A DNA stretch of 64,000 nucleotides from Hungatella sp. UBA5385 (GTDB lineage: Bacteria; Bacillota; Clostridia; Lachnospirales; Lachnospiraceae). Within the stretch, counting starts at the first letter, position 1. Each line of letters opens with the position of its first letter. The position numbers and the translations under genes are program-made. The notes under the pieces are model-generated. The model was not told the origin of the DNA. It was given only the letters and a program-made list of their open reading frames with translations, and did not search any database. Location: contig DHOR01000028.1 in the NCBI GenBank assembly GCA_002409995.1, positions 49,692-113,691 of the forward strand. Direction: 5' to 3'. Positions 1-64,000 of this stretch are shown here, one piece after another.

Positions 1-893
1 ACTTACAAAACCTTTTACAGCAGATTGTTACATATACAATCATTGGCTGCGGACTGACCTTCTGTCTTGTCTGCGGAGGAAACGATTTATCAGCAGGTGC
101 TTCTATGGCACTGTCTGGAATTATCATGGTAAGCCTTTTAATTCAGGGTCTTCCATTGTGGTTATGTGTTATCCTCTGCCTTTGTATGGGCGTGGCAACA
201 GGTGTTATGAATGGTTTCTTTATTGAGATTCTGGGCGTTGTTCCTTTCGTAGCAACCCTGGCAACTCAGTGGGTATACAGAGGTATGGCAAACGTTTTGG
301 TAAACGGTGCACCTTTATACACAACAAACATTCCTTCAGAAGCAGTTCAGAAACAGTTTTATATTCTGGGCGGCGGACGTATCGGTGGAAACGGACTTCC
401 TTACAGCGTTATTATCACTCTGGTTTATGCAATTATACTTGGTATTGTTCTGGCAAAGAGCAGAATCGGACGTCAGATATATGCCTGTGGTTCTAACTTG
501 GAGGCAGCAAAATTATCCGGTATTAACGCAGTAAAAACACGTATGTTTGCTTATTGTATCTCAGGTTTATCTGCAGCAATCTGTGGAATTCTGGTAGCTT
601 CCAGACTTTCCAGTGCACAGCCTACAGCAGGTAACGGTTATGAGATGGAGGCCATTGCAGCTTCTGTATTAGGCGGTATTTCAATTCTGGGTGGAGAAGG
701 TACTATTCTCAATACCATTATTGGTGCCCTTATGATGGGTGTTATCCGTAATGGTCTGAATCTGAATGGTGTCAATTCATTCTGGCAGCAGGTAATTGTT
801 GGATTTATCCTGTTGATTGCGGTTGCTTCACAGACTGCAAATAAGGGAGGAAATCTTAACAATATAAAGCGTTTTTTCGGTATGAAAAAATAG
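1..893 (+). CDS. Sugar ABC transporter permease (RbsC/AraH-like), 5'-truncated by window edge
   Basis: The frame of ORF 105..893 is open back to base 3 (LQNLLQQIVTYTIIGCG...). The product is a polytopic hydrophobic protein with a GGISILGGEGT-type C-terminal half typical of ribose/xylose-class permeases. A binding-protein gene follows 25 nt downstream. Confidence 0.8.
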   Translation, partial: LQNLLQQIVTYTIIGCGLTFCLVCGGNDLSAGASMALSGIIMVSLLIQGLPLWLCVILCLCMGVATGVMNGFFIEILGVVPFVATLATQWVYRGMANVLVNGAPLYTTNIPSEAVQKQFYILGGGRIGGNGLPYSVIITLVYAIILGIVLAKSRIGRQIYACGSNLEAAKLSGINAVKTRMFAYCISGLSAAICGILVASRLSSAQPTAGNGYEMEAIAASVLGGISILGGEGTILNTIIGALMMGVIRNGLNLNGVNSFWQQVIVGFILLIAVASQTANKGGNLNNIKRFFGMKK

Positions 894-917
894 CATAAAA
901 ATGGAGGAAAGAGAATC

Positions 918-2012
918 ATGAGAAAAGTAACAGCATTACTTATGGCAGCAGTTTTAGCAGCAGCAGCATTAACTGGATGCGGAAGCTCCGGAAGTTCAGC
1001 AGCACCAGCAACAACAGCAGCTGAGACAACAACCAAGGCAGCAGAGGAAAAAGCAAGCGAAGACACAACGGCAACAGATGCTGGTGATACAGCAAATGCA
1101 GACAACAGCGAAAAAACAATCTATGTAATTGTTAAGGTTTTAGGAAACCAGTACTGGAGTGTTCTTCAGGCAGGTGCAGAGCAGGCTGGTAAGGATTTAG
1201 GAGCTAAGGTAGTAGTTATAGGAACAGCTCTGGAGTCTGATATCGAAGGTCAGCTTACACTTCTTCAGAACGCAGTATCTGCACAGGCAGATGGTATTGT
1301 AATTGCACCACTTGACAGTGTATCCCTTGACGCGCCAATTACTGAGGCTTATAATTCAGGTATCCCGGTTGTACTGGTAGATACAGTAATTAAGAGCGAT
1401 AACTATAGCGCAGCACTTCTTACCAACAACGTAGAGGCTGGTAAGGTAGCAGCTGAGGAACTTCTTGATCGTATGAAAGCATCTGGTCTTGGTGAAGATG
1501 AAGAGGCACAGGTTGCTATTCAGGTAGGTTCCACAGGTTCTCAGACAATCAACGACCGTGTAAAAGGCTTTAATGAGTATTGGTCTGCTAATGCTCCAGC
1601 AACCTGGACAGTATTAAATGACGACATCAAAGTTAACGACGGTGATATCAGCAAGGCTGTTGGATTCTGCCAGGACTTCCTGACAACATATCCAAACTTA
1701 AAGGCTGTATTCGGACCAAACAATGGTTCCACAGTTGGTTTCGTTACAGGTATTACAGAGTCTAAGAGAACAGACGTTTCTATGGTAGGTTTTGACTTCT
1801 CTGCAGAGATCGAGACTATGATCCGCAGCGGAGAGTATGATGTTGCATCTGTTGTACAGCGTCAGTACTTCATGGGGTATGATGGAGTTAAGGCAGCTAT
1901 CGATATGGCTAATGGCGAGACCGTTTCTGAGAAGACAATCGATACAGGTGTAGTTCTGGTTGATAATGAGAATGTAGATTCTCAGGAAATCCAGGGTATC
2001 ATTAATCCATAA
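918..2012 (+). CDS. Sugar ABC transporter substrate-binding lipoprotein (RbsB-like, periplasmic binding protein type I)
   Basis: The RBS is ggaggaaagagaatcATG. The signal peptide has lipobox LTGC and is followed by an Ala/Thr/Ser-rich linker. The body is PBP-type (IYVIVKVLGNQYW, GIVIAP, VVLVDT). Confidence 0.85.
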   Translation: MRKVTALLMAAVLAAAALTGCGSSGSSAAPATTAAETTTKAAEEKASEDTTATDAGDTANADNSEKTIYVIVKVLGNQYWSVLQAGAEQAGKDLGAKVVVIGTALESDIEGQLTLLQNAVSAQADGIVIAPLDSVSLDAPITEAYNSGIPVVLVDTVIKSDNYSAALLTNNVEAGKVAAEELLDRMKASGLGEDEEAQVAIQVGSTGSQTINDRVKGFNEYWSANAPATWTVLNDDIKVNDGDISKAVGFCQDFLTTYPNLKAVFGPNNGSTVGFVTGITESKRTDVSMVGFDFSAEIETMIRSGEYDVASVVQRQYFMGYDGVKAAIDMANGETVSEKTIDTGVVLVDNENVDSQEIQGIINP

Positions 2013-2056
2013 TAAAATTATAAGAAAATTATGAGATAAATCATAAGAAATGGCTT

Positions 2057-2085
2057 AATACGCTTCCCTGTCAGGGAGGCGTATT
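2057..2085 (+). terminator. Hairpin after binding-protein gene (weak terminator candidate)
   Basis: AATACGCTTCCCTG / CAGGGAGGCGTATT form an inverted repeat with one G-U position. No clear T-run follows. Confidence 0.35.
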
Positions 2086-2117
2086 GGCGATTTCAAAAAA
2101 GACAGGGGGCTGGCTGT

Positions 2118-3143
2118 ATGATTGGAAGGAAAGTGCTCATATTGACTGCAGGACTATTGGCATTAGGGTTATTCGGATTATCAGGCTGCAAATATAATCA
2201 GGAAAAAGCAATGGAAGAGCGTGTACCTGAGTATGTTTTTACCTATGCAGAGAATCAGCCGGAAGGTTATCCTACTACATTGGCTGCCTACAAATTTGCT
2301 GATCTGGTGTATGAACGGACAGATGGAAGAATCAAGATAAAAGTTCATTCAGGCGGGGTACTTGCTGATGAAGTGGCGGTCATTGAACAGCTGCAATTTG
2401 GTGGGATTGATTTTGCCAGGGCCTCCATTATGACTATGGGGCAGTTTGATCCTAAAATGAATGTTTTACAGCTTCCCTATCTTTATAATGATTCTGATCA
2501 TATGTGGAAGGCTCTTGATGGAGAAATCGGTAATGAGTTTATGAAAAGCCTGGAAGACTATGGCCTCAATGCCCTATCCTGGTATGACGCAGGAGCCAGA
2601 CATTTTTATACAACAGAAAAGGTAAGCTGCCTGGAGGATCTAAAAGGCAAGAAAATCAGAGTAGCAGAGTCTGATTTGATGAAGTCTCTTGTATCATCAT
2701 TAGGAGGAGTTCCTGTTACTATGGCTTATTCTGATGTGTTCTCGGCGCTGGAAACAGGAGAGATCGACGGTGCAGAAAACAACTGGTCCTCATTCACTTT
2801 CACAGATCATCATAAAGTAGCCAGATATATGCTATTAGACTATCATAACCGTATTCCTGAACTGCAGCTGGCTTCTTCAGTCACCTGGAACAAATTATCG
2901 GAATCTGACCGGATCATTATAAGATCCTGTGCTACAGAATCGGCTAAATATGAGAGAGAACTGTGGAAAAATCAGGAAGAACTGTCCAGAAAGAAAGCTG
3001 AAAGGGCGGGAGTTGTAACAACAGAACTGACGGAAGAGGAAACGGCTCGTTTCCGGGAAGCAGTAATGCCTCTTTATGCGGAGTTTGGGAGTCAGTATCA
3101 GGATTTGATTAGGAGAATTCGGGAAGTTGATCAGGTAGAATAG
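2118..3143 (+). CDS. TRAP transporter substrate-binding protein, DctP family (lipoprotein-anchored), without adjacent DctQ/DctM
   Basis: The signal peptide has lipobox LSGC. DctP-like motifs are present: LQLPYLY, DLKGKKIRV, VFSALETGEIDGAENN. Confidence 0.8.
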   Translation: MIGRKVLILTAGLLALGLFGLSGCKYNQEKAMEERVPEYVFTYAENQPEGYPTTLAAYKFADLVYERTDGRIKIKVHSGGVLADEVAVIEQLQFGGIDFARASIMTMGQFDPKMNVLQLPYLYNDSDHMWKALDGEIGNEFMKSLEDYGLNALSWYDAGARHFYTTEKVSCLEDLKGKKIRVAESDLMKSLVSSLGGVPVTMAYSDVFSALETGEIDGAENNWSSFTFTDHHKVARYMLLDYHNRIPELQLASSVTWNKLSESDRIIIRSCATESAKYERELWKNQEELSRKKAERAGVVTTELTEEETARFREAVMPLYAEFGSQYQDLIRRIREVDQVE

Positions 3144-3230
3144 AACGTTTCCTTAGAGATCAATTATATAAAAAAATACATGAAATCCGCTTGACAAAAG
3201 TTGGAATCTATATTAAACTTAAGAACGTTG

Positions 3231-3304
3231 TTGGGCTATCGCCAAATGGTAAGGCAACGGACTCTGACTCCGTCATTTCAAGGTTCGAATCCTTGTAGCC
3301 CAGG
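3231..3304 (+). tRNA. tRNA-Gln (anticodon CTG)
   Basis: The cloverleaf is readable by eye. The acceptor is TTGGGCT/AGCCCAG, and the anticodon stem is ACGGA/TCCGT with loop CT-CTG-AC. The T-arm is CAAGG-TTCGAAT-CCTTG. CCA is not encoded. Confidence 0.9.
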
Positions 3305-3308
3305 CTGA

Positions 3309-3355
3309 AAAAGTTCTAAATTCTTTGTAATAGCAAAGAGTTTAGAACTTTTTTA
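3309..3355 (+). terminator. Rho-independent terminator after tRNA-Gln
   Basis: AAAAGTTCTAAATTCTTTG / CAAAGAGTTTAGAACTTTT form a 19-bp stem with one mismatch, running into a T-tract. Confidence 0.8.
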
Positions 3356-3459
3356 TAGACAAATATAATTAACGCCCTTTTCAGGGCGTTTACTGAATAT
3401 AATCAGTATATTCAAGTACCATTTTGGAAAGTATAGTATATGGTATACGAGGTGGGAAA

Positions 3460-3657
3460 ATGATAAGTTACAAACCGCTGTGGGAGACTATGCAGAAAAA
3501 GGGAATCACTACATACCAATTGATTCAGCAAGGTATTGATAGAAAGATCATTCATAATTTAAAACATAATGGTAATATTACAATGTTAACTGCTGAAAAG
3601 TTATGTAAAATTATTGGTTGTAGTATATCTGAAGTAGTTGAATTTATAGACGATTAG
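3460..3657 (+). CDS. Small XRE/Cro-type helix-turn-helix protein
   Basis: The RBS GGTGGG lies 5-6 nt before ATG 3460, which is internal to listed ORF 3424..3657. The 65-aa product carries the HTH signature ITTYQLIQQGIDRKIIHNLKHNGNITMLTAEKLCKIIGC. A hairpin plus T-run follows at about 3665..3686. Confidence 0.7.
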   Translation: MISYKPLWETMQKKGITTYQLIQQGIDRKIIHNLKHNGNITMLTAEKLCKIIGCSISEVVEFIDD

Positions 3658-3796
3658 CATAGGGAGCCAGTGATGGTTCCTTTTTTGGCTAAAAGAGATG
3701 GCTTTTTTATTGTAATACAATGCGAAGTCAGGACCGCCCGTGATAATGGGTGATCCTGACTCTTTCAATATCTATATAAATGGGGCGGAACATAAC

Positions 3797-4963
3797 TTAT
3801 AATTCTAACAACATTTCAGGCTGCGGAACTCCATCCACAATAACCTCCTCATAAATCTCGAATCCCTTCTTTTCAAGATGCAAAAAGAAATCTTTGGTAT
3901 CCAAGACTCCCTCAGGGGGGAACAGACCCTTTTGTGTCAGTTTCCCTCTGGCGATGACCTGTGCACCATAGGACGCGGAAAGGGCTGTGGCGGGGTTCAT
4001 ATCGGTAAAACAGGTGTAAACATATGTAACATCTTTGTTATCCTTCTTACCGCTGACCGATACATGAACCTGGAATAAGGGATCTTCCACATCTTTGGTT
4101 GGTGCTTCTACTGTTCCCAGCTTTTCAATGATCAATGCTGCCGTAATATCCCGGCGTACGACTTCCACATCCCCTACTCTAAGGATATCGTTACTGGCGA
4201 GTCCCAGTTTTTCATATACTTTATAGTTGGTGATATCATGATCGATGGGCCACACATTGCCCCGATTGGTAATGGTGTTTGCCTTAATATAGCGGGGCAT
4301 GGTCACAGGTTCGCCATGGCCTACATAATGGACAGGATATTCCCCTAGTGGCTTTCGGAACTTAATATTAGCGCTGCCTGTAGCTGCTGTTACATCTGTC
4401 ATTTTTCCGTTCAAAAACTGTGGGATGATTCCGGTGCTCATTTCCAGGCCGTGCCAGATGCATGCCAATCCAATATCACCCAAGGCGCTTTCCACCCAGG
4501 AAGTATGAATCTCATCCACCTCATCCAGTTTCTGAGAGCCCAAAAGTCCCAGCATATTAGTAGTACCGGGGCTGACTCCCTGAGAAATCAGCGCAGTAAT
4601 TCCAGCTTCTTTACACCGGTCTTCATACTCGAGAAGCTGAATAATAGCGGAGGAATCATCGGCAATATCTACATAATTCAATTTCTTTTTCAAACAGGCT
4701 TCTAAAATGTACCGTGCTGTTTTGTAAAAAGGCCCTACTGCATTAACAACCACATCAAAACCATCAATCGTATTACACAACCCTTCTTCATCATAGATAT
4801 CCACTTTTACTGCCTTAGCCAGCGGTCCAATCTCAGCCGCCAGTTTTTCGGCTGCTGCGAAGTTGATGTCTCCTACACAAACCTGGGTTGTCCCTTCGGA
4901 GATTGCCAAATCTTTTGCAATAATAGAGCCCACTTCTCCGGTTCCAATAACTACGTATTTCAT
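3797..4963 (-). CDS. Saccharopine dehydrogenase family NAD(P)-binding protein
   Basis: The start was chosen at MKYVVIGTGEVGS (Rossmann GxGxxG), preceded by AAGGAGA. The motifs DVVVNAVGPF and YVDIADD are typical of the Sacchrp_dh family. Confidence 0.75.
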   Translation of the reverse strand: MKYVVIGTGEVGSIIAKDLAISEGTTQVCVGDINFAAAEKLAAEIGPLAKAVKVDIYDEEGLCNTIDGFDVVVNAVGPFYKTARYILEACLKKKLNYVDIADDSSAIIQLLEYEDRCKEAGITALISQGVSPGTTNMLGLLGSQKLDEVDEIHTSWVESALGDIGLACIWHGLEMSTGIIPQFLNGKMTDVTAATGSANIKFRKPLGEYPVHYVGHGEPVTMPRYIKANTITNRGNVWPIDHDITNYKVYEKLGLASNDILRVGDVEVVRRDITAALIIEKLGTVEAPTKDVEDPLFQVHVSVSGKKDNKDVTYVYTCFTDMNPATALSASYGAQVIARGKLTQKGLFPPEGVLDTKDFFLHLEKKGFEIYEEVIVDGVPQPEMLLEL

Positions 4964-5195
4964 TTTTTTCTCCTTTCTTAAAGTTTTTATATTAATAATC
5001 CGGTTACATAACCACATTTACTCAGCGAGTGCCGTGTATAACATTTACTATTTTCCAATATAGGTATAATCTGCACAAAGCGATTACTTTATAATATGAG
5101 TATAACAAATGTGTTGGTGAGAATCAAATCGGATTTATTGATTTTAGTATGCCATTCATGTATTATGTAATCAGAATGCGAAAGGAGATATTTAC

Positions 5196-5255
5196 ATGAA
5201 TCCTGTAATTATTTATTATTCAAATAGTGGCGTGACAGAGGGGAAAATGTTATGA
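5196..5255 (+). CDS. 19-codon upstream ORF (MNPVIIYYSNSGVTEGKML) overlapping the regulator start as ATGA
   Basis: A strong RBS (AAAGGAGA, 5181..5188) lies 7 nt before ATG 5196. The stop TGA 5253..5255 overlaps ATG 5252. This ORF is not in the ORF track because it is under 60 aa, and its coding status is unproven. Confidence 0.25.
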   Translation: MNPVIIYYSNSGVTEGKML

Positions 5256-6991
5256 CATTAAATTTGAAAAATATTCAAGATATTGTAATCGTATACACCG
5301 ACATATTAGCACAGATTGTAAAAATGGATGTAGCAATTGTAGACGCTGATCTAAATCGGATTTCCATATCTAGAAAGAGCAGATCGAAAGAAATAGACAC
5401 AAATGTAGCTGATGAAGGGCATATATTAAAAAAAGCCATAGAAAGCGGTCAGACTCAGATTGTAACAGAACCTGGTGAAGATTTTGTGTGTGCTGATTGC
5501 GCCAGCCGGGAAAACTGTATTGAACTGTTTCATATGTGCACGCCTATAATGGTGAAGGGAAAAGCCATCGGGGCAATTGCTTTTGTGTGCTTTGATCAGG
5601 TGAGCCGCAAGAGAGCACTTCGTAATCAGAGTGCATATAGACAGTTTATTCAGCAATTTGCTGACTTAATTGCAGCCAAAGCACTTGAGACAGCTGAAAC
5701 ATTAAAAAGTGAATCCATGCTTAACTTGTTAGAAACGATTATTGACCAAATCAATACTGGAGTAATTGTATTTGGTTTGAACAATGATATTGTAAGAATC
5801 AATCCGGTGGCAAAAAGAGTATTACGTATGAAAGAAAATGAGAATATTACTGTTGCTGATTTGAGGGAAACTGGTATTTCTGTTCTTGATAGTAAGCAGT
5901 ATTTATTAAATCTCAATGGTAAAGCTTATAATTTGATTGGAAAAAGTTTTGAATTAAAGCTTGATTTTTACTCCAGATTCTTTTTGTTCCAGGAAGCTGA
6001 ACGTACTGCAGTGGATATTGATAATACACAAATTGGGGAGATTTCTGCATCAGGTGTTAATCGCATACTAGGAAAAACTATGCAGATGGCAGATGTTCGA
6101 AACAGCCTGCTGAAGTTCGCCAATTCACCATCACCAGTATTAATTACAGGGGAAGGCGGCACTGAAACATATGACTTGGCACTTGCGCTCCATGAAGAAA
6201 GTCAACGAAAGGGACAACCTTTCTTTGCATTGCAATGTACCGCATTATCAACAGAGCAGCTGTCCCAGGAATTATTTGGAATTGCTCCTCCTGATAAGAT
6301 TGGCAGTAAAGGAAAAATTGGAAAAATAGAGACTGCAAATAAAGGAACAGTATTTATTGAAGAAATAGGTGATATGGATTTAAGCCTGCAGACACAATTG
6401 CTGGCAACCTTGGAAACATATAGAGTAATTAGAAATGGGGGAACCAAAAGCTACAAGGTTGGTACGCGGATTATAGCCTCCACCAGTAAAGATTTATATG
6501 TGCTATTACAAGAGGGGAGATTTCTTGAAAAGCTTTATTATAAGTTAAATGTATTGCCAATTGATTTGCCACCTTTACGTGAGCGGAGTAATGACATTAT
6601 TTTGTTATCTCAAAAATATGTTCAAAAATATGAAAGAGTATTGGGCAAGTTTGTACATTCCATAGAAAGTGACTTTTGGAAGTCATTAATGCGTTATTCA
6701 TGGCCGGGGAATGTGTGGGAATTAGAAAACACCATAGAGTATGTAATTAACTTAATGGGGGTTAATGGCATTATTGACTCGGATTTGCTGCCTGCGAAAA
6801 TAAAACAGATTGCTAAGAATGAAGTTGAAATAGAAGAGTGGAGTATAAAGAACATGGAAAAGTACATGATTCAACAAGCTCTGGAGCAATTTGGTGACTC
6901 CATGGAAGCCAAAGGTCTGATTGCCCAAAAGTTAGATATTAGTATAGCTACTTTGTATCGAAAAATGAAGAAATACGGTTTTATGTCATAG
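5252..6991 (+). CDS. Sigma-54-activator-like (EBP/TyrR-like) transcriptional regulator with PAS domain, degenerate AAA+ domain and C-terminal Fis-type HTH
   Basis: The protein shows EBP architecture and motifs: ELFG, LPPLRER, WPGNV.EL and a C-terminal IATLYRKMKKYG. The Walker A reads GEGGTETY and GAFTGA is absent. Confidence 0.8.
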   Translation: MTLNLKNIQDIVIVYTDILAQIVKMDVAIVDADLNRISISRKSRSKEIDTNVADEGHILKKAIESGQTQIVTEPGEDFVCADCASRENCIELFHMCTPIMVKGKAIGAIAFVCFDQVSRKRALRNQSAYRQFIQQFADLIAAKALETAETLKSESMLNLLETIIDQINTGVIVFGLNNDIVRINPVAKRVLRMKENENITVADLRETGISVLDSKQYLLNLNGKAYNLIGKSFELKLDFYSRFFLFQEAERTAVDIDNTQIGEISASGVNRILGKTMQMADVRNSLLKFANSPSPVLITGEGGTETYDLALALHEESQRKGQPFFALQCTALSTEQLSQELFGIAPPDKIGSKGKIGKIETANKGTVFIEEIGDMDLSLQTQLLATLETYRVIRNGGTKSYKVGTRIIASTSKDLYVLLQEGRFLEKLYYKLNVLPIDLPPLRERSNDIILLSQKYVQKYERVLGKFVHSIESDFWKSLMRYSWPGNVWELENTIEYVINLMGVNGIIDSDLLPAKIKQIAKNEVEIEEWSIKNMEKYMIQQALEQFGDSMEAKGLIAQKLDISIATLYRKMKKYGFMS

Positions 6992-7062
6992 TATTCTTGC
7001 TTTTAAGCATCATATTGGTTAAAGGAATGTAGAATTTATTAGTTAAATCTTGTGTAATATGA

Positions 7063-7110
7063 ACAAATGCATTGCTGTCTTTGAAACAGAATGCATTTGT
7101 TTTTTATTTT
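7063..7110 (+). terminator. Rho-independent terminator after regulator gene
   Basis: ACAAATGCATTGCTGT / ACAGAATGCATTTGT form a stem followed by TTTTTTATTTT. Confidence 0.8.
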
Positions 7111-7235
7111 GAGTTATCAATATGAGAATTCATTATCAAAATGACAATAGATATTAGGCAAGATATTCACACATATCTTAAAAACATCCGTCAATTTGAG
7201 AATACAAGACAATCTTGAGAGCCTAATTTCGATTT

Positions 7236-7264
7236 TTGACATACCCTTTTCACCATCCTATAAT
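7236..7264 (+). promoter_or_regulatory. Consensus sigma-70 promoter (TTGACA-17-TATAAT)
   Basis: TTGACA lies at 7236..7241 and TATAAT at 7259..7264, with an exact 17-nt spacer. The promoter is 64 nt upstream of ATG 7328. Confidence 0.7.
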
Positions 7265-7327
7265 CTAGCCATCGTTAACGGTAAACGTTTTGAAACTACT
7301 AAGGCAGGTGAAGGAGGTAAAAGTTAA

Positions 7328-8384
7328 ATGCAGATTATTAATACTTTGAATGGGTTTTTTTGGGGCTGGCTGGTGGCTGGAATATTACTCAGTGCTGGCA
7401 ACATTATTTTCACTGTGTATGATTGTTGCAGTTGGCGTCTTTATTGCAATGATCCAGAGTAATTCCATTTCTGCTGCGCTGACTGGTGTTGTAGATTTTC
7501 CTCCAATTGCAGCTGGTTTAATTGTTTTAATTTTAACAGCATTAGTTATTGTGGGAGGAATAAAAAGATTATCCGATGTGTCATCTTATGTGGTTCCGTT
7601 TATGGCTCTTGGATACATTGTCATATCACTGATCATTGTTGTTATGAATATCAGTAGATTCCCTGCTATCTTTTCCTTGATTTTTCGATCTGCATTTTCA
7701 ATGAAAGCTGTTGGCGGCGGTGTTGTGGGATATACAATGAAAGAAGCTTTTCGTTATGGTGTAGCCAGAGGTTTGTTTTCTAATGATGCCGGTAATGGAG
7801 CAGCAGCCGGAATGCATGCAACTGCCAATGTGAAACACCCGGTTACTCAGGGATTTGCCGCAATGCTGGGAACATTTTTTACTACAATCATTATCTGCAG
7901 CTGTACAGCAATGTGTATCATGTTTACAGGTGCATTGGAGTCTGGTGAAACAGGAATTGTTCTGACACAGGTGGCTTTTGGAAATGCATTAGGATCAGCG
8001 GGTAAATGGGTTGTTTTTGCGGCTATGGCATTATTTGGATTTACTACATTATTAGCAGATGTGTATTATGGTGAAACTAATATATTATTTATATTTAAGG
8101 GAAATACAAAGATTGTATGGATCTATCGAATTCTTCTTGGAATTCTGCTTGTAGTGGCAGCAGTTACACCGGTAGATACACTTTGGTCCTTGATCGATTT
8201 CATGGCAGCTTTTCTGGTATTCTTTAATGTTATTGGAATTTTAGGGCTGAACAAATATGTTGTATATGCAATCAAAGATTATTTTGCCCAGAAGAAAAAG
8301 GATAAAAATGCAGAACCTGTCTGGCAATGGGAAGTTGATGTTATGGATATGGATTTAAGCAATCCAGGTGAAAAACAGAAATAA
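7328..8384 (+). pseudogene. Alanine/glycine:cation symporter (AGCS) family gene, apparently internally deleted and frameshifted (longest ORF 7350..8384)
   Basis: RBS AAGGAGG (7311..7317) serves ATG 7328. That frame reads MQIINTLNGFFWGWLVAGILLSAGNIIFTV, a typical AGCS N-terminus, but stops at 7460..7462. ORF 7350..8384 is in the +1 frame and has no RBS. It becomes AGCS-like only from about residue 24 (MIVAVGVFIAMIQSNS..GGIKR..FSNDAGNGAAA). About 120-130 residues that normally lie between are missing. Confidence 0.55.
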
Positions 8385-8424
8385 TAGAGTTAAAAATAAT
8401 AACAAAAATATGGAGGGATTAGAT

Positions 8425-9597
8425 ATGTGTGATAAAACATTTGAGGAACAGCTGAAAGAATGGAGAAAATATCTTCATACGAATGCAGAAAGTGCTTTCG
8501 AAGAAAAAGTGACGGCTGCATTTGTTGCTGAAAAATTAAGAGAGATGGGGCTGGAAGTACATGAAAACGTGGGTATCACTGGAGTGGTGGGATCATTAAC
8601 AGTGGGAGATGGTAAGGAAGTAATTGGATTACGTGCCGATATGGACGCGATTCAGATGGAAGAGCAGAACGATTTTTCCTATAAGTCTAAAAATCCCCAG
8701 AGAATGCATGCCTGCGGTCACGATGGACATACCACAACTTTACTTGGAGCAGCTAAGCTGCTGTCGGAGAGAAGAGATTTCAATGGTACTGTTCGATTTA
8801 TATTTCAGCCTGCTGAAGAACCTGGGAAAGGTGCTAATGCAATGTTAGAGGATGGGCTGCTGCAGCGTTTTCCTATGAATGAAATTTACGGTTTACATAA
8901 CATGGTACAAGTGGAAAAAGGTACGATTCATACCAGAGCAGGCGGCATAATGGCCAGTGAAGATAATTTTGTTATTACAATTAAAGCAAAAGGTTCTCAT
9001 GCTTCTACTCCTCATTTAGGAATCGATCCCCTTGTTATTGCATCAGAGATCATTCTGGGGTTACAAACCATTGTTTCACGTAATATGAACCCACTATTGC
9101 CGGCAGTTATTTCCTGTACTGAGATGTTTACAGATGGTGTTCGTAATGCGATTCCAACAACTGTCGTTATCAAAGGTGACACAAGAAGCTGTGATCCTGT
9201 AATTCAAAAGTTGATTGAGGATAGAATGAGAAGTATCTCTGAAGGAATCTGTCATATGCATGGAGCTGATTGTATTTTTGAATATACACATGAATTTGCT
9301 CCCACATACAATTGGGAGAAATGTGTAAATACTGCAGTTGAAGCAGCTAAAAAGGTAGTAGGGGAAGAAAATGTAGTTAGTAATTGTGAACCTCTTATGG
9401 GCTCAGAGGATTTTGGCGCTTTCCTTAATGAGATTCCAGGATGTTTTGTATTCCTTGGAGGAGCTAAGAGTGAAGATCCAAAGAAAGAGATTCCCCTTCA
9501 TAATTCTCTTTACGATTATAACGAGGACATTTTGGTAACTGGTGCAGAGTACTTTGCGGAGCTGATTCGTACTCGTCTGCCTGTAGATAATGAGTAA
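8425..9597 (+). CDS. M20D-family amidohydrolase (N-acyl-amino acid / hippurate hydrolase-like)
   Basis: RBS GGAGGG lies 7 nt before ATG 8425. The motifs RADMDA, MHACGHDGH and FQPAEE are typical of peptidase M20D. Confidence 0.8.
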   Translation: MCDKTFEEQLKEWRKYLHTNAESAFEEKVTAAFVAEKLREMGLEVHENVGITGVVGSLTVGDGKEVIGLRADMDAIQMEEQNDFSYKSKNPQRMHACGHDGHTTTLLGAAKLLSERRDFNGTVRFIFQPAEEPGKGANAMLEDGLLQRFPMNEIYGLHNMVQVEKGTIHTRAGGIMASEDNFVITIKAKGSHASTPHLGIDPLVIASEIILGLQTIVSRNMNPLLPAVISCTEMFTDGVRNAIPTTVVIKGDTRSCDPVIQKLIEDRMRSISEGICHMHGADCIFEYTHEFAPTYNWEKCVNTAVEAAKKVVGEENVVSNCEPLMGSEDFGAFLNEIPGCFVFLGGAKSEDPKKEIPLHNSLYDYNEDILVTGAEYFAELIRTRLPVDNE

Positions 9598-9608
9598 GGG
9601 AGGGTACA

Positions 9609-10805
9609 ATGGATAAGAATATTAATTCGGTTCACTTTGACAGGAAGAGGGAAAAGACCCCTGTGACGGTAAAACAGTTTGGATTAGCAAATGCGAAAAA
9701 AGTATATAATTTTCATCGGAGTTTTCCGGAATACAAGGAAACGCCATTGGTAAATCTTGCTAGTCTTGCTGAGAGGCTTGGGGTAGCCAGTATACATGTA
9801 AAAGACGAAAGTTATCGATTCGGATTAAATGCGTTTAAGGTGCTGGGAGGAAGTTATTGCTTAGGAACTTATATTGCAGATTGCCTCAATACAGATATTA
9901 GTGAACTTTCTTATGAAAAGATCATCAGCAGGTCAGTGAAAGAAAAACTGGGAGAGATCACCTTTGTTACAGCCACCGACGGAAATCATGGAAGAGGTAT
10001 TGCGTGGACAGCTAACCGTTTAGGCCAAAAAAGTGTTGTATATATGCCAAAAGGAAGCTCTGTGGAGAGGCTGAATAACATCAAAGCACTTGGATCAGAT
10101 GCTTCAATAACCCAGGTCAATTATGATGATACGGTCCGTTTTGCCAGCCAGAGTGCTGAAAAAAATGGCTGGGTTCTTGTACAGGATACAGCCTGGGAAG
10201 GTTATGAAGATATACCTACTAGAATAATGGAGGGATACACCACCATGGCATATGAAATAGTAGATCAGCTGGGAGAGGAAAAACCTACCCATATCTTTTT
10301 ACAGGCTGGAGTCGGTGCCATGGCAGGAGCAATTACTGGATTTTTCGCAGATTTATATGGAGCAGAGAACTGCCCCATCATAACCATTGTAGAACCCCAA
10401 AAGGCGGATTGTATATATAAAACTGCGTATGCAAATGATGGTCAGCTTCATAAGGTTGAAGGAGATATGGATACTATAATGGCAGGTCTTGCATGTGGAG
10501 AACCCTGTTCCATAGGCTGGGATATTTTGAAAAACTATGCAGATCACTTTATATCAATGCCTGATTGTGTGGCAGCAAAAGGTATGCGGATACTTGGTAA
10601 TCCATTAGGAGATGATCAGAGGATTGTTTCAGGAGAAAGCGGAGCTGCTACGTTGGGATTTGTGGCAGAAGCTTTGATGAACAAGGAGCTGTCAGACTTA
10701 AAGGAAACCATTGGTCTTTGCGAGGATTCCAGGATTCTGTGTATATCAACTGAAGGAGATACGGATAGGGATAATTATCGTAAAATCGTGTGGGATGGTT
10801 TATAA
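9609..10805 (+). CDS. Diaminopropionate ammonia-lyase-like PLP enzyme (fold type II)
   Basis: RBS is GGGAGGG. The motifs VKDESYRFGLNAFKVLGGSY (PLP-Lys) and TATDGNHGRG match the DAP ammonia-lyase (YgeX/DpaL) family pattern. Confidence 0.7.
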   Translation: MDKNINSVHFDRKREKTPVTVKQFGLANAKKVYNFHRSFPEYKETPLVNLASLAERLGVASIHVKDESYRFGLNAFKVLGGSYCLGTYIADCLNTDISELSYEKIISRSVKEKLGEITFVTATDGNHGRGIAWTANRLGQKSVVYMPKGSSVERLNNIKALGSDASITQVNYDDTVRFASQSAEKNGWVLVQDTAWEGYEDIPTRIMEGYTTMAYEIVDQLGEEKPTHIFLQAGVGAMAGAITGFFADLYGAENCPIITIVEPQKADCIYKTAYANDGQLHKVEGDMDTIMAGLACGEPCSIGWDILKNYADHFISMPDCVAAKGMRILGNPLGDDQRIVSGESGAATLGFVAEALMNKELSDLKETIGLCEDSRILCISTEGDTDRDNYRKIVWDGL

Positions 10806-10866
10806 TTAACTTTATAGTGGGTGGTTCTTTAGGAACCACCCATCAAGACAAAGTCGTTTATATTAT

Positions 10867-10918
10867 GAAGCACTGTATTTTAGTGAAATAAATATACAGT
10901 GCTTCATTTTTGCTTTTT
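10867..10918 (+). terminator. Rho-independent terminator ending the amidohydrolase/lyase operon
   Basis: GAAGCACTGTAT / ATACAGTGCTTC form a 12-bp perfect stem followed by ATTTTTGCTTTTT. A second GC-rich hairpin (GGGTGGTTCC/GGAACCACCC) lies at 10819..10844. Confidence 0.8.
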
Positions 10919-11033
10919 ACTCTGGTATAATTAAGTATATCGGAACTTTCCGACATCTCAAAATATGGAATTAAAAGCAATATAGTTTAAGTTGACCACA
11001 TTGGTCGTAGCGGTAGCTAAGAAGGGAATTGTA

Positions 11034-11447
11034 ATGGAAATAAATAATAATAAGAATCATCTATCTCATATTAGAGTCTATTTCATCATGCTTCTTTTTG
11101 CTATGTGCTTAACCATGAATGTGTTCTTTTATATTACTTATAATCCTTATGAATTATTAGATAAGACAACTGTAATTGAGACGTGGGCAATTTCAGAAAG
11201 TATCGTTGTCAATGAAGACAGTGATAATACTACCTATATTAAGGCTTCGTTTTTGAACCAAAATAATTCTTATAATGAAACTATCACGAAGAATATAAGT
11301 TCAATACTCATGACTGCAGCTATCCCCAATGGAATTAGTCTGCTTCTTTTTCTTGTTATAGTTTTTCTTTTTTTCTTTTTAACCTTATTTATATTATTGC
11401 CTGATGGATGGACATTAATTAATCAAAAGGTACGTCTGAACAATTGA
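11034..11447 (+). CDS. Hypothetical membrane protein (two predicted TM segments, Asn-rich loop)
   Basis: AAGAAGGGA lies before ATG 11034, internal to ORF 10992..11447. Hydrophobic segments are YFIMLLFAMCLTMNVFFYI and ISLLLFLVIVFLFFFLTLFILL. I recognise no family. Confidence 0.4.
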   Translation: MEINNNKNHLSHIRVYFIMLLFAMCLTMNVFFYITYNPYELLDKTTVIETWAISESIVVNEDSDNTTYIKASFLNQNNSYNETITKNISSILMTAAIPNGISLLLFLVIVFLFFFLTLFILLPDGWTLINQKVRLNN

Positions 11448-11645
11448 ATCTATTCCTTTTCAAATCATGAACACAGCATAAATATATACCATCATAAGAA
11501 TCATTTATTGTAAGTGTGCTGGTGGTTTTTAAGTCATTTTCAGAACCAAATAATGGCTTCTTTTTTGTATACAAATAAGCAGAGAGTAAAACCGTATACT
11601 ATTACAACAGTGAAGCAAAGCAGAGATTGAATTGGAGGAATATAG

Positions 11646-11855
11646 ATGAAAGAAAAGATATATAAATTATTTATAACCCTAATGGTGTGCCTGTCCTTGG
11701 GGTCAGGTCCCGTAGCCCAAAATGAAATAGTCAAGATGCTTGAAGCTCTTTCGGGAACAGGTGAGGCGCAGCTTCAAGAACTTGATGAAGAAAAAGAGTC
11801 TGAAGAAATAAAAAAGATAAATGAATTGCTAGATTATTTACAAGATATTCTATAA
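11646..11855 (+). CDS. Small secreted acidic protein, hypothetical (69 aa)
   Basis: RBS is GGAGGAATATAG-ATG. The N-terminus is signal-like (MKEKIYKLFITLMVCLSLGSGPVAQ) and is followed by a Glu/Asp/Leu-rich helical tail. A terminator follows. Confidence 0.45.
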   Translation: MKEKIYKLFITLMVCLSLGSGPVAQNEIVKMLEALSGTGEAQLQELDEEKESEEIKKINELLDYLQDIL

Positions 11856-11915
11856 TAGGGTACGGTACCTCTTAATTTATATCTTGTATAAATATCAATT
11901 TAACTACTGAATAAT

Positions 11916-11959
11916 AAGCCACCAGATATCCCCCAAATTTTCTGGTGGCTTGTTTTTTT
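11916..11959. terminator. Shared terminator between convergent genes (small ORF and RLP gene)
   Basis: AAGCCACCAGA / TCTGGTGGCTT form a stem followed by GTTTTTTT on the plus strand. The site lies 9 nt beyond the RLP stop. Confidence 0.75.
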
Positions 11960-11967
11960 ATTCATCA

Positions 11968-13239
11968 CTAATGCGCAAATACCTCCAGAGCAGCCCTCAA
12001 TTCAGGCTGCTCTTTTGCCGCCTCTTCTGAAGGAATGCCCTCTATGGCAGCCGTCACAGCTTGATACATAGCTTTCACTCCTGCAGCAGCACCCATGGGG
12101 TGTCCCTGAACAGCTCCGCCTGCAGCCAGAATAATATCAGTTCCTAAATCATCCATAAATTGTTTTACCATCCCTGGATGAACGCCTCCGCCGCAGATTG
12201 GCATAGTGGGGCGTAAATGATAGCAGGGAAGAGTTAAGTTCAGTGCAGTTTTAATATATTGCTGATTAGTCAATGGATAACCGCCATAGGGGGTATTCAT
12301 CATAACAAGGTCTGCACCTGCCATGCGGGGGAATTTTCCGACGGACAGATGGGAACCCATCCCGCTATGTGTCCCTTCATTATACATTCCAGAGGCTGCG
12401 CAATGCCCCATAACCGGAATGGTGATCTGCTCAGAAATGGCCTGAAAAGTGCTGTAACCTACAGTAGAAAAACACATCATAACAGCTTTGGCGCCTGCTT
12501 CTTCCACTTCCTTAAGAGTATCCAGTATTCTGTCAGAGGAATCTGTAATATTGCAGATGTAGATGGTTTCTTTGCCTGTTTTCTCGTAAGCAGCTTTAGC
12601 TGCCTGATTATAGGCTTTTACACGGTCTGCAGCTTTGCAGTAATCAGGATTACCCAGAAGCTCATCATCTTTAATAAAATCCACTCCTCCCAAAGCTGTT
12701 TCATAAAAGATTCTGGCTCCTGCCTCAGGAGTGAGACCTGTGCATGGTTTGATCATATTGAGGAGGAGGGGGCGGTCTTTGACTCCTGTCAGCTCTCTTA
12801 ATCCCTGAATACCGAACTTGGGTCCTTTAAAATGGTTGACATAAGATTCTGGTAACTGCAAATCCACCAGCTTTACCTGAGCGCTGGTAGAGGCGTCATT
12901 GCCAAGAAGTGTGGTAAACATCATAGGAAACTGAGGGCCGAAGTTTATGGTGGGATATGCAATCTGGATAAAATAGGTGCGCAGTCCGTCAGGAATCTGA
13001 GTGGATAACTCATAGGGAGGCGCATCCAGAATGTTGATAACCCGTCCCATGTGTTTATCCCGCATTTCATCAGTGATTCCGGGAACAGGAACCCAGGTTC
13101 CGATGGTCTGCCCCACTGCCATTGATTGCGCTTTTTTTACAACGTCAATGCTCTTATCCAGCTGGATATAATAGGTGGCAAGAGCATAATCCTGATTTTT
13201 GATATTTTCCATAAGGGAAAACAACTTGGAGTTTGTCAT
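11968..13239 (-). CDS. RuBisCO large-subunit-like protein, form IV (RLP)
   Basis: The RuBisCO large-chain catalytic-domain pattern is present: LLGND, IKPCTGL (KPK motif altered), GGVDFIKDDE, PVMGHCAASG, ICGGGVHPG and AAGGAVQGHP. The ATG lies 2 nt after the upstream TIM-family stop. Confidence 0.85.
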   Translation of the reverse strand: MTNSKLFSLMENIKNQDYALATYYIQLDKSIDVVKKAQSMAVGQTIGTWVPVPGITDEMRDKHMGRVINILDAPPYELSTQIPDGLRTYFIQIAYPTINFGPQFPMMFTTLLGNDASTSAQVKLVDLQLPESYVNHFKGPKFGIQGLRELTGVKDRPLLLNMIKPCTGLTPEAGARIFYETALGGVDFIKDDELLGNPDYCKAADRVKAYNQAAKAAYEKTGKETIYICNITDSSDRILDTLKEVEEAGAKAVMMCFSTVGYSTFQAISEQITIPVMGHCAASGMYNEGTHSGMGSHLSVGKFPRMAGADLVMMNTPYGGYPLTNQQYIKTALNLTLPCYHLRPTMPICGGGVHPGMVKQFMDDLGTDIILAAGGAVQGHPMGAAAGVKAMYQAVTAAIEGIPSEEAAKEQPELRAALEVFAH

Positions 13240-13241
13240 AG

Positions 13242-14048
13242 TCAGTTTTTTCTTCCTTTCTTCTGATGATGTAAGGGGAGAACTGAGCGTATGATTGCGT
13301 TCAGCTTATCAGCCTCCCAAGCGCTTCTGCCAATAAACAGTCCGTCAATATCAGACATCTGAATCAGCTTTTTGGCGTTTTCCGGATTAACGCTTCCTCC
13401 ATAGAGAACAGGAATATCAGTACCTGTTTCTTCGCCAAACAGCTCAATTAAAGTATCCTTAATCACTCTGTGCTTTTCGTTGGCATAATTCTCATCTGCC
13501 GGAATTCCCCTTGCTCCAATGGCCCATACAGGTTCATAGGCAATCCAGATGTTCTGTGCCTGGTTTTTTTTAATAGAATGAAGTCCGATTTTTAATTGGA
13601 TACGAAGGATTTCATCACTAATTCCATAAAGCTTTTCCTCCATTGTTTCGCCAATACAGAGAAGAGCGGTAAAACCGCTGTTTAAAGCTTTTGCTATTTT
13701 TAGCTCTTCCTCCTGATCGGTTTCGCCCATAATATGGCGGCGTTCTGAATGACCTGCCATGATCAGATCAATTCCGATTTCGTTTAGCATAACCGGGGAA
13801 ATCTCTCCGGTATACTGTCCCTCATCCTCCCAGCTCATATTCTGGGCTCCAATGAGAATTCTGCTGTCTTCAACAGTGTCTTTTGCAGCGGGCAGGGCAG
13901 TGTAGGAAGGGATGACAAAAAGCTCCATCTGGTCAGATGGAATATCTTCGGTCAAATAATTAAGGCTTTTAAGAAAACTGCATGTATCTGCAATGGTTTT
14001 ATACATCTTTGTATTGGTGCCAATATAAAGCTTATCTAATCGTTTCAT
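13242..14048 (-). CDS. Triose-phosphate isomerase family protein (TIM paralogue)
   Basis: The motifs GTNTKMY, AGHSERR, IAYEPVWAIG and YGGSV are present. RBS is GGAGG. Confidence 0.8.
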   Translation of the reverse strand: MKRLDKLYIGTNTKMYKTIADTCSFLKSLNYLTEDIPSDQMELFVIPSYTALPAAKDTVEDSRILIGAQNMSWEDEGQYTGEISPVMLNEIGIDLIMAGHSERRHIMGETDQEEELKIAKALNSGFTALLCIGETMEEKLYGISDEILRIQLKIGLHSIKKNQAQNIWIAYEPVWAIGARGIPADENYANEKHRVIKDTLIELFGEETGTDIPVLYGGSVNPENAKKLIQMSDIDGLFIGRSAWEADKLNAIIRSVLPLHHQKKGRKN

Positions 14049-14079
14049 CAGAAAACCTCCGTTTTCCAGTATAGTTTAG

Positions 14080-14547
14080 TCAGGATTCTTTCATAGTTTC
14101 AGATTCCACTTCCTTAATTGCGGAGACCTTTGGTGTAGAAGACCCGTCTTTAAATTCCAGATCCAGCCATTCTGCCAGAATCTTCTTGGCAAGCTCAATT
14201 CCGATAACCCTTTCTCCAAAGCAGATTACATTGCCATTATTGCTCAGCTTAAGACGTTCTCCTGAAAAGCTGTCGTGACAGACTCCTGCCCGTATGCCAG
14301 GAAACTTATTGGCTGTCATTGCCATGCCAAGCCCTGTTCCGCAGATGAGAACTCCTTCTTTTGTATAATTGCTGTCAATAATTCGCTGACAGGCTTTTTT
14401 TGCTATGTAAGGATAATAAACAGGGTCCTCCGGACTATTGCAGCCCATATCCTCAACTGTATAACCTTTTTCCACCATGAATTGCTTCAATGCATTCTTC
14501 ATAGGCACTGCAGCATTGTCACATCCGATTACAATTGTTTTGCTCAT
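14080..14547 (-). CDS. RpiB/LacA/LacB-family sugar-phosphate isomerase
   Basis: The start was chosen at MSKTIVIGCDNAA, downstream of AAGGAGG. The motifs ICGTGLGMAMTANK and NGNVICFGERV are typical of the family. Confidence 0.8.
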   Translation of the reverse strand: MSKTIVIGCDNAAVPMKNALKQFMVEKGYTVEDMGCNSPEDPVYYPYIAKKACQRIIDSNYTKEGVLICGTGLGMAMTANKFPGIRAGVCHDSFSGERLKLSNNGNVICFGERVIGIELAKKILAEWLDLEFKDGSSTPKVSAIKEVESETMKES

Positions 14548-14802
14548 AGATTGATTCAACCTCCTTTGATAAAACATGATTGTTGTTGATTTATCTTCAT
14601 ATTAGCATATGAAAACCCTACAATCAAGGATAAAAATAGGAAAACAAAGAAAAAATGCCTGAATTATATGGAGATCAAAAAAGAACAGAATAATAAATTG
14701 GGTAAAATGCCGGAAATAATCAATAAAAAAGGCAATACAAGCATAAAAATAGGGCAAAGTAAATAAAAACAAATAAAATCAGACAAAAAATAAGAAAAAC
14801 TA

Positions 14803-14831
14803 TTGTGAAAGAGAAAAGAATATGATACAAT
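14803..14831 (+). promoter_or_regulatory. Candidate promoter of the PTS operon (TTGTGA-17-TACAAT with TG extension)
   Basis: TTGTGA lies at 14803..14808 and TACAAT at 14826..14831, with aTGa immediately upstream. The site sits in a 320-bp AT-rich divergent intergenic region. Confidence 0.45.
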
Positions 14832-14912
14832 GTGAACATAATTTTTAGAGAAATTTAATAGTTTTTTAATGAAAGCTACAAAACAACAAAACTGGATAAG
14901 GAGGTGAAGACG

Positions 14913-15362
14913 TTGCTGAGAAAGGAATTGATTAAGCTCGATGCTGATGTTGAGAACTCTGAGGAAGCTCTTCGGATGATGGCAGAGATGTTTGTGCAGG
15001 AGGGAGCAGCAAAACCCAGCTACCCTGATGCTATTATAGCAAGAGAAGCTCAGTACCCTACGGCGCTGCCGGCGGAAGCTTTTGATATTGCAATACCTCA
15101 CACATTTGCAGAGCATGTGAATGAGCCGGCTATGGGAATTTGTGTGTTGAAGAATCCTGTGGAATTTAAACAGATGGGATCTCCGGAGATTACACTCCAC
15201 CCTCAGTTACTGTTTATGCTTGCAATTACAGATCCCAAGGATCAGATTACCTTGCTGCGGAAAATCATGAAGCTGATTCAGAATGCAGATGCATTGAAGC
15301 AGATTAAGGAAGCAGACAGTGTTGATGAAATTTATTCTATTGTAAATCCGCTTCTGTTTTAA
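14913..15362 (+). CDS. PTS EIIA component, EIIA-2 (mannitol/fructose/ascorbate-type) family
   Basis: AAGGAGG (14898..14904) lies 8 nt before TTG 14913. The track ORF begins at GTG 14904, inside the RBS. The active-site context is FDIAIPHT. Confidence 0.8.
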   Translation: MLRKELIKLDADVENSEEALRMMAEMFVQEGAAKPSYPDAIIAREAQYPTALPAEAFDIAIPHTFAEHVNEPAMGICVLKNPVEFKQMGSPEITLHPQLLFMLAITDPKDQITLLRKIMKLIQNADALKQIKEADSVDEIYSIVNPLLF

Positions 15363-15422
15363 CCAGGATTTACAATAGGAAAATATAAAATATGTTTCAT
15401 AGAGAAAGGATGGTTTTTTATT

Positions 15423-15737
15423 ATGGGAAAGAGAAAGGCAATTAAACTGTTGACAGTGTGCGGCTCCGGTATTGTTACCTCCTCCATGTTAGCCAATAAG
15501 CTGACTGACATGTTTGAGGAAGAGGGGTACGAGGTTACTGCCATGGAGGCGAATCCAAGTGAATTGGCTACTTATATAGCAAGAGAGAAGTATGATCTGG
15601 TAGCATATGCAAGTCCTATTAATGAAGAGGATTTGGCTGGAACTCCTGCACTTCCTGCAATCGGGCTTATTACGGGGCTGGGAGATGAGGAATTCTTAGA
15701 GCAGGCGCTTGAGATTTTTAAGGCAGCAGGCAAATAA
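15423..15737 (+). CDS. PTS EIIB component (galactitol/lactose-type, Cys phosphorylation site)
   Basis: The N-terminal motif KLLTVCGSGIVTSSM is present in a protein of about 100 aa. Confidence 0.8.
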   Translation: MGKRKAIKLLTVCGSGIVTSSMLANKLTDMFEEEGYEVTAMEANPSELATYIAREKYDLVAYASPINEEDLAGTPALPAIGLITGLGDEEFLEQALEIFKAAGK

Positions 15738-15765
15738 TCCACAATGAGAAAAGGGGGATTTATTA

Positions 15766-17184
15766 ATGGAAATGTTTTTTGGAGCAGTAAAGGCGTTTTT
15801 TGATACGTTCAGTGCAGTTGTGTTTGTTCCGATGATTATGTTTGTCATTAACATTGCTTTTAAAGTAAAACCCAAAAAGGCTTTTATTTCTGCCCTGTCA
15901 GCAGGTGTTGGTCTTCAGGGATTTAACCTGGTAATTGGAGCATACAGCCCGATTATTGAACCGATTATTACACGAATGGTAGAAGCCAGTGGTGTAAACC
16001 TTCCTGTATATGATGCGGGCTGGCCCAACACTTCTGTAGTGGCTTATTCCACACAGGCTGGTATGGTCTTTGTTGTAATTGCAATTTTACTTCAGGTATT
16101 TTTGTTCCTTTCCAAATACACAACCGTTTTCCAGGCTGGTGACCTTTGGAATAACTACTCTTACTTCTGCTGGGGCTCTATGCTCTATGTGCTGACAGGC
16201 AACATGTTTCTTGCTATCTGCCTGATGACAATGCAGCTGTTAATTACACTGCTTATTACAGAGGTGATTGCAAAAAGGTGGTCCACATATTATGGCTACC
16301 CCGGCTGTACCATAGCCTCGTTACATACTGCCACGGTGGCAGTGCTTGCCATTCCGTTAAACTGGCTGTTAAACAAGATGGGGCTTTATAAAATTCAGAT
16401 GGATCCTGAAGGAATGCGTAAAAAGCTGGGATTCATTGGCGAGCCTATGACGCTGGGATTAATGCTTGGTATTATTATTGGTTTTGTAGGAAATATAACA
16501 AGAATCGGCGAACTGAAGGCATGGGGAGAGATCTTAAGCTGTGGTATTGCAACTTCAGCAGTTATGTCCGTATTCCCTAAGATTTCTGCTATTTTCTCCG
16601 GAGCATTTACAGCCATTACAGAAGCTTCCAAGAAGAAGACAAAGGGCTTTAAGGGCGAGTGGTATCTGGCAGTTAATGATGCTACCGGATACGGCGAGAC
16701 AGCAACACTTGTAACAGGTCTTCTGACAATGCCTATTATTCTGCTGCTGGCTTTCGTGCTTCCTGGCAATACTACTTTACCTATGGTTGATCTGGTTGCA
16801 ATTCCTTATGTTATTCAGCCTATGGTAGCTATGAGTAACGGTAATGTTATTAAATCATTAATTGGTTCCATCATTGTATGTGTTATATTCCTGTATATCT
16901 GTTCTGCATGTGGCAGCACATTTACAGAAGTTGTACAGGTTGCAGGAGGTACCCTGGGAACAGGCGGCGCTATGATGGTTACTTCTCTTATTATTATCGG
17001 CCAGCCTATTGGTTATCTGACGTTCCTGATATTTGCCAGTCAGAACCCTATTTTAATAGGACTTCTGGTTGTGGTATATGCAGTGAGTTATGTACTGGTT
17101 CGCAAGAATAAGGAAAAAATCTATGCAGTATTAGAGCAGCAGGCTTTAAATCCAAGTGGAGCAGCTGTTGCAGAACAAGCTTAA
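15766..17184 (+). CDS. PTS EIIC component, galactitol (GatC) family
   Basis: The 472-aa polytopic protein has a GatC-like N-terminus (FFDTFSAVVFVPMIMFVINIAFKVKPKKAF) and follows the EIIA and EIIB genes. Confidence 0.8.
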   Translation: MEMFFGAVKAFFDTFSAVVFVPMIMFVINIAFKVKPKKAFISALSAGVGLQGFNLVIGAYSPIIEPIITRMVEASGVNLPVYDAGWPNTSVVAYSTQAGMVFVVIAILLQVFLFLSKYTTVFQAGDLWNNYSYFCWGSMLYVLTGNMFLAICLMTMQLLITLLITEVIAKRWSTYYGYPGCTIASLHTATVAVLAIPLNWLLNKMGLYKIQMDPEGMRKKLGFIGEPMTLGLMLGIIIGFVGNITRIGELKAWGEILSCGIATSAVMSVFPKISAIFSGAFTAITEASKKKTKGFKGEWYLAVNDATGYGETATLVTGLLTMPIILLLAFVLPGNTTLPMVDLVAIPYVIQPMVAMSNGNVIKSLIGSIIVCVIFLYICSACGSTFTEVVQVAGGTLGTGGAMMVTSLIIIGQPIGYLTFLIFASQNPILIGLLVVVYAVSYVLVRKNKEKIYAVLEQQALNPSGAAVAEQA

Positions 17185-17196
17185 AAATAGCGAATG

Positions 17197-17240
17197 AAAA
17201 CGCTGCACTGTTTAAATGGCAGTGCGGCGTTTTTATTCTT
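17197..17240 (+). terminator. Strong hairpin plus T-tract between EIIC and ptsI (terminator/attenuator)
   Basis: AAAACGCTGCACTG / CAGTGCGGCGTTTT form a 14-bp stem with one G-U pair and a loop TTTAAATGG, followed by TATTCTT. Confidence 0.65.
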
Positions 17241-17259
17241 ACAGAGGGGAATGAAGGAA

Positions 17260-18981
17260 ATGAGGATATATGGGGGAGATCCTGTATCAAAAGGTATTGC
17301 AGCAGGAAATGTTTATAAATATGTTCCTTATGAGGCTGATGTGGAGCAGAACCAGATTTCTCCTGATCAGGCGGAAGAGGAAGTAAGGAACTACAGAAAG
17401 GCAGTGGCGGGAGCGGAAGCGGAGCTGGCTTCCATGAGGGAGGCATTTTCCCGGGAGGGATCAGATCAGGGCGCTATTATTGGGGCTCATATGGAGATTT
17501 TAAATGATCCGGCACTTGAGGAAATGGTGACAGGATTTATCCGGGCTGAACTGCACAATGTAAAATGGGCCATTGACCGTTCCTTTACAAAGTTTATAAA
17601 AATGCTGAGCCGGGTGAAAGATGATATGATCCGGGAGCGGATTGCAGATATGAAGGATGTGAGAAACCGGCTATTGCGTAACTGCGATGGCGTGGAAGAG
17701 AGGAATCTGGGAGCGTTGACAAAGCCTGTCATAGTGGCTGCAAAGGATTTGTTCCCCTCTGACACAGCTTCTTTAAACAGAAACATGGTAAAGGCAATTG
17801 TTACAGAGACAGGAGGGGCAACCTCTCATACTGCTATTATTGCCAGAAGCTATGAGATTCCTGCTCTTCTGGGAGTTGCAAATGTTATGGAGCTTTTGGA
17901 AGACGGAGAGTGGATTTGTGTTGATGCCATTGATGGGATTCTTGCGGCAGATATGGACTCTGAAAAGATAGAGGAATATAGGGAAAAGGCTGAAAAGTAC
18001 CGTATAAAAACATTGGAAACAAAAAAGTATCTGAAGGTTATGCCTGTAACCTTAGATGGTGTCCCCATTGATGTTGAGTTGAATATTGGTTCTGCTTCTG
18101 AGGAGGAATTGGAGGCAGCAGCTTATACAGACGGAGTGGGTCTGTTCCGATCGGAGTTTTTGTATATGGGAAGAGACCGCCTGCCTTCCGAAGAGGAACA
18201 GACAGAAATTTACACCAGAGTGTTAAAGGCTTTTGGAAACAGACCTGTGACTCTCCGAACCTTGGATATAGGGGGAGATAAGAATCTGGATTATATGGAG
18301 CTTCCTAAGGAAGAGAATCCATTTCTGGGCAATCGGGCGCTGCGGCTTTGCTTTACCTATCCTGATATTTTAAAAACTCAGCTTCGGGCAGCGCTTCGGG
18401 CGGCAGTGGCTGGAAATCTATGGGTAATGTTTCCCATGGTGGGGAGTATGGAGGATATCAGGAAAGCCAAAGCATTGGTGAAAGAGGCACAAAGTGAACT
18501 TACTGAGGAGCAGTTTTCCTATGGAGAGATTAAAATTGGAATTATGATAGAGATTCCCTCCATTGCCTTGATTGCTGACATGGCTGTAAAAGAAGTGGAT
18601 TTTGCAAGTATCGGAACCAATGATCTCTGCCAGTACACTCTGGCTGTAGACCGGATGAATCCGTCAGTCAGCAAGTATTACCAGAAATATCATCCTGCTA
18701 TGTTTCGCCTCATCGGTCACATTGTAAAGACTTTTAATGATGCAGGAAAACCCATCTGCGTATGCGGAGAACTTGGGGGAGATGAACTTGGTGCTGCTGT
18801 ACTTATGGGGCTTGGCATGAGGAAGTTGAGCATGGGACAGGCGTCTGTTGCCCAGACGAAGAAAATGATTACGAAAATGACAATGCAGCGTGCTGAGCTA
18901 ATTGCAGAAACTGTCTGTAATCTATCTACAGAGGAAGAGATTGTTAATTATTTAACTGAAGCGCTTGCAGATATTTTATAG
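17260..18981 (+). CDS. ptsI: Phosphoenolpyruvate-protein phosphotransferase (PTS Enzyme I)
   Basis: The start was placed after the hairpin (MRIYGGDPVSKGIAAG). The phospho-His context is GGATSHTAIIARS, and the PEP-utilising C-terminal motifs GTNDL and CGELGGD are present. Confidence 0.9.
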   Translation: MRIYGGDPVSKGIAAGNVYKYVPYEADVEQNQISPDQAEEEVRNYRKAVAGAEAELASMREAFSREGSDQGAIIGAHMEILNDPALEEMVTGFIRAELHNVKWAIDRSFTKFIKMLSRVKDDMIRERIADMKDVRNRLLRNCDGVEERNLGALTKPVIVAAKDLFPSDTASLNRNMVKAIVTETGGATSHTAIIARSYEIPALLGVANVMELLEDGEWICVDAIDGILAADMDSEKIEEYREKAEKYRIKTLETKKYLKVMPVTLDGVPIDVELNIGSASEEELEAAAYTDGVGLFRSEFLYMGRDRLPSEEEQTEIYTRVLKAFGNRPVTLRTLDIGGDKNLDYMELPKEENPFLGNRALRLCFTYPDILKTQLRAALRAAVAGNLWVMFPMVGSMEDIRKAKALVKEAQSELTEEQFSYGEIKIGIMIEIPSIALIADMAVKEVDFASIGTNDLCQYTLAVDRMNPSVSKYYQKYHPAMFRLIGHIVKTFNDAGKPICVCGELGGDELGAAVLMGLGMRKLSMGQASVAQTKKMITKMTMQRAELIAETVCNLSTEEEIVNYLTEALADIL

Positions 18982-18998
18982 ATAAAAGGAGACTGAAC

Positions 18999-19271
18999 AT
19001 GGTTAAAAGAACAACGGTTATTAAAAATAAAACAGGGCTTCATGCCCGTCCTGCTTCAGATTTTGTGCAGGCAGCATCAAAATTTAAATCTAATATTTCC
19101 ATCTGCAGAGTGGGAGAGGAAGATGATGAGGTAAATGCAAAAAGTATTATATTTCTTCTGTCCTTAGGGCTGTGTCAGGGAGATGAGGCTGTAGTAAGCG
19201 CCAGCGGCGAAGATGAACAGGAGGCTGTGGATTATCTGGTTGAACTGATTGAATCCGGTTTTGGAGAATAG
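18999..19271 (+). CDS. ptsH: Phosphocarrier protein HPr
   Basis: The product is 90 aa with RBS AAAGGAGA. The His-15 context GLHARPA and the regulatory Ser context NAKSI are present. Confidence 0.9.
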   Translation: MVKRTTVIKNKTGLHARPASDFVQAASKFKSNISICRVGEEDDEVNAKSIIFLLSLGLCQGDEAVVSASGEDEQEAVDYLVELIESGFGE

Positions 19272-19287
19272 GAAAGGCTGATTGTCT

Positions 19288-19827
19288 ATGAGAATGGTGT
19301 TTAAATTTAAAATGTCAATTGATGATTATCATCATATGCTGATGTGCAGAACATTTGGAAATTCCCGGATCAGGCGTGGACTGCTGTTTATCAGCTGGGT
19401 AGTATTCACTGTACTTATTATCTGCGATCTTACTCATGTGCTGACACTTAGCCGGGTTGTTCATGTATGTGCCCTGATGGTGGCGGTGGCAGTGCCTGCA
19501 GCTTTTGTGACTATGGAAGTCAATGTATCGAAATACAAGGATGCCTATAAAGAGGGATTTAAAGCAGAACGCCAGATTATTGCAGATGAGGAAGGGCTTA
19601 CTTTCTGCAATCGTTCAACTGATGAATCAGGAAGCAACCCATGGACTGACGTGACCCGGCTGGAGGAGATGAAAAATGTATTTGTTATCCAGTTAAACCG
19701 GAGGGAGGCAGTGATTCTTCCGAAGCGGGGGATGGGAAATGACAAGAAGATAGAGATGTTTCGGGATCTGGCTAAGCAGAAGATTCCCAATCGGTTTTAT
19801 CCTTTGAAAGAAAGGGTGTTCCGTTGA
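19288..19827 (+). CDS. YcxB-like membrane protein (hypothetical)
   Basis: Two TM segments are followed by a YcxB-type C-terminal pattern (VFVIQLNRREAVILPKRGM). The family call is from memory of the motif. Confidence 0.5.
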   Translation: MRMVFKFKMSIDDYHHMLMCRTFGNSRIRRGLLFISWVVFTVLIICDLTHVLTLSRVVHVCALMVAVAVPAAFVTMEVNVSKYKDAYKEGFKAERQIIADEEGLTFCNRSTDESGSNPWTDVTRLEEMKNVFVIQLNRREAVILPKRGMGNDKKIEMFRDLAKQKIPNRFYPLKERVFR

Positions 19828-19847
19828 TGTATAAAAGCCGGAATCCA

Positions 19848-20642
19848 TTATGGATTCCAGCTTTTGTTTTCCGGCTGATCAGAGCGGGCTTCATAGATTT
19901 CCACATTGTGCTTTGCAAGGAAATCCAGCCACTGAATGCTAAGCTTGCGGTCTGTGATAATACCTGTAATATGCTCAAAGTCTGTAATATGGATAAAAGA
20001 GGTTTTGTCAAACTTGGAAAAGTCGGCTACAACATAAACCTCTTTGCTTCGTTCAATCAGAGATTGACGGACTGCTGCAACTGATTCCAGAGAATCTGTA
20101 ATTCCGTGTTCCATGGAAAGGCTGCGGCAGGACATGAAAGTCTTGTCCAGGTAATAGGTAGTCAGGCTGGCGCTGGTGCTGAGACCATGAAACGCTTTAT
20201 CTCTTGGAGTGTAATTGCCTCCAATGCAGACAAGATGGATGTTGGGAATTTCGCACAGTTCGTTGACTACCAGAAGGGAATTGGTAACAACGGTCAGACG
20301 CATATCGCTGACTGCTTTTGCTATGGCAAGGGCAGTTGTGGAGGAATCCAAAAAAATGGAGTCTCCATTGTGGATAATCTGACGGCATCGGTTGGCAATG
20401 GCTTGTTTACTTTTTATAAAGGTGGTTTCACGAAGTGAAAGATCTACATTGTTCTCTACACCATCCTGAATAAAAGCTCCGCCATAGGTTCGGATTAAAA
20501 AGCCTTCTCCCTCCATTTGCTTTAGATCTCTGCGGATGGTTTCTTCAGTTACAGAAAATAATTTTGCTAGTTCTGTAACAGTGACACTCTTTTTCTCCAG
20601 TATAAGGTCCCGGATTTCGGATTTTCGTGTAATGGCAAGCAT
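19848..20642 (-). CDS. DeoR family transcriptional regulator
   Basis: The start is at MLAITRKSEIRDLILEKKSVTVTELAKLF, preceded by GGAGA. A DeoR HTH is followed by a DeoR-C sugar-phosphate-binding domain (IFLDSSTT, VVTNS). Confidence 0.85.
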   Translation of the reverse strand: MLAITRKSEIRDLILEKKSVTVTELAKLFSVTEETIRRDLKQMEGEGFLIRTYGGAFIQDGVENNVDLSLRETTFIKSKQAIANRCRQIIHNGDSIFLDSSTTALAIAKAVSDMRLTVVTNSLLVVNELCEIPNIHLVCIGGNYTPRDKAFHGLSTSASLTTYYLDKTFMSCRSLSMEHGITDSLESVAAVRQSLIERSKEVYVVADFSKFDKTSFIHITDFEHITGIITDRKLSIQWLDFLAKHNVEIYEARSDQPENKSWNP

Positions 20643-20918
20643 GATTTGTCTCCTTTTTTTCATTTTTAACAAGGAATTTTCTTTTATTATAACATAAAGA
20701 TTTTGATTTCGATACAAGAATGTAACAGAAAACGCAAAAACTGGACAGTTAATTGAAAAAACATGGTTTTTATTCCTTGAAAGTCAAAAAAAGTTAATAA
20801 AACAACATTTCAAATCAACAAAACCAATAACATAACACATAACATTGACTTTGGTAAGGAGGTTTCTTTGGTTCATGAATATAAGAAATAAGCTAATAGA
20901 AAGTGGGGGAGAAGAATT

Positions 20919-21722
20919 ATGATGATAAAAGAAGAAAATAGTTATCTGACAGATGAGGAAGCTAAACAAGCTGTTTTAGACGTGGGAAAGCGTATGTATG
21001 ACCGGGGGTTTGTAGCTTCCAATGATGGAAATATCAGTGTAAAAACAGGACCGGAAACCATATGGGCAACACCTACCGGTGTATCAAAAGGCTTTATGAC
21101 AGAGGATATGCTGGTGAAGATGAATATGAATGGGGAGGTTTTAGAAGGAAAGATGAAGCCGTCATCTGAGATTAAAATGCACCTTCGGGTGTATAAGGAA
21201 AATCCTGATGTGCAGGCTGTCACTCATGCGCATCCTCCCATGGCTACTTGCTTTGCCATTGCAGGAAGACCGCTTGATGCAGCCATTCTGACAGAGGCAA
21301 TACTTAGCCTTGGAACGGTTCCTGTAGCAAAATATGCCACCCCAGGAACTGAGGAGGTGCCTGATTCCATTGCCCCCTTTGTAAATCATTACAATGCTGT
21401 TCTTCTGGCAAATCATGGAGCGCTTACATGGGGGCGGAATATCTATCAGGCTTACTACAGGCTGGAGTCTGTTGAATATTATGCCACGATTTTAATGTAT
21501 ACAGGCAATATTATCGGACAGCAGAATCATTTGTCCAGTGATCAGGTGGACAGACTTCTGGAGATTCGTAAGAATATGGGAATTACTGCAGGCGGAATTC
21601 CTCCTGGTATGGGAGATGGGGAAGGGATTTTTGCTTCTGGGCAGAACAGGGAGATGGGACAGAATAGAGAGGGGATCATTGAAGAGATAGTAAGGCGGGT
21701 ATTGAAGGAGCTGAATATTTAA
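20919..21722 (+). CDS. Class II aldolase/adducin-family protein (FucA/AraD/MtnB-like) with ~50-aa C-terminal extension
   Basis: RBS is GGGGGAGAAG. The motifs NDGNISV, SSEIKMHLRVY, HAHPP and LLANHGALTWG are present. The protein is 267 aa, versus about 215 aa for typical family members. Confidence 0.8.
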   Translation: MMIKEENSYLTDEEAKQAVLDVGKRMYDRGFVASNDGNISVKTGPETIWATPTGVSKGFMTEDMLVKMNMNGEVLEGKMKPSSEIKMHLRVYKENPDVQAVTHAHPPMATCFAIAGRPLDAAILTEAILSLGTVPVAKYATPGTEEVPDSIAPFVNHYNAVLLANHGALTWGRNIYQAYYRLESVEYYATILMYTGNIIGQQNHLSSDQVDRLLEIRKNMGITAGGIPPGMGDGEGIFASGQNREMGQNREGIIEEIVRRVLKELNI

Positions 21723-21728
21723 ATAAAA

Positions 21729-21776
21729 ATAGCTTTTAAAGGCGGAAAATTCTTCGCATTTAAAAGCTATTTTCTA
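21729..21776. terminator. Bidirectional terminator between convergent genes
   Basis: ATAGCTTTTAAA / TTTAAAAGCTAT form a perfect 12-bp stem, flanked by A-runs upstream and T-runs downstream. Confidence 0.75.
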
Positions 21777-21777
21777 T

Positions 21778-22752
21778 TTACTGATATGTCAGATTCATAA
21801 TGATCCCCTGAGGGTGATCCCCATATTTTTCGCCGAATAAATTTATTCCTCCCACATGCTTTGCATCATCCTTGACAGCAATTCGAAATGCTATAAATGG
21901 CTGGTCATCAATAGCAATATCCCAAAGCTTTACATCTGGATTAATCAGCTTCCCATCCAGATAACTTCCATTTTCTCTGACAGAAACAGTTTTTAAAATC
22001 CCGTACTGTGTGCTTCCGTTTGGCCAGGAGGGCGGTGTCAGCTTCCCTCTTCTGGCTCCGTAATCTCCAGGTGAGCAGTAGGTTCCGATCTCTTTGTTGT
22101 TAATATAAAGAGTGATGTCTGAAGGCCAGTTTTCCAGATAACCAGGGGCTTCAGAGCAGATTTCCAGGCAAAAGGACAATTCGCTTAAGTCAAGCTGCTG
22201 ATTGTTTAAGTTGGGGAATCTGTACTCAATGAATCCCTTATGGAACCATATAAGCTGAGCCTTGGTCCGGGCGGGAGAATAGAAAGAGCGGATAGCATCG
22301 TAAGTATCAATGGGTCCGCTTTCATCTGCCAGTCCGCAGGTGGGAGTGATATCGCAGTTATAGTAGTTACCAATTGGCATATCCATGGTGATGGTTCTGT
22401 TTACGGAGTCAATGGCAGAATCAAAGGTTTCCAGATAAAAGGACTGAAGGCTACAGGTACATACCCGCATAGAACCCCGAATCCCGGGCTGGCTCTCAGT
22501 GACTACCATTTGAGCCTGTTCCAGAGTTTTTATATGGAGAGCAGCAGAGGACAGAGGGATGTCCAGCATGGAGGCGATCTCTTGAAGAGATCTTACGTTG
22601 TTTCTTAATATACTAAGAATCTCCAGACGTATAGGGGAGGACAGGGCTTTGCCGATTTTCACGATAGAATCACGGTGAGATGGATTGCTTAGGTGAAGTC
22701 GAATGTTCCTTTCTCCAATAATTCTCACAGTACGTTTTTCACGATAAGACAT
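21778..22752 (-). CDS. ArsR-family HTH regulator with large (~230 aa) C-terminal domain of unknown function
   Basis: The start is at MSYREKRT, preceded by AAAGGAG. The ArsR wHTH is LSSPIRLEILSILRNNVRSLQEIASMLDIPLSSAALHIKTLEQA. Confidence 0.7.
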   Translation of the reverse strand: MSYREKRTVRIIGERNIRLHLSNPSHRDSIVKIGKALSSPIRLEILSILRNNVRSLQEIASMLDIPLSSAALHIKTLEQAQMVVTESQPGIRGSMRVCTCSLQSFYLETFDSAIDSVNRTITMDMPIGNYYNCDITPTCGLADESGPIDTYDAIRSFYSPARTKAQLIWFHKGFIEYRFPNLNNQQLDLSELSFCLEICSEAPGYLENWPSDITLYINNKEIGTYCSPGDYGARRGKLTPPSWPNGSTQYGILKTVSVRENGSYLDGKLINPDVKLWDIAIDDQPFIAFRIAVKDDAKHVGGINLFGEKYGDHPQGIIMNLTYQ

Positions 22753-22970
22753 TATGGGCTCCTTTCTTTCAGTTTTCATCTTTTGCTGATGAAAAATACT
22801 ATGTATTAATTTTATAAAATATGTAATAAAAAAGCAACTCATACAATTAAATGTATTAAAATTTGTGATAAAGTAACGAAGAATATATAAAAACTAAAAC
22901 AAGTATTGTAAAAAAAGCCGAATTAATATAATATAAAATATATAACAAATAGAAAAAGGGAGGAAACAAA

Positions 22971-23114
22971 ATGAAGAAACTATTTACATTCATTGTGGCT
23001 GCAGTTATGGTTATGTCTTTAACTGCCTGCGCAGGCGGAACAAAAGAGGCAGCTGAAACAACGGCTGCAGAGAACAGCACTGGCAGTCAATTATTATGGG
23101 AGGGCTGGTTTTGA
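22971..23114 (+). CDS. 47-aa lipoprotein-like small ORF (possible remnant of a binding-protein gene)
   Basis: RBS GGGAGGAAACAAA precedes ATG 22971. The product is MKKLFTFIVAAVMVMSLTAC (lipobox LTAC) + AGGTKEAAETTAAENSTGSQLLWEGWF, with stop at 23112..23114. It is not in the ORF track because it is under 60 aa. Confidence 0.4.
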   Translation: MKKLFTFIVAAVMVMSLTACAGGTKEAAETTAAENSTGSQLLWEGWF

Positions 23115-23181
23115 TATCCATAGGGGTTCAGTCCGAAGTATTTCAAAATATAAAAATCAGGAAAAAGCAGGTGGGATAATC

Positions 23182-24951
23182 ATGGAACAACTAGTTACTA
23201 GATGGGGGAAAGAGATTGATAAAGACAAGGTTCTGCCGGAGTATCCCCGTCCGGGACTTGTAAGAGACAGTTATTATAATTTAAATGGTGAATGGGACTA
23301 CTGTATCAATGATTCCCCAGAGACCAATACTTATGATGGGAAAATACTTGTTCCTTTTTCTCCGGAAACATTCCTGTCCGGTGTAAACCAGATTGTAAAA
23401 CCGGAACAGTATCTTCATTATAACAAGGAGTTTTCCCTTTCGGAAGGATTTGTAAAAGACCGGGTGATACTGCATTTTGGTGCAGTAGATCAAGAGTGTA
23501 AGGTATATTTAAATGGGAAATTCCTTGGAGAGCATAAAGGGGGGTACCTGCCTTTTAACTTTGACATTACAGAAGTTCTTCAGGAGAAAAATCAGCTGAA
23601 GCTATCCGTCATTGATAAGACAGAGCATCTGCCTCATGCAAGGGGCAAACAGAAGCTTCTGAAAAAAGGGAAATATAGCTCTTTGTTTTATACCCCTCAA
23701 AGCGGGATTTGGAAAACTGTATGGCTGGAAAGTGTGGAGAATGTTTATATTCAGGATATTAAGATCACCCCAGTGTATGATGAAAGCTGTGTTAGATTTT
23801 TAATTAAATCAAATGAAAAGAATCAGAAGGTATATCTAACTGTATATGAAGAAGGAAATACTCTGAAAGAAGCTGAGGGAGAGACAGACCGTGATATTGT
23901 GGTCAAACTGGAGGATTTTAAATCCTGGTCTCCGGACAATCCATTTCTTTACAATATAAAAATCAGGCTTGGACAGGATGAGGTTACCTCTTATTTTGGA
24001 ATGCGGAAGTTGTCAACAGGCAGGGATAAGAACGGTACACTAAGATTCTTTTTAAATAATAAACCCTACTTCTTTAATGGAGTTCTGGATCAGGGTTACT
24101 GGCCGGAAAGTCTTATGACAGCTCCCAGTGATGAAGCTCTCAAATACGATATTATTAAACTGAAGGAAATGGGTTACAACACCATCAGAAAACATATTAA
24201 AATAGAACCTGAACGTTTTTACTATCACTGTGATAAGCTGGGAATGATTGTGTGGCAGGATATGCCCAATGGAGGCGGAGATTATAATATGGTTTTCGTT
24301 ACATATTTGCCTAATGGTCTTCCTTGGTTTGGCAGAAATATAAAGGATGATCACTATAAAATCTTTCGAAGAGAGGATGAGGAAGGGAAAAAACAGTATT
24401 ATAGAGATCTTGATGATATGGTTTCAACCCTTTACAACTATCCCAGCATTGCAGTTTGGGGCCCTTTTAATGAAGGCTGGGGGCAGTTTGATGCAGGAAG
24501 AGCAACTGAGGCAATCAGGAAGCTGGACGATACAAGACTGATTAATGAAGCATGCGGCTGGTATGATCAGGGAGGCGGAGATATGTACAGCATTCACAAC
24601 TATATCCGCAAACTGAAGGTAAAACCTCAAAGTGACAGGGTGGTTGCCCTGACAGAATATGGCGGTTATGCCTATCCGGTAAAGGGCCATATGGCGTGTG
24701 CCAAAGAGTTTGGCTATCAGCATTATCACTCTGTAGAGGAGCTGACCGTTAATTATAAAAGATTGTGGGAAGAGGAGATTTTCCCAAATCTTCATAAGGG
24801 ATTAAGTAGTGCCATCTATACGCAGACCAGTGATATCGAAGAAGAGGTCAATGGAGTTATGACCTATGACAGAGAAGTGGATAAGATGGATATTAAAAAG
24901 GTACAGGAGCTTAATCAAAAGCTTTATAAAATATTTGAAGAGCTTACCTAA
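23182..24951 (+). CDS. Glycoside hydrolase family 2 protein
   Basis: The N-terminus is GH2-type (LPEYPRPGLVRDSYYNLNGEWDY). A sugar-binding domain (KVYLNGKFLGEHKGGYLPF) and TIM-barrel motifs (NTIRKHIK, WQDMPNGG, NEGWGQFD) are present. Confidence 0.8.
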   Translation: MEQLVTRWGKEIDKDKVLPEYPRPGLVRDSYYNLNGEWDYCINDSPETNTYDGKILVPFSPETFLSGVNQIVKPEQYLHYNKEFSLSEGFVKDRVILHFGAVDQECKVYLNGKFLGEHKGGYLPFNFDITEVLQEKNQLKLSVIDKTEHLPHARGKQKLLKKGKYSSLFYTPQSGIWKTVWLESVENVYIQDIKITPVYDESCVRFLIKSNEKNQKVYLTVYEEGNTLKEAEGETDRDIVVKLEDFKSWSPDNPFLYNIKIRLGQDEVTSYFGMRKLSTGRDKNGTLRFFLNNKPYFFNGVLDQGYWPESLMTAPSDEALKYDIIKLKEMGYNTIRKHIKIEPERFYYHCDKLGMIVWQDMPNGGGDYNMVFVTYLPNGLPWFGRNIKDDHYKIFRREDEEGKKQYYRDLDDMVSTLYNYPSIAVWGPFNEGWGQFDAGRATEAIRKLDDTRLINEACGWYDQGGGDMYSIHNYIRKLKVKPQSDRVVALTEYGGYAYPVKGHMACAKEFGYQHYHSVEELTVNYKRLWEEEIFPNLHKGLSSAIYTQTSDIEEEVNGVMTYDREVDKMDIKKVQELNQKLYKIFEELT

Positions 24952-24952
24952 T

Positions 24953-24998
24953 AGAGAAAGGTGCAGAAAAATTTACTGATTTCTGCACCTTTCTCTTA
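24953..24998 (+). terminator. Terminator hairpin after GH2 gene
   Basis: AGAGAAAGGTGCAGAAA / TTTCTGCACCTTTCTCT form a perfect 17-bp stem. Confidence 0.7.
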
Positions 24999-25141
24999 AT
25001 GTCATACTATTCACTCAATTCTCCTCATATATTGAAATGCTTTGTGACAGCTTATTCAACAATTAAATATTGATAGTCAATGAAGAATCCTGTATTCTAT
25101 AAATAAACTGCAAATACAGGAACCGGAGGTGAGTTCAGAAT

Positions 25142-26293
25142 ATGCTGCTATCAACACAAATTGCCAACAGGATTGTGAATGAGGTCAATGCTGTGATTCC
25201 GCTGAAGATAAATATAATGGATCAAAAAGGAATTATAGTAGCCAGTTCAAATCCGGCCCGGATCGGAAGTTTTCATGGAGGGGCTTATCGTATTATTAAA
25301 AGTCAGGTTGACGAGATTATCGTACATTATGATGGGGAATACAAAGGTGCTTTGAAGGGCATTAATTATCCCTTAAGACTGCAGAGGTACATTGTTGGAG
25401 TCATAGGGATCACAGGCGAGTATGATGAAATTGTTCAGAGCGCTCTTATTATAAAACGTATGACAGAACTTCTTCTTGAAAATGCCTATTCCATTGAGCA
25501 AAAACAAATGATATCAAATATATGCAACCGTTATCTTGCAGAATGGTTCAGCGGAGAAACAAAAAATATTACTCCCGACTTTATCAATCAGGGAAAACTC
25601 CTTGGTTTTGACATTACAGTGCCAAGGCGTATTTTAGTCTGCGGTTTTTACCGGCCCGGAAGTAATCAGGATATTGTTACAATGCAGATTATCGAAGAGG
25701 TAGAAAATTATGTAAAGAAGCTGATTACCGGAATGGACCCTTTGAATATTTATTATAAAACCGGCTCTACCCTTGTATGCGCAGTTGCAGTTCAAACTGA
25801 TGAAAGCGCAGAAAAAATAGCAAAGGAATTGAAAAAAAGGGTAGAGGAACAATTTCCAATTAAAGTTGCAATCGGCATTGACAGCAGAGAGGAAAACTTT
25901 ACTTATATTCAGGCGGCTTTCAGCCGTGCTCAGAAAGCAAATGAGGCATGTATGAGAACCCATAAGCACGATATCCGCTTTTATGATGACCTGAATATGG
26001 AAGTATTTTCGGATCAAATCAGTGAACATATAAAAATCGAGTTTATACATCGGATTTTTAAAGGCTTTAGCGAAGGGGAAATACGCAAATCCATGGTTTT
26101 GCTGGAAGTGTACTATGATATGGAGGGGGCTCTTAATAAGGCGGCAGACCGGTTATTTATACATAAAAACACATTACAATACAGACTTCGAAGCATTATG
26201 GAAAGAACCGGTTATGATCCCAGATCAATCAGACACTCCTCTCTTTTCTATATTGCTATTTATTTTTACAGAGAAATATATGAGAGTCATTAA
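25142..26293 (+). CDS. CdaR/PucR-family sugar-diacid regulator
   Basis: The N-terminal diacid-recognition pattern is INIMDQKGIIVASSNPARIGSFHGGA. The C-terminal PucR HTH is LFIHKNTLQYRLRSIMERTG. Confidence 0.8.
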   Translation: MLLSTQIANRIVNEVNAVIPLKINIMDQKGIIVASSNPARIGSFHGGAYRIIKSQVDEIIVHYDGEYKGALKGINYPLRLQRYIVGVIGITGEYDEIVQSALIIKRMTELLLENAYSIEQKQMISNICNRYLAEWFSGETKNITPDFINQGKLLGFDITVPRRILVCGFYRPGSNQDIVTMQIIEEVENYVKKLITGMDPLNIYYKTGSTLVCAVAVQTDESAEKIAKELKKRVEEQFPIKVAIGIDSREENFTYIQAAFSRAQKANEACMRTHKHDIRFYDDLNMEVFSDQISEHIKIEFIHRIFKGFSEGEIRKSMVLLEVYYDMEGALNKAADRLFIHKNTLQYRLRSIMERTGYDPRSIRHSSLFYIAIYFYREIYESH

Positions 26294-26350
26294 AACGATA
26301 TTAATGTCATATGGAACAATTATAATGCACATAATTTGTTACCAGAAACA

Positions 26351-26379
26351 TTGCAAAAACATTGTGTGTATTATACAAT
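26351..26379 (+). promoter_or_regulatory. Candidate promoter of gntP-glycerate kinase operon (TTGCAA-17-TACAAT)
   Basis: TTGCAA lies at 26351..26356 and TACAAT at 26374..26379. The -35 region is overlapped by the direct repeat AAACATTG x2 (26346..26353 and 26357..26364). Confidence 0.5.
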
Positions 26380-26442
26380 AAAAGAGTAAAAACGTAACTG
26401 GAATTAGTAACTATTAACAAAGTTTAAGGAGGGGGTTATTTT

Positions 26443-27810
26443 ATGTCAGGTATACCACTTATTATTGCATTTGTTATTGCGGTTATCCTAATGATTGTTG
26501 CAATATCAAAATGGAAAATTCACCCGTTCATATCTATTATGACAATATCTTTACTCTTTGGTATTGTAGCTGGAATTCCGTTGGTAGAGCTGCCTAATGT
26601 CATAGGCGGTGGGTTTAGTAACACATTTAAGAGTATTGGTATCGTTATTATACTTGGAGCACTGATTGGTACATTGCTTGAGAAAACCGGTGCAGCACTT
26701 AAGATGGCAGACTGTGTAGTAAATGTTGTGGGTAAGAAGAACCCGGAACTGGCTATGCTCATTATGGGCTGGATTGTTTCCATACCTGTATTTTGCGACA
26801 GCGGGTTTGTTATCTTAAACCCGATTCGTAAAGCACTGGTAAAACGAACAAGAAAATCCTCTGTAGCATGCTCAGTTGCATTGTCTATGGGACTTTACAT
26901 ATCCCATTGCTTTATTCCGCCTACTCCCGGTCCTATTGCGGCAGCTAACACCTTATATGAGGGAATGGGAATGGATACGAATTTACTGCTGGTAATGGGG
27001 ATGGGTGCTGTTTGTTCTATTCTTCCTTTGATTGCAGGCTATATTTTTGCTATGACAATTGGTAAAAAAGTAAAAGCAGGAGATGAAGCAGATGATCTGC
27101 AGGACCCAACTGTTCAGACTTATGAGCAGCTTGTAGCCAGTTTTGGAAAGCTTCCCAATGCTTTTATGTCATTCGCACCCATTGTTATTCCTATTTTATT
27201 AATGGGTCTTGCTTCTGCATTTTCAATGGCAGGTAAATCTATCCCAATTATAGCGTTCCTTGGAACACCGATTATTGCTATTGCAGTTGGCGTCGTTTTC
27301 GGAATCATTTTATTAGCAAATCAGAAAAAAATGGACGAATTTTATGAAATTACCAATGAAACATTAAAGGTTACAGGACCTATATTATTTATCACTGCAG
27401 CAGGAGGAGTACTGGGTAATGTTATCGCCTCTTCCACTATGGTAGATTATATTAAGTCTTATTCAAGTACATTATCTGCTCTTGGTTTGCTGTTCCCGTT
27501 TTTATTGGCAGCAATTTTAAAGACAGCTCAGGGATCATCAACAGTTGCCATTACAACAACAGCCGGCATTTTGGCGCCAATGCTTCAGACACTTGGTCTT
27601 GCCACCTCACCTCTTATGGCACTTACTGTTATTGCAATTGGAGCAGGTGCAATGACGGTTTCCCATGCAAATGACAGTTATTTCTGGGTTGTTACTAATT
27701 TTGGAGAAATGTCAGTTGAAGATGGATATAAGACGCAGACCCTTGGAACCTTAGTAATCGGTCTTGCTTCTTTGGTTAATGTTTATCTGCTATATTTCTT
27801 CGTTAGATAA
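26443..27810 (+). CDS. GntP-family permease (gluconate/glycerate-type)
   Basis: RBS is AAGGAGGGGG. The 455-aa polytopic protein has a GntP-like N-terminus and a central loop. It is adjacent to the glycerate kinase gene. Confidence 0.8.
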   Translation: MSGIPLIIAFVIAVILMIVAISKWKIHPFISIMTISLLFGIVAGIPLVELPNVIGGGFSNTFKSIGIVIILGALIGTLLEKTGAALKMADCVVNVVGKKNPELAMLIMGWIVSIPVFCDSGFVILNPIRKALVKRTRKSSVACSVALSMGLYISHCFIPPTPGPIAAANTLYEGMGMDTNLLLVMGMGAVCSILPLIAGYIFAMTIGKKVKAGDEADDLQDPTVQTYEQLVASFGKLPNAFMSFAPIVIPILLMGLASAFSMAGKSIPIIAFLGTPIIAIAVGVVFGIILLANQKKMDEFYEITNETLKVTGPILFITAAGGVLGNVIASSTMVDYIKSYSSTLSALGLLFPFLLAAILKTAQGSSTVAITTTAGILAPMLQTLGLATSPLMALTVIAIGAGAMTVSHANDSYFWVVTNFGEMSVEDGYKTQTLGTLVIGLASLVNVYLLYFFVR

Positions 27811-27824
27811 GGAGGGAGGTTTCC

Positions 27825-29057
27825 TTGGGTTTACGATCAGATGCACAAAAGATTATTGATGCTGCCATAACAGCAGCAATGCCAAATACAGCGGTGAAAA
27901 AAGCATTGGACGGGGAAGACTTTTCGGGAGGGAGACTTTTCCTTGTAGCAATCGGTAAAGCGGCATGGTCTATGGCAAAAGCAGCTTCTGATATACTGGG
28001 TGACAGCATACAGGAGGGGATTGTAATTACTAAGTATGATCACTCCAAAGGCGATTTGCCCAATATTCGGATTTATGAAGCAGGGCATCCGATTCCTGAT
28101 GATAATTCTTTTGCTGCTACAAAAGAAGCAATACAGCTTGTTACAGGTCTGACATCTTCAGATAAGGTTTTATTATTGATTTCAGGCGGCGGTTCTGCAC
28201 TGTTTGAAATGCCGCTGATTCCGGCAGCTGAACTGGAAGACTTGACAAAACAATTATTAGCAAGCGGAGCTGATATTGTTGAAATGAATACAATCCGCAA
28301 ACGTTTATCCGGAGTAAAAGGAGGGAAGTTTGCAAAGATTTGTGAACCTGCGCAGGTATTATCGATTGTTTTATCTGATATTATCGGCGATCCCCTTGAT
28401 ATGATTGCCTCAGGACCTGCTTATCCTGACAGCTCAACAGGGGAACAGGCAAGTGAAATCGTTAAAAAGTACGGTATTAAAACAACAGAAGAAATAGATG
28501 CATTATTGAAGATTCAGCCACCACATGAACTTCATAATGTCACAACCAAAATAACTGGAAGTGTAACTCAGCTTTGTGCTGCAGCGGAACTTACATGCAG
28601 AGAGCTTGGCTATGAACCTATTATTCTTACAGCCAGTCTTAGCTGTGAAGCAAGAGAGGCAGGAAGCTTTATCGCATCTATTGGACAATATTATAATGAT
28701 ACTGAGAAATCACTTGCATTTATCATGGGTGGAGAAACTATAGTGCGTCTAAAGGGCACCGGTAAAGGAGGAAGGAATCAGGAACTGGCTTTATCTGCAG
28801 CCGATAATCTGGAGGGATTAAAGGATATTGCAATTTTTTCCATCGGTTCAGATGGCACAGATGGACCTACTGATGCAGCAGGCGGTTATGTTGATACCAA
28901 TACAAAAGCTGAACTGTTGAAGAAAGGTATTAATATTTACGATGTACTGGAGAATAATGACTCCTATCATGCATTGCAGGCATGTGATGGACTTATTATA
29001 ACAGGTGCGACGGGAACCAACGTTAATGATTTATCGGTGTTGCTTATTAAGAGATAA
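27825..29057 (+). CDS. Glycerate 2-kinase (DUF4147 + MOFRL family)
   Basis: TTG start after AAGGAGGGAGG. The motifs VAIGKAAWSMA, LISGGGSALFE and FSIGSDGTDGPTDAAG are present. Confidence 0.8.
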   Translation: MGLRSDAQKIIDAAITAAMPNTAVKKALDGEDFSGGRLFLVAIGKAAWSMAKAASDILGDSIQEGIVITKYDHSKGDLPNIRIYEAGHPIPDDNSFAATKEAIQLVTGLTSSDKVLLLISGGGSALFEMPLIPAAELEDLTKQLLASGADIVEMNTIRKRLSGVKGGKFAKICEPAQVLSIVLSDIIGDPLDMIASGPAYPDSSTGEQASEIVKKYGIKTTEEIDALLKIQPPHELHNVTTKITGSVTQLCAAAELTCRELGYEPIILTASLSCEAREAGSFIASIGQYYNDTEKSLAFIMGGETIVRLKGTGKGGRNQELALSAADNLEGLKDIAIFSIGSDGTDGPTDAAGGYVDTNTKAELLKKGINIYDVLENNDSYHALQACDGLIITGATGTNVNDLSVLLIKR

Positions 29058-29065
29058 TTAAAACT

Positions 29066-29103
29066 AAAAGCGGTATAGCTGATTATTAGCTATATCGCTT
29101 TTC
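29066..29103 (+). terminator. Rho-independent terminator
   Basis: AAAAGCGGTATAGCT / AGCTATATCGCTTTT form a stem with a T-tail. Confidence 0.75.
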
Positions 29104-29229
29104 TAAATTATAAAAACCAGATATTGGAATGATTAAATAAAGAAATCTTCTTGGATTAATGTTACAATAACACTAATTCAAGGGGATATATTTTTGTGCT
29201 AATTGAAAATGACAGGGGGACAGAGATGA

Positions 29230-30990
29230 ATGAAGAAGGTATTTAAAAGTAATCTGGTAAAGGACGTTGTGATAAGTTATATATGGAAGATCGTATTTCC
29301 TATTATGATCATATTGGGGATTTCTTATGGGATAGCAAGCAAATACATATATAATGCGGCAATAAATTCTGTGAAGGTGGCTCAGAATGCGATTATAGAA
29401 CTGGACAAGGATGAGAGCCGTCATGCTGCTATCTCATTATCCCATGTAGTGAATATGAATAATGGCAGCACTATCATGCAGGCGGCGGGAACTGACGAAC
29501 TAAAGAAAGAAACAGCGCTGATACAATTGGATACCATGTATCAGTTACTGGCAGCTCCGGAATATAAACTTTTGGATATTCAGGTTTACCGAAAAGATGG
29601 AATTTCTATTATTCCCCGATGCCAAATCCGCTATTCCATGGAAGAACTGAGACGGAAAGAGTGGTATCAGTCAGCTTTGCAGCAGCCGGGGCAGGTGTAT
29701 GTTGCTATGGACGATAAAGATTACTTCTACCGCAGCCAGACTGCTAATGAAGTTATGGTGGTGGCAGCCATCTTTCCCAGGAATATGCCGGAAGTAGAAT
29801 GTATTGCTCTTTACAAGCTTTCTAAAATTCCGGAAATGATTAAAAAATACAATAAAGACGGAAGTACAGGTCAAATGTACATCATAGATGCCAATGGCAT
29901 ATCTCTGACTAAAGATCTGGAAGAGACAGCAGTACCGGAGTATATTTTGGAAAAAATACATAAGAACCATGCAGGAGAAATGAAGATTTCTTATAAAGGA
30001 ATCTGCTATATTATCCAAGAGATGGCTGATTCTGACAGATATATCCTAAGTGCTGTAGATGAGTGGAACGTATTTGGGCAGTTCAGGCTGGTTTCCCTGG
30101 TCAGTCTGCTGGTGGTTTTTAGTGTAATTCTGTTGTTTATAGTCTATTTTAAATGGTATATGGACAGGCTTCTTATACCTCTCCATCAATTGACAGAAGG
30201 GATGAAGGAGGTTGAAAACCACAATTTAGAGGTGCAGGTGGAAATGTGCGGGCAGAAAGATATTGCACAGATGATCTCAGTTTTTAACAGTATGGTAGAT
30301 AAGATCAGCCAGTTAATTGTTGAAAAGGAAGTTGCACAAAAAGAAAAATATCAGGAAGAACTGCTGGCGCTTCAGTCCCAGATGAATCCTCATTTTCTTA
30401 TGAATACTTTGAACACACTGAAATTCATGGCAATATCAGCACATTTTGATGGGATGCGGGATATGGTAACTGCCTTGGAGAATATACTTGATGCTATATT
30501 GAACCGGGATGGTGGATTTCACAGCGTAAGCGATGAAAAATCCATTTTGGACAGTTATATTTATATTATGCAGTTTAGATATATGGAGAGCTTTAACGTT
30601 GAAACAGACATCAGTCAGGAGGCATTAAACTGCAAAGTACCCAAGCTTATTCTTCAGCCCATTGTGGAAAATAGTATGATTCATGGATTTGACCAAATGG
30701 ATGAACGACAAGGAATTATCAGGATCAAAGGATATGTTCAGGACAACACATTAGTATTTGAAATTATAGATAATGGGAAAGGCATGAATCAAGAGACTAT
30801 TTCTAAAATACGAAAAGAAAAGCCGGAATCTGCAGGGCGGAGAACTGTAGGGGTCAGCAATACAGACAGGCGGCTTAAGCTGAATTTTGGCTCCCAATAT
30901 GGAGTGGAGATAGAGTCGGAACAGGAACAATACACAAGAGTCAGGCTGACGATGCCTGTGATAAAAGCAGAGGATGATAGCCATGTATAA
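29230..30990 (+). CDS. Sensor histidine kinase, YesM-like (two TM, HAMP, His_kinase, HATPase)
   Basis: The His-box is QSQMNPHFLMNTLN. The ATPase motifs are IVENSMIHG and IIDNGKGM. Confidence 0.85.
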   Translation: MKKVFKSNLVKDVVISYIWKIVFPIMIILGISYGIASKYIYNAAINSVKVAQNAIIELDKDESRHAAISLSHVVNMNNGSTIMQAAGTDELKKETALIQLDTMYQLLAAPEYKLLDIQVYRKDGISIIPRCQIRYSMEELRRKEWYQSALQQPGQVYVAMDDKDYFYRSQTANEVMVVAAIFPRNMPEVECIALYKLSKIPEMIKKYNKDGSTGQMYIIDANGISLTKDLEETAVPEYILEKIHKNHAGEMKISYKGICYIIQEMADSDRYILSAVDEWNVFGQFRLVSLVSLLVVFSVILLFIVYFKWYMDRLLIPLHQLTEGMKEVENHNLEVQVEMCGQKDIAQMISVFNSMVDKISQLIVEKEVAQKEKYQEELLALQSQMNPHFLMNTLNTLKFMAISAHFDGMRDMVTALENILDAILNRDGGFHSVSDEKSILDSYIYIMQFRYMESFNVETDISQEALNCKVPKLILQPIVENSMIHGFDQMDERQGIIRIKGYVQDNTLVFEIIDNGKGMNQETISKIRKEKPESAGRRTVGVSNTDRRLKLNFGSQYGVEIESEQEQYTRVRLTMPVIKAEDDSHV

Positions 30991-32512
30991 TGTCTTAATA
31001 GTAGATGATGAAACCATTGTAAGAATGATGCTCAGTTCTATGCTGGACTGGGCCGATCTGGATTTAAATCTGGTGGGGAGTGCCGGAAATGGAAAAGAGG
31101 CTATGGAATATATGAACCAATATAGGATTGATATATTGATTACAGATATTCAGATGCCTGTAGTAGATGGTCTAACCTTGATCCAATATGTGAAGGAAAT
31201 GGAAACTGTGCCGGAGATACTGGTTTTAAGTGCCTACAACGATTTTCCTTATGTACGCCAGGCCTTTAAAATGGGGATTTATGATTATTGCCTTAAAAGA
31301 GAGATTCATGAGGAAATGCTCAAAAAACATCTGCAAAACATGAAGAATCTGCTGAGCCGCAAAGGCCGCTTAGCAGAAGACACTCAACCTCATGAAAAGG
31401 ACCGTCAAGGGCTTCTTACCAAGCTGCTTCGGGGGCAGATTGATCCCAGTGATGCCGGACTGCCGGATTGTTATTATGTTGTGTATTTTTCTATTCAGGG
31501 TTATCAGAAGATGAGTATTATGCCCTCGCTGATTAACTTAGCCGGGCAGATGTTACAGATTGCCAGACATGGGACAATCGCCTCTATAAATGACACAAAT
31601 CTGCTTATGATCTATGAGGCAGAGTCTGAGAACAATGATCTTTCTTCCCTGTTACGGGTCTGTACCAGGCTTCTTCATGCATGGAAAAATTACATAAACG
31701 CAGATATCATAGCTGCAGTCAGTGAGAAGGGGCATGGAGCGGAAGAATTTGAACAACGGTTTTATGAAGCAACCATGAATCTTACCATGAAATATGTAAT
31801 GAAATCCCAGAATCTGTTTTCGTCTGAGGATCATCTTAAGTTTTCACTGCCTGATGCTTGTGCCAGGGAAGAGGAATTCAGTGAGATTATTCAGGCATTA
31901 AAATTAAATGATATTGTTCGATACAATGGAGAGAAATCCAGGATACTGTCGGAAATGCAGAAAGCAGAGTTAAAGGAGGCAAAAAAGCAGGCAATCTACC
32001 TGGCGTACCATATTGCAGCTTCTCTGATACATCAGCTTGAGGATGCAGATTATATCTATACATCTGATCTTTTTTTAGAGGTTTCAGAACTGAGTGCCAT
32101 CAGAGAAGTGTGCATTTGGACTGTAAACTTTTTAAATGATATAAAACGTTACTTACAAGCCCATTATCAGTTTGAATTTCCCGATGAGATACAAACGGCC
32201 CTTGATTATATGAATGATAATTATTACAGATCGGATCTGACACTGTATGAAGTGGCGTCAGAAGCCGGCTATAGTGAGAAATACTTCAGTATTCTCTTTA
32301 CTAAGAGAGTGGGAATATCTTTTTCTGATTATCTAAAAAGCCAGCGCATTCATCATGCGAAACACATGCTTAAGAATTCCCATTGGAAGCTGAGAAAGAT
32401 CAGTGAAGCCGTTGGTTATAACAGTGTGGAGTATTTTATCAGAGTGTTTCAGGCAGAAACAGGAATGAGTCCCTCTGCTTACAGAAAAGAGCATCAAACC
32501 ATTGTACAGTAA
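30983..32512 (+). CDS. Response regulator with AraC-type HTH output, YesN-like
   Basis: The start MYNVLIVDDE overlaps the kinase stop by 8 nt. The receiver Asp context is ILITDIQMP, and the C-terminus carries an AraC double HTH. Confidence 0.85.
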   Translation: MYNVLIVDDETIVRMMLSSMLDWADLDLNLVGSAGNGKEAMEYMNQYRIDILITDIQMPVVDGLTLIQYVKEMETVPEILVLSAYNDFPYVRQAFKMGIYDYCLKREIHEEMLKKHLQNMKNLLSRKGRLAEDTQPHEKDRQGLLTKLLRGQIDPSDAGLPDCYYVVYFSIQGYQKMSIMPSLINLAGQMLQIARHGTIASINDTNLLMIYEAESENNDLSSLLRVCTRLLHAWKNYINADIIAAVSEKGHGAEEFEQRFYEATMNLTMKYVMKSQNLFSSEDHLKFSLPDACAREEEFSEIIQALKLNDIVRYNGEKSRILSEMQKAELKEAKKQAIYLAYHIAASLIHQLEDADYIYTSDLFLEVSELSAIREVCIWTVNFLNDIKRYLQAHYQFEFPDEIQTALDYMNDNYYRSDLTLYEVASEAGYSEKYFSILFTKRVGISFSDYLKSQRIHHAKHMLKNSHWKLRKISEAVGYNSVEYFIRVFQAETGMSPSAYRKEHQTIVQ

Positions 32513-32593
32513 ATCATACTATTATTCATTGTTAATACTGATATGAATTGTTAAACTCCAATTAACAGAAAACAGTTTGAACAGGAGGAAATT

Positions 32594-33931
32594 ATGAGAA
32601 AAAACAAATGGGTATTAGCATCAATGGTATTAGCAGCAGGTTTAGCATTAGTCGGCTGCGGAGAAAGTACAGGCAGTAAGGAGAAAACAACTGCTGCAGC
32701 GGGAGAAGGTTCAGATAAAAACATTTCTTGTACACTGACTCTGGCAACCTGGGATGTGACAGCAGCCAGAACCTTTGATGAGCTGGATTTAGAGGGGAGA
32801 TTCCAGGAACTTTATCCCAATGTTGAAATTGATATTGAAGAATTTAGTGCAGAACCAGAATATTTTAATTCTATGAAAATCCGGTCTTCTGCATCAGAAC
32901 TTCCTGATCTGATGTTTCATAAGTCGGATAGTATGTACCAGTATGAGGAGTATCTGACAGATTTAACAGATACTGAGGCTAACAAGAATAATCAGATTGC
33001 AGCAGAATATATGGTGAATGGAAGGGTTTTGGGGGTCCCTGATCGAAAAACCAATGACTATGTGTTTTACTGGGTGGATATGTTTGAAGAAGCAGGAGTA
33101 GAGGTGCCAGACACATGGGGAGAATTTGTAGAAGTCAGTGAAAAACTGCAGGCATATTTTGGAGCAAAGGACCCGGATTATAGTGCAATCAGCATGGGAG
33201 CAAAAGAATCATGGACAACCTACCCATTTATGGAATATGGTCCGGCAGCAGAAAGCGGCAACGGGTATTATTGGGATAGTATGACAGAAGAGGATAAACC
33301 TTTTGCAGAGGGAACTGCAATTCATACTGTTTACGGTAAGGTTTATGATCTCTTCGGGAAAGGAGTCTTTGGAAAAGACCCTCTGGGAATTACCAGTGAT
33401 CAGAGTAAAGAATTATTTGCTAAGAGAAAAGGGACTATGACTTTAAGCAGCCCTATGTTTCTATCTGACTATAAGGCAGATGGCTATGATCCTTCCGGTA
33501 TAGAGACTTTCTATCTTCCTTTCAGAGATGATGACAGTAGTGAGTTCAATCTGGTTACACAGGGTGATTGTTTCTTAAGTGTTACTGAACATTCGGAGAA
33601 TCCGGAAGTTGCAAAAGCATTTCTTGAGTTTTATTTCAGCGAGGCGTGGTATCCTGATTACATAAACCACATCAGCAGCGACAGTACTATGATGCCATTT
33701 CATAAGGAACTGGATGAAGTGCTTATGACAGCACCAGAACTTCAGCCTGATGTAGTATATGTAACCTATGGTGCTGGCAAGAGCGATTTTATCAATATGG
33801 TTTCTGAAACTAAATTTGATTGTAAAGAGCTGGGGGCAGAAATGCTGACAGAAGGATTTGATTTTAACCGTCGTATGGAGGAGTTGAATCAGTCCTGGAC
33901 AGATGCAAGAAAAAAGCTTAATTTACAATAA
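32594..33931 (+). CDS. CUT1-family sugar ABC substrate-binding lipoprotein
   Basis: RBS is AGGAGG. The lipobox is LVGC. The 445-aa protein is SBP_bac_1-like. Confidence 0.8.
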   Translation: MRKNKWVLASMVLAAGLALVGCGESTGSKEKTTAAAGEGSDKNISCTLTLATWDVTAARTFDELDLEGRFQELYPNVEIDIEEFSAEPEYFNSMKIRSSASELPDLMFHKSDSMYQYEEYLTDLTDTEANKNNQIAAEYMVNGRVLGVPDRKTNDYVFYWVDMFEEAGVEVPDTWGEFVEVSEKLQAYFGAKDPDYSAISMGAKESWTTYPFMEYGPAAESGNGYYWDSMTEEDKPFAEGTAIHTVYGKVYDLFGKGVFGKDPLGITSDQSKELFAKRKGTMTLSSPMFLSDYKADGYDPSGIETFYLPFRDDDSSEFNLVTQGDCFLSVTEHSENPEVAKAFLEFYFSEAWYPDYINHISSDSTMMPFHKELDEVLMTAPELQPDVVYVTYGAGKSDFINMVSETKFDCKELGAEMLTEGFDFNRRMEELNQSWTDARKKLNLQ

Positions 33932-33943
33932 GGGGGTAGACCA

Positions 33944-34843
33944 GTGAACAGATTCAATAAAAAAAGATTTTGTTTTTTAAGTCTGTCTCTTATTATTCCG
34001 GTTATATTGTTATGTGTTTTTGTAGTATATCCATTCTGGGAGCTTATTTACATGAGCTTCCTGGAATGGGATGGTGTTGCATCAGATCGTACTTTTATAG
34101 GAATTAACAACTATCTGCAGCTTTTCTTCAAATCCCCAGATTTTTGGCAGGCTTTTAAAAACAACCTGACCTATCTATTCATCCATGGTTTGATGATGCC
34201 TGTTGAACTTCTGCTGGCAATACTTCTTAGCAGCAAATTCAAGGGATCGGGGCTTGTAAAGGCAATTATATTTCTTCCATTTATTATGAATGGCGTTGGA
34301 ATTTCCTATTCATTTTCCTACTTCTTTTCTCCAATTGAAGGTGGTTTTAACTATATATTGACGAAAATGGGATTGGAGCACTTTATTCAAAGCTGGCTTT
34401 CTGATCCGAAAATTGTAAATTATGTATTATCAATGGTTTCGATCTGGAGGTATATGGGATTTCATGTTGTGCTGTTTATGGCAGGACTAGCTTCTGTACA
34501 AAAAGATATGATGGAAGCAGCTATCGTAGATGGAGCTAATGTATGGCAGCGCCTACGGTATATTCAAATTCCTTCTATACGTACAGTCATTGATTTTATG
34601 TTGTTTGATGTGATTAACGGAAGCCTGCAGATGTTTGATATTCCCTATATTATGACAGCGGGAGGTCCTAACGGGGCTTCCAATACATTTACGATATACA
34701 CCATTGATACAGCATTTAAGTTTAATAATTTTGGTATGGCATCATCTATGGCAGTGATTATGATTTTTATGATCGTGTGTGTACAGCTTGTCCAGAAATA
34801 TATCACAGGTCAGGTAAGGAGAAAGGAGAGCAGCAATGACTAG
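33944..34843 (+). CDS. CUT1 sugar ABC permease (MalF/LplB-type)
   Basis: GTG start. Six TM segments are predicted. The EAA-type loop is EAAIVDGANVWQRLRYIQIP. Confidence 0.85.
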   Translation: MNRFNKKRFCFLSLSLIIPVILLCVFVVYPFWELIYMSFLEWDGVASDRTFIGINNYLQLFFKSPDFWQAFKNNLTYLFIHGLMMPVELLLAILLSSKFKGSGLVKAIIFLPFIMNGVGISYSFSYFFSPIEGGFNYILTKMGLEHFIQSWLSDPKIVNYVLSMVSIWRYMGFHVVLFMAGLASVQKDMMEAAIVDGANVWQRLRYIQIPSIRTVIDFMLFDVINGSLQMFDIPYIMTAGGPNGASNTFTIYTIDTAFKFNNFGMASSMAVIMIFMIVCVQLVQKYITGQVRRKESSND

Positions 34844-35663
34844 AAAATGGATTCTTGCTGGGAAATATGTTGTTTCATTATTGCTGATTCTTATGATCAC
34901 CCTGCCTCTTCTGGTAACTGTAGTAAGCTCTTTTAAAATACCGGGAAGCTTAGATACCACGTCACCACTTTGGGTATCATATGATCAGATCACATTTGAC
35001 AATTACAGAAAAGTATTTAAGGAAAGGTATTTATTGCGGGCAGCTATCAACACATTAAAAATCGTAGCAGTGAGTATTACCATTAATGTGCTGTTTGGTT
35101 CTCTCACCGCATATTGCCTGGAGCGGTTTCAATTCCGCTTTAAAAATCTTATTTATATGCTGTTTTATCTGGCTATGATGGTCCCTACCAATATCGTGGA
35201 AATTGCCCGTTTTCGGGTGATTAGAGGACTGGGTCTGTACAATACCATAGGAGCACCCATTATCATATACATAGCAGCTAATTTAATGCAGCTTTATATT
35301 TATCGGCAGTTTATAGGAGGAATACCGGTCTCTCTGGACGAGAGTGCCATGCTTGATGGCTGTGGATATTTCAGGACGTTTTGGCAGATTATATTTCCGC
35401 TTCTGACTCCTGCTACGGCAACACTGATTATTATTAAAACAGTGTCCATCGTAAATGATATGTATATTCCATATCTGTATATGCCTAAGAATCAAAATAA
35501 AACATTGACAACTTTTTTGATGCACTATGCAGGTGCACAACAAAATTCCTGGCCCCTTCTGGCTGCAGGAATTATAGTAGTGGCTTTACCTACAGTGCTT
35601 TTATACCTGTTTTTTCAAAAATATATTATAGAAGGAATTGCGGCAGGAGCCGTTAAAGAATAA
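34836..35663 (+). CDS. CUT1 sugar ABC permease (MalG/LplC-type)
   Basis: The gene overlaps the upstream permease by 8 nt. The EAA loop is ESAMLDGCGYFRTFWQIIFP. Confidence 0.85.
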   Translation: MTRKWILAGKYVVSLLLILMITLPLLVTVVSSFKIPGSLDTTSPLWVSYDQITFDNYRKVFKERYLLRAAINTLKIVAVSITINVLFGSLTAYCLERFQFRFKNLIYMLFYLAMMVPTNIVEIARFRVIRGLGLYNTIGAPIIIYIAANLMQLYIYRQFIGGIPVSLDESAMLDGCGYFRTFWQIIFPLLTPATATLIIIKTVSIVNDMYIPYLYMPKNQNKTLTTFLMHYAGAQQNSWPLLAAGIIVVALPTVLLYLFFQKYIIEGIAAGAVKE

Positions 35664-35675
35664 GAGGAGGAAAGA

Positions 35676-37949
35676 ATGAATAACCCAACTTTATGGAATC
35701 TCAATTGGAAGTTTTATGATCATTTTGATAAAACCTATATTGAAAATGATATAGATGAAAAGTTTAAAACCGTGAATCTCCCTCATACTGTAAAGGAACT
35801 GCCTTTAAGTTATTTCAGTCATGAGGAAACAACGATGATCAGTACCTACGTTAAAAGTCTGTTTTTAACAACGTGTGGGGAGGATAAAAGAAGGATACTG
35901 ATATTTGACGGAGTCATGACTTGTTTTGAGTTGTTTGTTAATGGGGAAAATGCAGGGGAGCATAAAGGTGGGTATTCCCGAAGCATGTTTGATATTACTG
36001 AATTTTGCAGGCAGGGTGAGAACCGCATTGTACTTAAAGTAGACAGCAATGAAAGAAATGATATTCCGCCCTTTGGTTATGCCATTGATTATATGACATA
36101 TGGTGGAATCTACAGGGATGTATGGCTGTATGAATGCAATAAGAGCTTTATAACACAGGCTCTGGTACGCTATGATTTAAAAGATGATGAGGTGATGGTT
36201 TATCCAGAGATTTATGTGGATAATTCCGGCAACGCTTATGAAGGAGCTGTGGAAGTATGTATACAGAATGCAGATGGAGAGAAGATACATTCTTATGAAC
36301 GTTTGATTCGGATTGAGCAGGGTAAAAACAGTTATATTCTGGATTCGGAAGCCATCCGGTCACCTATATTGTGGAATTTAAATAATCCATATCTTTATAC
36401 CATATCAGTTTGTTTGAAGAGTGAAGGCGAAATCTCTGATATTCATTGTGTAAAGACAGGATTTCGCGAGGTGAGTTGTACACCTGAGGGCGTATTTATC
36501 AATGGAAATAAAGTGAAGATTATGGGCCTTAACCGGCATCAGTCATTCCCTTATACAGGGTATGCTATGGGTAAACGGGCTCAGGAAAAAGATGCAGAAA
36601 TTTTAAAGGAATTTCTCAATGTTAATACAGTGCGAACATCCCATTATATGCAGTCTGAGTATTTTCTGGATAAATGTGATGAGCTTGGTCTTTTAGTTTT
36701 TTCGGAAATACCTGGCTGGGGATATATTGGGGGAGATGAATTTAAGAGAGTTATGATGCAGGATGTAGAATCCATGATTCTAACCCAATTTAACCATCCC
36801 AGTATTTTTATCTGGAGCATCCATATTAACGAATCTCTGGATGATGATGTGTTATATACAAAAGCAAATGCACTTGCTAAAAAACTGGACCCTTCCAGAC
36901 CGACTACCGGTGTGCGCTACATATCAAACAGTAATCTTATAGAAGATGTATATTCACTCAATGATTTTACTTATTCAGACTGTAATCCTGATGGAACAAA
37001 GCTGTTTAGGGGGCAGAGAGAAGCTACCGGGCTTTCTGAGCCGGTTCCATTCCTTATTACAGAATTTTCCGGCACAGCTTTTCCAACAAAGAGCTGGGAC
37101 AGTGCATATAAGAGAACCGTTCATGCCAGAGCATATGCCAGAGTATTCAGCCAGTCCAATCTGTCAACGGATTTGTTAGGAATTATTGGCTGGTGTGCTT
37201 TTGACTATAATACTCATGGAGATTATGGATCAGGTGATAAAATCTGTTATCATGGAGTGATGGACATGTTCCGTATACCTAAATATGCAGCGTATGTGCT
37301 CCGCAGTCAGAAAAATCCTGAAGATGAGATTATCATGGAACCAACCACTGAATTTTCCAGAGGGGATAATAAGGGAAACTGTCTGGTGTCTCCATTTATG
37401 GTTCTTACAAATTGCGATTACATAGAAGTAGAAATGTATGGGAAATCCCCCATCCGTTATTATCCGGATAACCGATATATGGGCTTAGAGCATCCGCCTA
37501 TTGAGATTGAACAGGAGATTGGGGTATGGCAAGATCTCTGGAAGGATGGGAAAATTACTGGGTATTATAAGGGGAAACCGGTGATTGAAAAAAGATTCCT
37601 CAGAGATTCCTGTCTGACAGATATGGAGGTTAAGGCAGATGGAAACCAGCTGTTTGGTGATTATGTGGATTCTGTGAGAATTGTGTGCCGTATGGTGGAT
37701 GAAGCTGGGACTACTTTGGTATATTATCCAGGCATTGTACAGGTTGAGACACAGGGAAATATAGAGGTAATCGGGCCTGATGTCATATCAACTTCAGGGG
37801 GATACGCTGCTTTCTGGATTAAAACCCGACCGGAAGCTTATTCGGGAGATGATGAGACTTGTTCTGTGGTGATTCGTTTGTTAAATACGGAAGTTGAGGA
37901 AAAAAGCATCTCCATTGAACTGAAGAAGTCTGGGGAGAATGTAGGCTGA
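35676..37949 (+). CDS. Glycoside hydrolase family 2 (beta-galactosidase-like), 757 aa
   Basis: The motifs FVNGENAGEHKGGYS, GLNRHQSFPY, VRTSHYMQSEYFLDKCDELGLLVFSEIPGW and WSIHINES are present. Confidence 0.85.
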   Translation: MNNPTLWNLNWKFYDHFDKTYIENDIDEKFKTVNLPHTVKELPLSYFSHEETTMISTYVKSLFLTTCGEDKRRILIFDGVMTCFELFVNGENAGEHKGGYSRSMFDITEFCRQGENRIVLKVDSNERNDIPPFGYAIDYMTYGGIYRDVWLYECNKSFITQALVRYDLKDDEVMVYPEIYVDNSGNAYEGAVEVCIQNADGEKIHSYERLIRIEQGKNSYILDSEAIRSPILWNLNNPYLYTISVCLKSEGEISDIHCVKTGFREVSCTPEGVFINGNKVKIMGLNRHQSFPYTGYAMGKRAQEKDAEILKEFLNVNTVRTSHYMQSEYFLDKCDELGLLVFSEIPGWGYIGGDEFKRVMMQDVESMILTQFNHPSIFIWSIHINESLDDDVLYTKANALAKKLDPSRPTTGVRYISNSNLIEDVYSLNDFTYSDCNPDGTKLFRGQREATGLSEPVPFLITEFSGTAFPTKSWDSAYKRTVHARAYARVFSQSNLSTDLLGIIGWCAFDYNTHGDYGSGDKICYHGVMDMFRIPKYAAYVLRSQKNPEDEIIMEPTTEFSRGDNKGNCLVSPFMVLTNCDYIEVEMYGKSPIRYYPDNRYMGLEHPPIEIEQEIGVWQDLWKDGKITGYYKGKPVIEKRFLRDSCLTDMEVKADGNQLFGDYVDSVRIVCRMVDEAGTTLVYYPGIVQVETQGNIEVIGPDVISTSGGYAAFWIKTRPEAYSGDDETCSVVIRLLNTEVEEKSISIELKKSGENVG

Positions 37950-37962
37950 TATTTATAGGAAA

Positions 37963-37999
37963 AACGGGAGATTGCAAAAATTGCACTCCTGTTTTTTGT
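37963..37999 (+). terminator. Terminator after GH2 gene
   Basis: ACGGGAGATTGCA / TGCACTCCTGT form an imperfect stem followed by TTTTTTGTT. Confidence 0.6.
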
Positions 38000-38127
38000 T
38001 CTGTAATGATTGGCAAGTAAGATAGCTTGTTACAGTTTTTCTAAAGACTTGACCACAATTTTACCTGAAAACAGGTATGAACTAATGATACTGCTAATAT
38101 ATTATTAAAAATGCCTAAGGACCTGCT

Positions 38128-39801
38128 TTGGAAAAGATTATTGATGAAAGATATTTTGACTTAATTATTGATAATACGCTGGTGAAAAAATATGATACAG
38201 GTGATAACATCACCCCCCTCAATGATACTCATGCTATTATGCATGTACTGAGTGAGAATACAGAGCCCTGTGAGCTGGGCAATTACAGGTATCACAGATT
38301 CCCTGCGATCTATACTCTGATGTCCCAGACCAGTCTGGAGGCTTCGGGTATTATCAGCGTACAGAACAATCCCTATCTTGCACTTTATGGAAATGGGATT
38401 TTGGTAGGGGTTGTGGATACAGGTATTGACTATCAGCACCCTGCATTTCTCTATCGGGATGGGATCTCACGGATTCTCAGCATATGGGATCAGACAATAC
38501 AGACTGGACCTGTGCCTTCCGGCTTCAAATATGGGACAGAATACAGCCGGGATTTAATTAATCTTGCAATCAAAAACAGCAATCCTCTGTCTATTGTTCC
38601 CAGCGTTGACGACAATGGACACGGTACAGCAATTGCAAGCATTATGGCAGGGAGCAGAAATGATGCAGAATTATTCCGGGGTGTTGCACCTGAATCTGAG
38701 CTGGTGGTTGTAAAACTGAAGGAGGCAAAGCAGAACATTCGCCAGGTATCCTTTGTGCCTGAAGATGCAGAATGTTATCAGGAGACGGATATTATGCTTG
38801 CCATCAGATATTTGGTGGAAATGTCCATCAGCTTAAGACGCCCCATTGCCATCTGCCTTGCTCTTGGAACCAGTCAGGGCAGCCATAATGGTTATGGAAC
38901 TCTCAGCGAATACATAGACAGTCTTGTACTAATTCCTGGAATCGATATTTCGGTTGCAGCGGGAAATGAAGGAAATAGCAGAAGGCATTATTATAGCCTT
39001 GTGGAAACGGCACCATTTACCAGGTTTTTTGAGATGAGGGTCAGTGAGCAGGACCGCCTGTTTGCCATGGAGATATGGGCAAAGATTCCTGCCCGGCTAG
39101 CCATTGAAATCACTTCTCCTACAGGAGAGTCCACTAATTTTATCTACCCTCAGATTCAAAGCTGTCTCGATTTTAACTTTATTTTTGAAATCAGCAGAAT
39201 CTGGGTCAATAACATCAGTTTTGAGGAAGAGACAGGGGATCAGCTGATTCTGCTGAGATTTGAAAATGCCCAGGAAGGAGTCTGGCGTATTCAGATTACT
39301 AATATAGAAGAAGAAGGATTTACGTTTAACGCCTGGCTGCCTGCAGGGAATCTGTTGTCAAGTGAGACTTATTTTCTTGAGCCATCTCCTGATACCACGA
39401 TTACAGCACCTGGAAATGTGCCAAATCCATTGACAGTGACTGCCTATGACCCTGCCAGTGACAGCATTGTCATTGAATCAGGAAGAGGATATACAGTGAA
39501 CAATCAGGTAAAGCCTGATATAGCTGCTCCCGGCTTTGAACTCACCTGTGCTTATCCCAATGACCGCTATGGCAGCCTTACAGGAACAGGGGCAGCTGCA
39601 GCCCATGCAGCAGGCACTATGGCTATGCTTCTGGAATGGGCAGTTGTAAAAGGGAATTATACCTCTATTACTGGAAATGATATTAACAAGCTGATCATAC
39701 GCGGGGCAAACAGGCAACAGCCAGTGTATACCTATCCTAATAATATATGGGGGTATGGAAAGCTGGATATTTACAATGTGTTCAGAAAGTTAAGCTTATA
39801 A
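38128..39801 (+). CDS. Csp-like subtilase (S8 family) with Gly at the catalytic Ser position
   Basis: TTG start. Asp is at VGVVDTGIDYQHPAF and the SIWDQT motif is present. His is at DDNGHGTA and the oxyanion Asn at AAGNEGN. A large insertion separates His from the Ser box. The Ser box reads LTGTGAAAAHAAG instead of GTS. Confidence 0.75.
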   Translation: MEKIIDERYFDLIIDNTLVKKYDTGDNITPLNDTHAIMHVLSENTEPCELGNYRYHRFPAIYTLMSQTSLEASGIISVQNNPYLALYGNGILVGVVDTGIDYQHPAFLYRDGISRILSIWDQTIQTGPVPSGFKYGTEYSRDLINLAIKNSNPLSIVPSVDDNGHGTAIASIMAGSRNDAELFRGVAPESELVVVKLKEAKQNIRQVSFVPEDAECYQETDIMLAIRYLVEMSISLRRPIAICLALGTSQGSHNGYGTLSEYIDSLVLIPGIDISVAAGNEGNSRRHYYSLVETAPFTRFFEMRVSEQDRLFAMEIWAKIPARLAIEITSPTGESTNFIYPQIQSCLDFNFIFEISRIWVNNISFEEETGDQLILLRFENAQEGVWRIQITNIEEEGFTFNAWLPAGNLLSSETYFLEPSPDTTITAPGNVPNPLTVTAYDPASDSIVIESGRGYTVNNQVKPDIAAPGFELTCAYPNDRYGSLTGTGAAAAHAAGTMAMLLEWAVVKGNYTSITGNDINKLIIRGANRQQPVYTYPNNIWGYGKLDIYNVFRKLSL

Positions 39802-40016
39802 GAAGTTATGGGCCGGCAGGTCCCGGAATTCCACAGTTTAATGTTTGGGGACTCCGGGCAGCCGGCTTATGGATATTTACTGGATATTCACCAGAGAAAT
39901 GAACCGGTGAAATATTCGGTGAAATTCTTTCGGCTGGATTTTAACGGTTTACTGGACAAGACTGTGAAAATGATTTATAATGTTACTAATTTTGTAAGGG
40001 TATTTAGAGGTGAAAA

Positions 40017-40739
40017 ATGTACGCATTTGAAAGCAGGGTAAGATACAGTGAGACAGATGAGAATGGAAGGCTGTCAGTGACAGGTATAATGAATTACCTG
40101 CAGGATTGTTCTACATTCCAGTCTGAGGATATCGGCCTTGGAATTTCCTATTTAAAAGAACAGCATCGGGCATGGTGGCTGTCCTCCTGGCAGATTGTGA
40201 TAGACAGATATCCTGCCCTTGGAGAAGAGATAGTAATCAGCACCTGGCCCTATGATTTTAAAGGTTTTTATGGTTACCGTAATTTTACTATCTGCGATAA
40301 GCAGGGGAATTATCTGGTTCGTGCCAATTCTGTATGGTTTTTCTTTGACACGGAAAAGGGACGTCCTGTAAAGATTAAACCTGAGGATATCCGTGGCTAT
40401 GGGGCAACACAGCAGCCTCTCAATATGGAGTATGCATCACGTAAGATTGCTATACCGGAAGAATATGAAGAGGCAGAACCTATTATAATAGGAAAGCATC
40501 ATATTGATACCAATCACCATGTGAATAACGCCCAGTATGTAGAGATTGCCAGAGAAGTGCTTCCTGATGGCATTAAGGTGGGAGAGATCAGGGTGGAGTA
40601 TAAGAAAGCGGCTGTTCTGGCAGATGTGGTTTATCCCCGCATCAGCCGTACAGAGGAAGGGTATACAGTATCCCTGTGTGATAGAGAGGGAGCTGTTCAT
40701 GCAGTCATATGGCTGTGTGAAATAACAGAGAGGAAATAA
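40017..40739 (+). CDS. Acyl-ACP thioesterase family protein
   Basis: RBS is AGAGGTGA. The N-terminus is YAFESRVRYSETDENGRLS and a double hot-dog pattern is present (HHIDTNHHVNNAQY). Confidence 0.8.
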   Translation: MYAFESRVRYSETDENGRLSVTGIMNYLQDCSTFQSEDIGLGISYLKEQHRAWWLSSWQIVIDRYPALGEEIVISTWPYDFKGFYGYRNFTICDKQGNYLVRANSVWFFFDTEKGRPVKIKPEDIRGYGATQQPLNMEYASRKIAIPEEYEEAEPIIIGKHHIDTNHHVNNAQYVEIAREVLPDGIKVGEIRVEYKKAAVLADVVYPRISRTEEGYTVSLCDREGAVHAVIWLCEITERK

Positions 40740-40740
40740 G

Positions 40741-41595
40741 ATGATAGAATTAGGAAAAACACAGAATCTGGTAGTTCAAAGAGACAAGGAATTTGGTGTT
40801 TATTTAGGAGAGAGTGAGAGCAGTGAGACCTCTGTACTCCTGCCGAAGAAGCAGGTGCCGGAAGGAACTAAGACAGGAGACACATTGACTGTTTTCATTT
40901 ATAAGGATTCTGAAGACCGTCTCATAGCAACCACCAATACGCCCAAATTGCAGGTTGGAGAGACTGGTATTCTGACTGTGAAGGAAGTTGGGAAAATCGG
41001 TGCATTTCTGGATATGGGATTGGAAAAGGATTTATTGCTTCCATTTAAAGAGCAGACCCATAAGGTGCGCCAGGGTGAAGAGGTTTTGGCTGCCCTTTAT
41101 GTGGACAAAAGCAAACGTCTGGCAGCTACTATGAAGGTCTATTCTCATTTAAGCAGTGAGTCTCCTTATAATAAGGATGATCAGGTGACTGGAACTGTAT
41201 ATGAGATTAATGAGAATCTGGGAGCATTTGTAGCAGTTGATAATAAGTACTATGGACTGATTCCTAAAAAGGAAGTCTATGGTAATTATCAGGAGGGCGA
41301 CAGTGTAACTGCCCGTGTCACAAAGGTGAGAGAAGACGGTAAGCTGGACTTAAGCCCCAGACAGAAGGCTTATATCCAGATGGACACAGATGCTTCTCTG
41401 GTAATGGAGATCATAGAGAAGCAGTTTGACGGATGTCTTCCTTTTACAGACAAGGCTGATCCTGAACTGATTAAAAAAGAATTTTCCATGAGCAAGAATG
41501 CATTTAAGCGGGCTGTAGGAAATCTTCTAAAAGCAGGTAAGATCAAAATAACAGATAACAGCATAGAAATAGCAAATAAAAACAGTAAAAAATAA
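40741..41595 (+). CDS. S1-domain RNA-binding protein (CvfB/YitL family)
   Basis: Repeated S1-like modules are followed by a C-terminal winged-helix pattern (FSMSKNAFKRAVGNLLKAGKI). The ATG lies 2 nt after the upstream stop. Confidence 0.75.
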   Translation: MIELGKTQNLVVQRDKEFGVYLGESESSETSVLLPKKQVPEGTKTGDTLTVFIYKDSEDRLIATTNTPKLQVGETGILTVKEVGKIGAFLDMGLEKDLLLPFKEQTHKVRQGEEVLAALYVDKSKRLAATMKVYSHLSSESPYNKDDQVTGTVYEINENLGAFVAVDNKYYGLIPKKEVYGNYQEGDSVTARVTKVREDGKLDLSPRQKAYIQMDTDASLVMEIIEKQFDGCLPFTDKADPELIKKEFSMSKNAFKRAVGNLLKAGKIKITDNSIEIANKNSKK

Positions 41596-41602
41596 ATCAA
41601 AA

Positions 41603-42214
41603 GTGGAAAGGGATAACAGGAGGATTATTTTGGACTCGATAGACTATTATAATAAGTATGCGGCGAAAGTATTTGAAGAGACAGCGGAACAGGATATGTC
41701 AGAGATTATGAAATGGTTTCTGGCTGAGCTGGAGGAAGGAGATACAATTCTGGATCTGGGCTGCGGATCAGGACGTGACAGTCTGACATTTTATGAGCTG
41801 GGATTTGATGTGACAGCAATGGACGCTTCCGAGGAGATGTGTAAGCTGGCTGAAATTCATACAGGGTTAGATGTGCTTCAGATGACATTTGAAGAGATGA
41901 ATTTTGATAATGTATTTGATGGAATCTGGGCATGCGCTTCTCTGCTGCATATACCGAAGAAGGAGTTATCTGATGTACTTACTAAGATTGCAAGAGCATT
42001 GGATGACAAGGGAATTCTCTATATGTCTTTCAGAAAAGGAGATTATGAAGGATTTCGTGGGGAACGATACTTCTGTGATTATACAGAAGATTCCATTTCT
42101 GAGGTGCTTAGGGACAATGGACGCTTCGATATTATAAAGCTATGGGAGACGGATGATGTACGATCTGGTCATTCTGACAGGAAATGGTTAAACATTTTAG
42201 TGAGAAAACACTAG
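41603..42214 (+). CDS. Class I SAM-dependent methyltransferase
   Basis: GTG start. Motif I is ILDLGCGSGRDS, and motif II is DGIWACASLLH. Confidence 0.75.
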   Translation: MERDNRRIILDSIDYYNKYAAKVFEETAEQDMSEIMKWFLAELEEGDTILDLGCGSGRDSLTFYELGFDVTAMDASEEMCKLAEIHTGLDVLQMTFEEMNFDNVFDGIWACASLLHIPKKELSDVLTKIARALDDKGILYMSFRKGDYEGFRGERYFCDYTEDSISEVLRDNGRFDIIKLWETDDVRSGHSDRKWLNILVRKH

Positions 42215-42231
42215 AATGAATTGAAAAGTAA

Positions 42232-42274
42232 CCAAGGCGACGTGGAATATTTCCATGTCGCTTTGGCGTTTGTA
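42232..42274 (+). terminator. Terminator hairpin
   Basis: CCAAGGCGACGTGGAA / TTCCATGTCGCTTTGG form a stem followed by CGTTTGT. Confidence 0.6.
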
Positions 42275-42531
42275 ATCAATTATTGGCACCTGGGGACATG
42301 ACTTAGAGAATATAAACAGAAATACCGGTTACATTTAAAACTTATTTTGACGTTTACGCCACCTTTTTATTTGATTATACAAATTAGCCAAATCCTTAAA
42401 AAAGATTTTGGTTAATTGCAATATGGCAAAACAAGAACTCCTCATGTATGATAATGTCAGAAACGAAGAGGCGGTAACTGTGGGGGTTACCGCTTCCCAA
42501 AAATATTTTCATTTCATTAGGAGGATTAAGG

Positions 42532-43644
42532 ATGGCTAGTTTATCACTCAAGAACATCACAAAGAAATATCCAAACGGTTTTGAGGCAGTTAAGGATTTC
42601 AACCTTGATATCGCAGATAAGGAATTCGTTATTTTCGTAGGACCATCAGGTTGCGGTAAGTCTACAACACTTCGTATGATCGCAGGACTGGAGGATATTA
42701 CTTCAGGAGAACTTTACATTGACGGAAAATTAATGAACGACGTAGAGCCAAAGGACAGAGATATTGCAATGGTATTCCAGAACTACGCTCTGTACCCACA
42801 TATGACAGTATATGATAACATGGCATTTGGTCTGAAATTAAGAAAAACACCAAAGGATGAGATTGATAAGCTGGTTCATGAAGCAGCCAGAATCCTTGAT
42901 CTGGAGCATTTGTTAGATCGTAAACCAAAAGCATTATCCGGTGGACAGAGACAGCGAGTTGCCATGGGACGTGCTATTGTTCGTAACCCTAAAGTATTCC
43001 TTATGGATGAGCCTTTATCAAACCTGGATGCTAAGCTGAGAGGCCAGATGCGTATCGAGATCTCCAAATTACATCAGAGACTTCAGGCTACAATCATCTA
43101 TGTAACACATGACCAGACAGAGGCTATGACACTGGGAACCAGAATCGTAGTTATGAAGGATGGTATTATCATGCAGGTAGATTCCCCACAGAATTTATAT
43201 GATAAGCCAGACAACAAGTTCGTAGCTGGATTTATCGGAGCTCCTCAGATGAACTTAATTGAAGCTACTGTTGCAAAGAACGGCGGCGATGTTACTTTAG
43301 CATTTGGCGGCAATACAATTGCTCTTCCAGCAGACAAAGCTAAAAAGTTAGAATCTGCAGGATATGTTGGCAAGGTTGTTACCTTAGGTATCCGTCCAGA
43401 AGATTTACATGATGAAGAAAGATTCCTTGAGGGCTCACCAAGCAGCGTTATGGAAGCAACAATCAGAGTATATGAGTTATTAGGTGCTGAAGTTTACTTA
43501 TACTTTGACGTAGAGGATGTAAGCTTTACAGCAAGAGTTAATCCTCGTACAACAGCAAGAGTTGGCGACACAATTAAGTTAGCTCTTGACTTAACTAAGA
43601 TCCATGTATTCGATAAAGATACAGAATTGGTTATTTTAAACTAA
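42532..43644 (+). CDS. Stand-alone sugar ABC ATPase, MsmK/MsmX/UgpC/MalK type
   Basis: RBS is AGGAGG. Walker A is GPSGCGKST, the signature is LSGGQRQR, and Walker B is FLMDEPLSNLD. A C-terminal TOBE-like domain is present. No permease or binding-protein gene is adjacent. Confidence 0.9.
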   Translation: MASLSLKNITKKYPNGFEAVKDFNLDIADKEFVIFVGPSGCGKSTTLRMIAGLEDITSGELYIDGKLMNDVEPKDRDIAMVFQNYALYPHMTVYDNMAFGLKLRKTPKDEIDKLVHEAARILDLEHLLDRKPKALSGGQRQRVAMGRAIVRNPKVFLMDEPLSNLDAKLRGQMRIEISKLHQRLQATIIYVTHDQTEAMTLGTRIVVMKDGIIMQVDSPQNLYDKPDNKFVAGFIGAPQMNLIEATVAKNGGDVTLAFGGNTIALPADKAKKLESAGYVGKVVTLGIRPEDLHDEERFLEGSPSSVMEATIRVYELLGAEVYLYFDVEDVSFTARVNPRTTARVGDTIKLALDLTKIHVFDKDTELVILN

Positions 43645-43659
43645 AATTAATGAAAATTT

Positions 43660-43700
43660 AAGCAAGCAGGTGTGATACCTGCTTGCTTTTTTTTCGTTTT
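43660..43700 (+). terminator. Rho-independent terminator
   Basis: AAGCAAGCAGGT / ACCTGCTTGCTT form a perfect 12-bp stem followed by TTTTTTCGTTTTT. Confidence 0.85.
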
Positions 43701-43747
43701 TGCATTAATATAGTATAAGGGTAAATTTACTATAAGGAGAGTGTGCC

Positions 43748-44836
43748 ATGATTTCGAATCAAATACTTCAGACAACAATTGAAGGACTTAAAGGAATTAC
43801 CAGAATTGACCTGTGCATTTGTGATACAGAAGGAAAGGTATTGGCTACAACATTTCCTGATGCAGAAGATTACGAGACTTCCATACTGGCATTTGTGGAC
43901 TCCCCGGCAGACAGCCAGGTAATCCAGGGATATCAGTTTTTCAAAGTCTTTGATGAACACCAATTGGAATATATTCTGCTTGCAAAAGGCGGAAGTGATG
44001 ATGTTTATATGGTTGGCAAGCTAGCAGCATTCCAGATCCAGAGTCTGTTAGTTGCTTACAAGGAGCGTTTTGATAAGGACAACTTTATTAAGAACCTGCT
44101 TCTGGACAACCTTCTTCTGGTTGACATCTACAACAGAGCCAAGAAGCTTCACATTGAAACCAATGTAAAGCGTGTGGTATTCACCATTGAGACTCAGCAC
44201 GAGAAGGATGTCAATGCATTAGAGACTGTACGCAATTTATTTGCAGCCAAGACAAAAGATTTTGTTACAGCGGTAGATGAGAAAAATATTATTCTGGTAA
44301 AAGAAGTAAAAGAAGGGGAAACTTACGAGGATTTAGAGAAAACAGCCAACACAATCCTCGACATGCTGAACACCGAGGCAATGACTCAGGTTCAGGTATC
44401 TTTTGGTACCATCGTAAGCGAGATCAAAGAAGTTTCCAGATCTTACAAAGAAGCAAAGATGGCTATGGATGTTGGCAAGATCTTCTATAGCAATAAGAAT
44501 GTAGTAGCATATAACAAGCTTGGTATTGGACGATTGATTTATCAGTTGCCATTGCCGTTGTGTCGTATGTTTATCAAGGAGATATTTGAGAATAAGTCTC
44601 CAGATGATTTTGATGATGAGACATTGACAACTATTAATAAGTTTTTCGAGAATAGTTTGAATGTTTCTGAGACATCGAGACAGTTGTATATTCATAGGAA
44701 TACGCTTGTGTATAGACTGGATAAGCTGCAGAAGAGCACTGGGTTAGATTTGAGGGTGTTTGAAGATGCGATTACGTTTAAGATTGCTTTGATGGTGGCT
44801 AAATACATGAAATATATGGAGAACCAGGACTACTAA
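43748..44836 (+). CDS. PucR-family HTH regulator
   Basis: The C-terminal PucR HTH is ETSRQLYIHRNTLVYRLDKLQKSTG. The N-terminal domain is of unknown function. Confidence 0.7.
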   Translation: MISNQILQTTIEGLKGITRIDLCICDTEGKVLATTFPDAEDYETSILAFVDSPADSQVIQGYQFFKVFDEHQLEYILLAKGGSDDVYMVGKLAAFQIQSLLVAYKERFDKDNFIKNLLLDNLLLVDIYNRAKKLHIETNVKRVVFTIETQHEKDVNALETVRNLFAAKTKDFVTAVDEKNIILVKEVKEGETYEDLEKTANTILDMLNTEAMTQVQVSFGTIVSEIKEVSRSYKEAKMAMDVGKIFYSNKNVVAYNKLGIGRLIYQLPLPLCRMFIKEIFENKSPDDFDDETLTTINKFFENSLNVSETSRQLYIHRNTLVYRLDKLQKSTGLDLRVFEDAITFKIALMVAKYMKYMENQDY

Positions 44837-44852
44837 AAAGAGAGCAGTGTTT

Positions 44853-44917
44853 GAAAAGAGGCAGTAAGAAATTTACGTTGTGCTAGCACATAAGTAAATT
44901 TCTTACTGACTCTTTTC
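44853..44917 (+). repeat. Long imperfect inverted repeat (about 25-bp arms)
   Basis: GAAAAGAGGCAGTAAGAAATTTAC ... GTAAATTTCTTACTGACTCTTTTC. This is probably the terminator of the PucR-family gene. Confidence 0.7.
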
Positions 44918-44931
44918 ATAGGGCGAAGCCC

Positions 44932-44962
44932 AAACTATCATAAGCAAAGCTTATGATAGTTT
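44932..44962 (+). repeat. Perfect 14-bp-arm palindrome
   Basis: AAACTATCATAAGC-AAA-GCTTATGATAGTTT. Confidence 0.8.
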
Positions 44963-45010
44963 CACTGCGGATGCCTAAGGCCAATAACTATCTTAACTAG
45001 CGTTTTGGAA

Positions 45011-45160
45011 GCTCCTCCCCCCTCACCGACATGCAGCGCAGCGCAATGGAGGTGATGTCAAGGAGCCCGCATCCCCATCCCCCTCTACATAACGAATTAT
45101 AAAACGTAGCCCACTTATTCCCCCCTACCATCCCCATAAACCCACCCCCAAAAACACAAA
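45011..45160 (+). other. C-rich, G-poor tract upstream of ftsE
   Basis: Runs such as CTCCTCCCCCCTCACC, CATCCCCATCCCCCTCTAC, TTCCCCCCTACCATCCCCATAAACCCACCCCC occur here. The last ~95 nt contain only a handful of G. This is atypical for this AT-rich genome. Confidence 0.6.
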
Positions 45161-45177
45161 TTTTTTCGAGGATAAAA

Positions 45178-45864
45178 ATGATAGAACTCTGGAATGTAAA
45201 CAAAACATACGAAACCGGCAACAAAGCCCTACGAGACATTAACATAACAATCAACGACGGTGAATTCGTATTCATCATCGGCCGCAGCGGTTCCGGCAAG
45301 TCCACCCTGCTGAAGTTACTGTTAAAAGAAGTAGAAGCAACCTCCGGTAAAATCTTAGTCAACGATATGAACCTTGGCAAAATGCCAAGACGTTATGTTC
45401 CGAAATACCGCAGAAGACTTGGAATGATATTCCAGGACTTCCGACTGTTAAAAGACAGGAATGTATATGAAAACGTAGCATTTGCACAGCGGGTAATCGG
45501 AGCCTCTGCAAGGAGCATAAGAGAGTCAGTTCCTGCCATGCTTACAATGGTAGGGCTTTCTTCAAAATATAAATCTTTCCCACAGCAGCTATCAGGCGGT
45601 GAACAGCAGCGTGTAGCAATCGCCAGAGCCTTAATCAACAGACCGGAGATACTTCTTGCCGATGAGCCAACCGGCAACTTAGATGCACATAACTCCATGG
45701 AGATCATGAAGCTGTTAGATGAGGTCAACAAGCGGGGAACAACTGTAATAGTAGTAACTCACAGCCATGAGATTGTAGACCGGATGAGGAAGCGTGTCAT
45801 TACGCTGGATCGCGGAACCATCATCAGTGACGAGAAAAAAGGCGGATATACACATGAGGATTAG
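45178..45864 (+). CDS. ftsE: Cell-division ABC ATPase FtsE
   Basis: Walker A is GRSGSGKST, the signature is LSGGEQQR, and Walker B is LLADEPTGNLD. The ftsX gene follows and overlaps. Confidence 0.9.
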   Translation: MIELWNVNKTYETGNKALRDINITINDGEFVFIIGRSGSGKSTLLKLLLKEVEATSGKILVNDMNLGKMPRRYVPKYRRRLGMIFQDFRLLKDRNVYENVAFAQRVIGASARSIRESVPAMLTMVGLSSKYKSFPQQLSGGEQQRVAIARALINRPEILLADEPTGNLDAHNSMEIMKLLDEVNKRGTTVIVVTHSHEIVDRMRKRVITLDRGTIISDEKKGGYTHED

Positions 45865-46765
45865 TACATTTTGGTATTGCCTGAAACAGGGCATTCATAA
45901 TATATGCAGAAATATCTTGTTTTCGCTTGCTTCCATTGCTACCATTTCTGCGTGTATTTTTTTGTTTTGTCTTTTCTTCTCCATAGTAGTCAACGTACAG
46001 TATGTGGTGAAGAATACAGAGAGTACAGTTGGAATCACAGTATTCTTTGAAGAAGGAACCACTGCAGAGAGAATGAATGTGATTGGCGAACAGATCAGGA
46101 ACAGAAGTGAAGTGAAAGACATAAAATTCAAATCAGCAGAAGAAGCCTGGGAAGAGATGAAGATCGATTACTTTGGAGAGGACAAGCAGGATCTTGCAGA
46201 AGGTTTTCGGGAAGATAATCCCCTTGCCAATTCAGCCTCTTTTGAGATATTTTTAAATGATTTAATCTATCAGGATGAATTTGTAACCTGGTTAAATGAT
46301 ATTGAAGGAATCAGAAGAATTAATTATTCCAGCACAGCAGCGGAAGGTATGACCAGTATTAATAAGGTAATAGGTGCTCTATCTATTATGATTATCGGAG
46401 TACTTCTGGCAGTTGCTATATTCCTGATCAGTAATACCATATCTGTTGCAGCTGCATTCAGAAAACAGGAAAATCAGATTATGAAGCTGATTGGAGCCAC
46501 CAATTATATGATACGTGCTCCATTTGTGGTGGAAGGAATTCTATTAGGTCTTATAGGAGCCATTATTCCTTTGATTGCGATCTATTACCTTTACCGCAAT
46601 GCAGTAGTATATGTATTAACAAAGTTCAGTATACTGTCAGGTTTGTTTCAGTTTCTGCCTGTTGAGACCATATTTCCTTATATGGCAGGAACAGCATTGG
46701 CACTTGGACTTGGAATTGGATTTTTTGTAAGCTTTTTTACCATCAGAAAACATCTGAAAGTATAA
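45854..46765 (+). CDS. ftsX: Cell-division permease-like protein FtsX
   Basis: The start MRISTFWYCLKQG overlaps the ftsE end by 11 nt. The protein has four TM segments with a large extracellular loop and a C-terminal FtsX domain. Confidence 0.85.
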   Translation: MRISTFWYCLKQGIHNICRNILFSLASIATISACIFLFCLFFSIVVNVQYVVKNTESTVGITVFFEEGTTAERMNVIGEQIRNRSEVKDIKFKSAEEAWEEMKIDYFGEDKQDLAEGFREDNPLANSASFEIFLNDLIYQDEFVTWLNDIEGIRRINYSSTAAEGMTSINKVIGALSIMIIGVLLAVAIFLISNTISVAAAFRKQENQIMKLIGATNYMIRAPFVVEGILLGLIGAIIPLIAIYYLYRNAVVYVLTKFSILSGLFQFLPVETIFPYMAGTALALGLGIGFFVSFFTIRKHLKV

Positions 46766-46774
46766 GGAGAGTCT

Positions 46775-47980
46775 ATGATGCGATTTAGGAAAAGGCAATT
46801 AACTGTTTGTTTGGCCTGTCTTTTTATCCTATCCTGCATAGTTCCTTCTTATGGTACAAAAACTGATATTGATGATGCAAAGAATAAAACGTCTTCTCTG
46901 GAGGAGCAGAAAAAAGAGATTGAACATATTCTCTCTGACTTAGAAGGCTTAAAATCGGATACTGCTGCCTTCGTTAAGGCGCTGGATTCCAATCTTGATT
47001 CCTTAAATAAACAGATATCCGCCCTGAATTCTCAAAGTGAAGCTAAAAAAGCTGAAATTGAGATTGCCCAGGCAGACTTAAAGGAAGCAAAGGAAAACGA
47101 AAAGCATCAATACAATAGCATGAAGCTGAGAATTCAATATATGTATGAAAAGGGAGAGATGAATTATCTTGACTTGTTATTTCAGTCAGCCAATATCACC
47201 CAGCTTTTTTACAGAACGGAATATATCAGCCAGATTGCATCATATGATAGAAGAATGTTGGATCGCTATGAAGCGTCTAAGCTGGAAGTGGAGGCAAGAG
47301 AGGAACAGCTGCTGAAGGAACAGGAGCAGCTCTCAGCACTTTTAGCTTCTGCAAATGAAAAGAAACAGGATGCAGAGCGTCTTGTAAAAGAAAAAACAGC
47401 AGAATTAAACAGTTTACAGAACCAAATCGCAGCGAAACAGGGGAATTTATCAGAACTGGATCGCGATATTGCGGCTCAGGAGGAAAAGATCAAGGCAATT
47501 GAAGCTGAGATCAAGCGGAAGGAAGAGGAAGCCAGAAAGGCAGCGGAAGAGGCGGGGAAAAAGTATAATACAATAAGTATTGGGAATATTAAATTTATAT
47601 GGCCTTGTCCGTCCAGCAGAAGGATTACATCCAATTTTGGCGACAGAGAGTCTCCCACTGAAGGAGCCTCCTCCAACCATCAGGGAGTTGATGTGGGCGC
47701 ATCTACAGGAACCAGCATTGTCGCAGCAGCTGGGGGAACTGTAACCATATCTACATACAGTTATTCTGCCGGCAATTATATCATGATTAATCATGGAGGC
47801 GGTGTTTCTACCGTATATATGCACTGTTCGGAATTATTGGTATCTGCAGGACAGGAAGTAACACAGGGGCAGGTAATTGCAAAAGTGGGATCAACTGGTT
47901 ATTCAACAGGACCGCATCTTCACTTTGGAGTCAGGCTGAATGGCAAATACGTTAATCCGTTGCAATATGTAAGCCCATAG
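46775..47980 (+). CDS. Secreted coiled-coil + M23 (LytM) peptidoglycan endopeptidase
   Basis: A signal peptide is followed by about 250 aa of Glu/Lys/Gln-rich coiled coil. The M23 motifs are HQGVDVGA and TGPHLHFGV. Confidence 0.85.
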   Translation: MMRFRKRQLTVCLACLFILSCIVPSYGTKTDIDDAKNKTSSLEEQKKEIEHILSDLEGLKSDTAAFVKALDSNLDSLNKQISALNSQSEAKKAEIEIAQADLKEAKENEKHQYNSMKLRIQYMYEKGEMNYLDLLFQSANITQLFYRTEYISQIASYDRRMLDRYEASKLEVEAREEQLLKEQEQLSALLASANEKKQDAERLVKEKTAELNSLQNQIAAKQGNLSELDRDIAAQEEKIKAIEAEIKRKEEEARKAAEEAGKKYNTISIGNIKFIWPCPSSRRITSNFGDRESPTEGASSNHQGVDVGASTGTSIVAAAGGTVTISTYSYSAGNYIMINHGGGVSTVYMHCSELLVSAGQEVTQGQVIAKVGSTGYSTGPHLHFGVRLNGKYVNPLQYVSP

Positions 47981-47996
47981 CCAGCTAGATAGGAGA

Positions 47997-49298
47997 ATGA
48001 CAGTGGAAAGTAAGAATAAATTTTGGAAAGGTGCCCTGGTAGGCGCTCTGTTGACAGCATTTGCAGGTTTGGTTATCGTAGGAATGTCCATGGGCATTTT
48101 TCTCATTGGAAGAACCGCTATAGGTGACAAAGGTCAGGCGGCAGAATCTATACTGGCAGAGAACCAGGAAGAAGGGCTTAATATTAAGCGCATCACCAAT
48201 AAGGTACAGATGCTGCAGCAGGTAATAGATAAATATTATTTATTTGATGAGGATACAGACAGGGTAGAGGATTGGATTTACAAGGGTATGATGGCCGGTC
48301 TTGATGACCCTTACAGCACTTATTACACTGCTGATGAGTATAAGAGGCTTCAGGAGGATACAAAAGGAGAATACTGTGGTATCGGTGTTATGGTAAGCCA
48401 GAACCGTAATACAGGAATTATCACTGTAGTTAAGGTTTTTGAAGGAACGCCTGGAGAAGAGGCGGGAATGCTTCCTGGAGATATTCTGTACAAAGTAAGT
48501 GATACAGAGGTTACAGGTATGGATTTAGACCTTGTGGTAAAAGACTTTATTAAGGGAGAAGAAGGCACTCCTGTTACCATAACAGTCTTAAGACAGGAAA
48601 CCAGTGATTATCTTGATCTTACTATGAACCGCAGGCAGATTATAGTTCAGACAGTAGAGCATGAAATGCTGGATGATGAGATTGGTTATATTGCTGTCAG
48701 TCAGTTTGACGGTGTAACTGCCGGACAATTTAATGATGCTATAGATGATTTAGAGAAACAGGGCATGAAAAAGCTTGTAATTGATATGAGAAATAACCCC
48801 GGCGGTGTGCTGGATGCCGTTGTTTCTATGTTGGATTACATTCTTCCTGATGATCTGGCGGTAGAAAACCCCGATCTGGCGAGAAAAGAAAAAAATAAGA
48901 CTTTAATTGTTTATATGGCGGATAAAAACGGCGAAGGTGAGCAGTATTATGCTTCTGATGGTCATGAAGTAGATATTCCTATTACTGTTCTGGTAAATGG
49001 AGAGTCAGCCAGCGCTTCAGAAGTATTTGCAGGTGCTCTTCAGGCTTATGATAAAGCAACCTTAGTAGGAACCAAAACATTTGGTAAGGGGATTGTTCAG
49101 ACTCTGTTCCCTCTTGATAAGGGAACTGCCATTAAGATGACGGTTGCTCATTATTACACACCTATCGGTTTTGACCTTCATGGAAAAGGGCTGGAGCCTG
49201 AGGTTGAGATAGAGCTTGATGAAGAGCTGAAAACCAAGGTGCGTATTGAACATGAGGAAGACAATCAATTACAGAAAGCTTTGGAAACTTTGAAATAA
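47997..49298 (+). CDS. S41 C-terminal processing peptidase (CtpA/Prc-like) with PDZ domain
   Basis: An N-terminal TM anchor, a PDZ domain (GMLPGDILYKV) and S41 motifs (RNNPGG, NGESASASE, GTKTFGKG) are present. GTG 48003 is an alternative start. Confidence 0.85.
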   Translation: MTVESKNKFWKGALVGALLTAFAGLVIVGMSMGIFLIGRTAIGDKGQAAESILAENQEEGLNIKRITNKVQMLQQVIDKYYLFDEDTDRVEDWIYKGMMAGLDDPYSTYYTADEYKRLQEDTKGEYCGIGVMVSQNRNTGIITVVKVFEGTPGEEAGMLPGDILYKVSDTEVTGMDLDLVVKDFIKGEEGTPVTITVLRQETSDYLDLTMNRRQIIVQTVEHEMLDDEIGYIAVSQFDGVTAGQFNDAIDDLEKQGMKKLVIDMRNNPGGVLDAVVSMLDYILPDDLAVENPDLARKEKNKTLIVYMADKNGEGEQYYASDGHEVDIPITVLVNGESASASEVFAGALQAYDKATLVGTKTFGKGIVQTLFPLDKGTAIKMTVAHYYTPIGFDLHGKGLEPEVEIELDEELKTKVRIEHEEDNQLQKALETLK

Positions 49299-49313
49299 TA
49301 TAGAATCGTATAA

Positions 49314-49373
49314 AAAAGACAATAGATGCGGAAGAGGTGATGAAGTCTCTCTTCTGTTTCTATTGTCTTTTTG
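49314..49373 (+). terminator. Rho-independent terminator
   Basis: AAAAGACAATAGA ... TCTATTGTCTTTT form an outer stem around an inner GAAGAG/CTCTTC stem. A T-run follows. Confidence 0.75.
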
Positions 49374-49525
49374 TATTGTTAAATCATCTTTGTATGCTAT
49401 TCATATGCATGTTCTTCCTGCCGTTACATGAGGTTTTAGTTATGGATTGGAAGGGATAAAAAGCATATCATGCAACAAAAGTAATAAGAACTGAGTTTTA
49501 CATAAGCCTATAATAATGTAATAAC

Positions 49526-50965
49526 TTATATTAGGTAACGAAACAGCTGAAACAGCAGTGATGTGAAAGCAAAGATTAATTTTTTGCTGTCAGATACAGG
49601 AATAACACAAACTGCAGGATTATTTTCATAAGTTCCATCAGGTGATACTAAAAGAGAGTCAGAAGCCAGATCATCAATACAATTCTCCAGCTGGCTGTTG
49701 AATTCCTCTCCATCAATAACAAGCATTGTTTCTGTATCTAAATAAGTGCTTCTCATATCCAGGTTATAAGAACCCACCAGGGCTAAACGATGATCAATGA
49801 GGATAGACTTACCATGAGAGGAACGGTCACCAAAATACTCATAGAGCTTTACTCCTGTATTGAGGATTTTCGGTCTGTTTAAAGTATAATCGGATGATGC
49901 CATAAAATTATCACCTACAGAGGTGGAATTAAGGAGCATGGTAGTATCCGGAACCTTTGCCACTACTGCTGCCAGTCCATCATACATGTCTTTGCTCAGA
50001 ACTGCATAGGGAGTATGAATATAGGTCCGTTCCGAAGCATGTTCCATTAAATACTGAATCTGATACCACACCCATGGTTCCTTACTGTAAATATGAGTAG
50101 GGTTATAGATCAAGGTGGCTTTATTAATGGCTGTGGTTTCCTGTTCATAATCTCTGTCAGAGGCAGTTAATTGTGGATTGGAGCTTGCCAGTGCCGTGTA
50201 ATGTTCTTCCAACTGTAACAGTGCTTTGGTTATTTTCTTATTCATGAAAGAAGAAGGTTTGTGAAAAACTGTTTTGCAGTATTTGGAATCCCATAAATCT
50301 TCGAAATACTCATCTGCCTGGGATATTACGCTGTTTTCATACATTTCCTCATTGCCAGAGGCTGTATTGTATATCAGAACATCTCTGTCATAGCTGAGAC
50401 TTTTTAAGTTATACTCTCCAAGGAAATAGTCAAAGGTATTGCGCCCTCCCAGTAAAAGCAGTTTATCGTCAACCATAAGATATTTATCATGGAGCCTCCC
50501 GTTGAAGGTCCAGGGCTTTAAGAGATGAGGGGTGTTATAGTAGCGTATCTCAATGTTTGGGTGGGTTCCGGCTGCATAAAAAACAGGATTTCCGCTCATA
50601 TGAATAAAACCGTAGAGGCCATCTACCAGAATCTGCACCTTAACATCCCGATTGGCAGCTTCTATAAGAGAAGAGAAGATATCCAGACTGCTCTGCCCCT
50701 CTCTGATATCAAAGGTGGAGAGCACAATTCGTTCTCTGGCCTGATGAATCATGGTAATCCGGCTTTCCAGTGCATCCATGCTGGTTTCCACCACACGCGC
50801 CCTGTCAGACCCAACAGATTCACTGTAAAATGACTGAGGATCAAAGGACTGTTGAAAATCTTCTCCTGCTTTTTTCATATGTACAAATGGAAGCAGTGCT
50901 CCTGCTATCATGTATATGATATAGAGGAGGAGCACCCATTTGATTATTTTGATAAATTTTGTCAT
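49526..50965 (-). CDS. Phospholipase D family protein (cardiolipin synthase-like), two HKD motifs
   Basis: An N-terminal TM segment is present. The HKD motifs are HDKYLMVDD and HGKSILIDH. Confidence 0.8.
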   Translation of the reverse strand: MTKFIKIIKWVLLLYIIYMIAGALLPFVHMKKAGEDFQQSFDPQSFYSESVGSDRARVVETSMDALESRITMIHQARERIVLSTFDIREGQSSLDIFSSLIEAANRDVKVQILVDGLYGFIHMSGNPVFYAAGTHPNIEIRYYNTPHLLKPWTFNGRLHDKYLMVDDKLLLLGGRNTFDYFLGEYNLKSLSYDRDVLIYNTASGNEEMYENSVISQADEYFEDLWDSKYCKTVFHKPSSFMNKKITKALLQLEEHYTALASSNPQLTASDRDYEQETTAINKATLIYNPTHIYSKEPWVWYQIQYLMEHASERTYIHTPYAVLSKDMYDGLAAVVAKVPDTTMLLNSTSVGDNFMASSDYTLNRPKILNTGVKLYEYFGDRSSHGKSILIDHRLALVGSYNLDMRSTYLDTETMLVIDGEEFNSQLENCIDDLASDSLLVSPDGTYENNPAVCVIPVSDSKKLIFAFTSLLFQLFRYLI

Positions 50966-50984
50966 AAAACACAACTCCAAATTT

Positions 50985-52007
50985 TTACAAGGCTTTTAAG
51001 GTGTGAACAAATTGCCGGCATGCCTCTTCTCTGGTAGCCCAGGAGGTTACAAGACGGATTGCCGTATGACTTTCGTCAATATTTTCCTGAATCGAGAAGA
51101 GAAAATCTTTAGAGAGCTGTTCCACGATTTTATCAGGAAATATTGGGAACAACTGATTGGTCATGGACTCGGAATAAAAGGAATATCCGCATTCTTTAAT
51201 TCCATCTCTTAAAATATCTGCCATTTCATTAGAGTGAAGGGCCATATCATAGAATAAATTGTTCTGAAACAACTCTTCAAACTGGATGCCAAGAAGCCAG
51301 CCTTTTGCCAGCATAGCCCCTCTCTGTTTGATCATATATCGGAAATCAGTTTTTAAATCAGGATGGCAGATAATTAGAGCCTCTCCAAACAGTGCCCCTC
51401 CCTTTGTGCCTCCAATATAAAATACATCAGCAATACGGGCAATATCTTCCATGGTTACATCATTGACAGAGCTGGTAAGTGCAGCACCAAGGCGTGCACC
51501 ATCTAAAAACAGATAAAGACCTTTCTGGCGGCAGATGTGATGGATTGCCTCAAGCTCAGCTTTTGTATATTGTGTTCCTATTTCTGTGGAATTAGAGATA
51601 TAAACCATCTTAGGCTGTACCATATGCTCATCTGTATGGTGGTCCAATGCCTGTAAAATCAGTGTAGGAGTTAATTTGCCGTCTGCAGAGGGCATGGCAA
51701 GAACCTTATGACCGGTTGCTTCAATGGCCCCAGTTTCATGAACATTAATATGTCCTTTGTCTGTGGCAATAACAGCCTGCCAGGGTCTGAGAGCGGTTCC
51801 GATTGTTATTAAGTTTGCCTGGGTTCCTCCTACTATATAATGGATATCAACATCTTCCCGGCCTATTTCTTTTTTAATTAACTGACTGGCATGTTCGCAG
51901 TGATGATCCAGACCATATCCATCATTCTGGGTTAAATTACTTTGAAGGACTGCTTCCAGAATCTTTGGATGTGCGCCTTCGCTATAGTCATTATTAAAGC
52001 TATACAT
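50985..52007 (-). CDS. Threonine aldolase family (beta-eliminating lyase-like) PLP enzyme
   Basis: The N-terminus is FNNDYSEGAHPKILEA. The motifs GGTQANL and FYIGGTKGGALFGEA (PLP-Lys context) are present. Confidence 0.8.
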   Translation of the reverse strand: MYSFNNDYSEGAHPKILEAVLQSNLTQNDGYGLDHHCEHASQLIKKEIGREDVDIHYIVGGTQANLITIGTALRPWQAVIATDKGHINVHETGAIEATGHKVLAMPSADGKLTPTLILQALDHHTDEHMVQPKMVYISNSTEIGTQYTKAELEAIHHICRQKGLYLFLDGARLGAALTSSVNDVTMEDIARIADVFYIGGTKGGALFGEALIICHPDLKTDFRYMIKQRGAMLAKGWLLGIQFEELFQNNLFYDMALHSNEMADILRDGIKECGYSFYSESMTNQLFPIFPDKIVEQLSKDFLFSIQENIDESHTAIRLVTSWATREEACRQFVHTLKAL

Positions 52008-52101
52008 AGAGTGATCCTCCTGAGGTAAAAATAGTTATGAGAACAATCATATACCATGTGAAATGGAAATGCAAGAACCAGAAATGGAAAGAAATGGGAC
52101 C

Positions 52102-52115
52102 AGAACATTTGTTTG
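52102..52115 (+). promoter_or_regulatory. LexA (Cheo-box-like) operator upstream of uvrB
   Basis: AGAACATTTGTTTG compared with the Gram-positive consensus CGAAC-N4-GTTCG. The site overlaps the -35 element. Confidence 0.55.
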
Positions 52116-52141
52116 CAATACGCTATGTACTGTGATATACT
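52113..52141 (+). promoter_or_regulatory. Candidate uvrB promoter (TTGCAA-17-TATACT)
   Basis: TTGCAA lies at 52113..52118 and TATACT at 52136..52141, with a 17-nt spacer. Confidence 0.5.
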
Positions 52142-52173
52142 GAAAAGACAGTAAAGAGAGGTGAAATTAACCT

Positions 52174-54162
52174 ATGGAATTTAAATTACATTCAGAATAT
52201 GAGCCTACAGGCGATCAGCCTCAGGCTATAGAAGCATTGGTCAAAGGGTTTGAAGAGGGCAATCAGTTTCAGACCCTTTTAGGTGTTACAGGATCCGGTA
52301 AGACATTTACCATGGCGAATGTTATACAGAAGCTTCAGAGACCGACTTTGATCATTGCTCATAATAAGACACTGGCTGCCCAGCTTTACTCCGAATTCAA
52401 GGAGTTCTTTCCTGAGAATGCAGTGGAGTATTTTGTATCTTATTATGATTATTATCAGCCTGAGGCATATGTGCCTTCTACTGATACCTACATTGAGAAG
52501 GATTCTGCTATTAATGATGAGATTGATAAGCTGCGCCATTCTGCAACGGCTGCACTGTCAGAGCGGAAGGATGTGATCATAGTTGCATCTGTATCCTGTA
52601 TCTATGGCTTGGGAAGCCCTATTGACTATCAGGAGATGGTTATTTCCCTACGTCCCGGCATGATTAAGGACAGGGATGAAGTGATTCATAAACTGATTGA
52701 CATCCAGTATGACCGTAATGATATGGACTTCAGACGTGGTACCTTCCGTGTGAGAGGTGATGTTGTGGAGATTTTCCCTGCTTATTCAGGAAGTGAAGCT
52801 TTCCGTGTGGAATTCTTTGGGGATGAGGTGGAGAGAATTACAGAAATTGATACTCTCACTGGAGAAATTAAGGCAGAGCTTGGACATGTCTCTATTTTCC
52901 CTGCTTCTCACTATGTAGTCTCAAGGGAGAAGATGGAAGCAGCTGCTGAGAATATTTTAGCGGAATTAAAGGAGCAGGTGGCTTATTTTAAAAGTGAGGA
53001 CAAGCTATTAGAGGCTCAGAGGATTGCAGAGAGAACCAACTTTGATGTGGAGATGATGAGGGAGACTGGTTTTTGTTCCGGAATTGAGAACTATTCCCGT
53101 CACTTAACAGGAGGAAAACCTGGAGAGCCACCTTATACTCTTATTGATTATTTTCCTGATGATTTTTTATTTATTGTGGATGAGTCTCATATTACACTGC
53201 CTCAGGTTAGGGGCATGTATGCAGGTGACAGGTCCAGGAAGAGCACTCTTGTGAATTTTGGGTTCCGTCTGCCATCTGCATTGGACAACAGACCCCTTAA
53301 CTTTACTGAGTTTGAATCCAAGATCAACCAGATGATGTTTGTATCAGCAACGCCATCTGTGTATGAGGCTGAACATGAATTGCTGCGTGTGGAGCAGATC
53401 ATCCGTCCTACAGGACTTCTTGATCCTGAGATTGATGTGAGACCTGTGGAAGGGCAGATTGATGATCTTGTTTCTGAGGTTAATAAGGAAGTCGCCAAGA
53501 ATAATAAGGTTCTTATTACAACCTTAACCAAGCGGATGGCAGAGGATTTGACGGATTATATGAGAGAAGTGGGAATACGTGTAAAGTATCTTCATTCTGA
53601 TATTGATACTCTGGAACGGTCAGAGATAATCCGTGATATGCGGCTTGGTGTATTTGATGTGCTGGTGGGAATTAACCTTCTTCGTGAGGGACTTGATATT
53701 CCGGAGATCACTTTGGTTGCTATTTTGGATGCGGATAAGGAAGGGTTCCTCCGTTCTGAGACATCTCTGATCCAGACTGTGGGCCGTGCTGCACGTAACT
53801 CGGATGGTCATGTAATCATGTATGCAGATAAGATGACCGATTCTATGAAGAAGGCTATTGATGAGACTACCAGAAGAAGAGCCATTCAGCAGAAGTATAA
53901 TGAGGAGCATGGAATTACGCCTACTACCATTAAGAAGGCAGTTCGTGATCTTATTGCAATTTCCAAGGCAGCCATGGGGAGTAAGGAAGACTTTGAGAAG
54001 GATCCTGAATCCATGGATAGGAAAGAACTTGAGAAACTGGCTAAGGAACTGACTAAGAAGATGCATCAGGCAGCGGCTGAGCTTAACTTTGAGGAGGCAG
54101 CAAGATTGCGTGATCGTATGGTAGAAGTGAAGAAGATGCTGCAGGAAATAGATGATGATTGA
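52174..54162 (+). CDS. uvrB: Excinuclease ABC subunit B
   Basis: Walker A is GVTGSGKT. The helicase motifs and the C-terminal UVR domain ([13 protein letters not shown]) are present. Confidence 0.95.
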
Positions 54163-54200
54163 GATGTGGGCTGAATAAAGAGTAATATATATCAAAAAAA

Positions 54201-54264
54201 GGGTTCTGTTTTTTCTACTATATTCCTTTCAAGGAACATCAGTATTAAAACAGAACCCATTTTC
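54201..54264. terminator. Bidirectional terminator region between uvrB and codA
   Basis: GGGTTCTGTTTT ... AAAACAGAACCC form an outer stem around an inner TTCCTT/AAGGAA hairpin, flanked by an A-run and a T-run. Confidence 0.5.
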
Positions 54265-54285
54265 ATTAACCAATATCAAATCATA

Positions 54286-55521
54286 TTAAAAGAATATTTC
54301 TTTATGAGCAGGAGCTGTTTTAGCAATTAACCTGCCTTTATTAAAGCTGTAAAGCACTTCTGCTCTTTTGTTTAAGACGTCATAAAAATTGCTTCCATTT
54401 AACATGATAAAGTTGGCATCCTTACCTTCTTCAATTCCGTAGGAATCACCAAGGTGCAGGGTTCTGGCAGCGTTATGTGTAATAATTTTATAGCTGTTCA
54501 GGATTTCCTCATATCCCATCATCTGGCATACGTGGAGGCCCATATGAAGCACGTCCATCATATTGCCGTCACCAAGAGGATACCAGGGATCGAAGATATC
54601 ATCATGACCAAAGGAGACATTGTTGCCGTTGGCAAGCAGTTCCTTAACACGGGTCACACCGCGGCGGCGTGGATAGGTATCAAATCTGCCCTGAAGGTGG
54701 GTATTAACCAGAGGATTGCTTACAAAATTAATGTCGCTCATACGAAGCAGGCGGAATAATTTGGAGCAATAGGCGTTGTTATAGCTGTGCATAGCTGTTG
54801 TATGGCTGGCTGTGACACGATCCTTCATGCCGCTTTCCAAAGCTCTGCAGGCAACTACTTCCAACCCTCTGGACTGTTCATCGTCGATTTCATCACAGTG
54901 AACATCTACCAGGCGGTCGTATTTCTCGGCAAGTTTCATGCAGTAGTTTACGCTTTCAACTGCATACTCTCTAGTGAATTCAAAGTGGGGGATGGCGCCT
55001 ACACAATCTGCACCCATTTTCACAGCATTTTCAAGAAGTTCCAATCCGTTTGGATAGCTCTGGATTCCTTCCTGGGGAAATGCAACAATCTGAATGTTTA
55101 CATAATCTTTCAGCTCATCTTTTAATTCAAGCATTGCTTCCATGGCGATCAGAGTAGGGTCTGTTACATCTACATGAGTACGAACATGCTGGATTCCGTT
55201 GGAAACCTGCATTCCCACTGCTTTTCTGGCACGGTCCTTCACATCTTGTTTGGTAAGCTTGTCCTTACGCTTTGACCAGCATTCAATTCCTTCAAACAGA
55301 GTGCCTGACATATTCCATACAGGATCACCGGCAGTGAGGCAGGTGTCAAGATGAACATGGCTTTCGATAAATGGAGGGAGTACGAGGGAGTTATTGCCTT
55401 CTATAATCTCTTCTCCTGGATTAGGCATAAGATCAGGGGAAATGGAGGTGAATTTGCCGCCTTCCACTCGGATATTGGTTAATTGGTCTGAATTTTCAAT
55501 GTATACATTTTTAATGATCAT
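54286..55521 (-). CDS. codA: Cytosine deaminase (amidohydrolase superfamily)
   Basis: The start is at [10 protein letters not shown]. The metal motif is ESHVHLDT, and the motifs [10 protein letters not shown] and SFGHDD are present. The gene lies downstream of a cytosine permease gene. Confidence 0.85.
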
Positions 55522-55531
55522 GGTTTCTACC

Positions 55532-56770
55532 TTAACCTTTCTTTGATGATAAACGATCACTGATGATGAAGATAATCAGCGCAACAATCAGGGAATTAAT
55601 GGGTTTGATACCCCATGGGAGAAACATTCCAACCAGTGAGCCTGTAATTACAGAAATAACGGTTCCAAGGTTGAATGCTGATGTTTCTTCTTTTCCGAAT
55701 TCATAATCTTCTCTGTGAAGAAAATAATGGGCGATGATAACAACTCCCACAGGAGGGATCATTCCGCTGAGCAGATTTAAGAATCCTACAAAGTTATTAT
55801 AAAGCCACTGTGCCAGAAGAGTTCCTATAATTCCTTCCACCAGTACGAGAGGCTTCATTGGAATCTTTGCAATATTGGACCCGCCAAGTCCTGCAGTGTA
55901 GAGAGCGTTATTGTTGGTTGTCCAGATGTTTAGACCAAGGGTGATAACAGCAGGCAGTGCAAGTCCCTGAAGAATCAGGATATCAAAGATATCAGGTACA
56001 CCTGTCACTGCACCTCCAACAGCACCAAATATCATCATTACAGAGTTGCCGGCGAAAAATGCCACTACAGTTGCAGTCACTGCATTGGAAGGTGTTTTTG
56101 CAAATCTGGTAAAGTTAGGAGTTGCGGTGCCGCCTGAGATAAAGGAGCCTACAACAATGGCAATTCCGGTTGTTAATGTTATGGGAGTCTGGGGATTATC
56201 GGAGAATACATTAGCAAGTCCGCCTACTTCATTAATTCCCCAATTGACAGAATAAATTCCAAGTATGGCGATTAACGGAACGGCAATGGTTCCAAGGACT
56301 GCCAGCGCCTTTATTCCTATAAATGCTGTGCTGGTCATGACTGCGCCTGTAGCAATAATTAAAATCCACACATTAATTCCTGTCAGTTTAGCTACGGGAA
56401 TTGCAAACATAGCCACTCCTACACCAAACCAGCCGATCTGTGTGATGCTGACTAAAGCAGATGGAAGATAGGACCCTATGCTTCCGAAAGAACGTCTTGC
56501 CAGTAAATCCAGGGTCATTCCTGTCTCCTGACCGATATATCCCAGAATTCCGCAATAAATACCTAAGAATGCATTGCCCAGCAGCATAGACAGAAGGAAG
56601 TTCATTCCATTCATGCCAACTCCAAGGGTTCCTCCTGCGGTCATGCTGGGGGTAAAAAATGTAAATCCTACAAGTACAACCATAACTGAAAATAAGCCTT
56701 GTAATTTCATATGGCTGGGGACTGCTGACAGGGAATACTCCGAGTCGTGATTTTTTTCCTCTGTTTTCAT
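55532..56770 (-). CDS. codB: Cytosine permease (NCS1 family)
   Basis: The start is at MKTEEKN, after GGAGG. The protein has 12 TM segments and is CodB-like, paired with codA. Confidence 0.8.
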
Positions 56771-56828
56771 ATTTACCTCCATAATCTTTTGTTATTTGGC
56801 TCCTGACCACTGCGGCGGAGATATCCAT

Positions 56829-56866
56829 AAAAAAAGCGCAGATGCTTATAAAATGTAAGCCTACGC
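56829..56866 (-). terminator. Leader terminator/attenuator hairpin upstream of codB
   Basis: On the minus strand, GCGTAGGCTTA-CATTTTA-TAAGCATCTGCGC forms 11 bp with a 2-nt bulge, followed by TTTTTTT. It lies between the candidate promoter and the codB RBS. Confidence 0.55.
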
Positions 56867-56902
56867 CATGCAGCCTGTAAAGTGTCCGCCAAAATCTATC
56901 AT

Positions 56903-56931
56903 ATTATACCATGTGATCTTCTCTTTTCCAA
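56903..56931 (-). promoter_or_regulatory. Candidate codBA promoter (TTGGAA-17-TATAAT with TG extension)
   Basis: The minus strand reads TTGGAA aagagaagatcaca TGG TATAAT. Confidence 0.55.
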
Positions 56932-56992
56932 CTACTTTTTCAAGGTTTTTACAGAAAAAGAAACATATCTCTCTTGGTTTCATAAAATGTTA

Positions 56993-57021
56993 TTGACACT
57001 GATTCTCAATAAGAGTAGAAT
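56993..57021 (+). promoter_or_regulatory. Candidate feoAB promoter (TTGACA-17-TAGAAT) with embedded inverted repeat
   Basis: TTGACA lies at 56993..56998 and TAGAAT at 57016..57021. GATTCT-N10-AGAATC spans the spacer and the -10 element. Confidence 0.5.
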
Positions 57022-57058
57022 CTCTATGGGTGCTATAAATGTACCAGAGGAGAATATT

Positions 57059-57292
57059 ATGAAATTATACGAAGGCGAGATTGGAAAAACATATATTGTT
57101 TACAGCGTCATGGTGAAAGATGTAATTGCAAGACGCTTAGAGGCTTTGGGAGTCAATGAGATGACTCATATAACATTGTTGAATAAAAAGGGCAGCGGAA
57201 CTGTGATTATTAAGGTACGGGGAACGCGTTTGGCTCTTGGAAGAAAGATATCCGAAGGAATAGAGATAAGGGAGGCCGTCAAACATGAATGA
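57059..57292 (+). CDS. feoA: Ferrous iron transport protein A (FeoA)
   Basis: RBS AGAGGAG precedes ATG 57059, internal to ORF 56882..57292. The 77-aa product is SH3-like (LGVNEMTHITLLNK, RGTRLALGR). The gene overlaps feoB by 8 nt. Confidence 0.85.
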   Translation: MKLYEGEIGKTYIVYSVMVKDVIARRLEALGVNEMTHITLLNKKGSGTVIIKVRGTRLALGRKISEGIEIREAVKHE

Positions 57293-59282
57293 TAATAATA
57301 GAAAAATTAATGTTGCATTTGTGGGAAACCCTAACTGTGGAAAAACAACACTGTTTAATGCATTTACAGGTGCAAAGCTAAAGGTTGCAAACTGGCCCGG
57401 AGTTACGGTAGAACGGGTGGAAGGCGAGACCAGCTACAAAGGACGTCCTATCCGCGTTGTGGATACTCCAGGAATTTATAGTCTAACTTCTTATACCATA
57501 GAGGAAAAGGTGACTAGAAAATGTCTGGAGGATGAGGAGATTGATGTGATCATCAATGTAGTAGATGCCTCTTCTCTGGAACGTAATCTATATCTGACTC
57601 TTCAGCTTCTGGAGCTGAAAAAGCCTGTGATTCTTGCTCTTAATATGATGGATATTGTGGAGGAAAGGGGAATGGAGATTGACCTTCACCGTCTTCCTGA
57701 AATGCTGGGCTCCATACCGGTTGTCCCTGTGTCAGCCAGAAAACGGACAGGACTTGATGTGCTGATGCACGCAGTTGTCCATCATTATGAAGAAGGTCCT
57801 CATGGAGTTGTGGTTCATTACACTCCTAAGCTTGAGAATAAGATATCTAAGGTTATAACTGTGCTGAAAGCACATTACGGTGATATTGGTAATTTAAGAT
57901 GGCATGCCATTAAGTTCATGGAATATGATGAAGAGGTATGGAATGACCACCCCATTGATGTCAGCAATATTATTGATCATAATTATGAAAAAGAGATTAT
58001 TAATCAGAAGTATGACTATATAGAAGAGATTATCGACGAGTGTCTGATCAATAAAGAGGAAAAATCAGCCTTTACAGATAAAATTGATGAGTTTTTCACT
58101 CACCCTGTCTGGGGGATTCCTATATTTTTGGGGATTATGGCACTTGTATTCTTCCTTACTTTTACAGTGGGAGATTTCTTAAAAGGGTATTTTGAAGTTG
58201 CCCTTGATGTGTTTTCAGGATATATGCTGGAAATTCTTCAGGGTATCCACGCTGCTGACTGGATTACTTCTCTGGTAGTGGATGGTATTGTAGCAGGTGT
58301 AGGTGGAATACTTACCTTTCTGCCTAATATATTTATATTGTTTCTTGCACTTGCATTTTTGGAAGACAGCGGTTATATGGCAAGAGTTGCCTATGTTATG
58401 AATGAGGTTATGGGCAAGGTGGGTCTGTCCGGCAAGGCATTTCTGCCTATGCTTCTGGGATTTGGCTGTACAGTGCCTGCAGTTATGGCTACCAGATCAC
58501 TTCCTAGTGTGAAGGATAGAAGAAGGACCATTCTAATTACTCCTTTTATGTCCTGTTCAGCCAAGCTGCCAATATATGTCCTGTTTTCAGGAATGTTTTT
58601 CCCGAACCATTCTCTGATTGTGGCTTATTCTCTCTATTTAATCGGACTTGTTGTGGCAATTGTTGTTGCCTATATCAGCCATCGAATGGCAAAGGGAGAG
58701 GAAGAGGATACTCTCCTCATCGAGCTTCCGGAGTACAAGACTCCCAATGGAAGAACGGTTGCTATCTATGTATGGGATAAAGTAAAGGATTACTTAAGCA
58801 AGGCAGGAACTACTATTTTCCTTGCCTCCATTGTGTTATGGTTTGTATTAAATACAGGAACAAGTGGATTTGTCAGTGATGTAACAGACAGCTTTGCAGC
58901 CATGATCGGCCGTGTTCTGGTGCCTGTGTTAAAGCCGGCAGGTTTGGGAGACTGGAGAATTGCAGTTGCCCTTATATCCGGGCTTTCTGCTAAGGAAGTG
59001 GTTGTGTCCAGCTTCTCTGTTTTATTTGGAATTAATAACATTAATTCTGCAGGGGGGATGTCAGAGCTTCTGGGGACTTTGGGTACCGTTGGATTTGGTG
59101 GACTTAATGCTTATGCGCTGATGATTTTCTGCCTGTTATATTCACCATGTATTGCAGCCATTGCAACTATTAAACGTGAGACAGGTTCTCTGCGTTTTAC
59201 AGTTTTAATGGTGCTGTTTCAGCTGGCTGTGGCATGGGCAGGAGCTGCTCTGGTATTCCAGATTGGAAGTTTATTATTTTAA
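57285..59282 (+). CDS. feoB: Ferrous iron transporter FeoB
   Basis: The N-terminal G-domain has GNPNCGKTTLFN and DTPG motifs, followed by a polytopic C-terminal domain. Confidence 0.95.
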   Translation: MNDNNRKINVAFVGNPNCGKTTLFNAFTGAKLKVANWPGVTVERVEGETSYKGRPIRVVDTPGIYSLTSYTIEEKVTRKCLEDEEIDVIINVVDASSLERNLYLTLQLLELKKPVILALNMMDIVEERGMEIDLHRLPEMLGSIPVVPVSARKRTGLDVLMHAVVHHYEEGPHGVVVHYTPKLENKISKVITVLKAHYGDIGNLRWHAIKFMEYDEEVWNDHPIDVSNIIDHNYEKEIINQKYDYIEEIIDECLINKEEKSAFTDKIDEFFTHPVWGIPIFLGIMALVFFLTFTVGDFLKGYFEVALDVFSGYMLEILQGIHAADWITSLVVDGIVAGVGGILTFLPNIFILFLALAFLEDSGYMARVAYVMNEVMGKVGLSGKAFLPMLLGFGCTVPAVMATRSLPSVKDRRRTILITPFMSCSAKLPIYVLFSGMFFPNHSLIVAYSLYLIGLVVAIVVAYISHRMAKGEEEDTLLIELPEYKTPNGRTVAIYVWDKVKDYLSKAGTTIFLASIVLWFVLNTGTSGFVSDVTDSFAAMIGRVLVPVLKPAGLGDWRIAVALISGLSAKEVVVSSFSVLFGINNINSAGGMSELLGTLGTVGFGGLNAYALMIFCLLYSPCIAAIATIKRETGSLRFTVLMVLFQLAVAWAGAALVFQIGSLLF

Positions 59283-59299
59283 TGATGGAGATTGTATAA

Positions 59300-60073
59300 A
59301 TGAATGATAAGCTGCTTGTAGAAACGGCTGTGCTGGCAGGAGAGATAATGCTGGTAAGCGGTGCTGAAATTTACCGGGTGGAGGATACCATCAACCGAAT
59401 TATGAGGAAAGCAGGGAAGGAGACGGCAGAGGCTATTGTTTTCTCTACCGGTATCTTTGCTTCTTTAAATGATCCTTCTATTGAGGCCATTACAGTAGCC
59501 CGCAGGGTTAACGGCTGGTCTGCCAACTTAAACAGGGTCTATCTGGTCAATGATGTATCCAGAAAGTTATGCAGTGACAGTATCACTGTAGAAGAGGCTT
59601 ACAGCAGATTAAAGGAAATTAAAAATACAGTCCAGTACCGCCCGGGAGTAAAGAACATCGGAGTTGTTGGTGTGGCTGTGTTCTTTACCCTTCTTCTGGG
59701 CGGCGTGGTGAAGGACTGTCTGGCAGCAGCAGTGACTGGGGCAATACTGGCAGCAGCTATGGAGCTATCCCGGAGAATCCGTTTAAATGACTTCTGTGTC
59801 AATGGATTATGTGCGTTTTTAATTGCTGTATCAACTCTTGTGATGGGGCAGTGGATATTCCCTGGGATAAAGACTGATATTATTATAATCGGAGCCATTA
59901 TGCCTCTTGTGCCTGGAGTGATTTTTACCACTGCAATCAGGGATACTCTCAATGGGGACTATGCCTCAGGCACTGCCAGAATTATGGAGGCAGTGGTGGT
60001 TGCCCTTGCAGTAGCTGCAGGTGTGGGCGCAGGTATGGGATTGTTTCAGTGGATAGTGGGAGGTGGTTTATGA
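59300..60073 (+). CDS. Threonine/serine exporter family protein (ThrE / DUF1212 part)
   Basis: The N-terminus is LLVETAVLAGEIMLVSGAEIYRVEDTI, followed by five TM segments. Confidence 0.75.
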   Translation: MNDKLLVETAVLAGEIMLVSGAEIYRVEDTINRIMRKAGKETAEAIVFSTGIFASLNDPSIEAITVARRVNGWSANLNRVYLVNDVSRKLCSDSITVEEAYSRLKEIKNTVQYRPGVKNIGVVGVAVFFTLLLGGVVKDCLAAAVTGAILAAAMELSRRIRLNDFCVNGLCAFLIAVSTLVMGQWIFPGIKTDIIIIGAIMPLVPGVIFTTAIRDTLNGDYASGTARIMEAVVVALAVAAGVGAGMGLFQWIVGGGL

Positions 60074-60492
60074 TGTTATTACAGACAGTGGGGGCATTTC
60101 TTGCAGTCATCAGTTTCGCCCTGATTCTGGAGCTTCCTAAAAAATATGTGCTGCTGGCAGGTGGAATCGGTGCTGCCGGCTGGCTGGTCTTTCTGCTGGT
60201 GAGGGAGTTTTCCGGTTCTGTCATAGCGGCTTCCTTTGTTTCCAGCATGGTGGTTGCATTATCCAGCCATATTTCTGCAAGAATCTGTAAGGCACCGGTT
60301 ACTGTATTTCTTGTGGCGGGAATTCTTCCTTCTGTTCCCGGTACTTCCATTTACAGAAGTGTATCTTATATGATTGGAAGTAATCCGGAACTTTCCAGTC
60401 ATTATCTTGTGGAAACCCTACAGATTGCAGGAGCCATTGCTATGGCTATATTTATTATGGATTCTCTGTTCCGATTGGGGCAGAGGAATTAA
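60070..60492 (+). CDS. Threonine/serine exporter family protein (ThrE_2 / DUF3815 part)
   Basis: ATGATG overlaps the upstream stop. The 140-aa protein has four TM segments and is the typical partner of the preceding gene. Confidence 0.7.
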   Translation: MMLLQTVGAFLAVISFALILELPKKYVLLAGGIGAAGWLVFLLVREFSGSVIAASFVSSMVVALSSHISARICKAPVTVFLVAGILPSVPGTSIYRSVSYMIGSNPELSSHYLVETLQIAGAIAMAIFIMDSLFRLGQRN

Positions 60493-61420
60493 AGGCAATG
60501 GAGAGACGGTCTTCAGCCATAGAGTAATAATACAGATGATTGGACAGGTGATCCTCTACAGGAACCTCTTCCTCATTGATTCTGCAGATCATATTGCTGA
60601 TATCTCTGTAGGAAAGCCCTTCGCTGTTGGGGATAATAAGGACTTCGTGAATGCTGGAAGGCAGGATTAATAAATCCTGTCCAAGTGAGGCTGCGAAGTC
60701 TTTTAATATACCCTCATAGCAAATACAGCTGGCTCCGTAAAGCCCTGACCGATTGGTGAGAACATAAAAAGGAGATTCCCAACCGGTATCCTGAAGAACA
60801 TGATCAAGATCCTGCTCATTATACTCAGTTCCCATAGCTTCCGCTGTCATTTCCTTAAGCACTTCTGTCATTGTCCGGATTCTGGCAGGAAACAGCCAGG
60901 GAGTATTGATTCTGGCAGAGGCAAGAAGGTCTTCTGCCTTCAGATTCCACAGGGTAAGCTGACTGTTTTTGATCATTGCAGAGTACTGACCATTATCATC
61001 TTCACCCAGAATCAGATAGAATACAAGGACAAGGTCCAGGCCTGGTAAGGACATATGGGGAACCTCAGCAAGAATGGCTCTGTTAGCTGGTTCATTGATC
61101 AGCCGATAGATAATTCTGCTCTCTGCAAATTCCACAGACTGCAGCGCCTTTCTCTCAATTTCAGGCGGAAAACAGCTGGTCTCATAGAGATTTACAATGT
61201 CTGTTAGAATGTCATTCATAGACATTCCATTTTCATAGGCAGTGTAATAGCTGTTTAGGTAGATGGTGGGGATTGCTTCCTGAGTGGAAGTCCCAATGCA
61301 GAGCCCATCCAGTGTGAGACCGTTATTCTTGGGGATGGGGTGTGTGATAACTGAATATTCTTCCCCAAGACGGGACTGAAGGGAAGTCTTTACAGTTTCT
61401 AGAAATGTGTTGTATACCAT
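60455..61420 (-). CDS. Hypothetical protein, DUF5688-like
   Basis: RBS is AAGGAGG. The N-terminus FLETVKTSLQSRLGEEYSVITHPIPKNNGLTLDGLCI matches my recollection of DUF5688. The 3' end overlaps the convergent exporter gene by 38 nt. Confidence 0.5.
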   Translation of the reverse strand: MVYNTFLETVKTSLQSRLGEEYSVITHPIPKNNGLTLDGLCIGTSTQEAIPTIYLNSYYTAYENGMSMNDILTDIVNLYETSCFPPEIERKALQSVEFAESRIIYRLINEPANRAILAEVPHMSLPGLDLVLVFYLILGEDDNGQYSAMIKNSQLTLWNLKAEDLLASARINTPWLFPARIRTMTEVLKEMTAEAMGTEYNEQDLDHVLQDTGWESPFYVLTNRSGLYGASCICYEGILKDFAASLGQDLLILPSSIHEVLIIPNSEGLSYRDISNMICRINEEEVPVEDHLSNHLYYYSMAEDRLSIAFNSSAPIGTENP

Positions 61421-61720
61421 AGATGTGTATACCTCCTTAAGATATGATTTATGTAAACCATACTGAATATAAAAGCAGAGTATGGTAGTACAAACTTAAT
61501 TTTTTAATGAAGGGAATTGTATTCCTGAGGTGGAACAGTTGATTTGAAAAACAAGTTAATTATCTGTTTTTTAATTATACATGTTGGAAGGGAAAATGAC
61601 AATGGTTTTTTAAAGATATTTAGAAATAATATTTAAATAAATAAAAGAAAAAACTAACAATATAATGGATAAATTTGGTATAATGTTGGCATAACACATA
61701 AGAAAGATTGAAGGGCGCAT

Positions 61721-62677
61721 ATGGCATATTCAAAAAGAGCAACAATTAAAACAATTGCAAAAGAAGCGAATTTGACAGCGAATACAGTTTCTTTGGCATT
61801 GAGAGATTCTCCCCTGGTTAAGCCAGAGACCAAACAGCTAATAATAGAGATTGCAGAAAGGCAGGGGTATGTACCTAATGTGACAGCAGAATCACTTAGA
61901 CTGGGACATAGTAAGCTAATCGCATTGATATTTGGAGATATAGGGAATCCCCTTTTTGCTATTAAAACAAAAAAAATAGAGGATGCTTTGAGAAAATGTG
62001 GTTATCAAGTAATGATTATGGATACAGATGAGGATCTTCAACAGGAGATTGCCGTAGTACGCAGTGCTATCGGACGGAAGGTGGACGGTGTGGTATTATG
62101 TCCATGTCAGAAGGGCCGAGAGGCGTTGGATTTGATGAAGCAGCATAAGGTTCCCTGCGTTTTAGTAGGTAGAAGTATGGAAGATGGGCTGGAAGATAGT
62201 GTGGTTTGGGATAATTATCGAGGTGGACAAGTGGCTACAGAGCATTTAATTTCGCTGGGATGTAAAAGAATTTTGTGTTTGCTTGGCCCTAAGGAAATTT
62301 CTACTTCTCATGAGAGACAGGCTGGATATCAGGCTGCTTTGAGAGAAGCGAATCTTCCTGTCTTAGATGAACTGCAGATTAGAGTGGAGCGGGATCGGGT
62401 TGTTGATGCGTTGAAAAAACAGAGGGAGCCCTTTGATGGAATATTTGCCTTCAGTGATCTTTATGCATGGGAGGCTGCTGCTTGCCTTCAGAAAGAAGTC
62501 CCTATTATAGGCTATGATAATGTGAAAAGTTCATTAACACTTCCGTTTTCCATTCCGACAGTTGCTGCTGATCTGGATAAAGAAACAGAGTATATTGTGG
62601 ATTTTTTGCTGAAACGAATCGAAGAATTTGATCGACCTGTATCTAAAAAGACGTTACCTGTAAATGTTGTTTTATGA
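61721..62677 (+). CDS. LacI-family transcriptional regulator
   Basis: The N-terminal HTH is TIKTIAKEANLTANTVSLALRD, followed by a PBP-type effector domain. Confidence 0.85.
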   Translation: MAYSKRATIKTIAKEANLTANTVSLALRDSPLVKPETKQLIIEIAERQGYVPNVTAESLRLGHSKLIALIFGDIGNPLFAIKTKKIEDALRKCGYQVMIMDTDEDLQQEIAVVRSAIGRKVDGVVLCPCQKGREALDLMKQHKVPCVLVGRSMEDGLEDSVVWDNYRGGQVATEHLISLGCKRILCLLGPKEISTSHERQAGYQAALREANLPVLDELQIRVERDRVVDALKKQREPFDGIFAFSDLYAWEAAACLQKEVPIIGYDNVKSSLTLPFSIPTVAADLDKETEYIVDFLLKRIEEFDRPVSKKTLPVNVVL

Positions 62678-62696
62678 TTTGTAAAATAATATGTGA

Positions 62697-62758
62697 AAAT
62701 TCCTGTTATGGGAGAGAAACCAGTTTTTGGTTTTTATCCTATAACAGGAATTTTTTTA
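62697..62758 (+). terminator. Rho-independent terminator
   Basis: AAATTCCTGTTATGGGA ... TCCTATAACAGGAATTT form a stem followed by TTTT. Confidence 0.8.
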
Positions 62759-62790
62759 TTAAAAAATTCTTTAAAATTATAAGAAAGTAA

Positions 62791-62819
62791 TTGACATTAC
62801 GTGTATGTGAGGCTATAAT
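62791..62819 (+). promoter_or_regulatory. Consensus sigma-70 promoter (TTGACA-17-TATAAT) of the downstream ABC operon
   Basis: TTGACA lies at 62791..62796 and TATAAT at 62814..62819. Confidence 0.7.
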
Positions 62820-62825
62820 AAAGTC

Positions 62826-62843
62826 AATATTAACGTTAATATT
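62826..62843. promoter_or_regulatory. Perfect 18-bp palindrome, candidate LacI-family operator
   Basis: AATATTAACGTTAATATT is centred on CG and starts 7 nt downstream of the -10 element. Confidence 0.65.
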
Positions 62844-62867
62844 CAGAATATTAAGGGGGTTGAGGCA

Positions 62868-63749
62868 ATGAAGTCTAAAAGAAGAGAGGCTATATTTGGC
62901 TGGGGGATTTTATTTCCTGCAATGGTTATCTTAGCTATACTTTTTATAAAACCATTGCTGGATCTGTTAACAACCAGTTTGACAAATCAGAATTTGTTAA
63001 GGCCAGACAGATTGGAATTTGTTGGATTGGGTAACTATATTCAGATGTTTAAGAACAGGGATTTCTGGGACTCTTTAAAACGGTCGGTTATTTTTACATC
63101 TTCTGTTACTGTATGTTCGATTGTCATCAGCATGTTGGTTGCATTGCTAATGGATATGGAATTTCTGTTAAAGAGGTTTTTGTTTGCCTTATTATTACTT
63201 CCCTGGGTCACTTCATTTATGTCTTCAGCGTTTGCCTTTACTTTAATGTATGATTATTCCTATGGTGTGTTTAACTACATAATGAGCGATGTGCTGCATA
63301 TTGCAGAAGCTCAGAACTGGCTGGGACAGTTAAATACTGCAATGTTTTCTGTAATAGTAGTATCTACCTGGCATTTTCTCCCGTTTTCCATTTTGGTTCT
63401 TTCTAATGCACTGAAACAGGTACCTTTGGAGTTGATTGAAAGTGCCAATATGGATGGAGCCAGCGGTATCCAGAAATTTTTCTTTATCAAGATGCCACTT
63501 ATGAAATCTGCAATTATTACATTGGTAATCGTTCGCATTGCGGCAGCCTTTAAAATGTTTGATTCTATTTTTCTTCTGACAAAAGGAGGTCCTGGTGATG
63601 CAACTACTACATTGCCACTTTGGTATTATCAGATGGGATTTCAGGCATTCCGCTCTGGGATGGGAGCTGCAATAGGAGTGGTGCTTGTAATATTAGTACT
63701 GATTGTTTATTTTATATTAATAAAATTATTTGGTGAGGATGCTGTATGA
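62868..63749 (+). CDS. CUT1 sugar ABC permease (MalF-type)
   Basis: RBS is AAGGGGG. Six TM segments are predicted. The EAA loop is ESANMDGASGIQKFFFIKMP. Confidence 0.85.
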   Translation: MKSKRREAIFGWGILFPAMVILAILFIKPLLDLLTTSLTNQNLLRPDRLEFVGLGNYIQMFKNRDFWDSLKRSVIFTSSVTVCSIVISMLVALLMDMEFLLKRFLFALLLLPWVTSFMSSAFAFTLMYDYSYGVFNYIMSDVLHIAEAQNWLGQLNTAMFSVIVVSTWHFLPFSILVLSNALKQVPLELIESANMDGASGIQKFFFIKMPLMKSAIITLVIVRIAAAFKMFDSIFLLTKGGPGDATTTLPLWYYQMGFQAFRSGMGAAIGVVLVILVLIVYFILIKLFGEDAV

Positions 63750-64000
63750 ATAATATGCAAATAAAAAGAAAAGGCAAACGGATATTACGAATTGTGGGTG
63801 CATGGCTTGTAGTTATGATTATCATTTTTCCTATTTATTGGATCGGTCTGACCTCCATACGTCCAGTTGATGAGATATTAACATATCCGCCCCGTTTCTT
63901 TCCTGATGTGAAAACGGTTTCGCTGGATCACTATAAGACTGTTTTAAGCGGAAAGATCGGCAGTTCAACCAATCAATATGGACTTCCTACTTTTTTCATG
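63746..64000 (+). CDS. CUT1 sugar ABC permease (MalG-type), 3'-truncated by window edge
   Basis: An ATGA overlap joins it to the upstream stop. It reads MNNMQIKRKGKRILRIVGAWLVVMIIIFPIYWIGLTSIRP... and is open to base 64000. Confidence 0.75.
   Translation, partial: MNNMQIKRKGKRILRIVGAWLVVMIIIFPIYWIGLTSIRPVDEILTYPPRFFPDVKTVSLDHYKTVLSGKIGSSTNQYGLPTFFM

Follow-up and report, generated by a model that had tools for sequence, protein, structure and literature searches.

A RuBisCO-like protein linked to a galactitol-family PTS and a LerI-type isomerase in Hungatella: a possible role on erythrulose phosphates

The RuBisCO-like protein (RLP) encoded in Hungatella sp. UBA5385 belongs to a form IV clade that, on its family scores and residues, is neither MtnW, nor RuBisCO, nor OiaX-like, and to which no curated family or findable paper assigns a function. 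The gene lies in what is most likely a catabolic cluster complete in itself, whose substrate would be a small neutral sugar: most likely a ketotetrose (D- or L-erythrulose), or perhaps a tetritol, should the genome encode a dehydrogenase at another site. The explanation that we favour, although tentatively, is that erythrulose-1-phosphate is enolised or epimerised by the RLP, which would thereby stand in for EryC and supply LerI- and DerI-like isomerases that lead to erythrose-4-phosphate, with the aldolase of the cluster a side branch. The same arrangement is seen again in independent genomes and metagenomes, thus it is not a chance juxtaposition.

The window is the whole stretch of 64,000 nucleotides that was analysed (contig DHOR01000028.1, positions 49,692 to 113,691), and ORF and Pfam searches of it found the gene set intact, matching every coordinate of an earlier sequence-only reading whose interpretation is partly supported (Table 1). 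The minus-strand genes for RpiB, the TIM-like protein and the RLP (14547-11968) are divergent from the plus-strand EIIA-EIIB-EIIC-PtsI-HPr-YcxB-like genes, and the gap of 2 nt reported between the TIM and RLP genes agrees with a TIM stop codon that ends at 13242 and an RLP ATG at 13239. The gene order given by that reading holds for the genes it listed, although it missed the YcxB-like ORF between ptsH and the DeoR gene; it placed DeoR and then the aldolase after the PTS and both are there, with DeoR on the minus strand, convergent on the PTS operon and divergent from the aldolase. As an independent gene call on an identical contig gives an EIIA of 149 aa and a PtsI of 573 aa, the start of EIIA is taken to be the TTG at 14913 and that of PtsI is likely to be at 17260. 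Promoter-like matches in the divergent intergenic region are no more numerous than in shuffled sequence, and no convincing operator shared by the transcription units was found in the intergenic sequence searched.

Table 1. Features of the cluster in window coordinates
Feature	Position	Strand	Match or remark
RLP, 423 aa	11968-13239	-	PF00016 2.8e-47; also PF02788; uncharacterised form IV clade
TIM-family isomerase, LerI type, 268 aa	13242-14048	-	TIM family 2.8e-72
RpiB/LacAB-family sugar-phosphate isomerase, 155 aa	14080-14547	-	PF02502 4.8e-47
AT-rich divergent intergenic region, isomerase operon / PTS operon	14548-14912	.	presumed to hold both promoters
PTS EIIA (EIIA-2 / Gat-Fru-Mtl type)	14904/14913-15362	+	PF00359 2.9e-34
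PTS EIIB (Lac/Gat type, Cys13)	15423-15737	+	PF02302 4.6e-10
PTS EIIC-GAT, 472 aa	15766-17184	+	PF03611 2e-56
PtsI (Enzyme I), operon-encoded	17194/17260-18981	+	TIGR01417 580.7 bits, above cut-off 341.7
HPr, operon-encoded, His15 + Ser46	18999-19271	+	PF00381 1.2e-29; TIGR01003 95.5 bits, above cut-off 47.9
YcxB-like membrane ORF, 181 aa	19282-19827	+	PF14317 3.3e-08; closes the PTS operon
Terminator-like hairpin, convergent PTS operon / deoR	19840-19858	.	8-bp stem, then T-rich tail
DeoR-family regulator (HTH_DeoR + DeoRC)	19848-20642	-	PF00455 3.2e-47; PF08220 2.8e-15
FucA-like class II aldolase-family protein, 267 aa	20919-21722	+	PF00596 1.6e-51

The databases annotate the RLP as the enolase MtnW of methionine salvage ('DK-MTP-1-P enolase' in the source annotation), MtnW models and structures are its best-scoring characterised relatives, and a gene of the MtnB family (class II aldolase) is close by. 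This identity is effectively refuted, as the RLP scores only 335 and 295 bits on MtnW models with cut-offs of 409 and 514, and is also under the cut-offs of the form III RuBisCO and OiaX models in the curated-family search. Its identity to MtnW is 34%, against 48-72% inside its own clade, and the position of the catalytic Lys98, as defined by four solved MtnW-clade proteins, is Asn in the RLP and in every other clade member of the alignment. The mtnK, mtnA, mtnX and mtnD families were not found among the ~40 window ORFs scanned against Pfam, nor were mtn genes found in related loci, and the hosts are anaerobic whereas the downstream MtnD step requires O2. The clade is monophyletic in a neighbour-joining tree, albeit with a bootstrap of only 46%, and its placement there, together with the scores and the absence of mtn partners from those ORFs, upholds the earlier view that the RLP is outside MtnW.

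The active site of the RLP retains T65, W66, N123, K175, K201, D203, E204, H294, G381 and G403/G404, and with them the carbamate lysine and the P1 phosphate site, but R295, H327, K334 and S379 have gone from the RLP and its clade. All four are kept in 21/21 OiaX-related RLPs, where they would hold a second anionic group. The pattern suits a ketose with one phosphate beside the carbonyl, rather than a substrate with a second anion such as a carboxylate, and the enolisation-type step on a ketose phosphate that had been proposed is consistent with such a site.

These residues bear on whether the RLP might be a beta-keto-acid phosphate decarboxylase, as OiaX is in D-apionate catabolism, making L-erythrulose-1-phosphate for LerI and DerI from an acid sugar or lactone imported by the PTS. 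The D-apiose pathway of Carter 2018 reportedly has OiaX upstream of both isomerases, so that an RLP with LerI and DerI is not the unprecedented triad it had seemed, and to our knowledge the apiose-pathway enzymes are the only RLPs that work upstream of this pair. Secondary mentions of them occur in PMC6302742 and PMC12994016. Many members of the clade do lie in contexts that look like acid-sugar catabolism (lactonase-like genes, MBL, GntR/FCD regulators, a 3-hydroxyacyl-CoA-dehydrogenase-type enzyme, URO-D, UPF0261 kinases), where decarboxylation would be a natural step, and the aldolase scores nearly equally on the OtnC decarboxylase and FucA models. It is nevertheless quite improbable that the RLP is such a decarboxylase, as it reaches only 207 bits on the OiaX model (cut-off 700) and has lost the four residues above, lactonase genes are absent from the loci of PTS type and dehydrogenases from most of them, and the contexts with an FGGY kinase and FAD dehydrogenase would not turn a polyol into a beta-keto acid. 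The EIIC fits Gat models rather than ascorbate ones, with no UlaA model matched in the NCBIfam search.

The PTS itself has its phospho-relay residues in place (HPr His15 and Ser46, EIIB Cys13, the EIIA 'IPH' and PtsI 'TSH' motifs). The best NCBIfam match of EIIA is galactitol IIA at 75 bits (cut-off 139) and EIIC, with 219 bits on TIGR00827 (cut-off 542), is of the Gat family without being a GatC orthologue. PtsI is found in 4/9 of the PTS-linked loci of the clade, and the YcxB-like ORF, with two transmembrane helices predicted from its hydropathy profile, is kept after ptsH in the related loci L004, L022, L084, L086 and L090-L092. Among relatives of the EIIC with 60-93% identity there are some with the PTS and aldolase that lack the RLP, so the PTS is not tied exclusively to the RLP; it is the aldolase that consistently accompanies this PTS family.

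The case that the RLP acts on tetrulose phosphates begins with its neighbour. The closest solved relative of the TIM paralogue is PDB 11ef, 'L-erythrulose-1-phosphate isomerase' (2.8e-55), with which it has in common the loop-6 and loop-8 motifs 'GIPA' and 'DGLFIGRSAW', in place of the 'TG(K/R)xA' and 'DGxLVGGASL' of four solved TPIs, the latter with the phosphate-gripper motif 'GGASL'. These derived motifs are in all 30 RLP-linked TIMs examined and absent in the four TPIs. As the score on LerI (191 bits) barely exceeds that on T. maritima TPI (188 bits), the case for the LerI type rests on the motifs, and together with the solved relative they bear out the suggestion that the paralogue is probably of the tetrulose-phosphate type. 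RpiB passes TIGR01120 rpiB (143.6 bits, cut-off 138.65) and has 134.5 bits on a DerI model from Rhizobiales, below the cut-off of 240, which makes it a candidate D-erythrulose-4-phosphate or ribose-5-phosphate isomerase; that it passes a generic model and fails the DerI one is a counterpoint to the best reading.

A single Pullulanibacillus genome also has the TIM paralogue and RLP as one in-frame fusion, and this fusion and the adjacency of the coupled genes indicate that the step of the RLP immediately precedes or follows that of the LerI-type TIM, implying consecutive steps and not housekeeping support. An order in which both isomerases precede the RLP and an aldolase follows, as once proposed, is thus unlikely. 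The aldolase seems to form a branch of its own and not a final step after the RLP; it reaches no NCBIfam cut-off (FucA 126 bits against 264, OtnC 123 against 250, MtnB 88 against 137), its closest solved relative is FucA (4c24), and it retains the zinc-binding His residues and an SSE motif.

It is the aldolase that lends some weight to a C5 or C6 substrate. The RLP could act on a ketose-1-phosphate delivered by the PTS, either as a 3-epimerase or, in the manner of the RLP of R. rubrum, as a 1,3-isomerase, its product being a stereoisomer for the FucA-like aldolase (giving DHAP and glycolaldehyde or glyceraldehyde) or a pentulose-5-phosphate, whilst TIM and RpiB would boost triose- and pentose-phosphate isomerisation. 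The aldolase accompanies this PTS family whether the RLP is present or absent, aldolase and RLP are also the core pair of the ABC/MBL/UPF0261-type loci, RpiB exceeds the RpiB equivalog cut-offs and TIM passes TIGR00419. One ketose-1-phosphate, a pentulose-1-phosphate, serves both a DeepYkr RLP and a class II aldolase in R. rubrum and R. palustris (PMC5893883). We regard this as unlikely all the same, as the TIM has LerI-type motifs in place of 'GGASL', its coupling and fusion to the RLP imply consecutive steps, and the FGGY and FAD-dehydrogenase contexts resemble the erythritol pathway. Of the substrate range of C4 to C6 first suggested, the C4 part is therefore favoured.

Those contexts come from the 42 loci of the clade across Bacillota and Actinomycetota. 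The TIM paralogue is in 25/42, RpiB in 22/42 and both in 19/42, a phosphorylating device (PTS, FGGY or UPF0261 kinase) is within 10 kb in 37 loci, and the class II aldolase-family gene is in 18. The PTS is present in nine, so that the RLP-PTS neighbourhood is conserved in related genomes. For DeoR, the presumed cluster regulator, 19/42 loci have a relative no more than 10 kb away from the RLP, and the pair of DeoR and aldolase is conserved in L006, L008, L084, L086, L090-L092, L096, L097 and L102. A trio of glycerol-3-P-oxidase-like FAD dehydrogenase genes adjoins the RLP in L006, L008, L026, L034 and L040, the last three of which also encode an FGGY kinase that resembles XylB (516-528 aa); EryA of Brucella is 520 aa with 'xylulose kinase' as its nearest matches (PMC12542623). 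Some loci thus mirror the eryA-eryB-eryC arrangement of Brucella with the RLP standing where EryC is, and AP_endonuc_2 (EryC-family) proteins were not found as often as twice among 148 unlabelled neighbours.

No dehydrogenase was seen close to the cluster in the window or in L004, L022, L084 and L086, which make up most of the PTS-linked loci examined, whilst L008, and probably L006, have one. Both a ketose and a polyol had been allowed; as most PTS-linked loci are without the enzyme, no oxidation or reduction of the imported compound is called for and the ketose is the better match, and given L008 and L006 a polyol is still a candidate, although not favoured for the window.

Under the preferred erythrulose reading, which we infer from gene content, residues and linkage, the Gat-family PTS, served by the EI and HPr of its operon, would import the sugar and phosphorylate it to a ketose-1-phosphate, which the RLP would bind in its P1 site. 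The carbamylated Lys-Mg2+ centre, K175, N123 and H294 would then take the C3 proton, by analogy with the first partial reaction of RuBisCO, and reprotonation of the enediolate would interconvert D- and L-erythrulose-1-phosphate, the reaction of the unrelated EryC in the Brucella erythritol pathway. The translationally coupled TIM would convert L-erythrulose-1-phosphate to D-erythrulose-4-phosphate, and RpiB, in a DerI-like role, would give D-erythrose-4-phosphate for the pentose-phosphate pathway. The aldolase may act on the same ketose-1-phosphate pool to give DHAP and an aldehyde. Precedents for this reading are the substrate common to an RLP and a class II aldolase in R. rubrum and R. palustris (PMC5893883) and the series FucA/RhaD, EryC, LerI and DerI on erythrulose-1-phosphate in an engineered module (PMC10733421). 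There are counterpoints: many clade members have the acid-sugar-like contexts described above, the steady companion of this PTS family is the aldolase rather than the RLP, cleavage of erythrulose-1-phosphate by the aldolase would release toxic formaldehyde, free erythrulose is rare as a nutrient, and a kinase or PTS that made L-erythrulose-1-phosphate directly would leave an epimerase unneeded.

The same enzymes could be run from the aldolase, which would join DHAP and formaldehyde to D-erythrulose-1-phosphate for the RLP, TIM and RpiB to carry to erythrose-4-phosphate, which would make the cluster a natural counterpart of the engineered erythrulose-monophosphate (EuMP) module and serve to scavenge formaldehyde or supply erythrose-4-phosphate. 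In the engineered module FucA/RhaD, EryC, LerI and DerI act sequentially on erythrulose-1-phosphate, and the FucA-like aldolase, epimerase candidate, LerI-type TIM and RpiB match these four one-to-one (PMC10733421), with the aldolase-family gene recurring in the clade as counted above. A synthetic direction is very improbable, however, as an importer and a sugar-type repressor, typical of catabolism, are at the centre of the cluster, the cluster encodes no formaldehyde source, and the aldolase also accompanies the PTS where RLP, TIM and RpiB are all absent.

If the preferred epimerase reading is true, the RuBisCO family would gain a new enzyme role, in a PTS-fed cluster of gut Clostridia.

The isomerase and RLP genes and the divergent PTS operon lie as the sequence-only reading had placed them, with its gene list, its coordinates and the 2 nt gap between the TIM stop and the RLP ATG all borne out by an ORF map and family scans. 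Its gene order had missed the YcxB-like ORF, and whilst DeoR and the aldolase gene are both present after ptsH as it had claimed, DeoR is on the minus strand and converges on the PTS operon. Later starts for EIIA (14913) and PtsI (17260) follow from an independent gene call on an identical contig, and on sequence inspection the phospho-relay residues of the PTS proteins are intact. The YcxB-like ORF is the last gene of the PTS operon in at least 8 loci, and may be a PTS accessory protein not recognised before. No regulatory RNA was found in the cluster with Rfam, and the two divergent intergenic regions of six related loci gave only AT-rich low-complexity words as a common DeoR operator. The 9-mer AAAACTGGA is common to both intergenic regions of the window at a level not above chance, and promoter and terminator scans gave no more matches than in shuffled sequence.

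Features of the RLP cluster and other genes of the window, with the basis of each call or a remark
Feature	Position	Strand	Basis or remark
Na:Ala symporter gene	7350-8384		5'-truncated
RLP	11968-13239	-	ORF map and family scans; PF00016 2.8e-47, PF02788 1.3e-07; public name DK-MTP-1-P enolase
TIM-family gene	13242-14048	-	ORF map and family scans; public name triosephosphate isomerase
RpiB	14080-14547	-	ORF map and family scans
EIIA-2, EIIB, EIIC-GAT, PtsI, HPr		+	ORF map and family scans; divergent from isomerase/RLP genes
YcxB-like ORF	19282-19827	+	Last gene of PTS operon; 2 predicted transmembrane helices
DeoR	19848-20642	-	Convergent to PTS operon across a hairpin; divergent from aldolase gene
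Class II aldolase-family gene	20919-21722	+	ORF map and family scans; public name L-fuculose-phosphate aldolase
Second GH2 gene	23182-24951		
CdaR regulator, GntP permease, DUF4147/MOFRL (glycerate-kinase-like) gene	25142-29057		
Histidine kinase/AraC two-component system, ABC sugar transporter, GH2 glycosidase	29230-37949		

Outside the cluster, a ~350-nt deletion (junction about 7391-7393) has shortened the symporter gene by comparison with L001, an assembly that is 99.9% identical otherwise; the ORF is 344 aa long in the window and 469 aa in L001. An identical RLP protein is found in another assembly, L003 (1-11868), which is collinear with the window over 11646-14538 only and downstream of the RLP carries a polysaccharide-synthesis cluster (glycosyltransferases, dTDP-sugar genes) and not the PALP, M20 and symporter genes, which places a breakpoint between strains ~320 nt beyond the RLP stop codon (window about 11646).

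The RLP is a form IV member of the RuBisCO superfamily, having the catalytic and N-terminal domains with K190, D192 and E193 (K201, D203 and E204) invariant. Its best curated matches are MtnW models, both below cut-off (NF007095, 335.5 against 409 bits; TIGR03332, 295 against 513.6), and it falls further short on the models for form III RuBisCO (244 bits, cut-off 497) and OiaX (207 bits, cut-off 700). The closest solved structures are four YkrW-clade proteins (2oek, 4nas, 3fk4 and 2zvi), all of which have 'GK' where the window RLP has 'GN'. The position of MtnW Lys98, reportedly the catalytic general base of the G. kaustophilus enzyme, is Asn114 in the window RLP and Asn in 37 of the 37 genome-scan clade sequences aligned, and it is the residue that RuBisCO itself has at position 123.

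An active-site map, made column by column over 83 sequences in RuBisCO numbering, shows that the window clade keeps T65, W66, N123, K175, K201, D203, E204, H294, G381 and G403/G404, with K177 replaced by Cys, R295 by Y, C, S, A, F, M or H, H327 by M or L, and K334 and S379 each by Gly. These five carboxylase positions (K177, R295, H327, K334, S379) are C166, C280, M313, G320 and G350 in the window RLP. On these residues the clade possesses the enolisation machinery of RuBisCO and the P1 phosphate site but neither the second anion site nor the loop-6 lysine. The pattern points to a ketose with one phosphate beside the carbonyl as ligand, and makes both carboxylation and an OiaX-type carboxylate substrate less likely. 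A bona fide RuBisCO of forms I-III was rejected on the five lost residues and the form III score. The OiaX-related RLPs of the same scan, ~33% identical, keep R295, H327 and K334 in 21 of 21 sequences and S379 in 19 of 21, all of which the window clade has lost, although ten representatives of these 21 score 418-526 bits on the OiaX model and are thus themselves below its cut-off of 700. With that anion site lost, an OiaX-type decarboxylase was downgraded for the window RLP.

The sequence-only reading depended on the RLP falling outside the MtnW clade, and so it does in a neighbour-joining tree, where the MtnW references form a separate clade with a bootstrap of 100%, the reference set being without DeepYkr, Photo and bona fide OiaX/OiaT sequences. 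The 37 genome-derived members of the window clade are monophyletic in this tree with a weak bootstrap of 46%; a Chloroflexota group and an Oscillospiraceae pair, TIM/RpiB-linked as well, branch nearest to them. Identity of the RLP is 48-72% to clade members and 33-35% to MtnW and OiaX relatives. MtnW/YkrW of Bacillus and Geobacillus is nonetheless the nearest characterised relative in both sequence and structure, K177, R295, H327 and K334 are lost in both, both would bind a ketose-type 1-phosphate, and the class II aldolase-family neighbour at the window locus recalls the MtnB of methionine salvage. Against MtnW identity stand the scores below cut-off, the Asn shared with RuBisCO in place of Lys98, the separate clade and a gene context without mtn genes, and the reading is given next to no probability. 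A Pfam scan of ~40 window ORFs upheld the earlier observation that the mtnK, mtnA, mtnX and mtnD families are missing from the window, and no association with mtnK, mtnA, mtnB, mtnX or mtnD was seen among those ORFs or in the neighbourhoods of clade members.

A homologue search with the RLP returned 1812 proteins at E<=1e-30, and all 120 of the matches listed are at least 59% identical to the query, with the GND, IKPC, KDDE and NTPYGG motifs together in 114 of these 120. The family is named 'RuBisCO large subunit C-terminal-like domain-containing protein' at NCBI and DK-MTP-1-P enolase at JGI. No published or curated function for the window clade was found, nor anything relevant in the literature tying an RLP to a PTS, erythrulose or erythritol. 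The public name of the window RLP is contradicted by the present analysis, and that of the TIM-family gene is probably wrong too.

[quoted passage not shown] In PDB alignments, the four solved TPIs have WAIGTG(K/R)xA after loop 6 and DGxLVGGASL in loop 8, the solved LerI has WDIGENGIPA and DGLFIGRSAW, and the window protein has WAIGARGIPA and DGLFIGRSAW. Judged against this one solved LerI, the window TIM paralogue has the TIM catalytic residues and the 'GIPA' and 'DGLFIGRSAW' motifs; on the TpiA models it scores 135.8 against 130.6 bits (TIGR00419) and 281 against 293 (NF000722), with GGASL replaced. The loop-8 'GR' in place of the TPI 'GG' is found in 30 of 30 TIM genes linked to the window RLP clade and its sister groups, including those of Actinomycetota and Chloroflexota that are only ~30% identical to the window protein. 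RpiB is above the cut-off of the RpiB models TIGR01120 and NF004051, and on the DerI model for Rhizobiales its 134.5 bits fall short of the cut-off, 240. One RLP homologue, P0052 from the isolate Pullulanibacillus sp. KACC 23026 (697 aa), is an in-frame fusion of a LerI-type TIM (residues 1-268) to an RLP (270-690), the sole such fusion among the 120 closest family members.

The coupling of the RLP, once by fusion, to a TIM whose solved homologue uses L-erythrulose-1-phosphate (L-Eu1P), together with a pocket suiting a ketose-1-monophosphate, leads to a model built on Eu1P. The PTS would make Eu1P, the RLP would remove the C3 proton and reprotonate, interconverting D-Eu1P and L-Eu1P as does EryC (EC 5.1.3.38), the LerI-type TIM would then give D-erythrulose-4-P and RpiB erythrose-4-P, with the FucA-like aldolase acting on the same Eu1P pool. 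Such epimerisation is plausible chemistry for an RLP because RuBisCO itself misprotonates its enediol to yield the C3 epimer xylulose-1,5-bisphosphate. FucA and RhaD are known to interconvert D-Eu1P and DHAP plus formaldehyde (PMC10733421). An Eu1P epimerase feeding the two isomerases is the most economical model, and we put it at slightly short of an even chance.

The cluster recalls the Brucella erythritol lower pathway, with EryC, EryH/LerI (EC 5.3.1.33) and EryI/DerI (EC 5.3.1.34; compare LerI/DerI in tetritol use by M. smegmatis). In both, TIM and RpiB paralogues adjoin a third isomerase-type enzyme and the pathway would end in erythrose-4-phosphate; the window TIM shares its motifs with the solved LerI, and related loci also encode, in the manner of EryA and EryB, a XylB-like FGGY kinase together with a GlpD/GlpO-like FAD dehydrogenase. 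Unlike in Brucella, the third enzyme is an RLP, entry is by a Gat-family PTS that brings its own EI and HPr and not by an ABC transporter and kinase, a FucA-like aldolase is attached and the hosts are anaerobic Bacillota. Homology with EryC was rejected, as the RLP fold differs from the AP_endonuc_2/xylose-isomerase-like TIM barrel, which leaves an analogy of function only. The engineered EuMP module (FucA/RhaD, EryC, LerI and DerI; PMC10733421) would match the cluster enzyme for enzyme if the RLP stands in for EryC, yet that module is synthetic, anabolic and assimilates formaldehyde, whereas the window cluster is natural, PTS-fed and presumably catabolic; a natural EuMP-like route of formaldehyde assimilation is very improbable.

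The wider contexts of the clade come from 42 loci, drawn from one genome-collection scan, contig look-ups and a metagenome scan with EIIC, with crude gene calls (longest-ORF and tblastn) and several short contigs. Within 10 kb of the RLP there is a LerI-type TIM at 25 of the 42 loci, RpiB at 22, the two together at 19, a class II aldolase-family gene at 18 and DeoR at 19, and some phosphorylating device at 37 (Gat-type PTS 9, FGGY kinase 16, UPF0261 kinase 13). The ATP-dependent kinase activity of UPF0261 was not demonstrated until 2025 (PMC12624787). A phosphorylated small sugar would be supplied in every context of the clade. Five types of context recur: type A has an ABC transporter, MBL, UPF0261, aldolase, GntR and RLP, with or without RpiB/TIM and URO-D; type B has RLP, Amidohydro_2, PEP-hydrolase-like, UPF0261, MBL, RpiB, TIM and Zn-ADH; type C has FGGY, RLP, TIM and RpiB and is found in Actinomycetota and the Chloroflexota sister group; type D has the RLP with a glycerol-3-P-oxidase-like FAD dehydrogenase trio and, in 3 of 5 loci, a XylB-like FGGY kinase (516-528 aa full-length); and type E is the PTS type.

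A glycerol operon was considered for the FGGY, DAO/BFD, Pyr_redox_2 and DUF1667 neighbours and rejected, the kinases being XylB-like with 141 bits on GlpK against 590. Brucella EryA is 520 aa with xylulose-kinase-like nearest matches and occurs with EryB and EryC (PMC12542623), and type D parallels EryA-EryB-EryC with the RLP in the EryC position. No AP_endonuc_2 domain, that of the EryC family, occurred in as many as two of the 148 neighbouring proteins without a label.

One array recurs in Lachnospiraceae and Oscillospiraceae (L007, L010, L013, L014, L019, L020, L045, L048, L049 and L058) in the order ABC transporter, MBL hydrolase, UPF0261 kinase, (URO-D), class II aldolase, GntR and RLP, and its substrate may be a plant-derived sugar or sugar acid. 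At four other loci (L009, L012, L018 and L023) the RLP is followed by Amidohydro_2, PEP-hydrolase-like, UPF0261 and MBL-fold proteins and DUF1097, and then by RpiB in L009 and L023 and TIM in L009 and L012. The PEP-hydrolase-like protein and UPF0261 are the two halves of plant Tm-1, and these arrays could help to explain what the widespread UPF0261/PF09370 pair does.

The acid-sugar-looking neighbours of types A and B and of locus L085 favour an OiaX-like decarboxylase acting on an acid-sugar phosphate, and OiaX and OiaT of D-apionate breakdown (3-oxo-isoapionate-4-P decarboxylase and transcarboxylase/hydrolase) are likewise RLPs embedded in sugar catabolism, with OiaX reportedly making L-erythrulose-1-P that is then handled by LerI and DerI. 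The lost anion site and the gene content of the PTS-type loci speak against such a decarboxylase, and we consider it improbable. The systems also differ in that the OiaX-related loci fetched have no adjoining TIM or RpiB and the window has no ApnO or OiaK genes.

The EIIC belongs to the Gat Pfam family PF03611, and the PTS resembles the galactitol GatABC and Listeria D-arabitol operons in joining EIIA-2, EIIB and EIIC-GAT to a DeoR-type regulator and catabolic genes. It departs from them in being far below the GatC, GatA and GatB equivalog cut-offs (EIIC 219 against 542 bits, EIIA 75 against 139, EIIB 23 against 95), in that the window encodes neither a polyol-phosphate dehydrogenase nor a tagatose-bisphosphate aldolase, and in carrying its own ptsI, ptsH and YcxB-like gene. 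An ascorbate-type (UlaA) PTS, raised since PF03611 covers both, was rejected as no Ula model matched and the PTS-type loci are without a lactonase.

The claim that the RLP is wired to this PTS holds in that the window architecture recurs in other loci. These are L084 (Clostridium sp. AL.422, RLP identity 78%, no ptsI), the metagenome contigs L086 (75%) and L090 and L091 (81-82%, ptsI and ptsH present, L090 from human gut), the Erysipelotrichaceae and Solobacterium MAGs L004 and L022 (70% and 57%), L008 of Caproicibacter fermentans (65%, the full set with an FAD dehydrogenase trio directly 3' of the RLP) and L029 of Oceanobacillus (52%, ordered aldolase-EIIABC-RLP-DeoR). It does not hold for the EIIC relatives (61-65% identity) of L096, L097 and L102, which lie in DeoR|aldolase-EIIA-EIIB-EIIC loci (about 7300-12200) with no RLP, TIM or RpiB within 10 kb. 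The PTS, aldolase and DeoR thus form a general module to which the RLP-TIM-RpiB cassette has been added in one branch. The surroundings at the window locus and at L004, L022, L084 and L086 showed no dehydrogenase; the polyol-phosphate dehydrogenase in L008, and probably in L006, suggests tetritol entry through the same PTS type.

Several observations touch on these loci. In L102 a second class II aldolase-family gene is annotated after the PTS genes, and a second Gat-type PTS adjoins a relative of an ORF cluster inferred as class II FBP-aldolase. L038 has an array (~2800-11200) of PtsI-EIIA-HPr-EIIC-EIIB-split transketolase-Zn-ADH-RLP, likened to the transketolase branch of apiose catabolism, whose RLP is of a different clade (44% identity, K334 and S379 kept) and is a second, independent RLP-PTS linkage. 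L089 (breakpoint 8576) matches L090 at 99.75% only from mid-EIIB onward, with unrelated genes upstream; it was rejected as an EIIC locus without RLP because the break falls within EIIB, the probable cause being a chimeric assembly or a rearranged PTS operon. The 'u199' of L086 was dismissed as a new protein, being a truncated TIM.

The aldolase scores 126 bits on the FucA model against 264, with the zinc His residues and the SSE motif of the catalytic Glu73 kept in alignment to 4c24. An RLP and a class II aldolase also occur together as the DeepYkr RLP (5-methylthioribulose-1-P 1,3-isomerase) and Ald2 of R. rubrum and R. palustris, where they use one ketose-1-phosphate in two branches (PMC5893883). 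The DeepYkr RLP moves a carbonyl via enediol intermediates. It is a distant relative, the solved R. palustris protein 3qfw, which we take to be RLP1, giving only 114 bits, and its system differs in substrate class and in partners, with a cupin methylsulfurylase and without TIM or RpiB. The window RLP might instead epimerise a C5/C6 ketose-1-phosphate for the aldolase to use, TIM and RpiB having a helper role; the LerI motifs of the TIM and the TIM-RLP fusion weaken this reading, which is unlikely though the strongest competitor of the Eu1P epimerase. What probability remains goes to reactions that we have not thought of.

It is already known that a TIM and RpiB pair can act as tetrulose-phosphate isomerases, and an RLP stands upstream of LerI and DerI in apiose catabolism. 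New, apparently, are an RLP clade with a distinctive active site and no curated or published function found, the likely use of its RLP in place of the non-homologous EryC, and its coupling to a Gat-family PTS with dedicated EI and HPr. The five functions named for the RuBisCO superfamily in the papers drawn on are enolase, 1,3-isomerase, decarboxylase, transcarboxylase/hydrolase and oxygenase. We tentatively propose, with slightly less assurance than for the Eu1P model itself, that the clade has a further function, a ketotetrose-1-phosphate 3-epimerase/isomerase using only the enolisation half-reaction and replacing EryC without homology, in the first PTS-fed RLP pathway, by which gut anaerobes would reach erythrose-4-phosphate over a natural EuMP route.

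RLPs have few known activities, and with each addition the evolution of RuBisCO chemistry has become clearer. If the proposal is true, an RLP that enolises and reprotonates a four-carbon, RuBP-like monophosphate and goes no further would represent the first step of RuBisCO in its minimal version, and many proteins of Clostridia, Erysipelotrichaceae and Actinomycetota now called 'DK-MTP-1-P enolase' or 'triosephosphate isomerase' would need re-annotation. The natural epimerase and the LerI/DerI variants would be parts for the synthetic EuMP formaldehyde-assimilation cycle, and a tetrulose/tetritol route would be defined for gut and rumen bacteria, for which the sweetener erythritol and L-erythrulose from vitamin C breakdown are possible sources.

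What the first reader, a model, noticed from the sequence alone, without database searches (positions are those of the whole stretch)
21558..21722. Class II aldolase carries a C-terminal tail resembling a bacterial-microcompartment encapsulation peptide, with no shell genes nearby
The aldolase-family protein is about 50 aa longer than typical FucA/AraD/MtnB proteins. The extra segment starts with a low-complexity Gly/Pro/Gln/Asn linker (GGIPPGMGDGEGIFASGQNREMGQNR). It ends in an amphipathic helix, EGIIEEIVRRVLKELNI. This linker-plus-helix layout and sequence resemble known encapsulation peptides, for example the EutC and PduD/PduP N-termini of the type QIEEIVRSVM. C-terminal encapsulation peptides on class II aldolases are known from fucose/rhamnose-type microcompartment loci. 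No BMC-H, BMC-T or BMC-P shell gene is present anywhere in these 64 kb. The gene would therefore be a satellite cargo gene, linking the PTS/RLP cluster to a compartment encoded elsewhere.
Basis: partly seen in the sequence, partly recalled or inferred. Interest (0 to 1): 0.65.

Follow-up and report, generated by a model that had tools for sequence, protein, structure and literature searches.

The report
Microcompartment-targeting tail on a stranded aldolase
This sugar-phosphate aldolase carries the tail that normally delivers such enzymes into a bacterial protein organelle, but the neighbouring organelle genes present in its closest relative are missing here, so it is a known kind of targeting signal left behind after gene loss.

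Summary
ORF 20919-21722 (+) encodes a 267-aa class II aldolase. Its catalytic core ends near residue 228, followed by a roughly 22-aa disordered linker and a 17-aa amphipathic helix (EGIIEEIVRRVLKELNI). The tail is not a chance look-alike. It is homologous to the C-terminal encapsulation peptide of 51 orthologues that lie 1-2 kb from shell genes. It scores 26.8 bits on a profile of those tails, against 8.1 at most for shuffled tails.

The window has no shell genes. The nearest relative, Clostridiales bacterium VE202-15, shares the RLP-TIM-RpiB-PTS-DeoR-aldolase synteny. Its operon then runs straight on into aldehyde dehydrogenase, four BMC-H genes, PduL, BMC-P and an alcohol dehydrogenase, which is a "PVM-like" locus. 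In the window a strong terminator and unrelated genes follow the aldolase instead. Four related species show the same truncation, and one of them has lost the helix.

No matching aldehyde dehydrogenase from this genome appears in the protein collection. The gene is therefore best read as stranded cargo, not a designed satellite. I could not test whether it still reaches another compartment type. Encapsulation peptides on class II aldolases are already described, so interest is moderate.

The parts
20919..21722 (+). Class II aldolase gene (267 aa), monocistronic in this genome
   Evidence: ORF. Pfam PF00596 at E 1.6e-51. The metal ligands and catalytic Glu (E84, H103, H105, H166) are invariant in alignment A1. 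Core pN/pS against relatives is about 0.15-0.2.
20919..21602 (+). Catalytic core, residues 1-228, ending in the subfamily-wide GITxGGxP motif
   Evidence: PDB and NCBIfam matches end at residues 215-222. The motif is also present in tail-less homologues.
21603..21668 (+). Variable Gly/Gln/Asn-rich linker, residues 229-250. It is shortened relative to shell-linked relatives and lacks their LKGVTPLVRPG and CGCG motifs.
   Evidence: Alignments. pLDDT below 50 for residues 231-249. Motif survey.
21669..21719 (+). C-terminal amphipathic helix EGIIEEIVRRVLKELNI (residues 251-267), an encapsulation-peptide homologue
   Evidence: Profile from 51 shell-linked tails gives 26.8 bits, against 8.1 at most for shuffles. 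AF2 helix at 247-265. Hydrophobic moment 0.53.
21720..21780 (.). AT-rich hairpin with a T-run, starting at the aldolase stop codon. It is a likely two-way terminator between the convergent aldolase and HTH_20 genes. It sits where relatives have the AldDH start codon.
   Evidence: RNA fold gives -23.8 kcal/mol, z = -6.8, with 0 of 200 shuffles as stable. The simple consensus scan missed it. In L006 the AldDH ORF starts 10 nt after the aldolase stop.
19848..20642 (-). DeoR-family regulator transcribed divergently from the aldolase. The DeoR-aldolase pair is the conserved head of PVM-like loci.
   Evidence: Pfam HTH_DeoR and DeoRC. An orthologue lies next to the aldolase in most related loci. NCBIfam matches are all below cut-off.
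11968..14577 (-). RuBisCO-like protein (11968-13239), TIM-family isomerase (13242-14048) and RpiB-family isomerase (14080-14577)
   Evidence: Pfam and NCBIfam. The RLP is closest to MtnW models but below cut-off (335 against 409). TIM and RpiB pass the TIGR00419 and TIGR01120 cut-offs. The block is syntenic with L006, L086, L087 and L025.
14913..19827 (+). PTS module: EIIA (14913-15362), EIIB (15423-15737), EIIC-GAT (15766-17184), Enzyme I (17260-18981), HPr (18999-19271) and a YcxB-domain protein (19288-19827)
   Evidence: Gene calls and Pfam for the identical contig L001. Conserved with the aldolase in L006, L086, L087 and L025.
21778..22752 (-). HTH_20 regulator, the first of the unrelated genes (followed by GH2, CdaR, GntP and a glycerate-kinase-like gene) that occupy the place of the shell and core-enzyme block
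   Evidence: No counterpart in L006, L086 or L087.

Best explanation
The tail is a genuine, inherited C-terminal encapsulation peptide.

The protein is an orthologue of the signature class II aldolase of the 'PVM-like' metabolosome of Firmicutes. In that system the conserved operon is DeoR <-> aldolase - aldehyde dehydrogenase (with an N-terminal EP) - several BMC-H genes - PduL/PTAC - BMC-P (- Fe-ADH).

In this genome everything after the aldolase is absent. A strong terminator follows the stop codon, and then come unrelated genes.

Shown:
- The tail is homologous to shell-linked tails.
- The upstream synteny matches a relative that still has the shell block.
- The block is absent from this locus, here and in four related species.

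Inferred:
- The block was deleted, probably more than once in this group.
- The cognate compartment is no longer encoded in this genome.
- The aldolase now works free in the cytosol as the C-C-cleaving step of the sugar-phosphate pathway encoded upstream (PTS, RpiB, TIM, RLP). It would give DHAP plus a short aldehyde.
- The helix is a leftover under weakened but not absent constraint. It may keep a secondary role, either self-association or entry into a non-cognate compartment.
For: Tail and shell genes across related loci:
- All 51 orthologues with shell genes in the fetched locus (mostly 0.9-2.3 kb from the aldolase) carry a tail scoring at least 27.8 bits.
- Of 22 loci with no shell genes in the fetched sequence (4-10 kb downstream), 12 keep the tail and 10 lack it.
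- No shell-linked member lacks the tail.

Nearest relative, L006:
- DNA is syntenic with window 12076-21604.
- Downstream of its aldolase lie AldDH, four BMC-H genes, PTAC, EutN and Fe-ADH, then SpoIIP and LepA.
- None of these is in the window.

Related truncated loci:
- L086, L092 and L078 have aldolase followed directly by SpoIIP, with LepA next in the two contigs long enough to show it (L086, L078). These are the L006 flanks minus the block.
- L087 has aldolase followed by other genes.
- L078 has lost the helix in all three frames.
- The linker motifs conserved in shell-linked relatives have decayed in this group.

Search for a relocated block:
- Every AldDH hit closer than about 76% to the L006 enzyme either sits next to an aldolase in a complete locus where I read its contig, or is at least 78% identical to the AldDH of such a locus. 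None of these carries an NCBI source.
- All NCBI-sourced hits are at least 84% identical to other lineages, except one from a Blautia MAG.
- None lies on a 245,081-bp contig, the length of this window's contig.

Other points:
- A hairpin terminator replaces the AldDH start.
- The junction is reproduced in independent assemblies.
- Clostridium lamae (L025) has the same RLP/PTS/DeoR cluster with a tail-less aldolase and no shell genes, so the pathway does not need a compartment.
Against: - The helix is conserved well above neutral expectation although synonymous sites are near saturation. Within the truncated group helix pN is 0.19-0.31 against pS 0.43-0.96.
- In Bacillaceae the tail-bearing aldolases without shell genes conserve the helix as well as shell-linked controls do. 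That argues for a retained function rather than a pure relic.
- I could not read the rest of the genome. A compartment of another type (EUT, PDU or GRM, which often co-occur with PVM-like loci according to PMC8217296 Supplementary Data 2) cannot be excluded.
- The AldDH test lists only the 120 closest clusters and depends on the source labels of cluster representatives.
- The phylogenetic position of the window lineage is unresolved. Bootstrap support for grouping it with the other truncated loci is 47%, and synonymous distances place it outside them. The timing of the loss is therefore unknown.
Confidence: 0.6

Rival explanations
1. True satellite cargo. The genome encodes a microcompartment elsewhere, either a non-cognate type such as EUT2, GRM or PDU or a divergent PVM-like one. 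The helix still delivers the aldolase into it, so the aldehyde made from the PTS/RLP pathway is processed inside a shell.
For: - The helix is under purifying selection in the truncated lineages.
- PVM-like loci frequently co-occur with EUT2B and GRM1A loci (PMC8217296 Supplementary Data 2).
- The tail closely resembles N-terminal EPs of other cargo such as the L006 AldDH (DIERIVRQVMAAME).
- If the aldehyde product is acetaldehyde, as for DrdA, the solved structure ranking third, just behind a pneumococcal FucA, a EUT-type core could process it.
Against: - No shell gene in 64 kb.
- No cognate AldDH attributable to this genome.
- One truncated relative has discarded the helix, and linker motifs have decayed.
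- In four tail-bearing orphan species with 1-5.5 Mb scaffolds, no PVM-like AldDH maps to those scaffolds, while seven shell-linked controls were recovered by the same test.
Confidence: 0.25
2. Shell-independent role. The amphipathic helix is kept because it does something without a shell. Possibilities are higher-order self-association of the aldolase tetramer, binding to a pathway partner, or membrane or PTS proximity.
For: - The helix is conserved in at least three independent groups of orphan aldolases at levels like shell-linked controls.
- Those genomes show no cognate AldDH on Mb-scale scaffolds.
- The literature model holds that EPs first aggregate cargo with each other (PMC4594438).
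Against: - Tail-less orthologues exist in the same gene contexts, so the helix is dispensable for the pathway (L025, L042, L056, L061, L065, L070 and L078).
- Among loci with shell genes the tail is universal, so its primary selective context is the compartment.
- There is no direct evidence for any alternative partner.
Confidence: 0.14
3. Chance resemblance. The tail is a low-complexity extension plus an unrelated helix.
For: The hydrophobic moment alone is only marginally unusual, since 7% of shuffles reach it.
Against: - The profile score is 26.8 bits against 8.1 at most for shuffles.
- The EIVRRV core is shared with dozens of shell-linked orthologues.
- The upstream synteny matches a locus with shell genes.
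Confidence: 0.01

Closest known systems
[quoted passage not shown] 2015, PMC4594438; Axen et al. 2014, PMC4207490; Sutter et al. 2021, PMC8217296)
   Same: - It is a roughly 17-aa amphipathic helix at the C-terminus of a PF00596 aldolase.
- A poorly conserved linker separates it from the core. The published range is 23-81 aa, and here it is about 22 aa.
- The extension is absent from aldolases not associated with compartments.
- The gene sits next to a DeoR regulator, as described for PVM and PVM-like loci.
   Different: - No shell, AldDH, PTAC or ADH gene follows it.
- The gene is monocistronic and has its own terminator.
- The linker is at the short end of the range. It has lost motifs that shell-linked Lachnospiraceae orthologues conserve.
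PVM-like BMC locus of Firmicutes. Shell proteins of Hungatella hathewayi WAL-18680 and Paenibacillus thiaminolyticus BO5 (this study's L041) are labelled 'PVMlike (main)' in the 2021 catalog.
   Same: The window's DeoR-aldolase pair is orthologous to the head of these loci. The nearest relative, L006, has the full locus.
   Different: - The window keeps only the head.
- The feeder module upstream is PTS + RLP + TIM + RpiB. Most PVM-like loci instead have ABC transporter + MtnK + MtnA there.
DrdA, 5-deoxyribulose-1-phosphate aldolase of Bacillus thuringiensis (PDB 6BTD/6BTG; Beaudoin et al. 2018, PMC6079011) and the DHAP-shunt aldolase Ald2
   Same: - It is among the closest solved structures (100 bits, against 83 for E. 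coli FucA).
- In most orthologous loci the aldolase follows MtnK- and MtnA-type genes, which is the DrdK-DrdI-DrdA arrangement.
   Different: - DrdA is 222 aa with no tail and no compartment.
- The window has no MtnK or MtnA.
- Substrate specificity here is untested.
Satellite BMC loci (Sutter et al. 2021)
   Same: A compartment-related gene lies away from any main locus.
   Different: The published definition requires shell genes in the satellite locus, and this locus has none. Comparative evidence points to loss of the main locus at this very position, not fission.

Membership tests
Class II aldolase/adducin family (PF00596) | Pfam match above the gathering score | tested here: met
   175.3 bits against a cut-off of 22.2.
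Class II aldolase/adducin family (PF00596) | Catalytic Glu and three metal-binding His | tested here: met
   E84, H103, H105 and H166 are invariant in A1. Assigning them to the FucA/DrdA ligands rests on my knowledge of those structures and on PMC6079011.
BMC encapsulation peptide (aldolase C-terminal type) | Terminal extension that is absent from homologues not associated with compartments | tested here: met
   All PDB homologues are 200-231 aa and align only to residues 8-222. Tail-less orthologues are 222-232 aa.
BMC encapsulation peptide (aldolase C-terminal type) | Amphipathic helix of about 15-20 aa after a poorly conserved linker | tested here: met
   AF2 helix at 247-265 and linker pLDDT below 50. 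Paired-hydrophobic pattern with moment 0.53. Linker unalignable between relatives.
BMC encapsulation peptide (aldolase C-terminal type) | Sequence homology to tails of aldolases encoded beside shell genes | tested here: met
   26.8 bits on a profile of 51 shell-linked tails, against 8.1 at most for shuffles.
BMC encapsulation peptide (aldolase C-terminal type) | Shell genes (PF00936 and PF03319) in the same locus | tested here: not met
   None in 64 kb.
BMC encapsulation peptide (aldolase C-terminal type) | Shell genes somewhere in the same genome | not testable with these tools
Indirect test for the cognate type only: no attributable AldDH.
BMC encapsulation peptide (aldolase C-terminal type) | The tail is sufficient or necessary for encapsulation | not testable with these tools
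   Needs a fusion or deletion experiment.
PVM-like BMC locus | Class II aldolase with a DeoR-family regulator | tested here: met
   Published description in PMC4207490.
PVM-like BMC locus | BMC-H and BMC-P shell genes plus an acylating aldehyde dehydrogenase (and PTAC) | tested here: not met
   Absent from the window. Present in L006, L014, L089, L090 and L091.
Satellite BMC locus (Sutter 2021 definition) | Contains shell protein genes distal from a main locus | tested here: not met
   No shell genes. Definition quoted.
L-fuculose-phosphate aldolase (FucA equivalogs) | NCBIfam equivalog score above cut-off | tested here: not met
   The best match, NF005302, scores 126.4 against 264. TIGR01086 scores 90.7 against 400.
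MtnB methylthioribulose-1-P dehydratase | NCBIfam TIGR03328 score above cut-off | tested here: not met
   87.9 against 137.05.
DrdA / DHAP-shunt aldolase | Clustered with MtnK/DrdK kinase and MtnA/DrdI isomerase | tested here: not met
   No MtnK or MtnA homologue in the window. They are present upstream in most orthologous loci, where they pass the NCBIfam cut-offs.
DrdA / DHAP-shunt aldolase | Cleaves 5-deoxyribulose-1-P to DHAP and acetaldehyde | not testable with these tools
   Enzyme assay needed. Only sequence proximity to 6BTD is available.

The most novel reading that the evidence does not exclude
Encapsulation-peptide helices persist under purifying selection on signature aldolases long after the cognate shell operon is gone. 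This holds for 13 tail-bearing orphan loci in at least four lineages. If so, the peptide would have a second function, either shell-independent enzyme clustering or entry into non-cognate compartments.

Together with this, the 'PVM-like' metabolosome of Firmicutes may not be a fucose/rhamnose organelle. It may be a 5-deoxypentose (DHAP-shunt, DrdK/DrdI/DrdA-type) organelle that confines acetaldehyde. The window's PTS + RuBisCO-like protein + TIM + RpiB module would then be an alternative, uncharacterised feeder route to the same aldolase.
Probability: 0.3. Interest if true: 0.65.

Novelty: new member of a known kind. Interest (0 to 1): 0.4.

Why it matters
For annotation, an encapsulation-type tail on an enzyme does not by itself mean that the organism makes a microcompartment. 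Here it marks a locus that has lost one.

For the microcompartment field, stranded cargo genes of this kind recur. Among loci with enough flank to judge, 13 orphan loci still carry the tail. They offer a natural experiment on what encapsulation peptides do without their shell.

The comparison also places an uncharacterised PTS/RuBisCO-like-protein cluster directly upstream of a metabolosome in a close relative. It further shows that most 'PVM-like' loci are headed by MtnK/MtnA-type genes. Both points suggest testable substrates for an organelle type that has so far been assigned to fucose/rhamnose by analogy.

Tried and rejected
1. Identifying the organism:
- No cluster member at 90% identity or above carries a name.
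- A protein just beyond the window edge, reached through a metagenome contig, returned only a JGI function name and no organism.
- The window's own species was not among the 80 loci returned by the genome-collection scan. The closest locus is 80% identical.

2. Hunting for a relocated shell block:
- I searched with the AldDH of the nearest relative. Every close hit was attributable to a complete locus of another lineage, by reading its contig or by its identity to the AldDH of such a locus.

3. Checking whether orphan species appear in the 2021 BMC catalog supplements:
- The species names were not found. The held files are truncated, so this is inconclusive.

4. Amino-acid NJ bootstrap to test a single ancestral loss:
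- Support is only 47% for including the window. The first script timed out and the second was invalidated by an empty sequence.

5. The intergenic DeoR-aldolase alignment was largely unalignable for the window.

6. The consensus terminator and promoter scan found nothing useful. The hairpin was found by folding instead.

7. Readings considered and rejected:
- MtnB-type dehydratase working with the RLP: below cut-off, and the orthologues sit in aldehyde-processing operons.
- FucA equivalog: below cut-off.
Full report
**What is at the coordinates**

Pfam Aldolase_II covers residues 18-191 (E 1.6e-51). NCBIfam models and all solved homologues, which are 200-231 aa, align only as far as residues 215-222. 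The protein therefore has a C-terminal extension of about 45 aa that no solved class II aldolase has.

The segment GITxGGxP (residues 221-228) is conserved across the subfamily, including members that end there. The true variable linker is about residues 229-250 and the helix is residues 251-267. AlphaFold2, run with a shallow alignment, gives pLDDT below 50 for 231-249 and a helix at 247-265. The hydrophobic residues fall in pairs (II..IV..VL..L). The hydrophobic moment of 0.53 is in the range I computed for known encapsulation peptides, but 7% of shuffles reach it, so it is weak evidence on its own.

**Is the tail more than a look-alike?**

Yes. A protein search found several thousand relatives. 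Nearly all of the 120 closest are 250-400 aa long and end in a variable linker plus a helix of the type KEEIIAEVVRRVxEQL.

A scan of one genome per species returned 80 loci. I searched them with PduA, EutM and EutN:
- In 51 loci, BMC-H genes (1-6) lie mostly 0.9-2.3 kb from the aldolase, with a BMC-P gene in all but one of them. Every one of these aldolases has the tail.
- A profile built from those 51 tails scores the window tail at 26.8 bits. Training sequences score 27.8-49.4 and shuffled tails at most 8.1.
- Among 22 loci with 4 kb or more of downstream sequence and no shell genes, 12 keep a tail (21-42 bits) and 10 lack it.
- The tail is thus universal where shells are adjacent and optional where they are not.

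The literature already describes this peptide. [quoted passage not shown] It carries a C-terminal helix of about 17 aa behind a 23-81-aa linker (PMC4594438; PMC4207490; PMC8217296).

**What the neighbourhood shows**

The window has no shell genes and no metabolosome core enzymes. Its closest relative in the genome collection is Clostridiales bacterium VE202-15 (L006, aldolase 80% identical).

L006 is colinear at the DNA level with window 12076-21604. The shared genes are RuBisCO-like protein, TIM, RpiB, PTS EIIA/B/C, Enzyme I, HPr, a YcxB-domain protein, the DeoR regulator and the aldolase core. Protein identities are 71-92%.

In L006 the next ORF starts 10 nt after the aldolase stop codon. 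It is an aldehyde dehydrogenase with an N-terminal EP (DIERIVRQVMAAME). Four BMC-H genes, PduL/PTAC, EutN/BMC-P and an Fe-alcohol dehydrogenase follow, and then SpoIIP and LepA.

This is the 'PVM-like' locus type. The 2021 catalog labels shell proteins of Hungatella hathewayi and of Paenibacillus thiaminolyticus BO5 (my L041) as PVMlike. [quoted passage not shown]

In the window the aldolase stop codon is followed by a very stable hairpin with a T-run (-23.8 kcal/mol, z -6.8). After that come a convergent HTH_20 regulator, a GH2 glycosidase and a sugar-acid cluster. The junction recurs in several independent assemblies.

**Related truncated loci**

Four more species in the same small group lack the block:
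- L086 and L092 have DeoR-aldolase-SpoIIP. These are exactly the L006 flanks without the block, and in L086 LepA follows as well.
- L078 has the same junction, followed by LepA, and has lost the helix in all three reading frames.
- L087 has aldolase followed by other genes.

Separately, Clostridium lamae (L025) has the same RLP/PTS/DeoR cluster with a tail-less 232-aa aldolase and no shells.

The window aldolase is therefore the retained first gene of a metabolosome operon, not a gene placed apart from one.

Whether the loss happened once or several times is unresolved. Amino-acid NJ bootstrap gives 73% for L078 + L086 + L087 + P0002 and 47% when the window is included. Synonymous distances put the window outside that group plus L006. 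At least two losses seem likely.

**Is the compartment encoded elsewhere?**

I could not read the rest of the genome. The organism is masked, and attempts to name it failed.

As an indirect test I searched the protein collection with the L006 AldDH. The collection does hold this genome's NCBI proteins.
- The hits closer than about 76% that I traced to their contigs sit in complete loci with an aldolase upstream. The remaining close hits are at least 78% identical to the AldDH of such a locus, and none carries an NCBI source.
- Every NCBI-sourced hit is at least 84% identical to a locus of another lineage, except one from a Blautia MAG.
- None lies on a 245,081-bp contig.

So there is no sign of a relocated cognate block. 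Other compartment types remain possible.

I ran the same test with a Bacillaceae AldDH. It recovered seven shell-linked control loci by their contig lengths. It recovered none of the 1-5.5 Mb scaffolds of four tail-bearing orphan species (L046, L055, L060, L062). Orthologues without the cognate compartment nearby, and probably without it in the genome, thus carry the same tail.

**Is the helix still under selection?**

- Within the truncated group, helix pN is 0.19-0.31 against pS 0.43-0.96. Core pN is 0.05-0.13.
- The helix pN/pS ratio within the compact truncated group (L086, L087, L092), about 0.35-0.5, is roughly twice that of shell-linked Lachnospiraceae controls (0.13-0.26). With 17 codons this is only suggestive.
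- The linker motifs that shell-linked Lachnospiraceae conserve (LKGVTPLVRPG, CGCG) have decayed in the truncated group, and one member dropped the helix.
- In contrast, Bacillaceae orphans conserve the helix as well as their shell-linked controls do.

Overall, the helix is not evolving neutrally. In the window's group the constraint looks weakened.

**Most likely mechanism**

Shown:
- The tail is homologous to EPs of shell-linked aldolases.
- The upstream synteny matches a shell-bearing relative.
- The block is absent from this locus.

Inferred:
- The enzyme is the aldol-cleaving step of the sugar-phosphate pathway encoded upstream and produces DHAP plus a short aldehyde.
- In relatives the helix recruits it into the PVM-like shell, where AldDH, PTAC and ADH handle the aldehyde.
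- In this genome it acts in the cytosol, and the helix is a leftover with at most a secondary role.

I give this reading 0.6. I give 0.25 to continued targeting into a compartment encoded elsewhere, 0.14 to a shell-independent role as the main reason the helix is kept, and 0.01 to chance resemblance.

**Substrate clues (side result)**

In most orthologous loci, with or without shells, the DeoR-aldolase pair is preceded by a sugar ABC transporter, a kinase and an isomerase. The kinase and isomerase pass NCBIfam's cut-offs for MtnK and MtnA.

The closest solved structures include DrdA, the 5-deoxyribulose-1-phosphate aldolase that releases acetaldehyde (PDB 6BTD).

This is the DrdK-DrdI-DrdA or 'DHAP shunt' arrangement. 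No paper in the searchable library links it to microcompartments. The literature assumes fucose/rhamnose-like substrates for PVM-like compartments (PMC8156839).

In the window's group the ABC-MtnK-MtnA module is replaced, at the same position, by PTS + RLP + TIM + RpiB. The RLP is closest to MtnW models but scores below their cut-off. What this module feeds to the aldolase is unknown.

**Comparison and verdict**

The feature works like, and descends from, the aldolase encapsulation peptide of PVM-like loci. It meets the sequence-level criteria for that peptide. It fails the locus-level criterion of shell genes nearby, and it fails the published definition of a satellite locus.

It is a new member of a known kind, found in a degenerate locus. 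Interest is moderate (0.4). The main value lies in showing that such tails can outlive their compartment, and in the leads on the substrate of PVM-like compartments.

Noticed in passing
L014:2801-8943, L089:1746-7942 and about 45 other loci: Most PVM-like shell loci, and many shell-less orthologous loci, have a sugar ABC transporter, an MtnK-type kinase and an MtnA-type isomerase directly upstream of DeoR-aldolase. The kinase and isomerase both pass NCBIfam equivalog cut-offs. This is the DrdK/DrdI/DrdA (5-deoxyribose, DHAP-shunt) arrangement. It suggests the PVM-like compartment handles acetaldehyde from 5-deoxypentoses rather than lactaldehyde from fucose/rhamnose. No paper in the library links the two.
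   Followed up: partly
window 11968-19827; also L006:924-8834, L086, L087, L025: A conserved module of RuBisCO-like protein + TIM + RpiB (minus strand) and PTS EIIA/EIIB/EIIC-GAT + Enzyme I + HPr + a YcxB-domain protein (plus strand). The RLP is closest to MtnW and below cut-off. The module occupies the position that ABC-MtnK-MtnA holds in other loci. In L006 it is contiguous with a complete shell locus. In Clostridium lamae it goes with a tail-less aldolase. Substrate and RLP reaction are unknown.
   Followed up: partly
Linkers of shell-linked aldolases, e.g. L006, L007, L014, L029, L084, P0013-P0041: Many shell-linked aldolases share conserved linker motifs, (L/M)KGVTP(L/I)V(R/K)PG and CGCG/CSC. 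The literature describes the linker as unconserved. The first motif occurs in 21 of 52 shell-linked loci and in 1 of 22 shell-less loci (a frameshifted gene). It has decayed in the window's group. The association is confounded by phylogeny.
   Followed up: partly
window 21720-21780: A 25-bp AT-rich hairpin (-23.8 kcal/mol, z -6.8) with flanking T/A runs lies between the convergent aldolase and HTH_20 genes. It is a likely bidirectional terminator. The consensus terminator scan missed it because the stem has few G-C pairs.
   Followed up: yes
L078:148-963 (uncultured Clostridium sp. UMGS1373): This aldolase is 81% identical to the window's and is followed by SpoIIP-LepA. Its tail ends ...GTDGGNSRPAGDGCR and no helix is encoded in any frame. 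It is a stranded aldolase that has already lost the peptide.
   Followed up: yes
L022:10001-11100 (uncultured Dorea sp. MAG MGBC116935): The encapsulation helix (TKEEIIAEVARRVVEELKTGGTV) is in a different frame from the aldolase core. Only the N-terminal part of the AldDH, with its EP, is recognisable and no shell genes follow. This is either a decaying locus or MAG sequence errors.
   Followed up: partly
window 20701-20716; L006, L086, L087, L025 upstream of the DeoR gene: A conserved TTTTGATTTCGA(A/T)ACA element containing the palindrome TTTCGAAA (TTTCGATA in the window) sits at the DeoR end of the DeoR-aldolase intergenic region. It may be the operator. The ORF tool's TTG start at 20717 probably overextends DeoR, since gene calls give 264 aa ending at 20642.
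   Followed up: no
L089:13702-20571 and L014:15818-19918: Lacrimispora-type loci extend beyond BMC-P with a solute-binding protein, a pyridine-nucleotide disulphide oxidoreductase, two CoA-transferase subunits and an Fe-ADH. L089 also has dihydroxyacetone kinase Dak1/Dak2. These accessory genes are not part of the published minimal description of PVM-like loci.
   Followed up: no
window 3797-10805: An unrelated amino-acid-type cluster: saccharopine-dehydrogenase-like gene (minus strand), sigma-54 activator, Na:alanine symporter, M20 peptidase and a PLP-dependent enzyme. It shows no connection to the aldolase.
   Followed up: no
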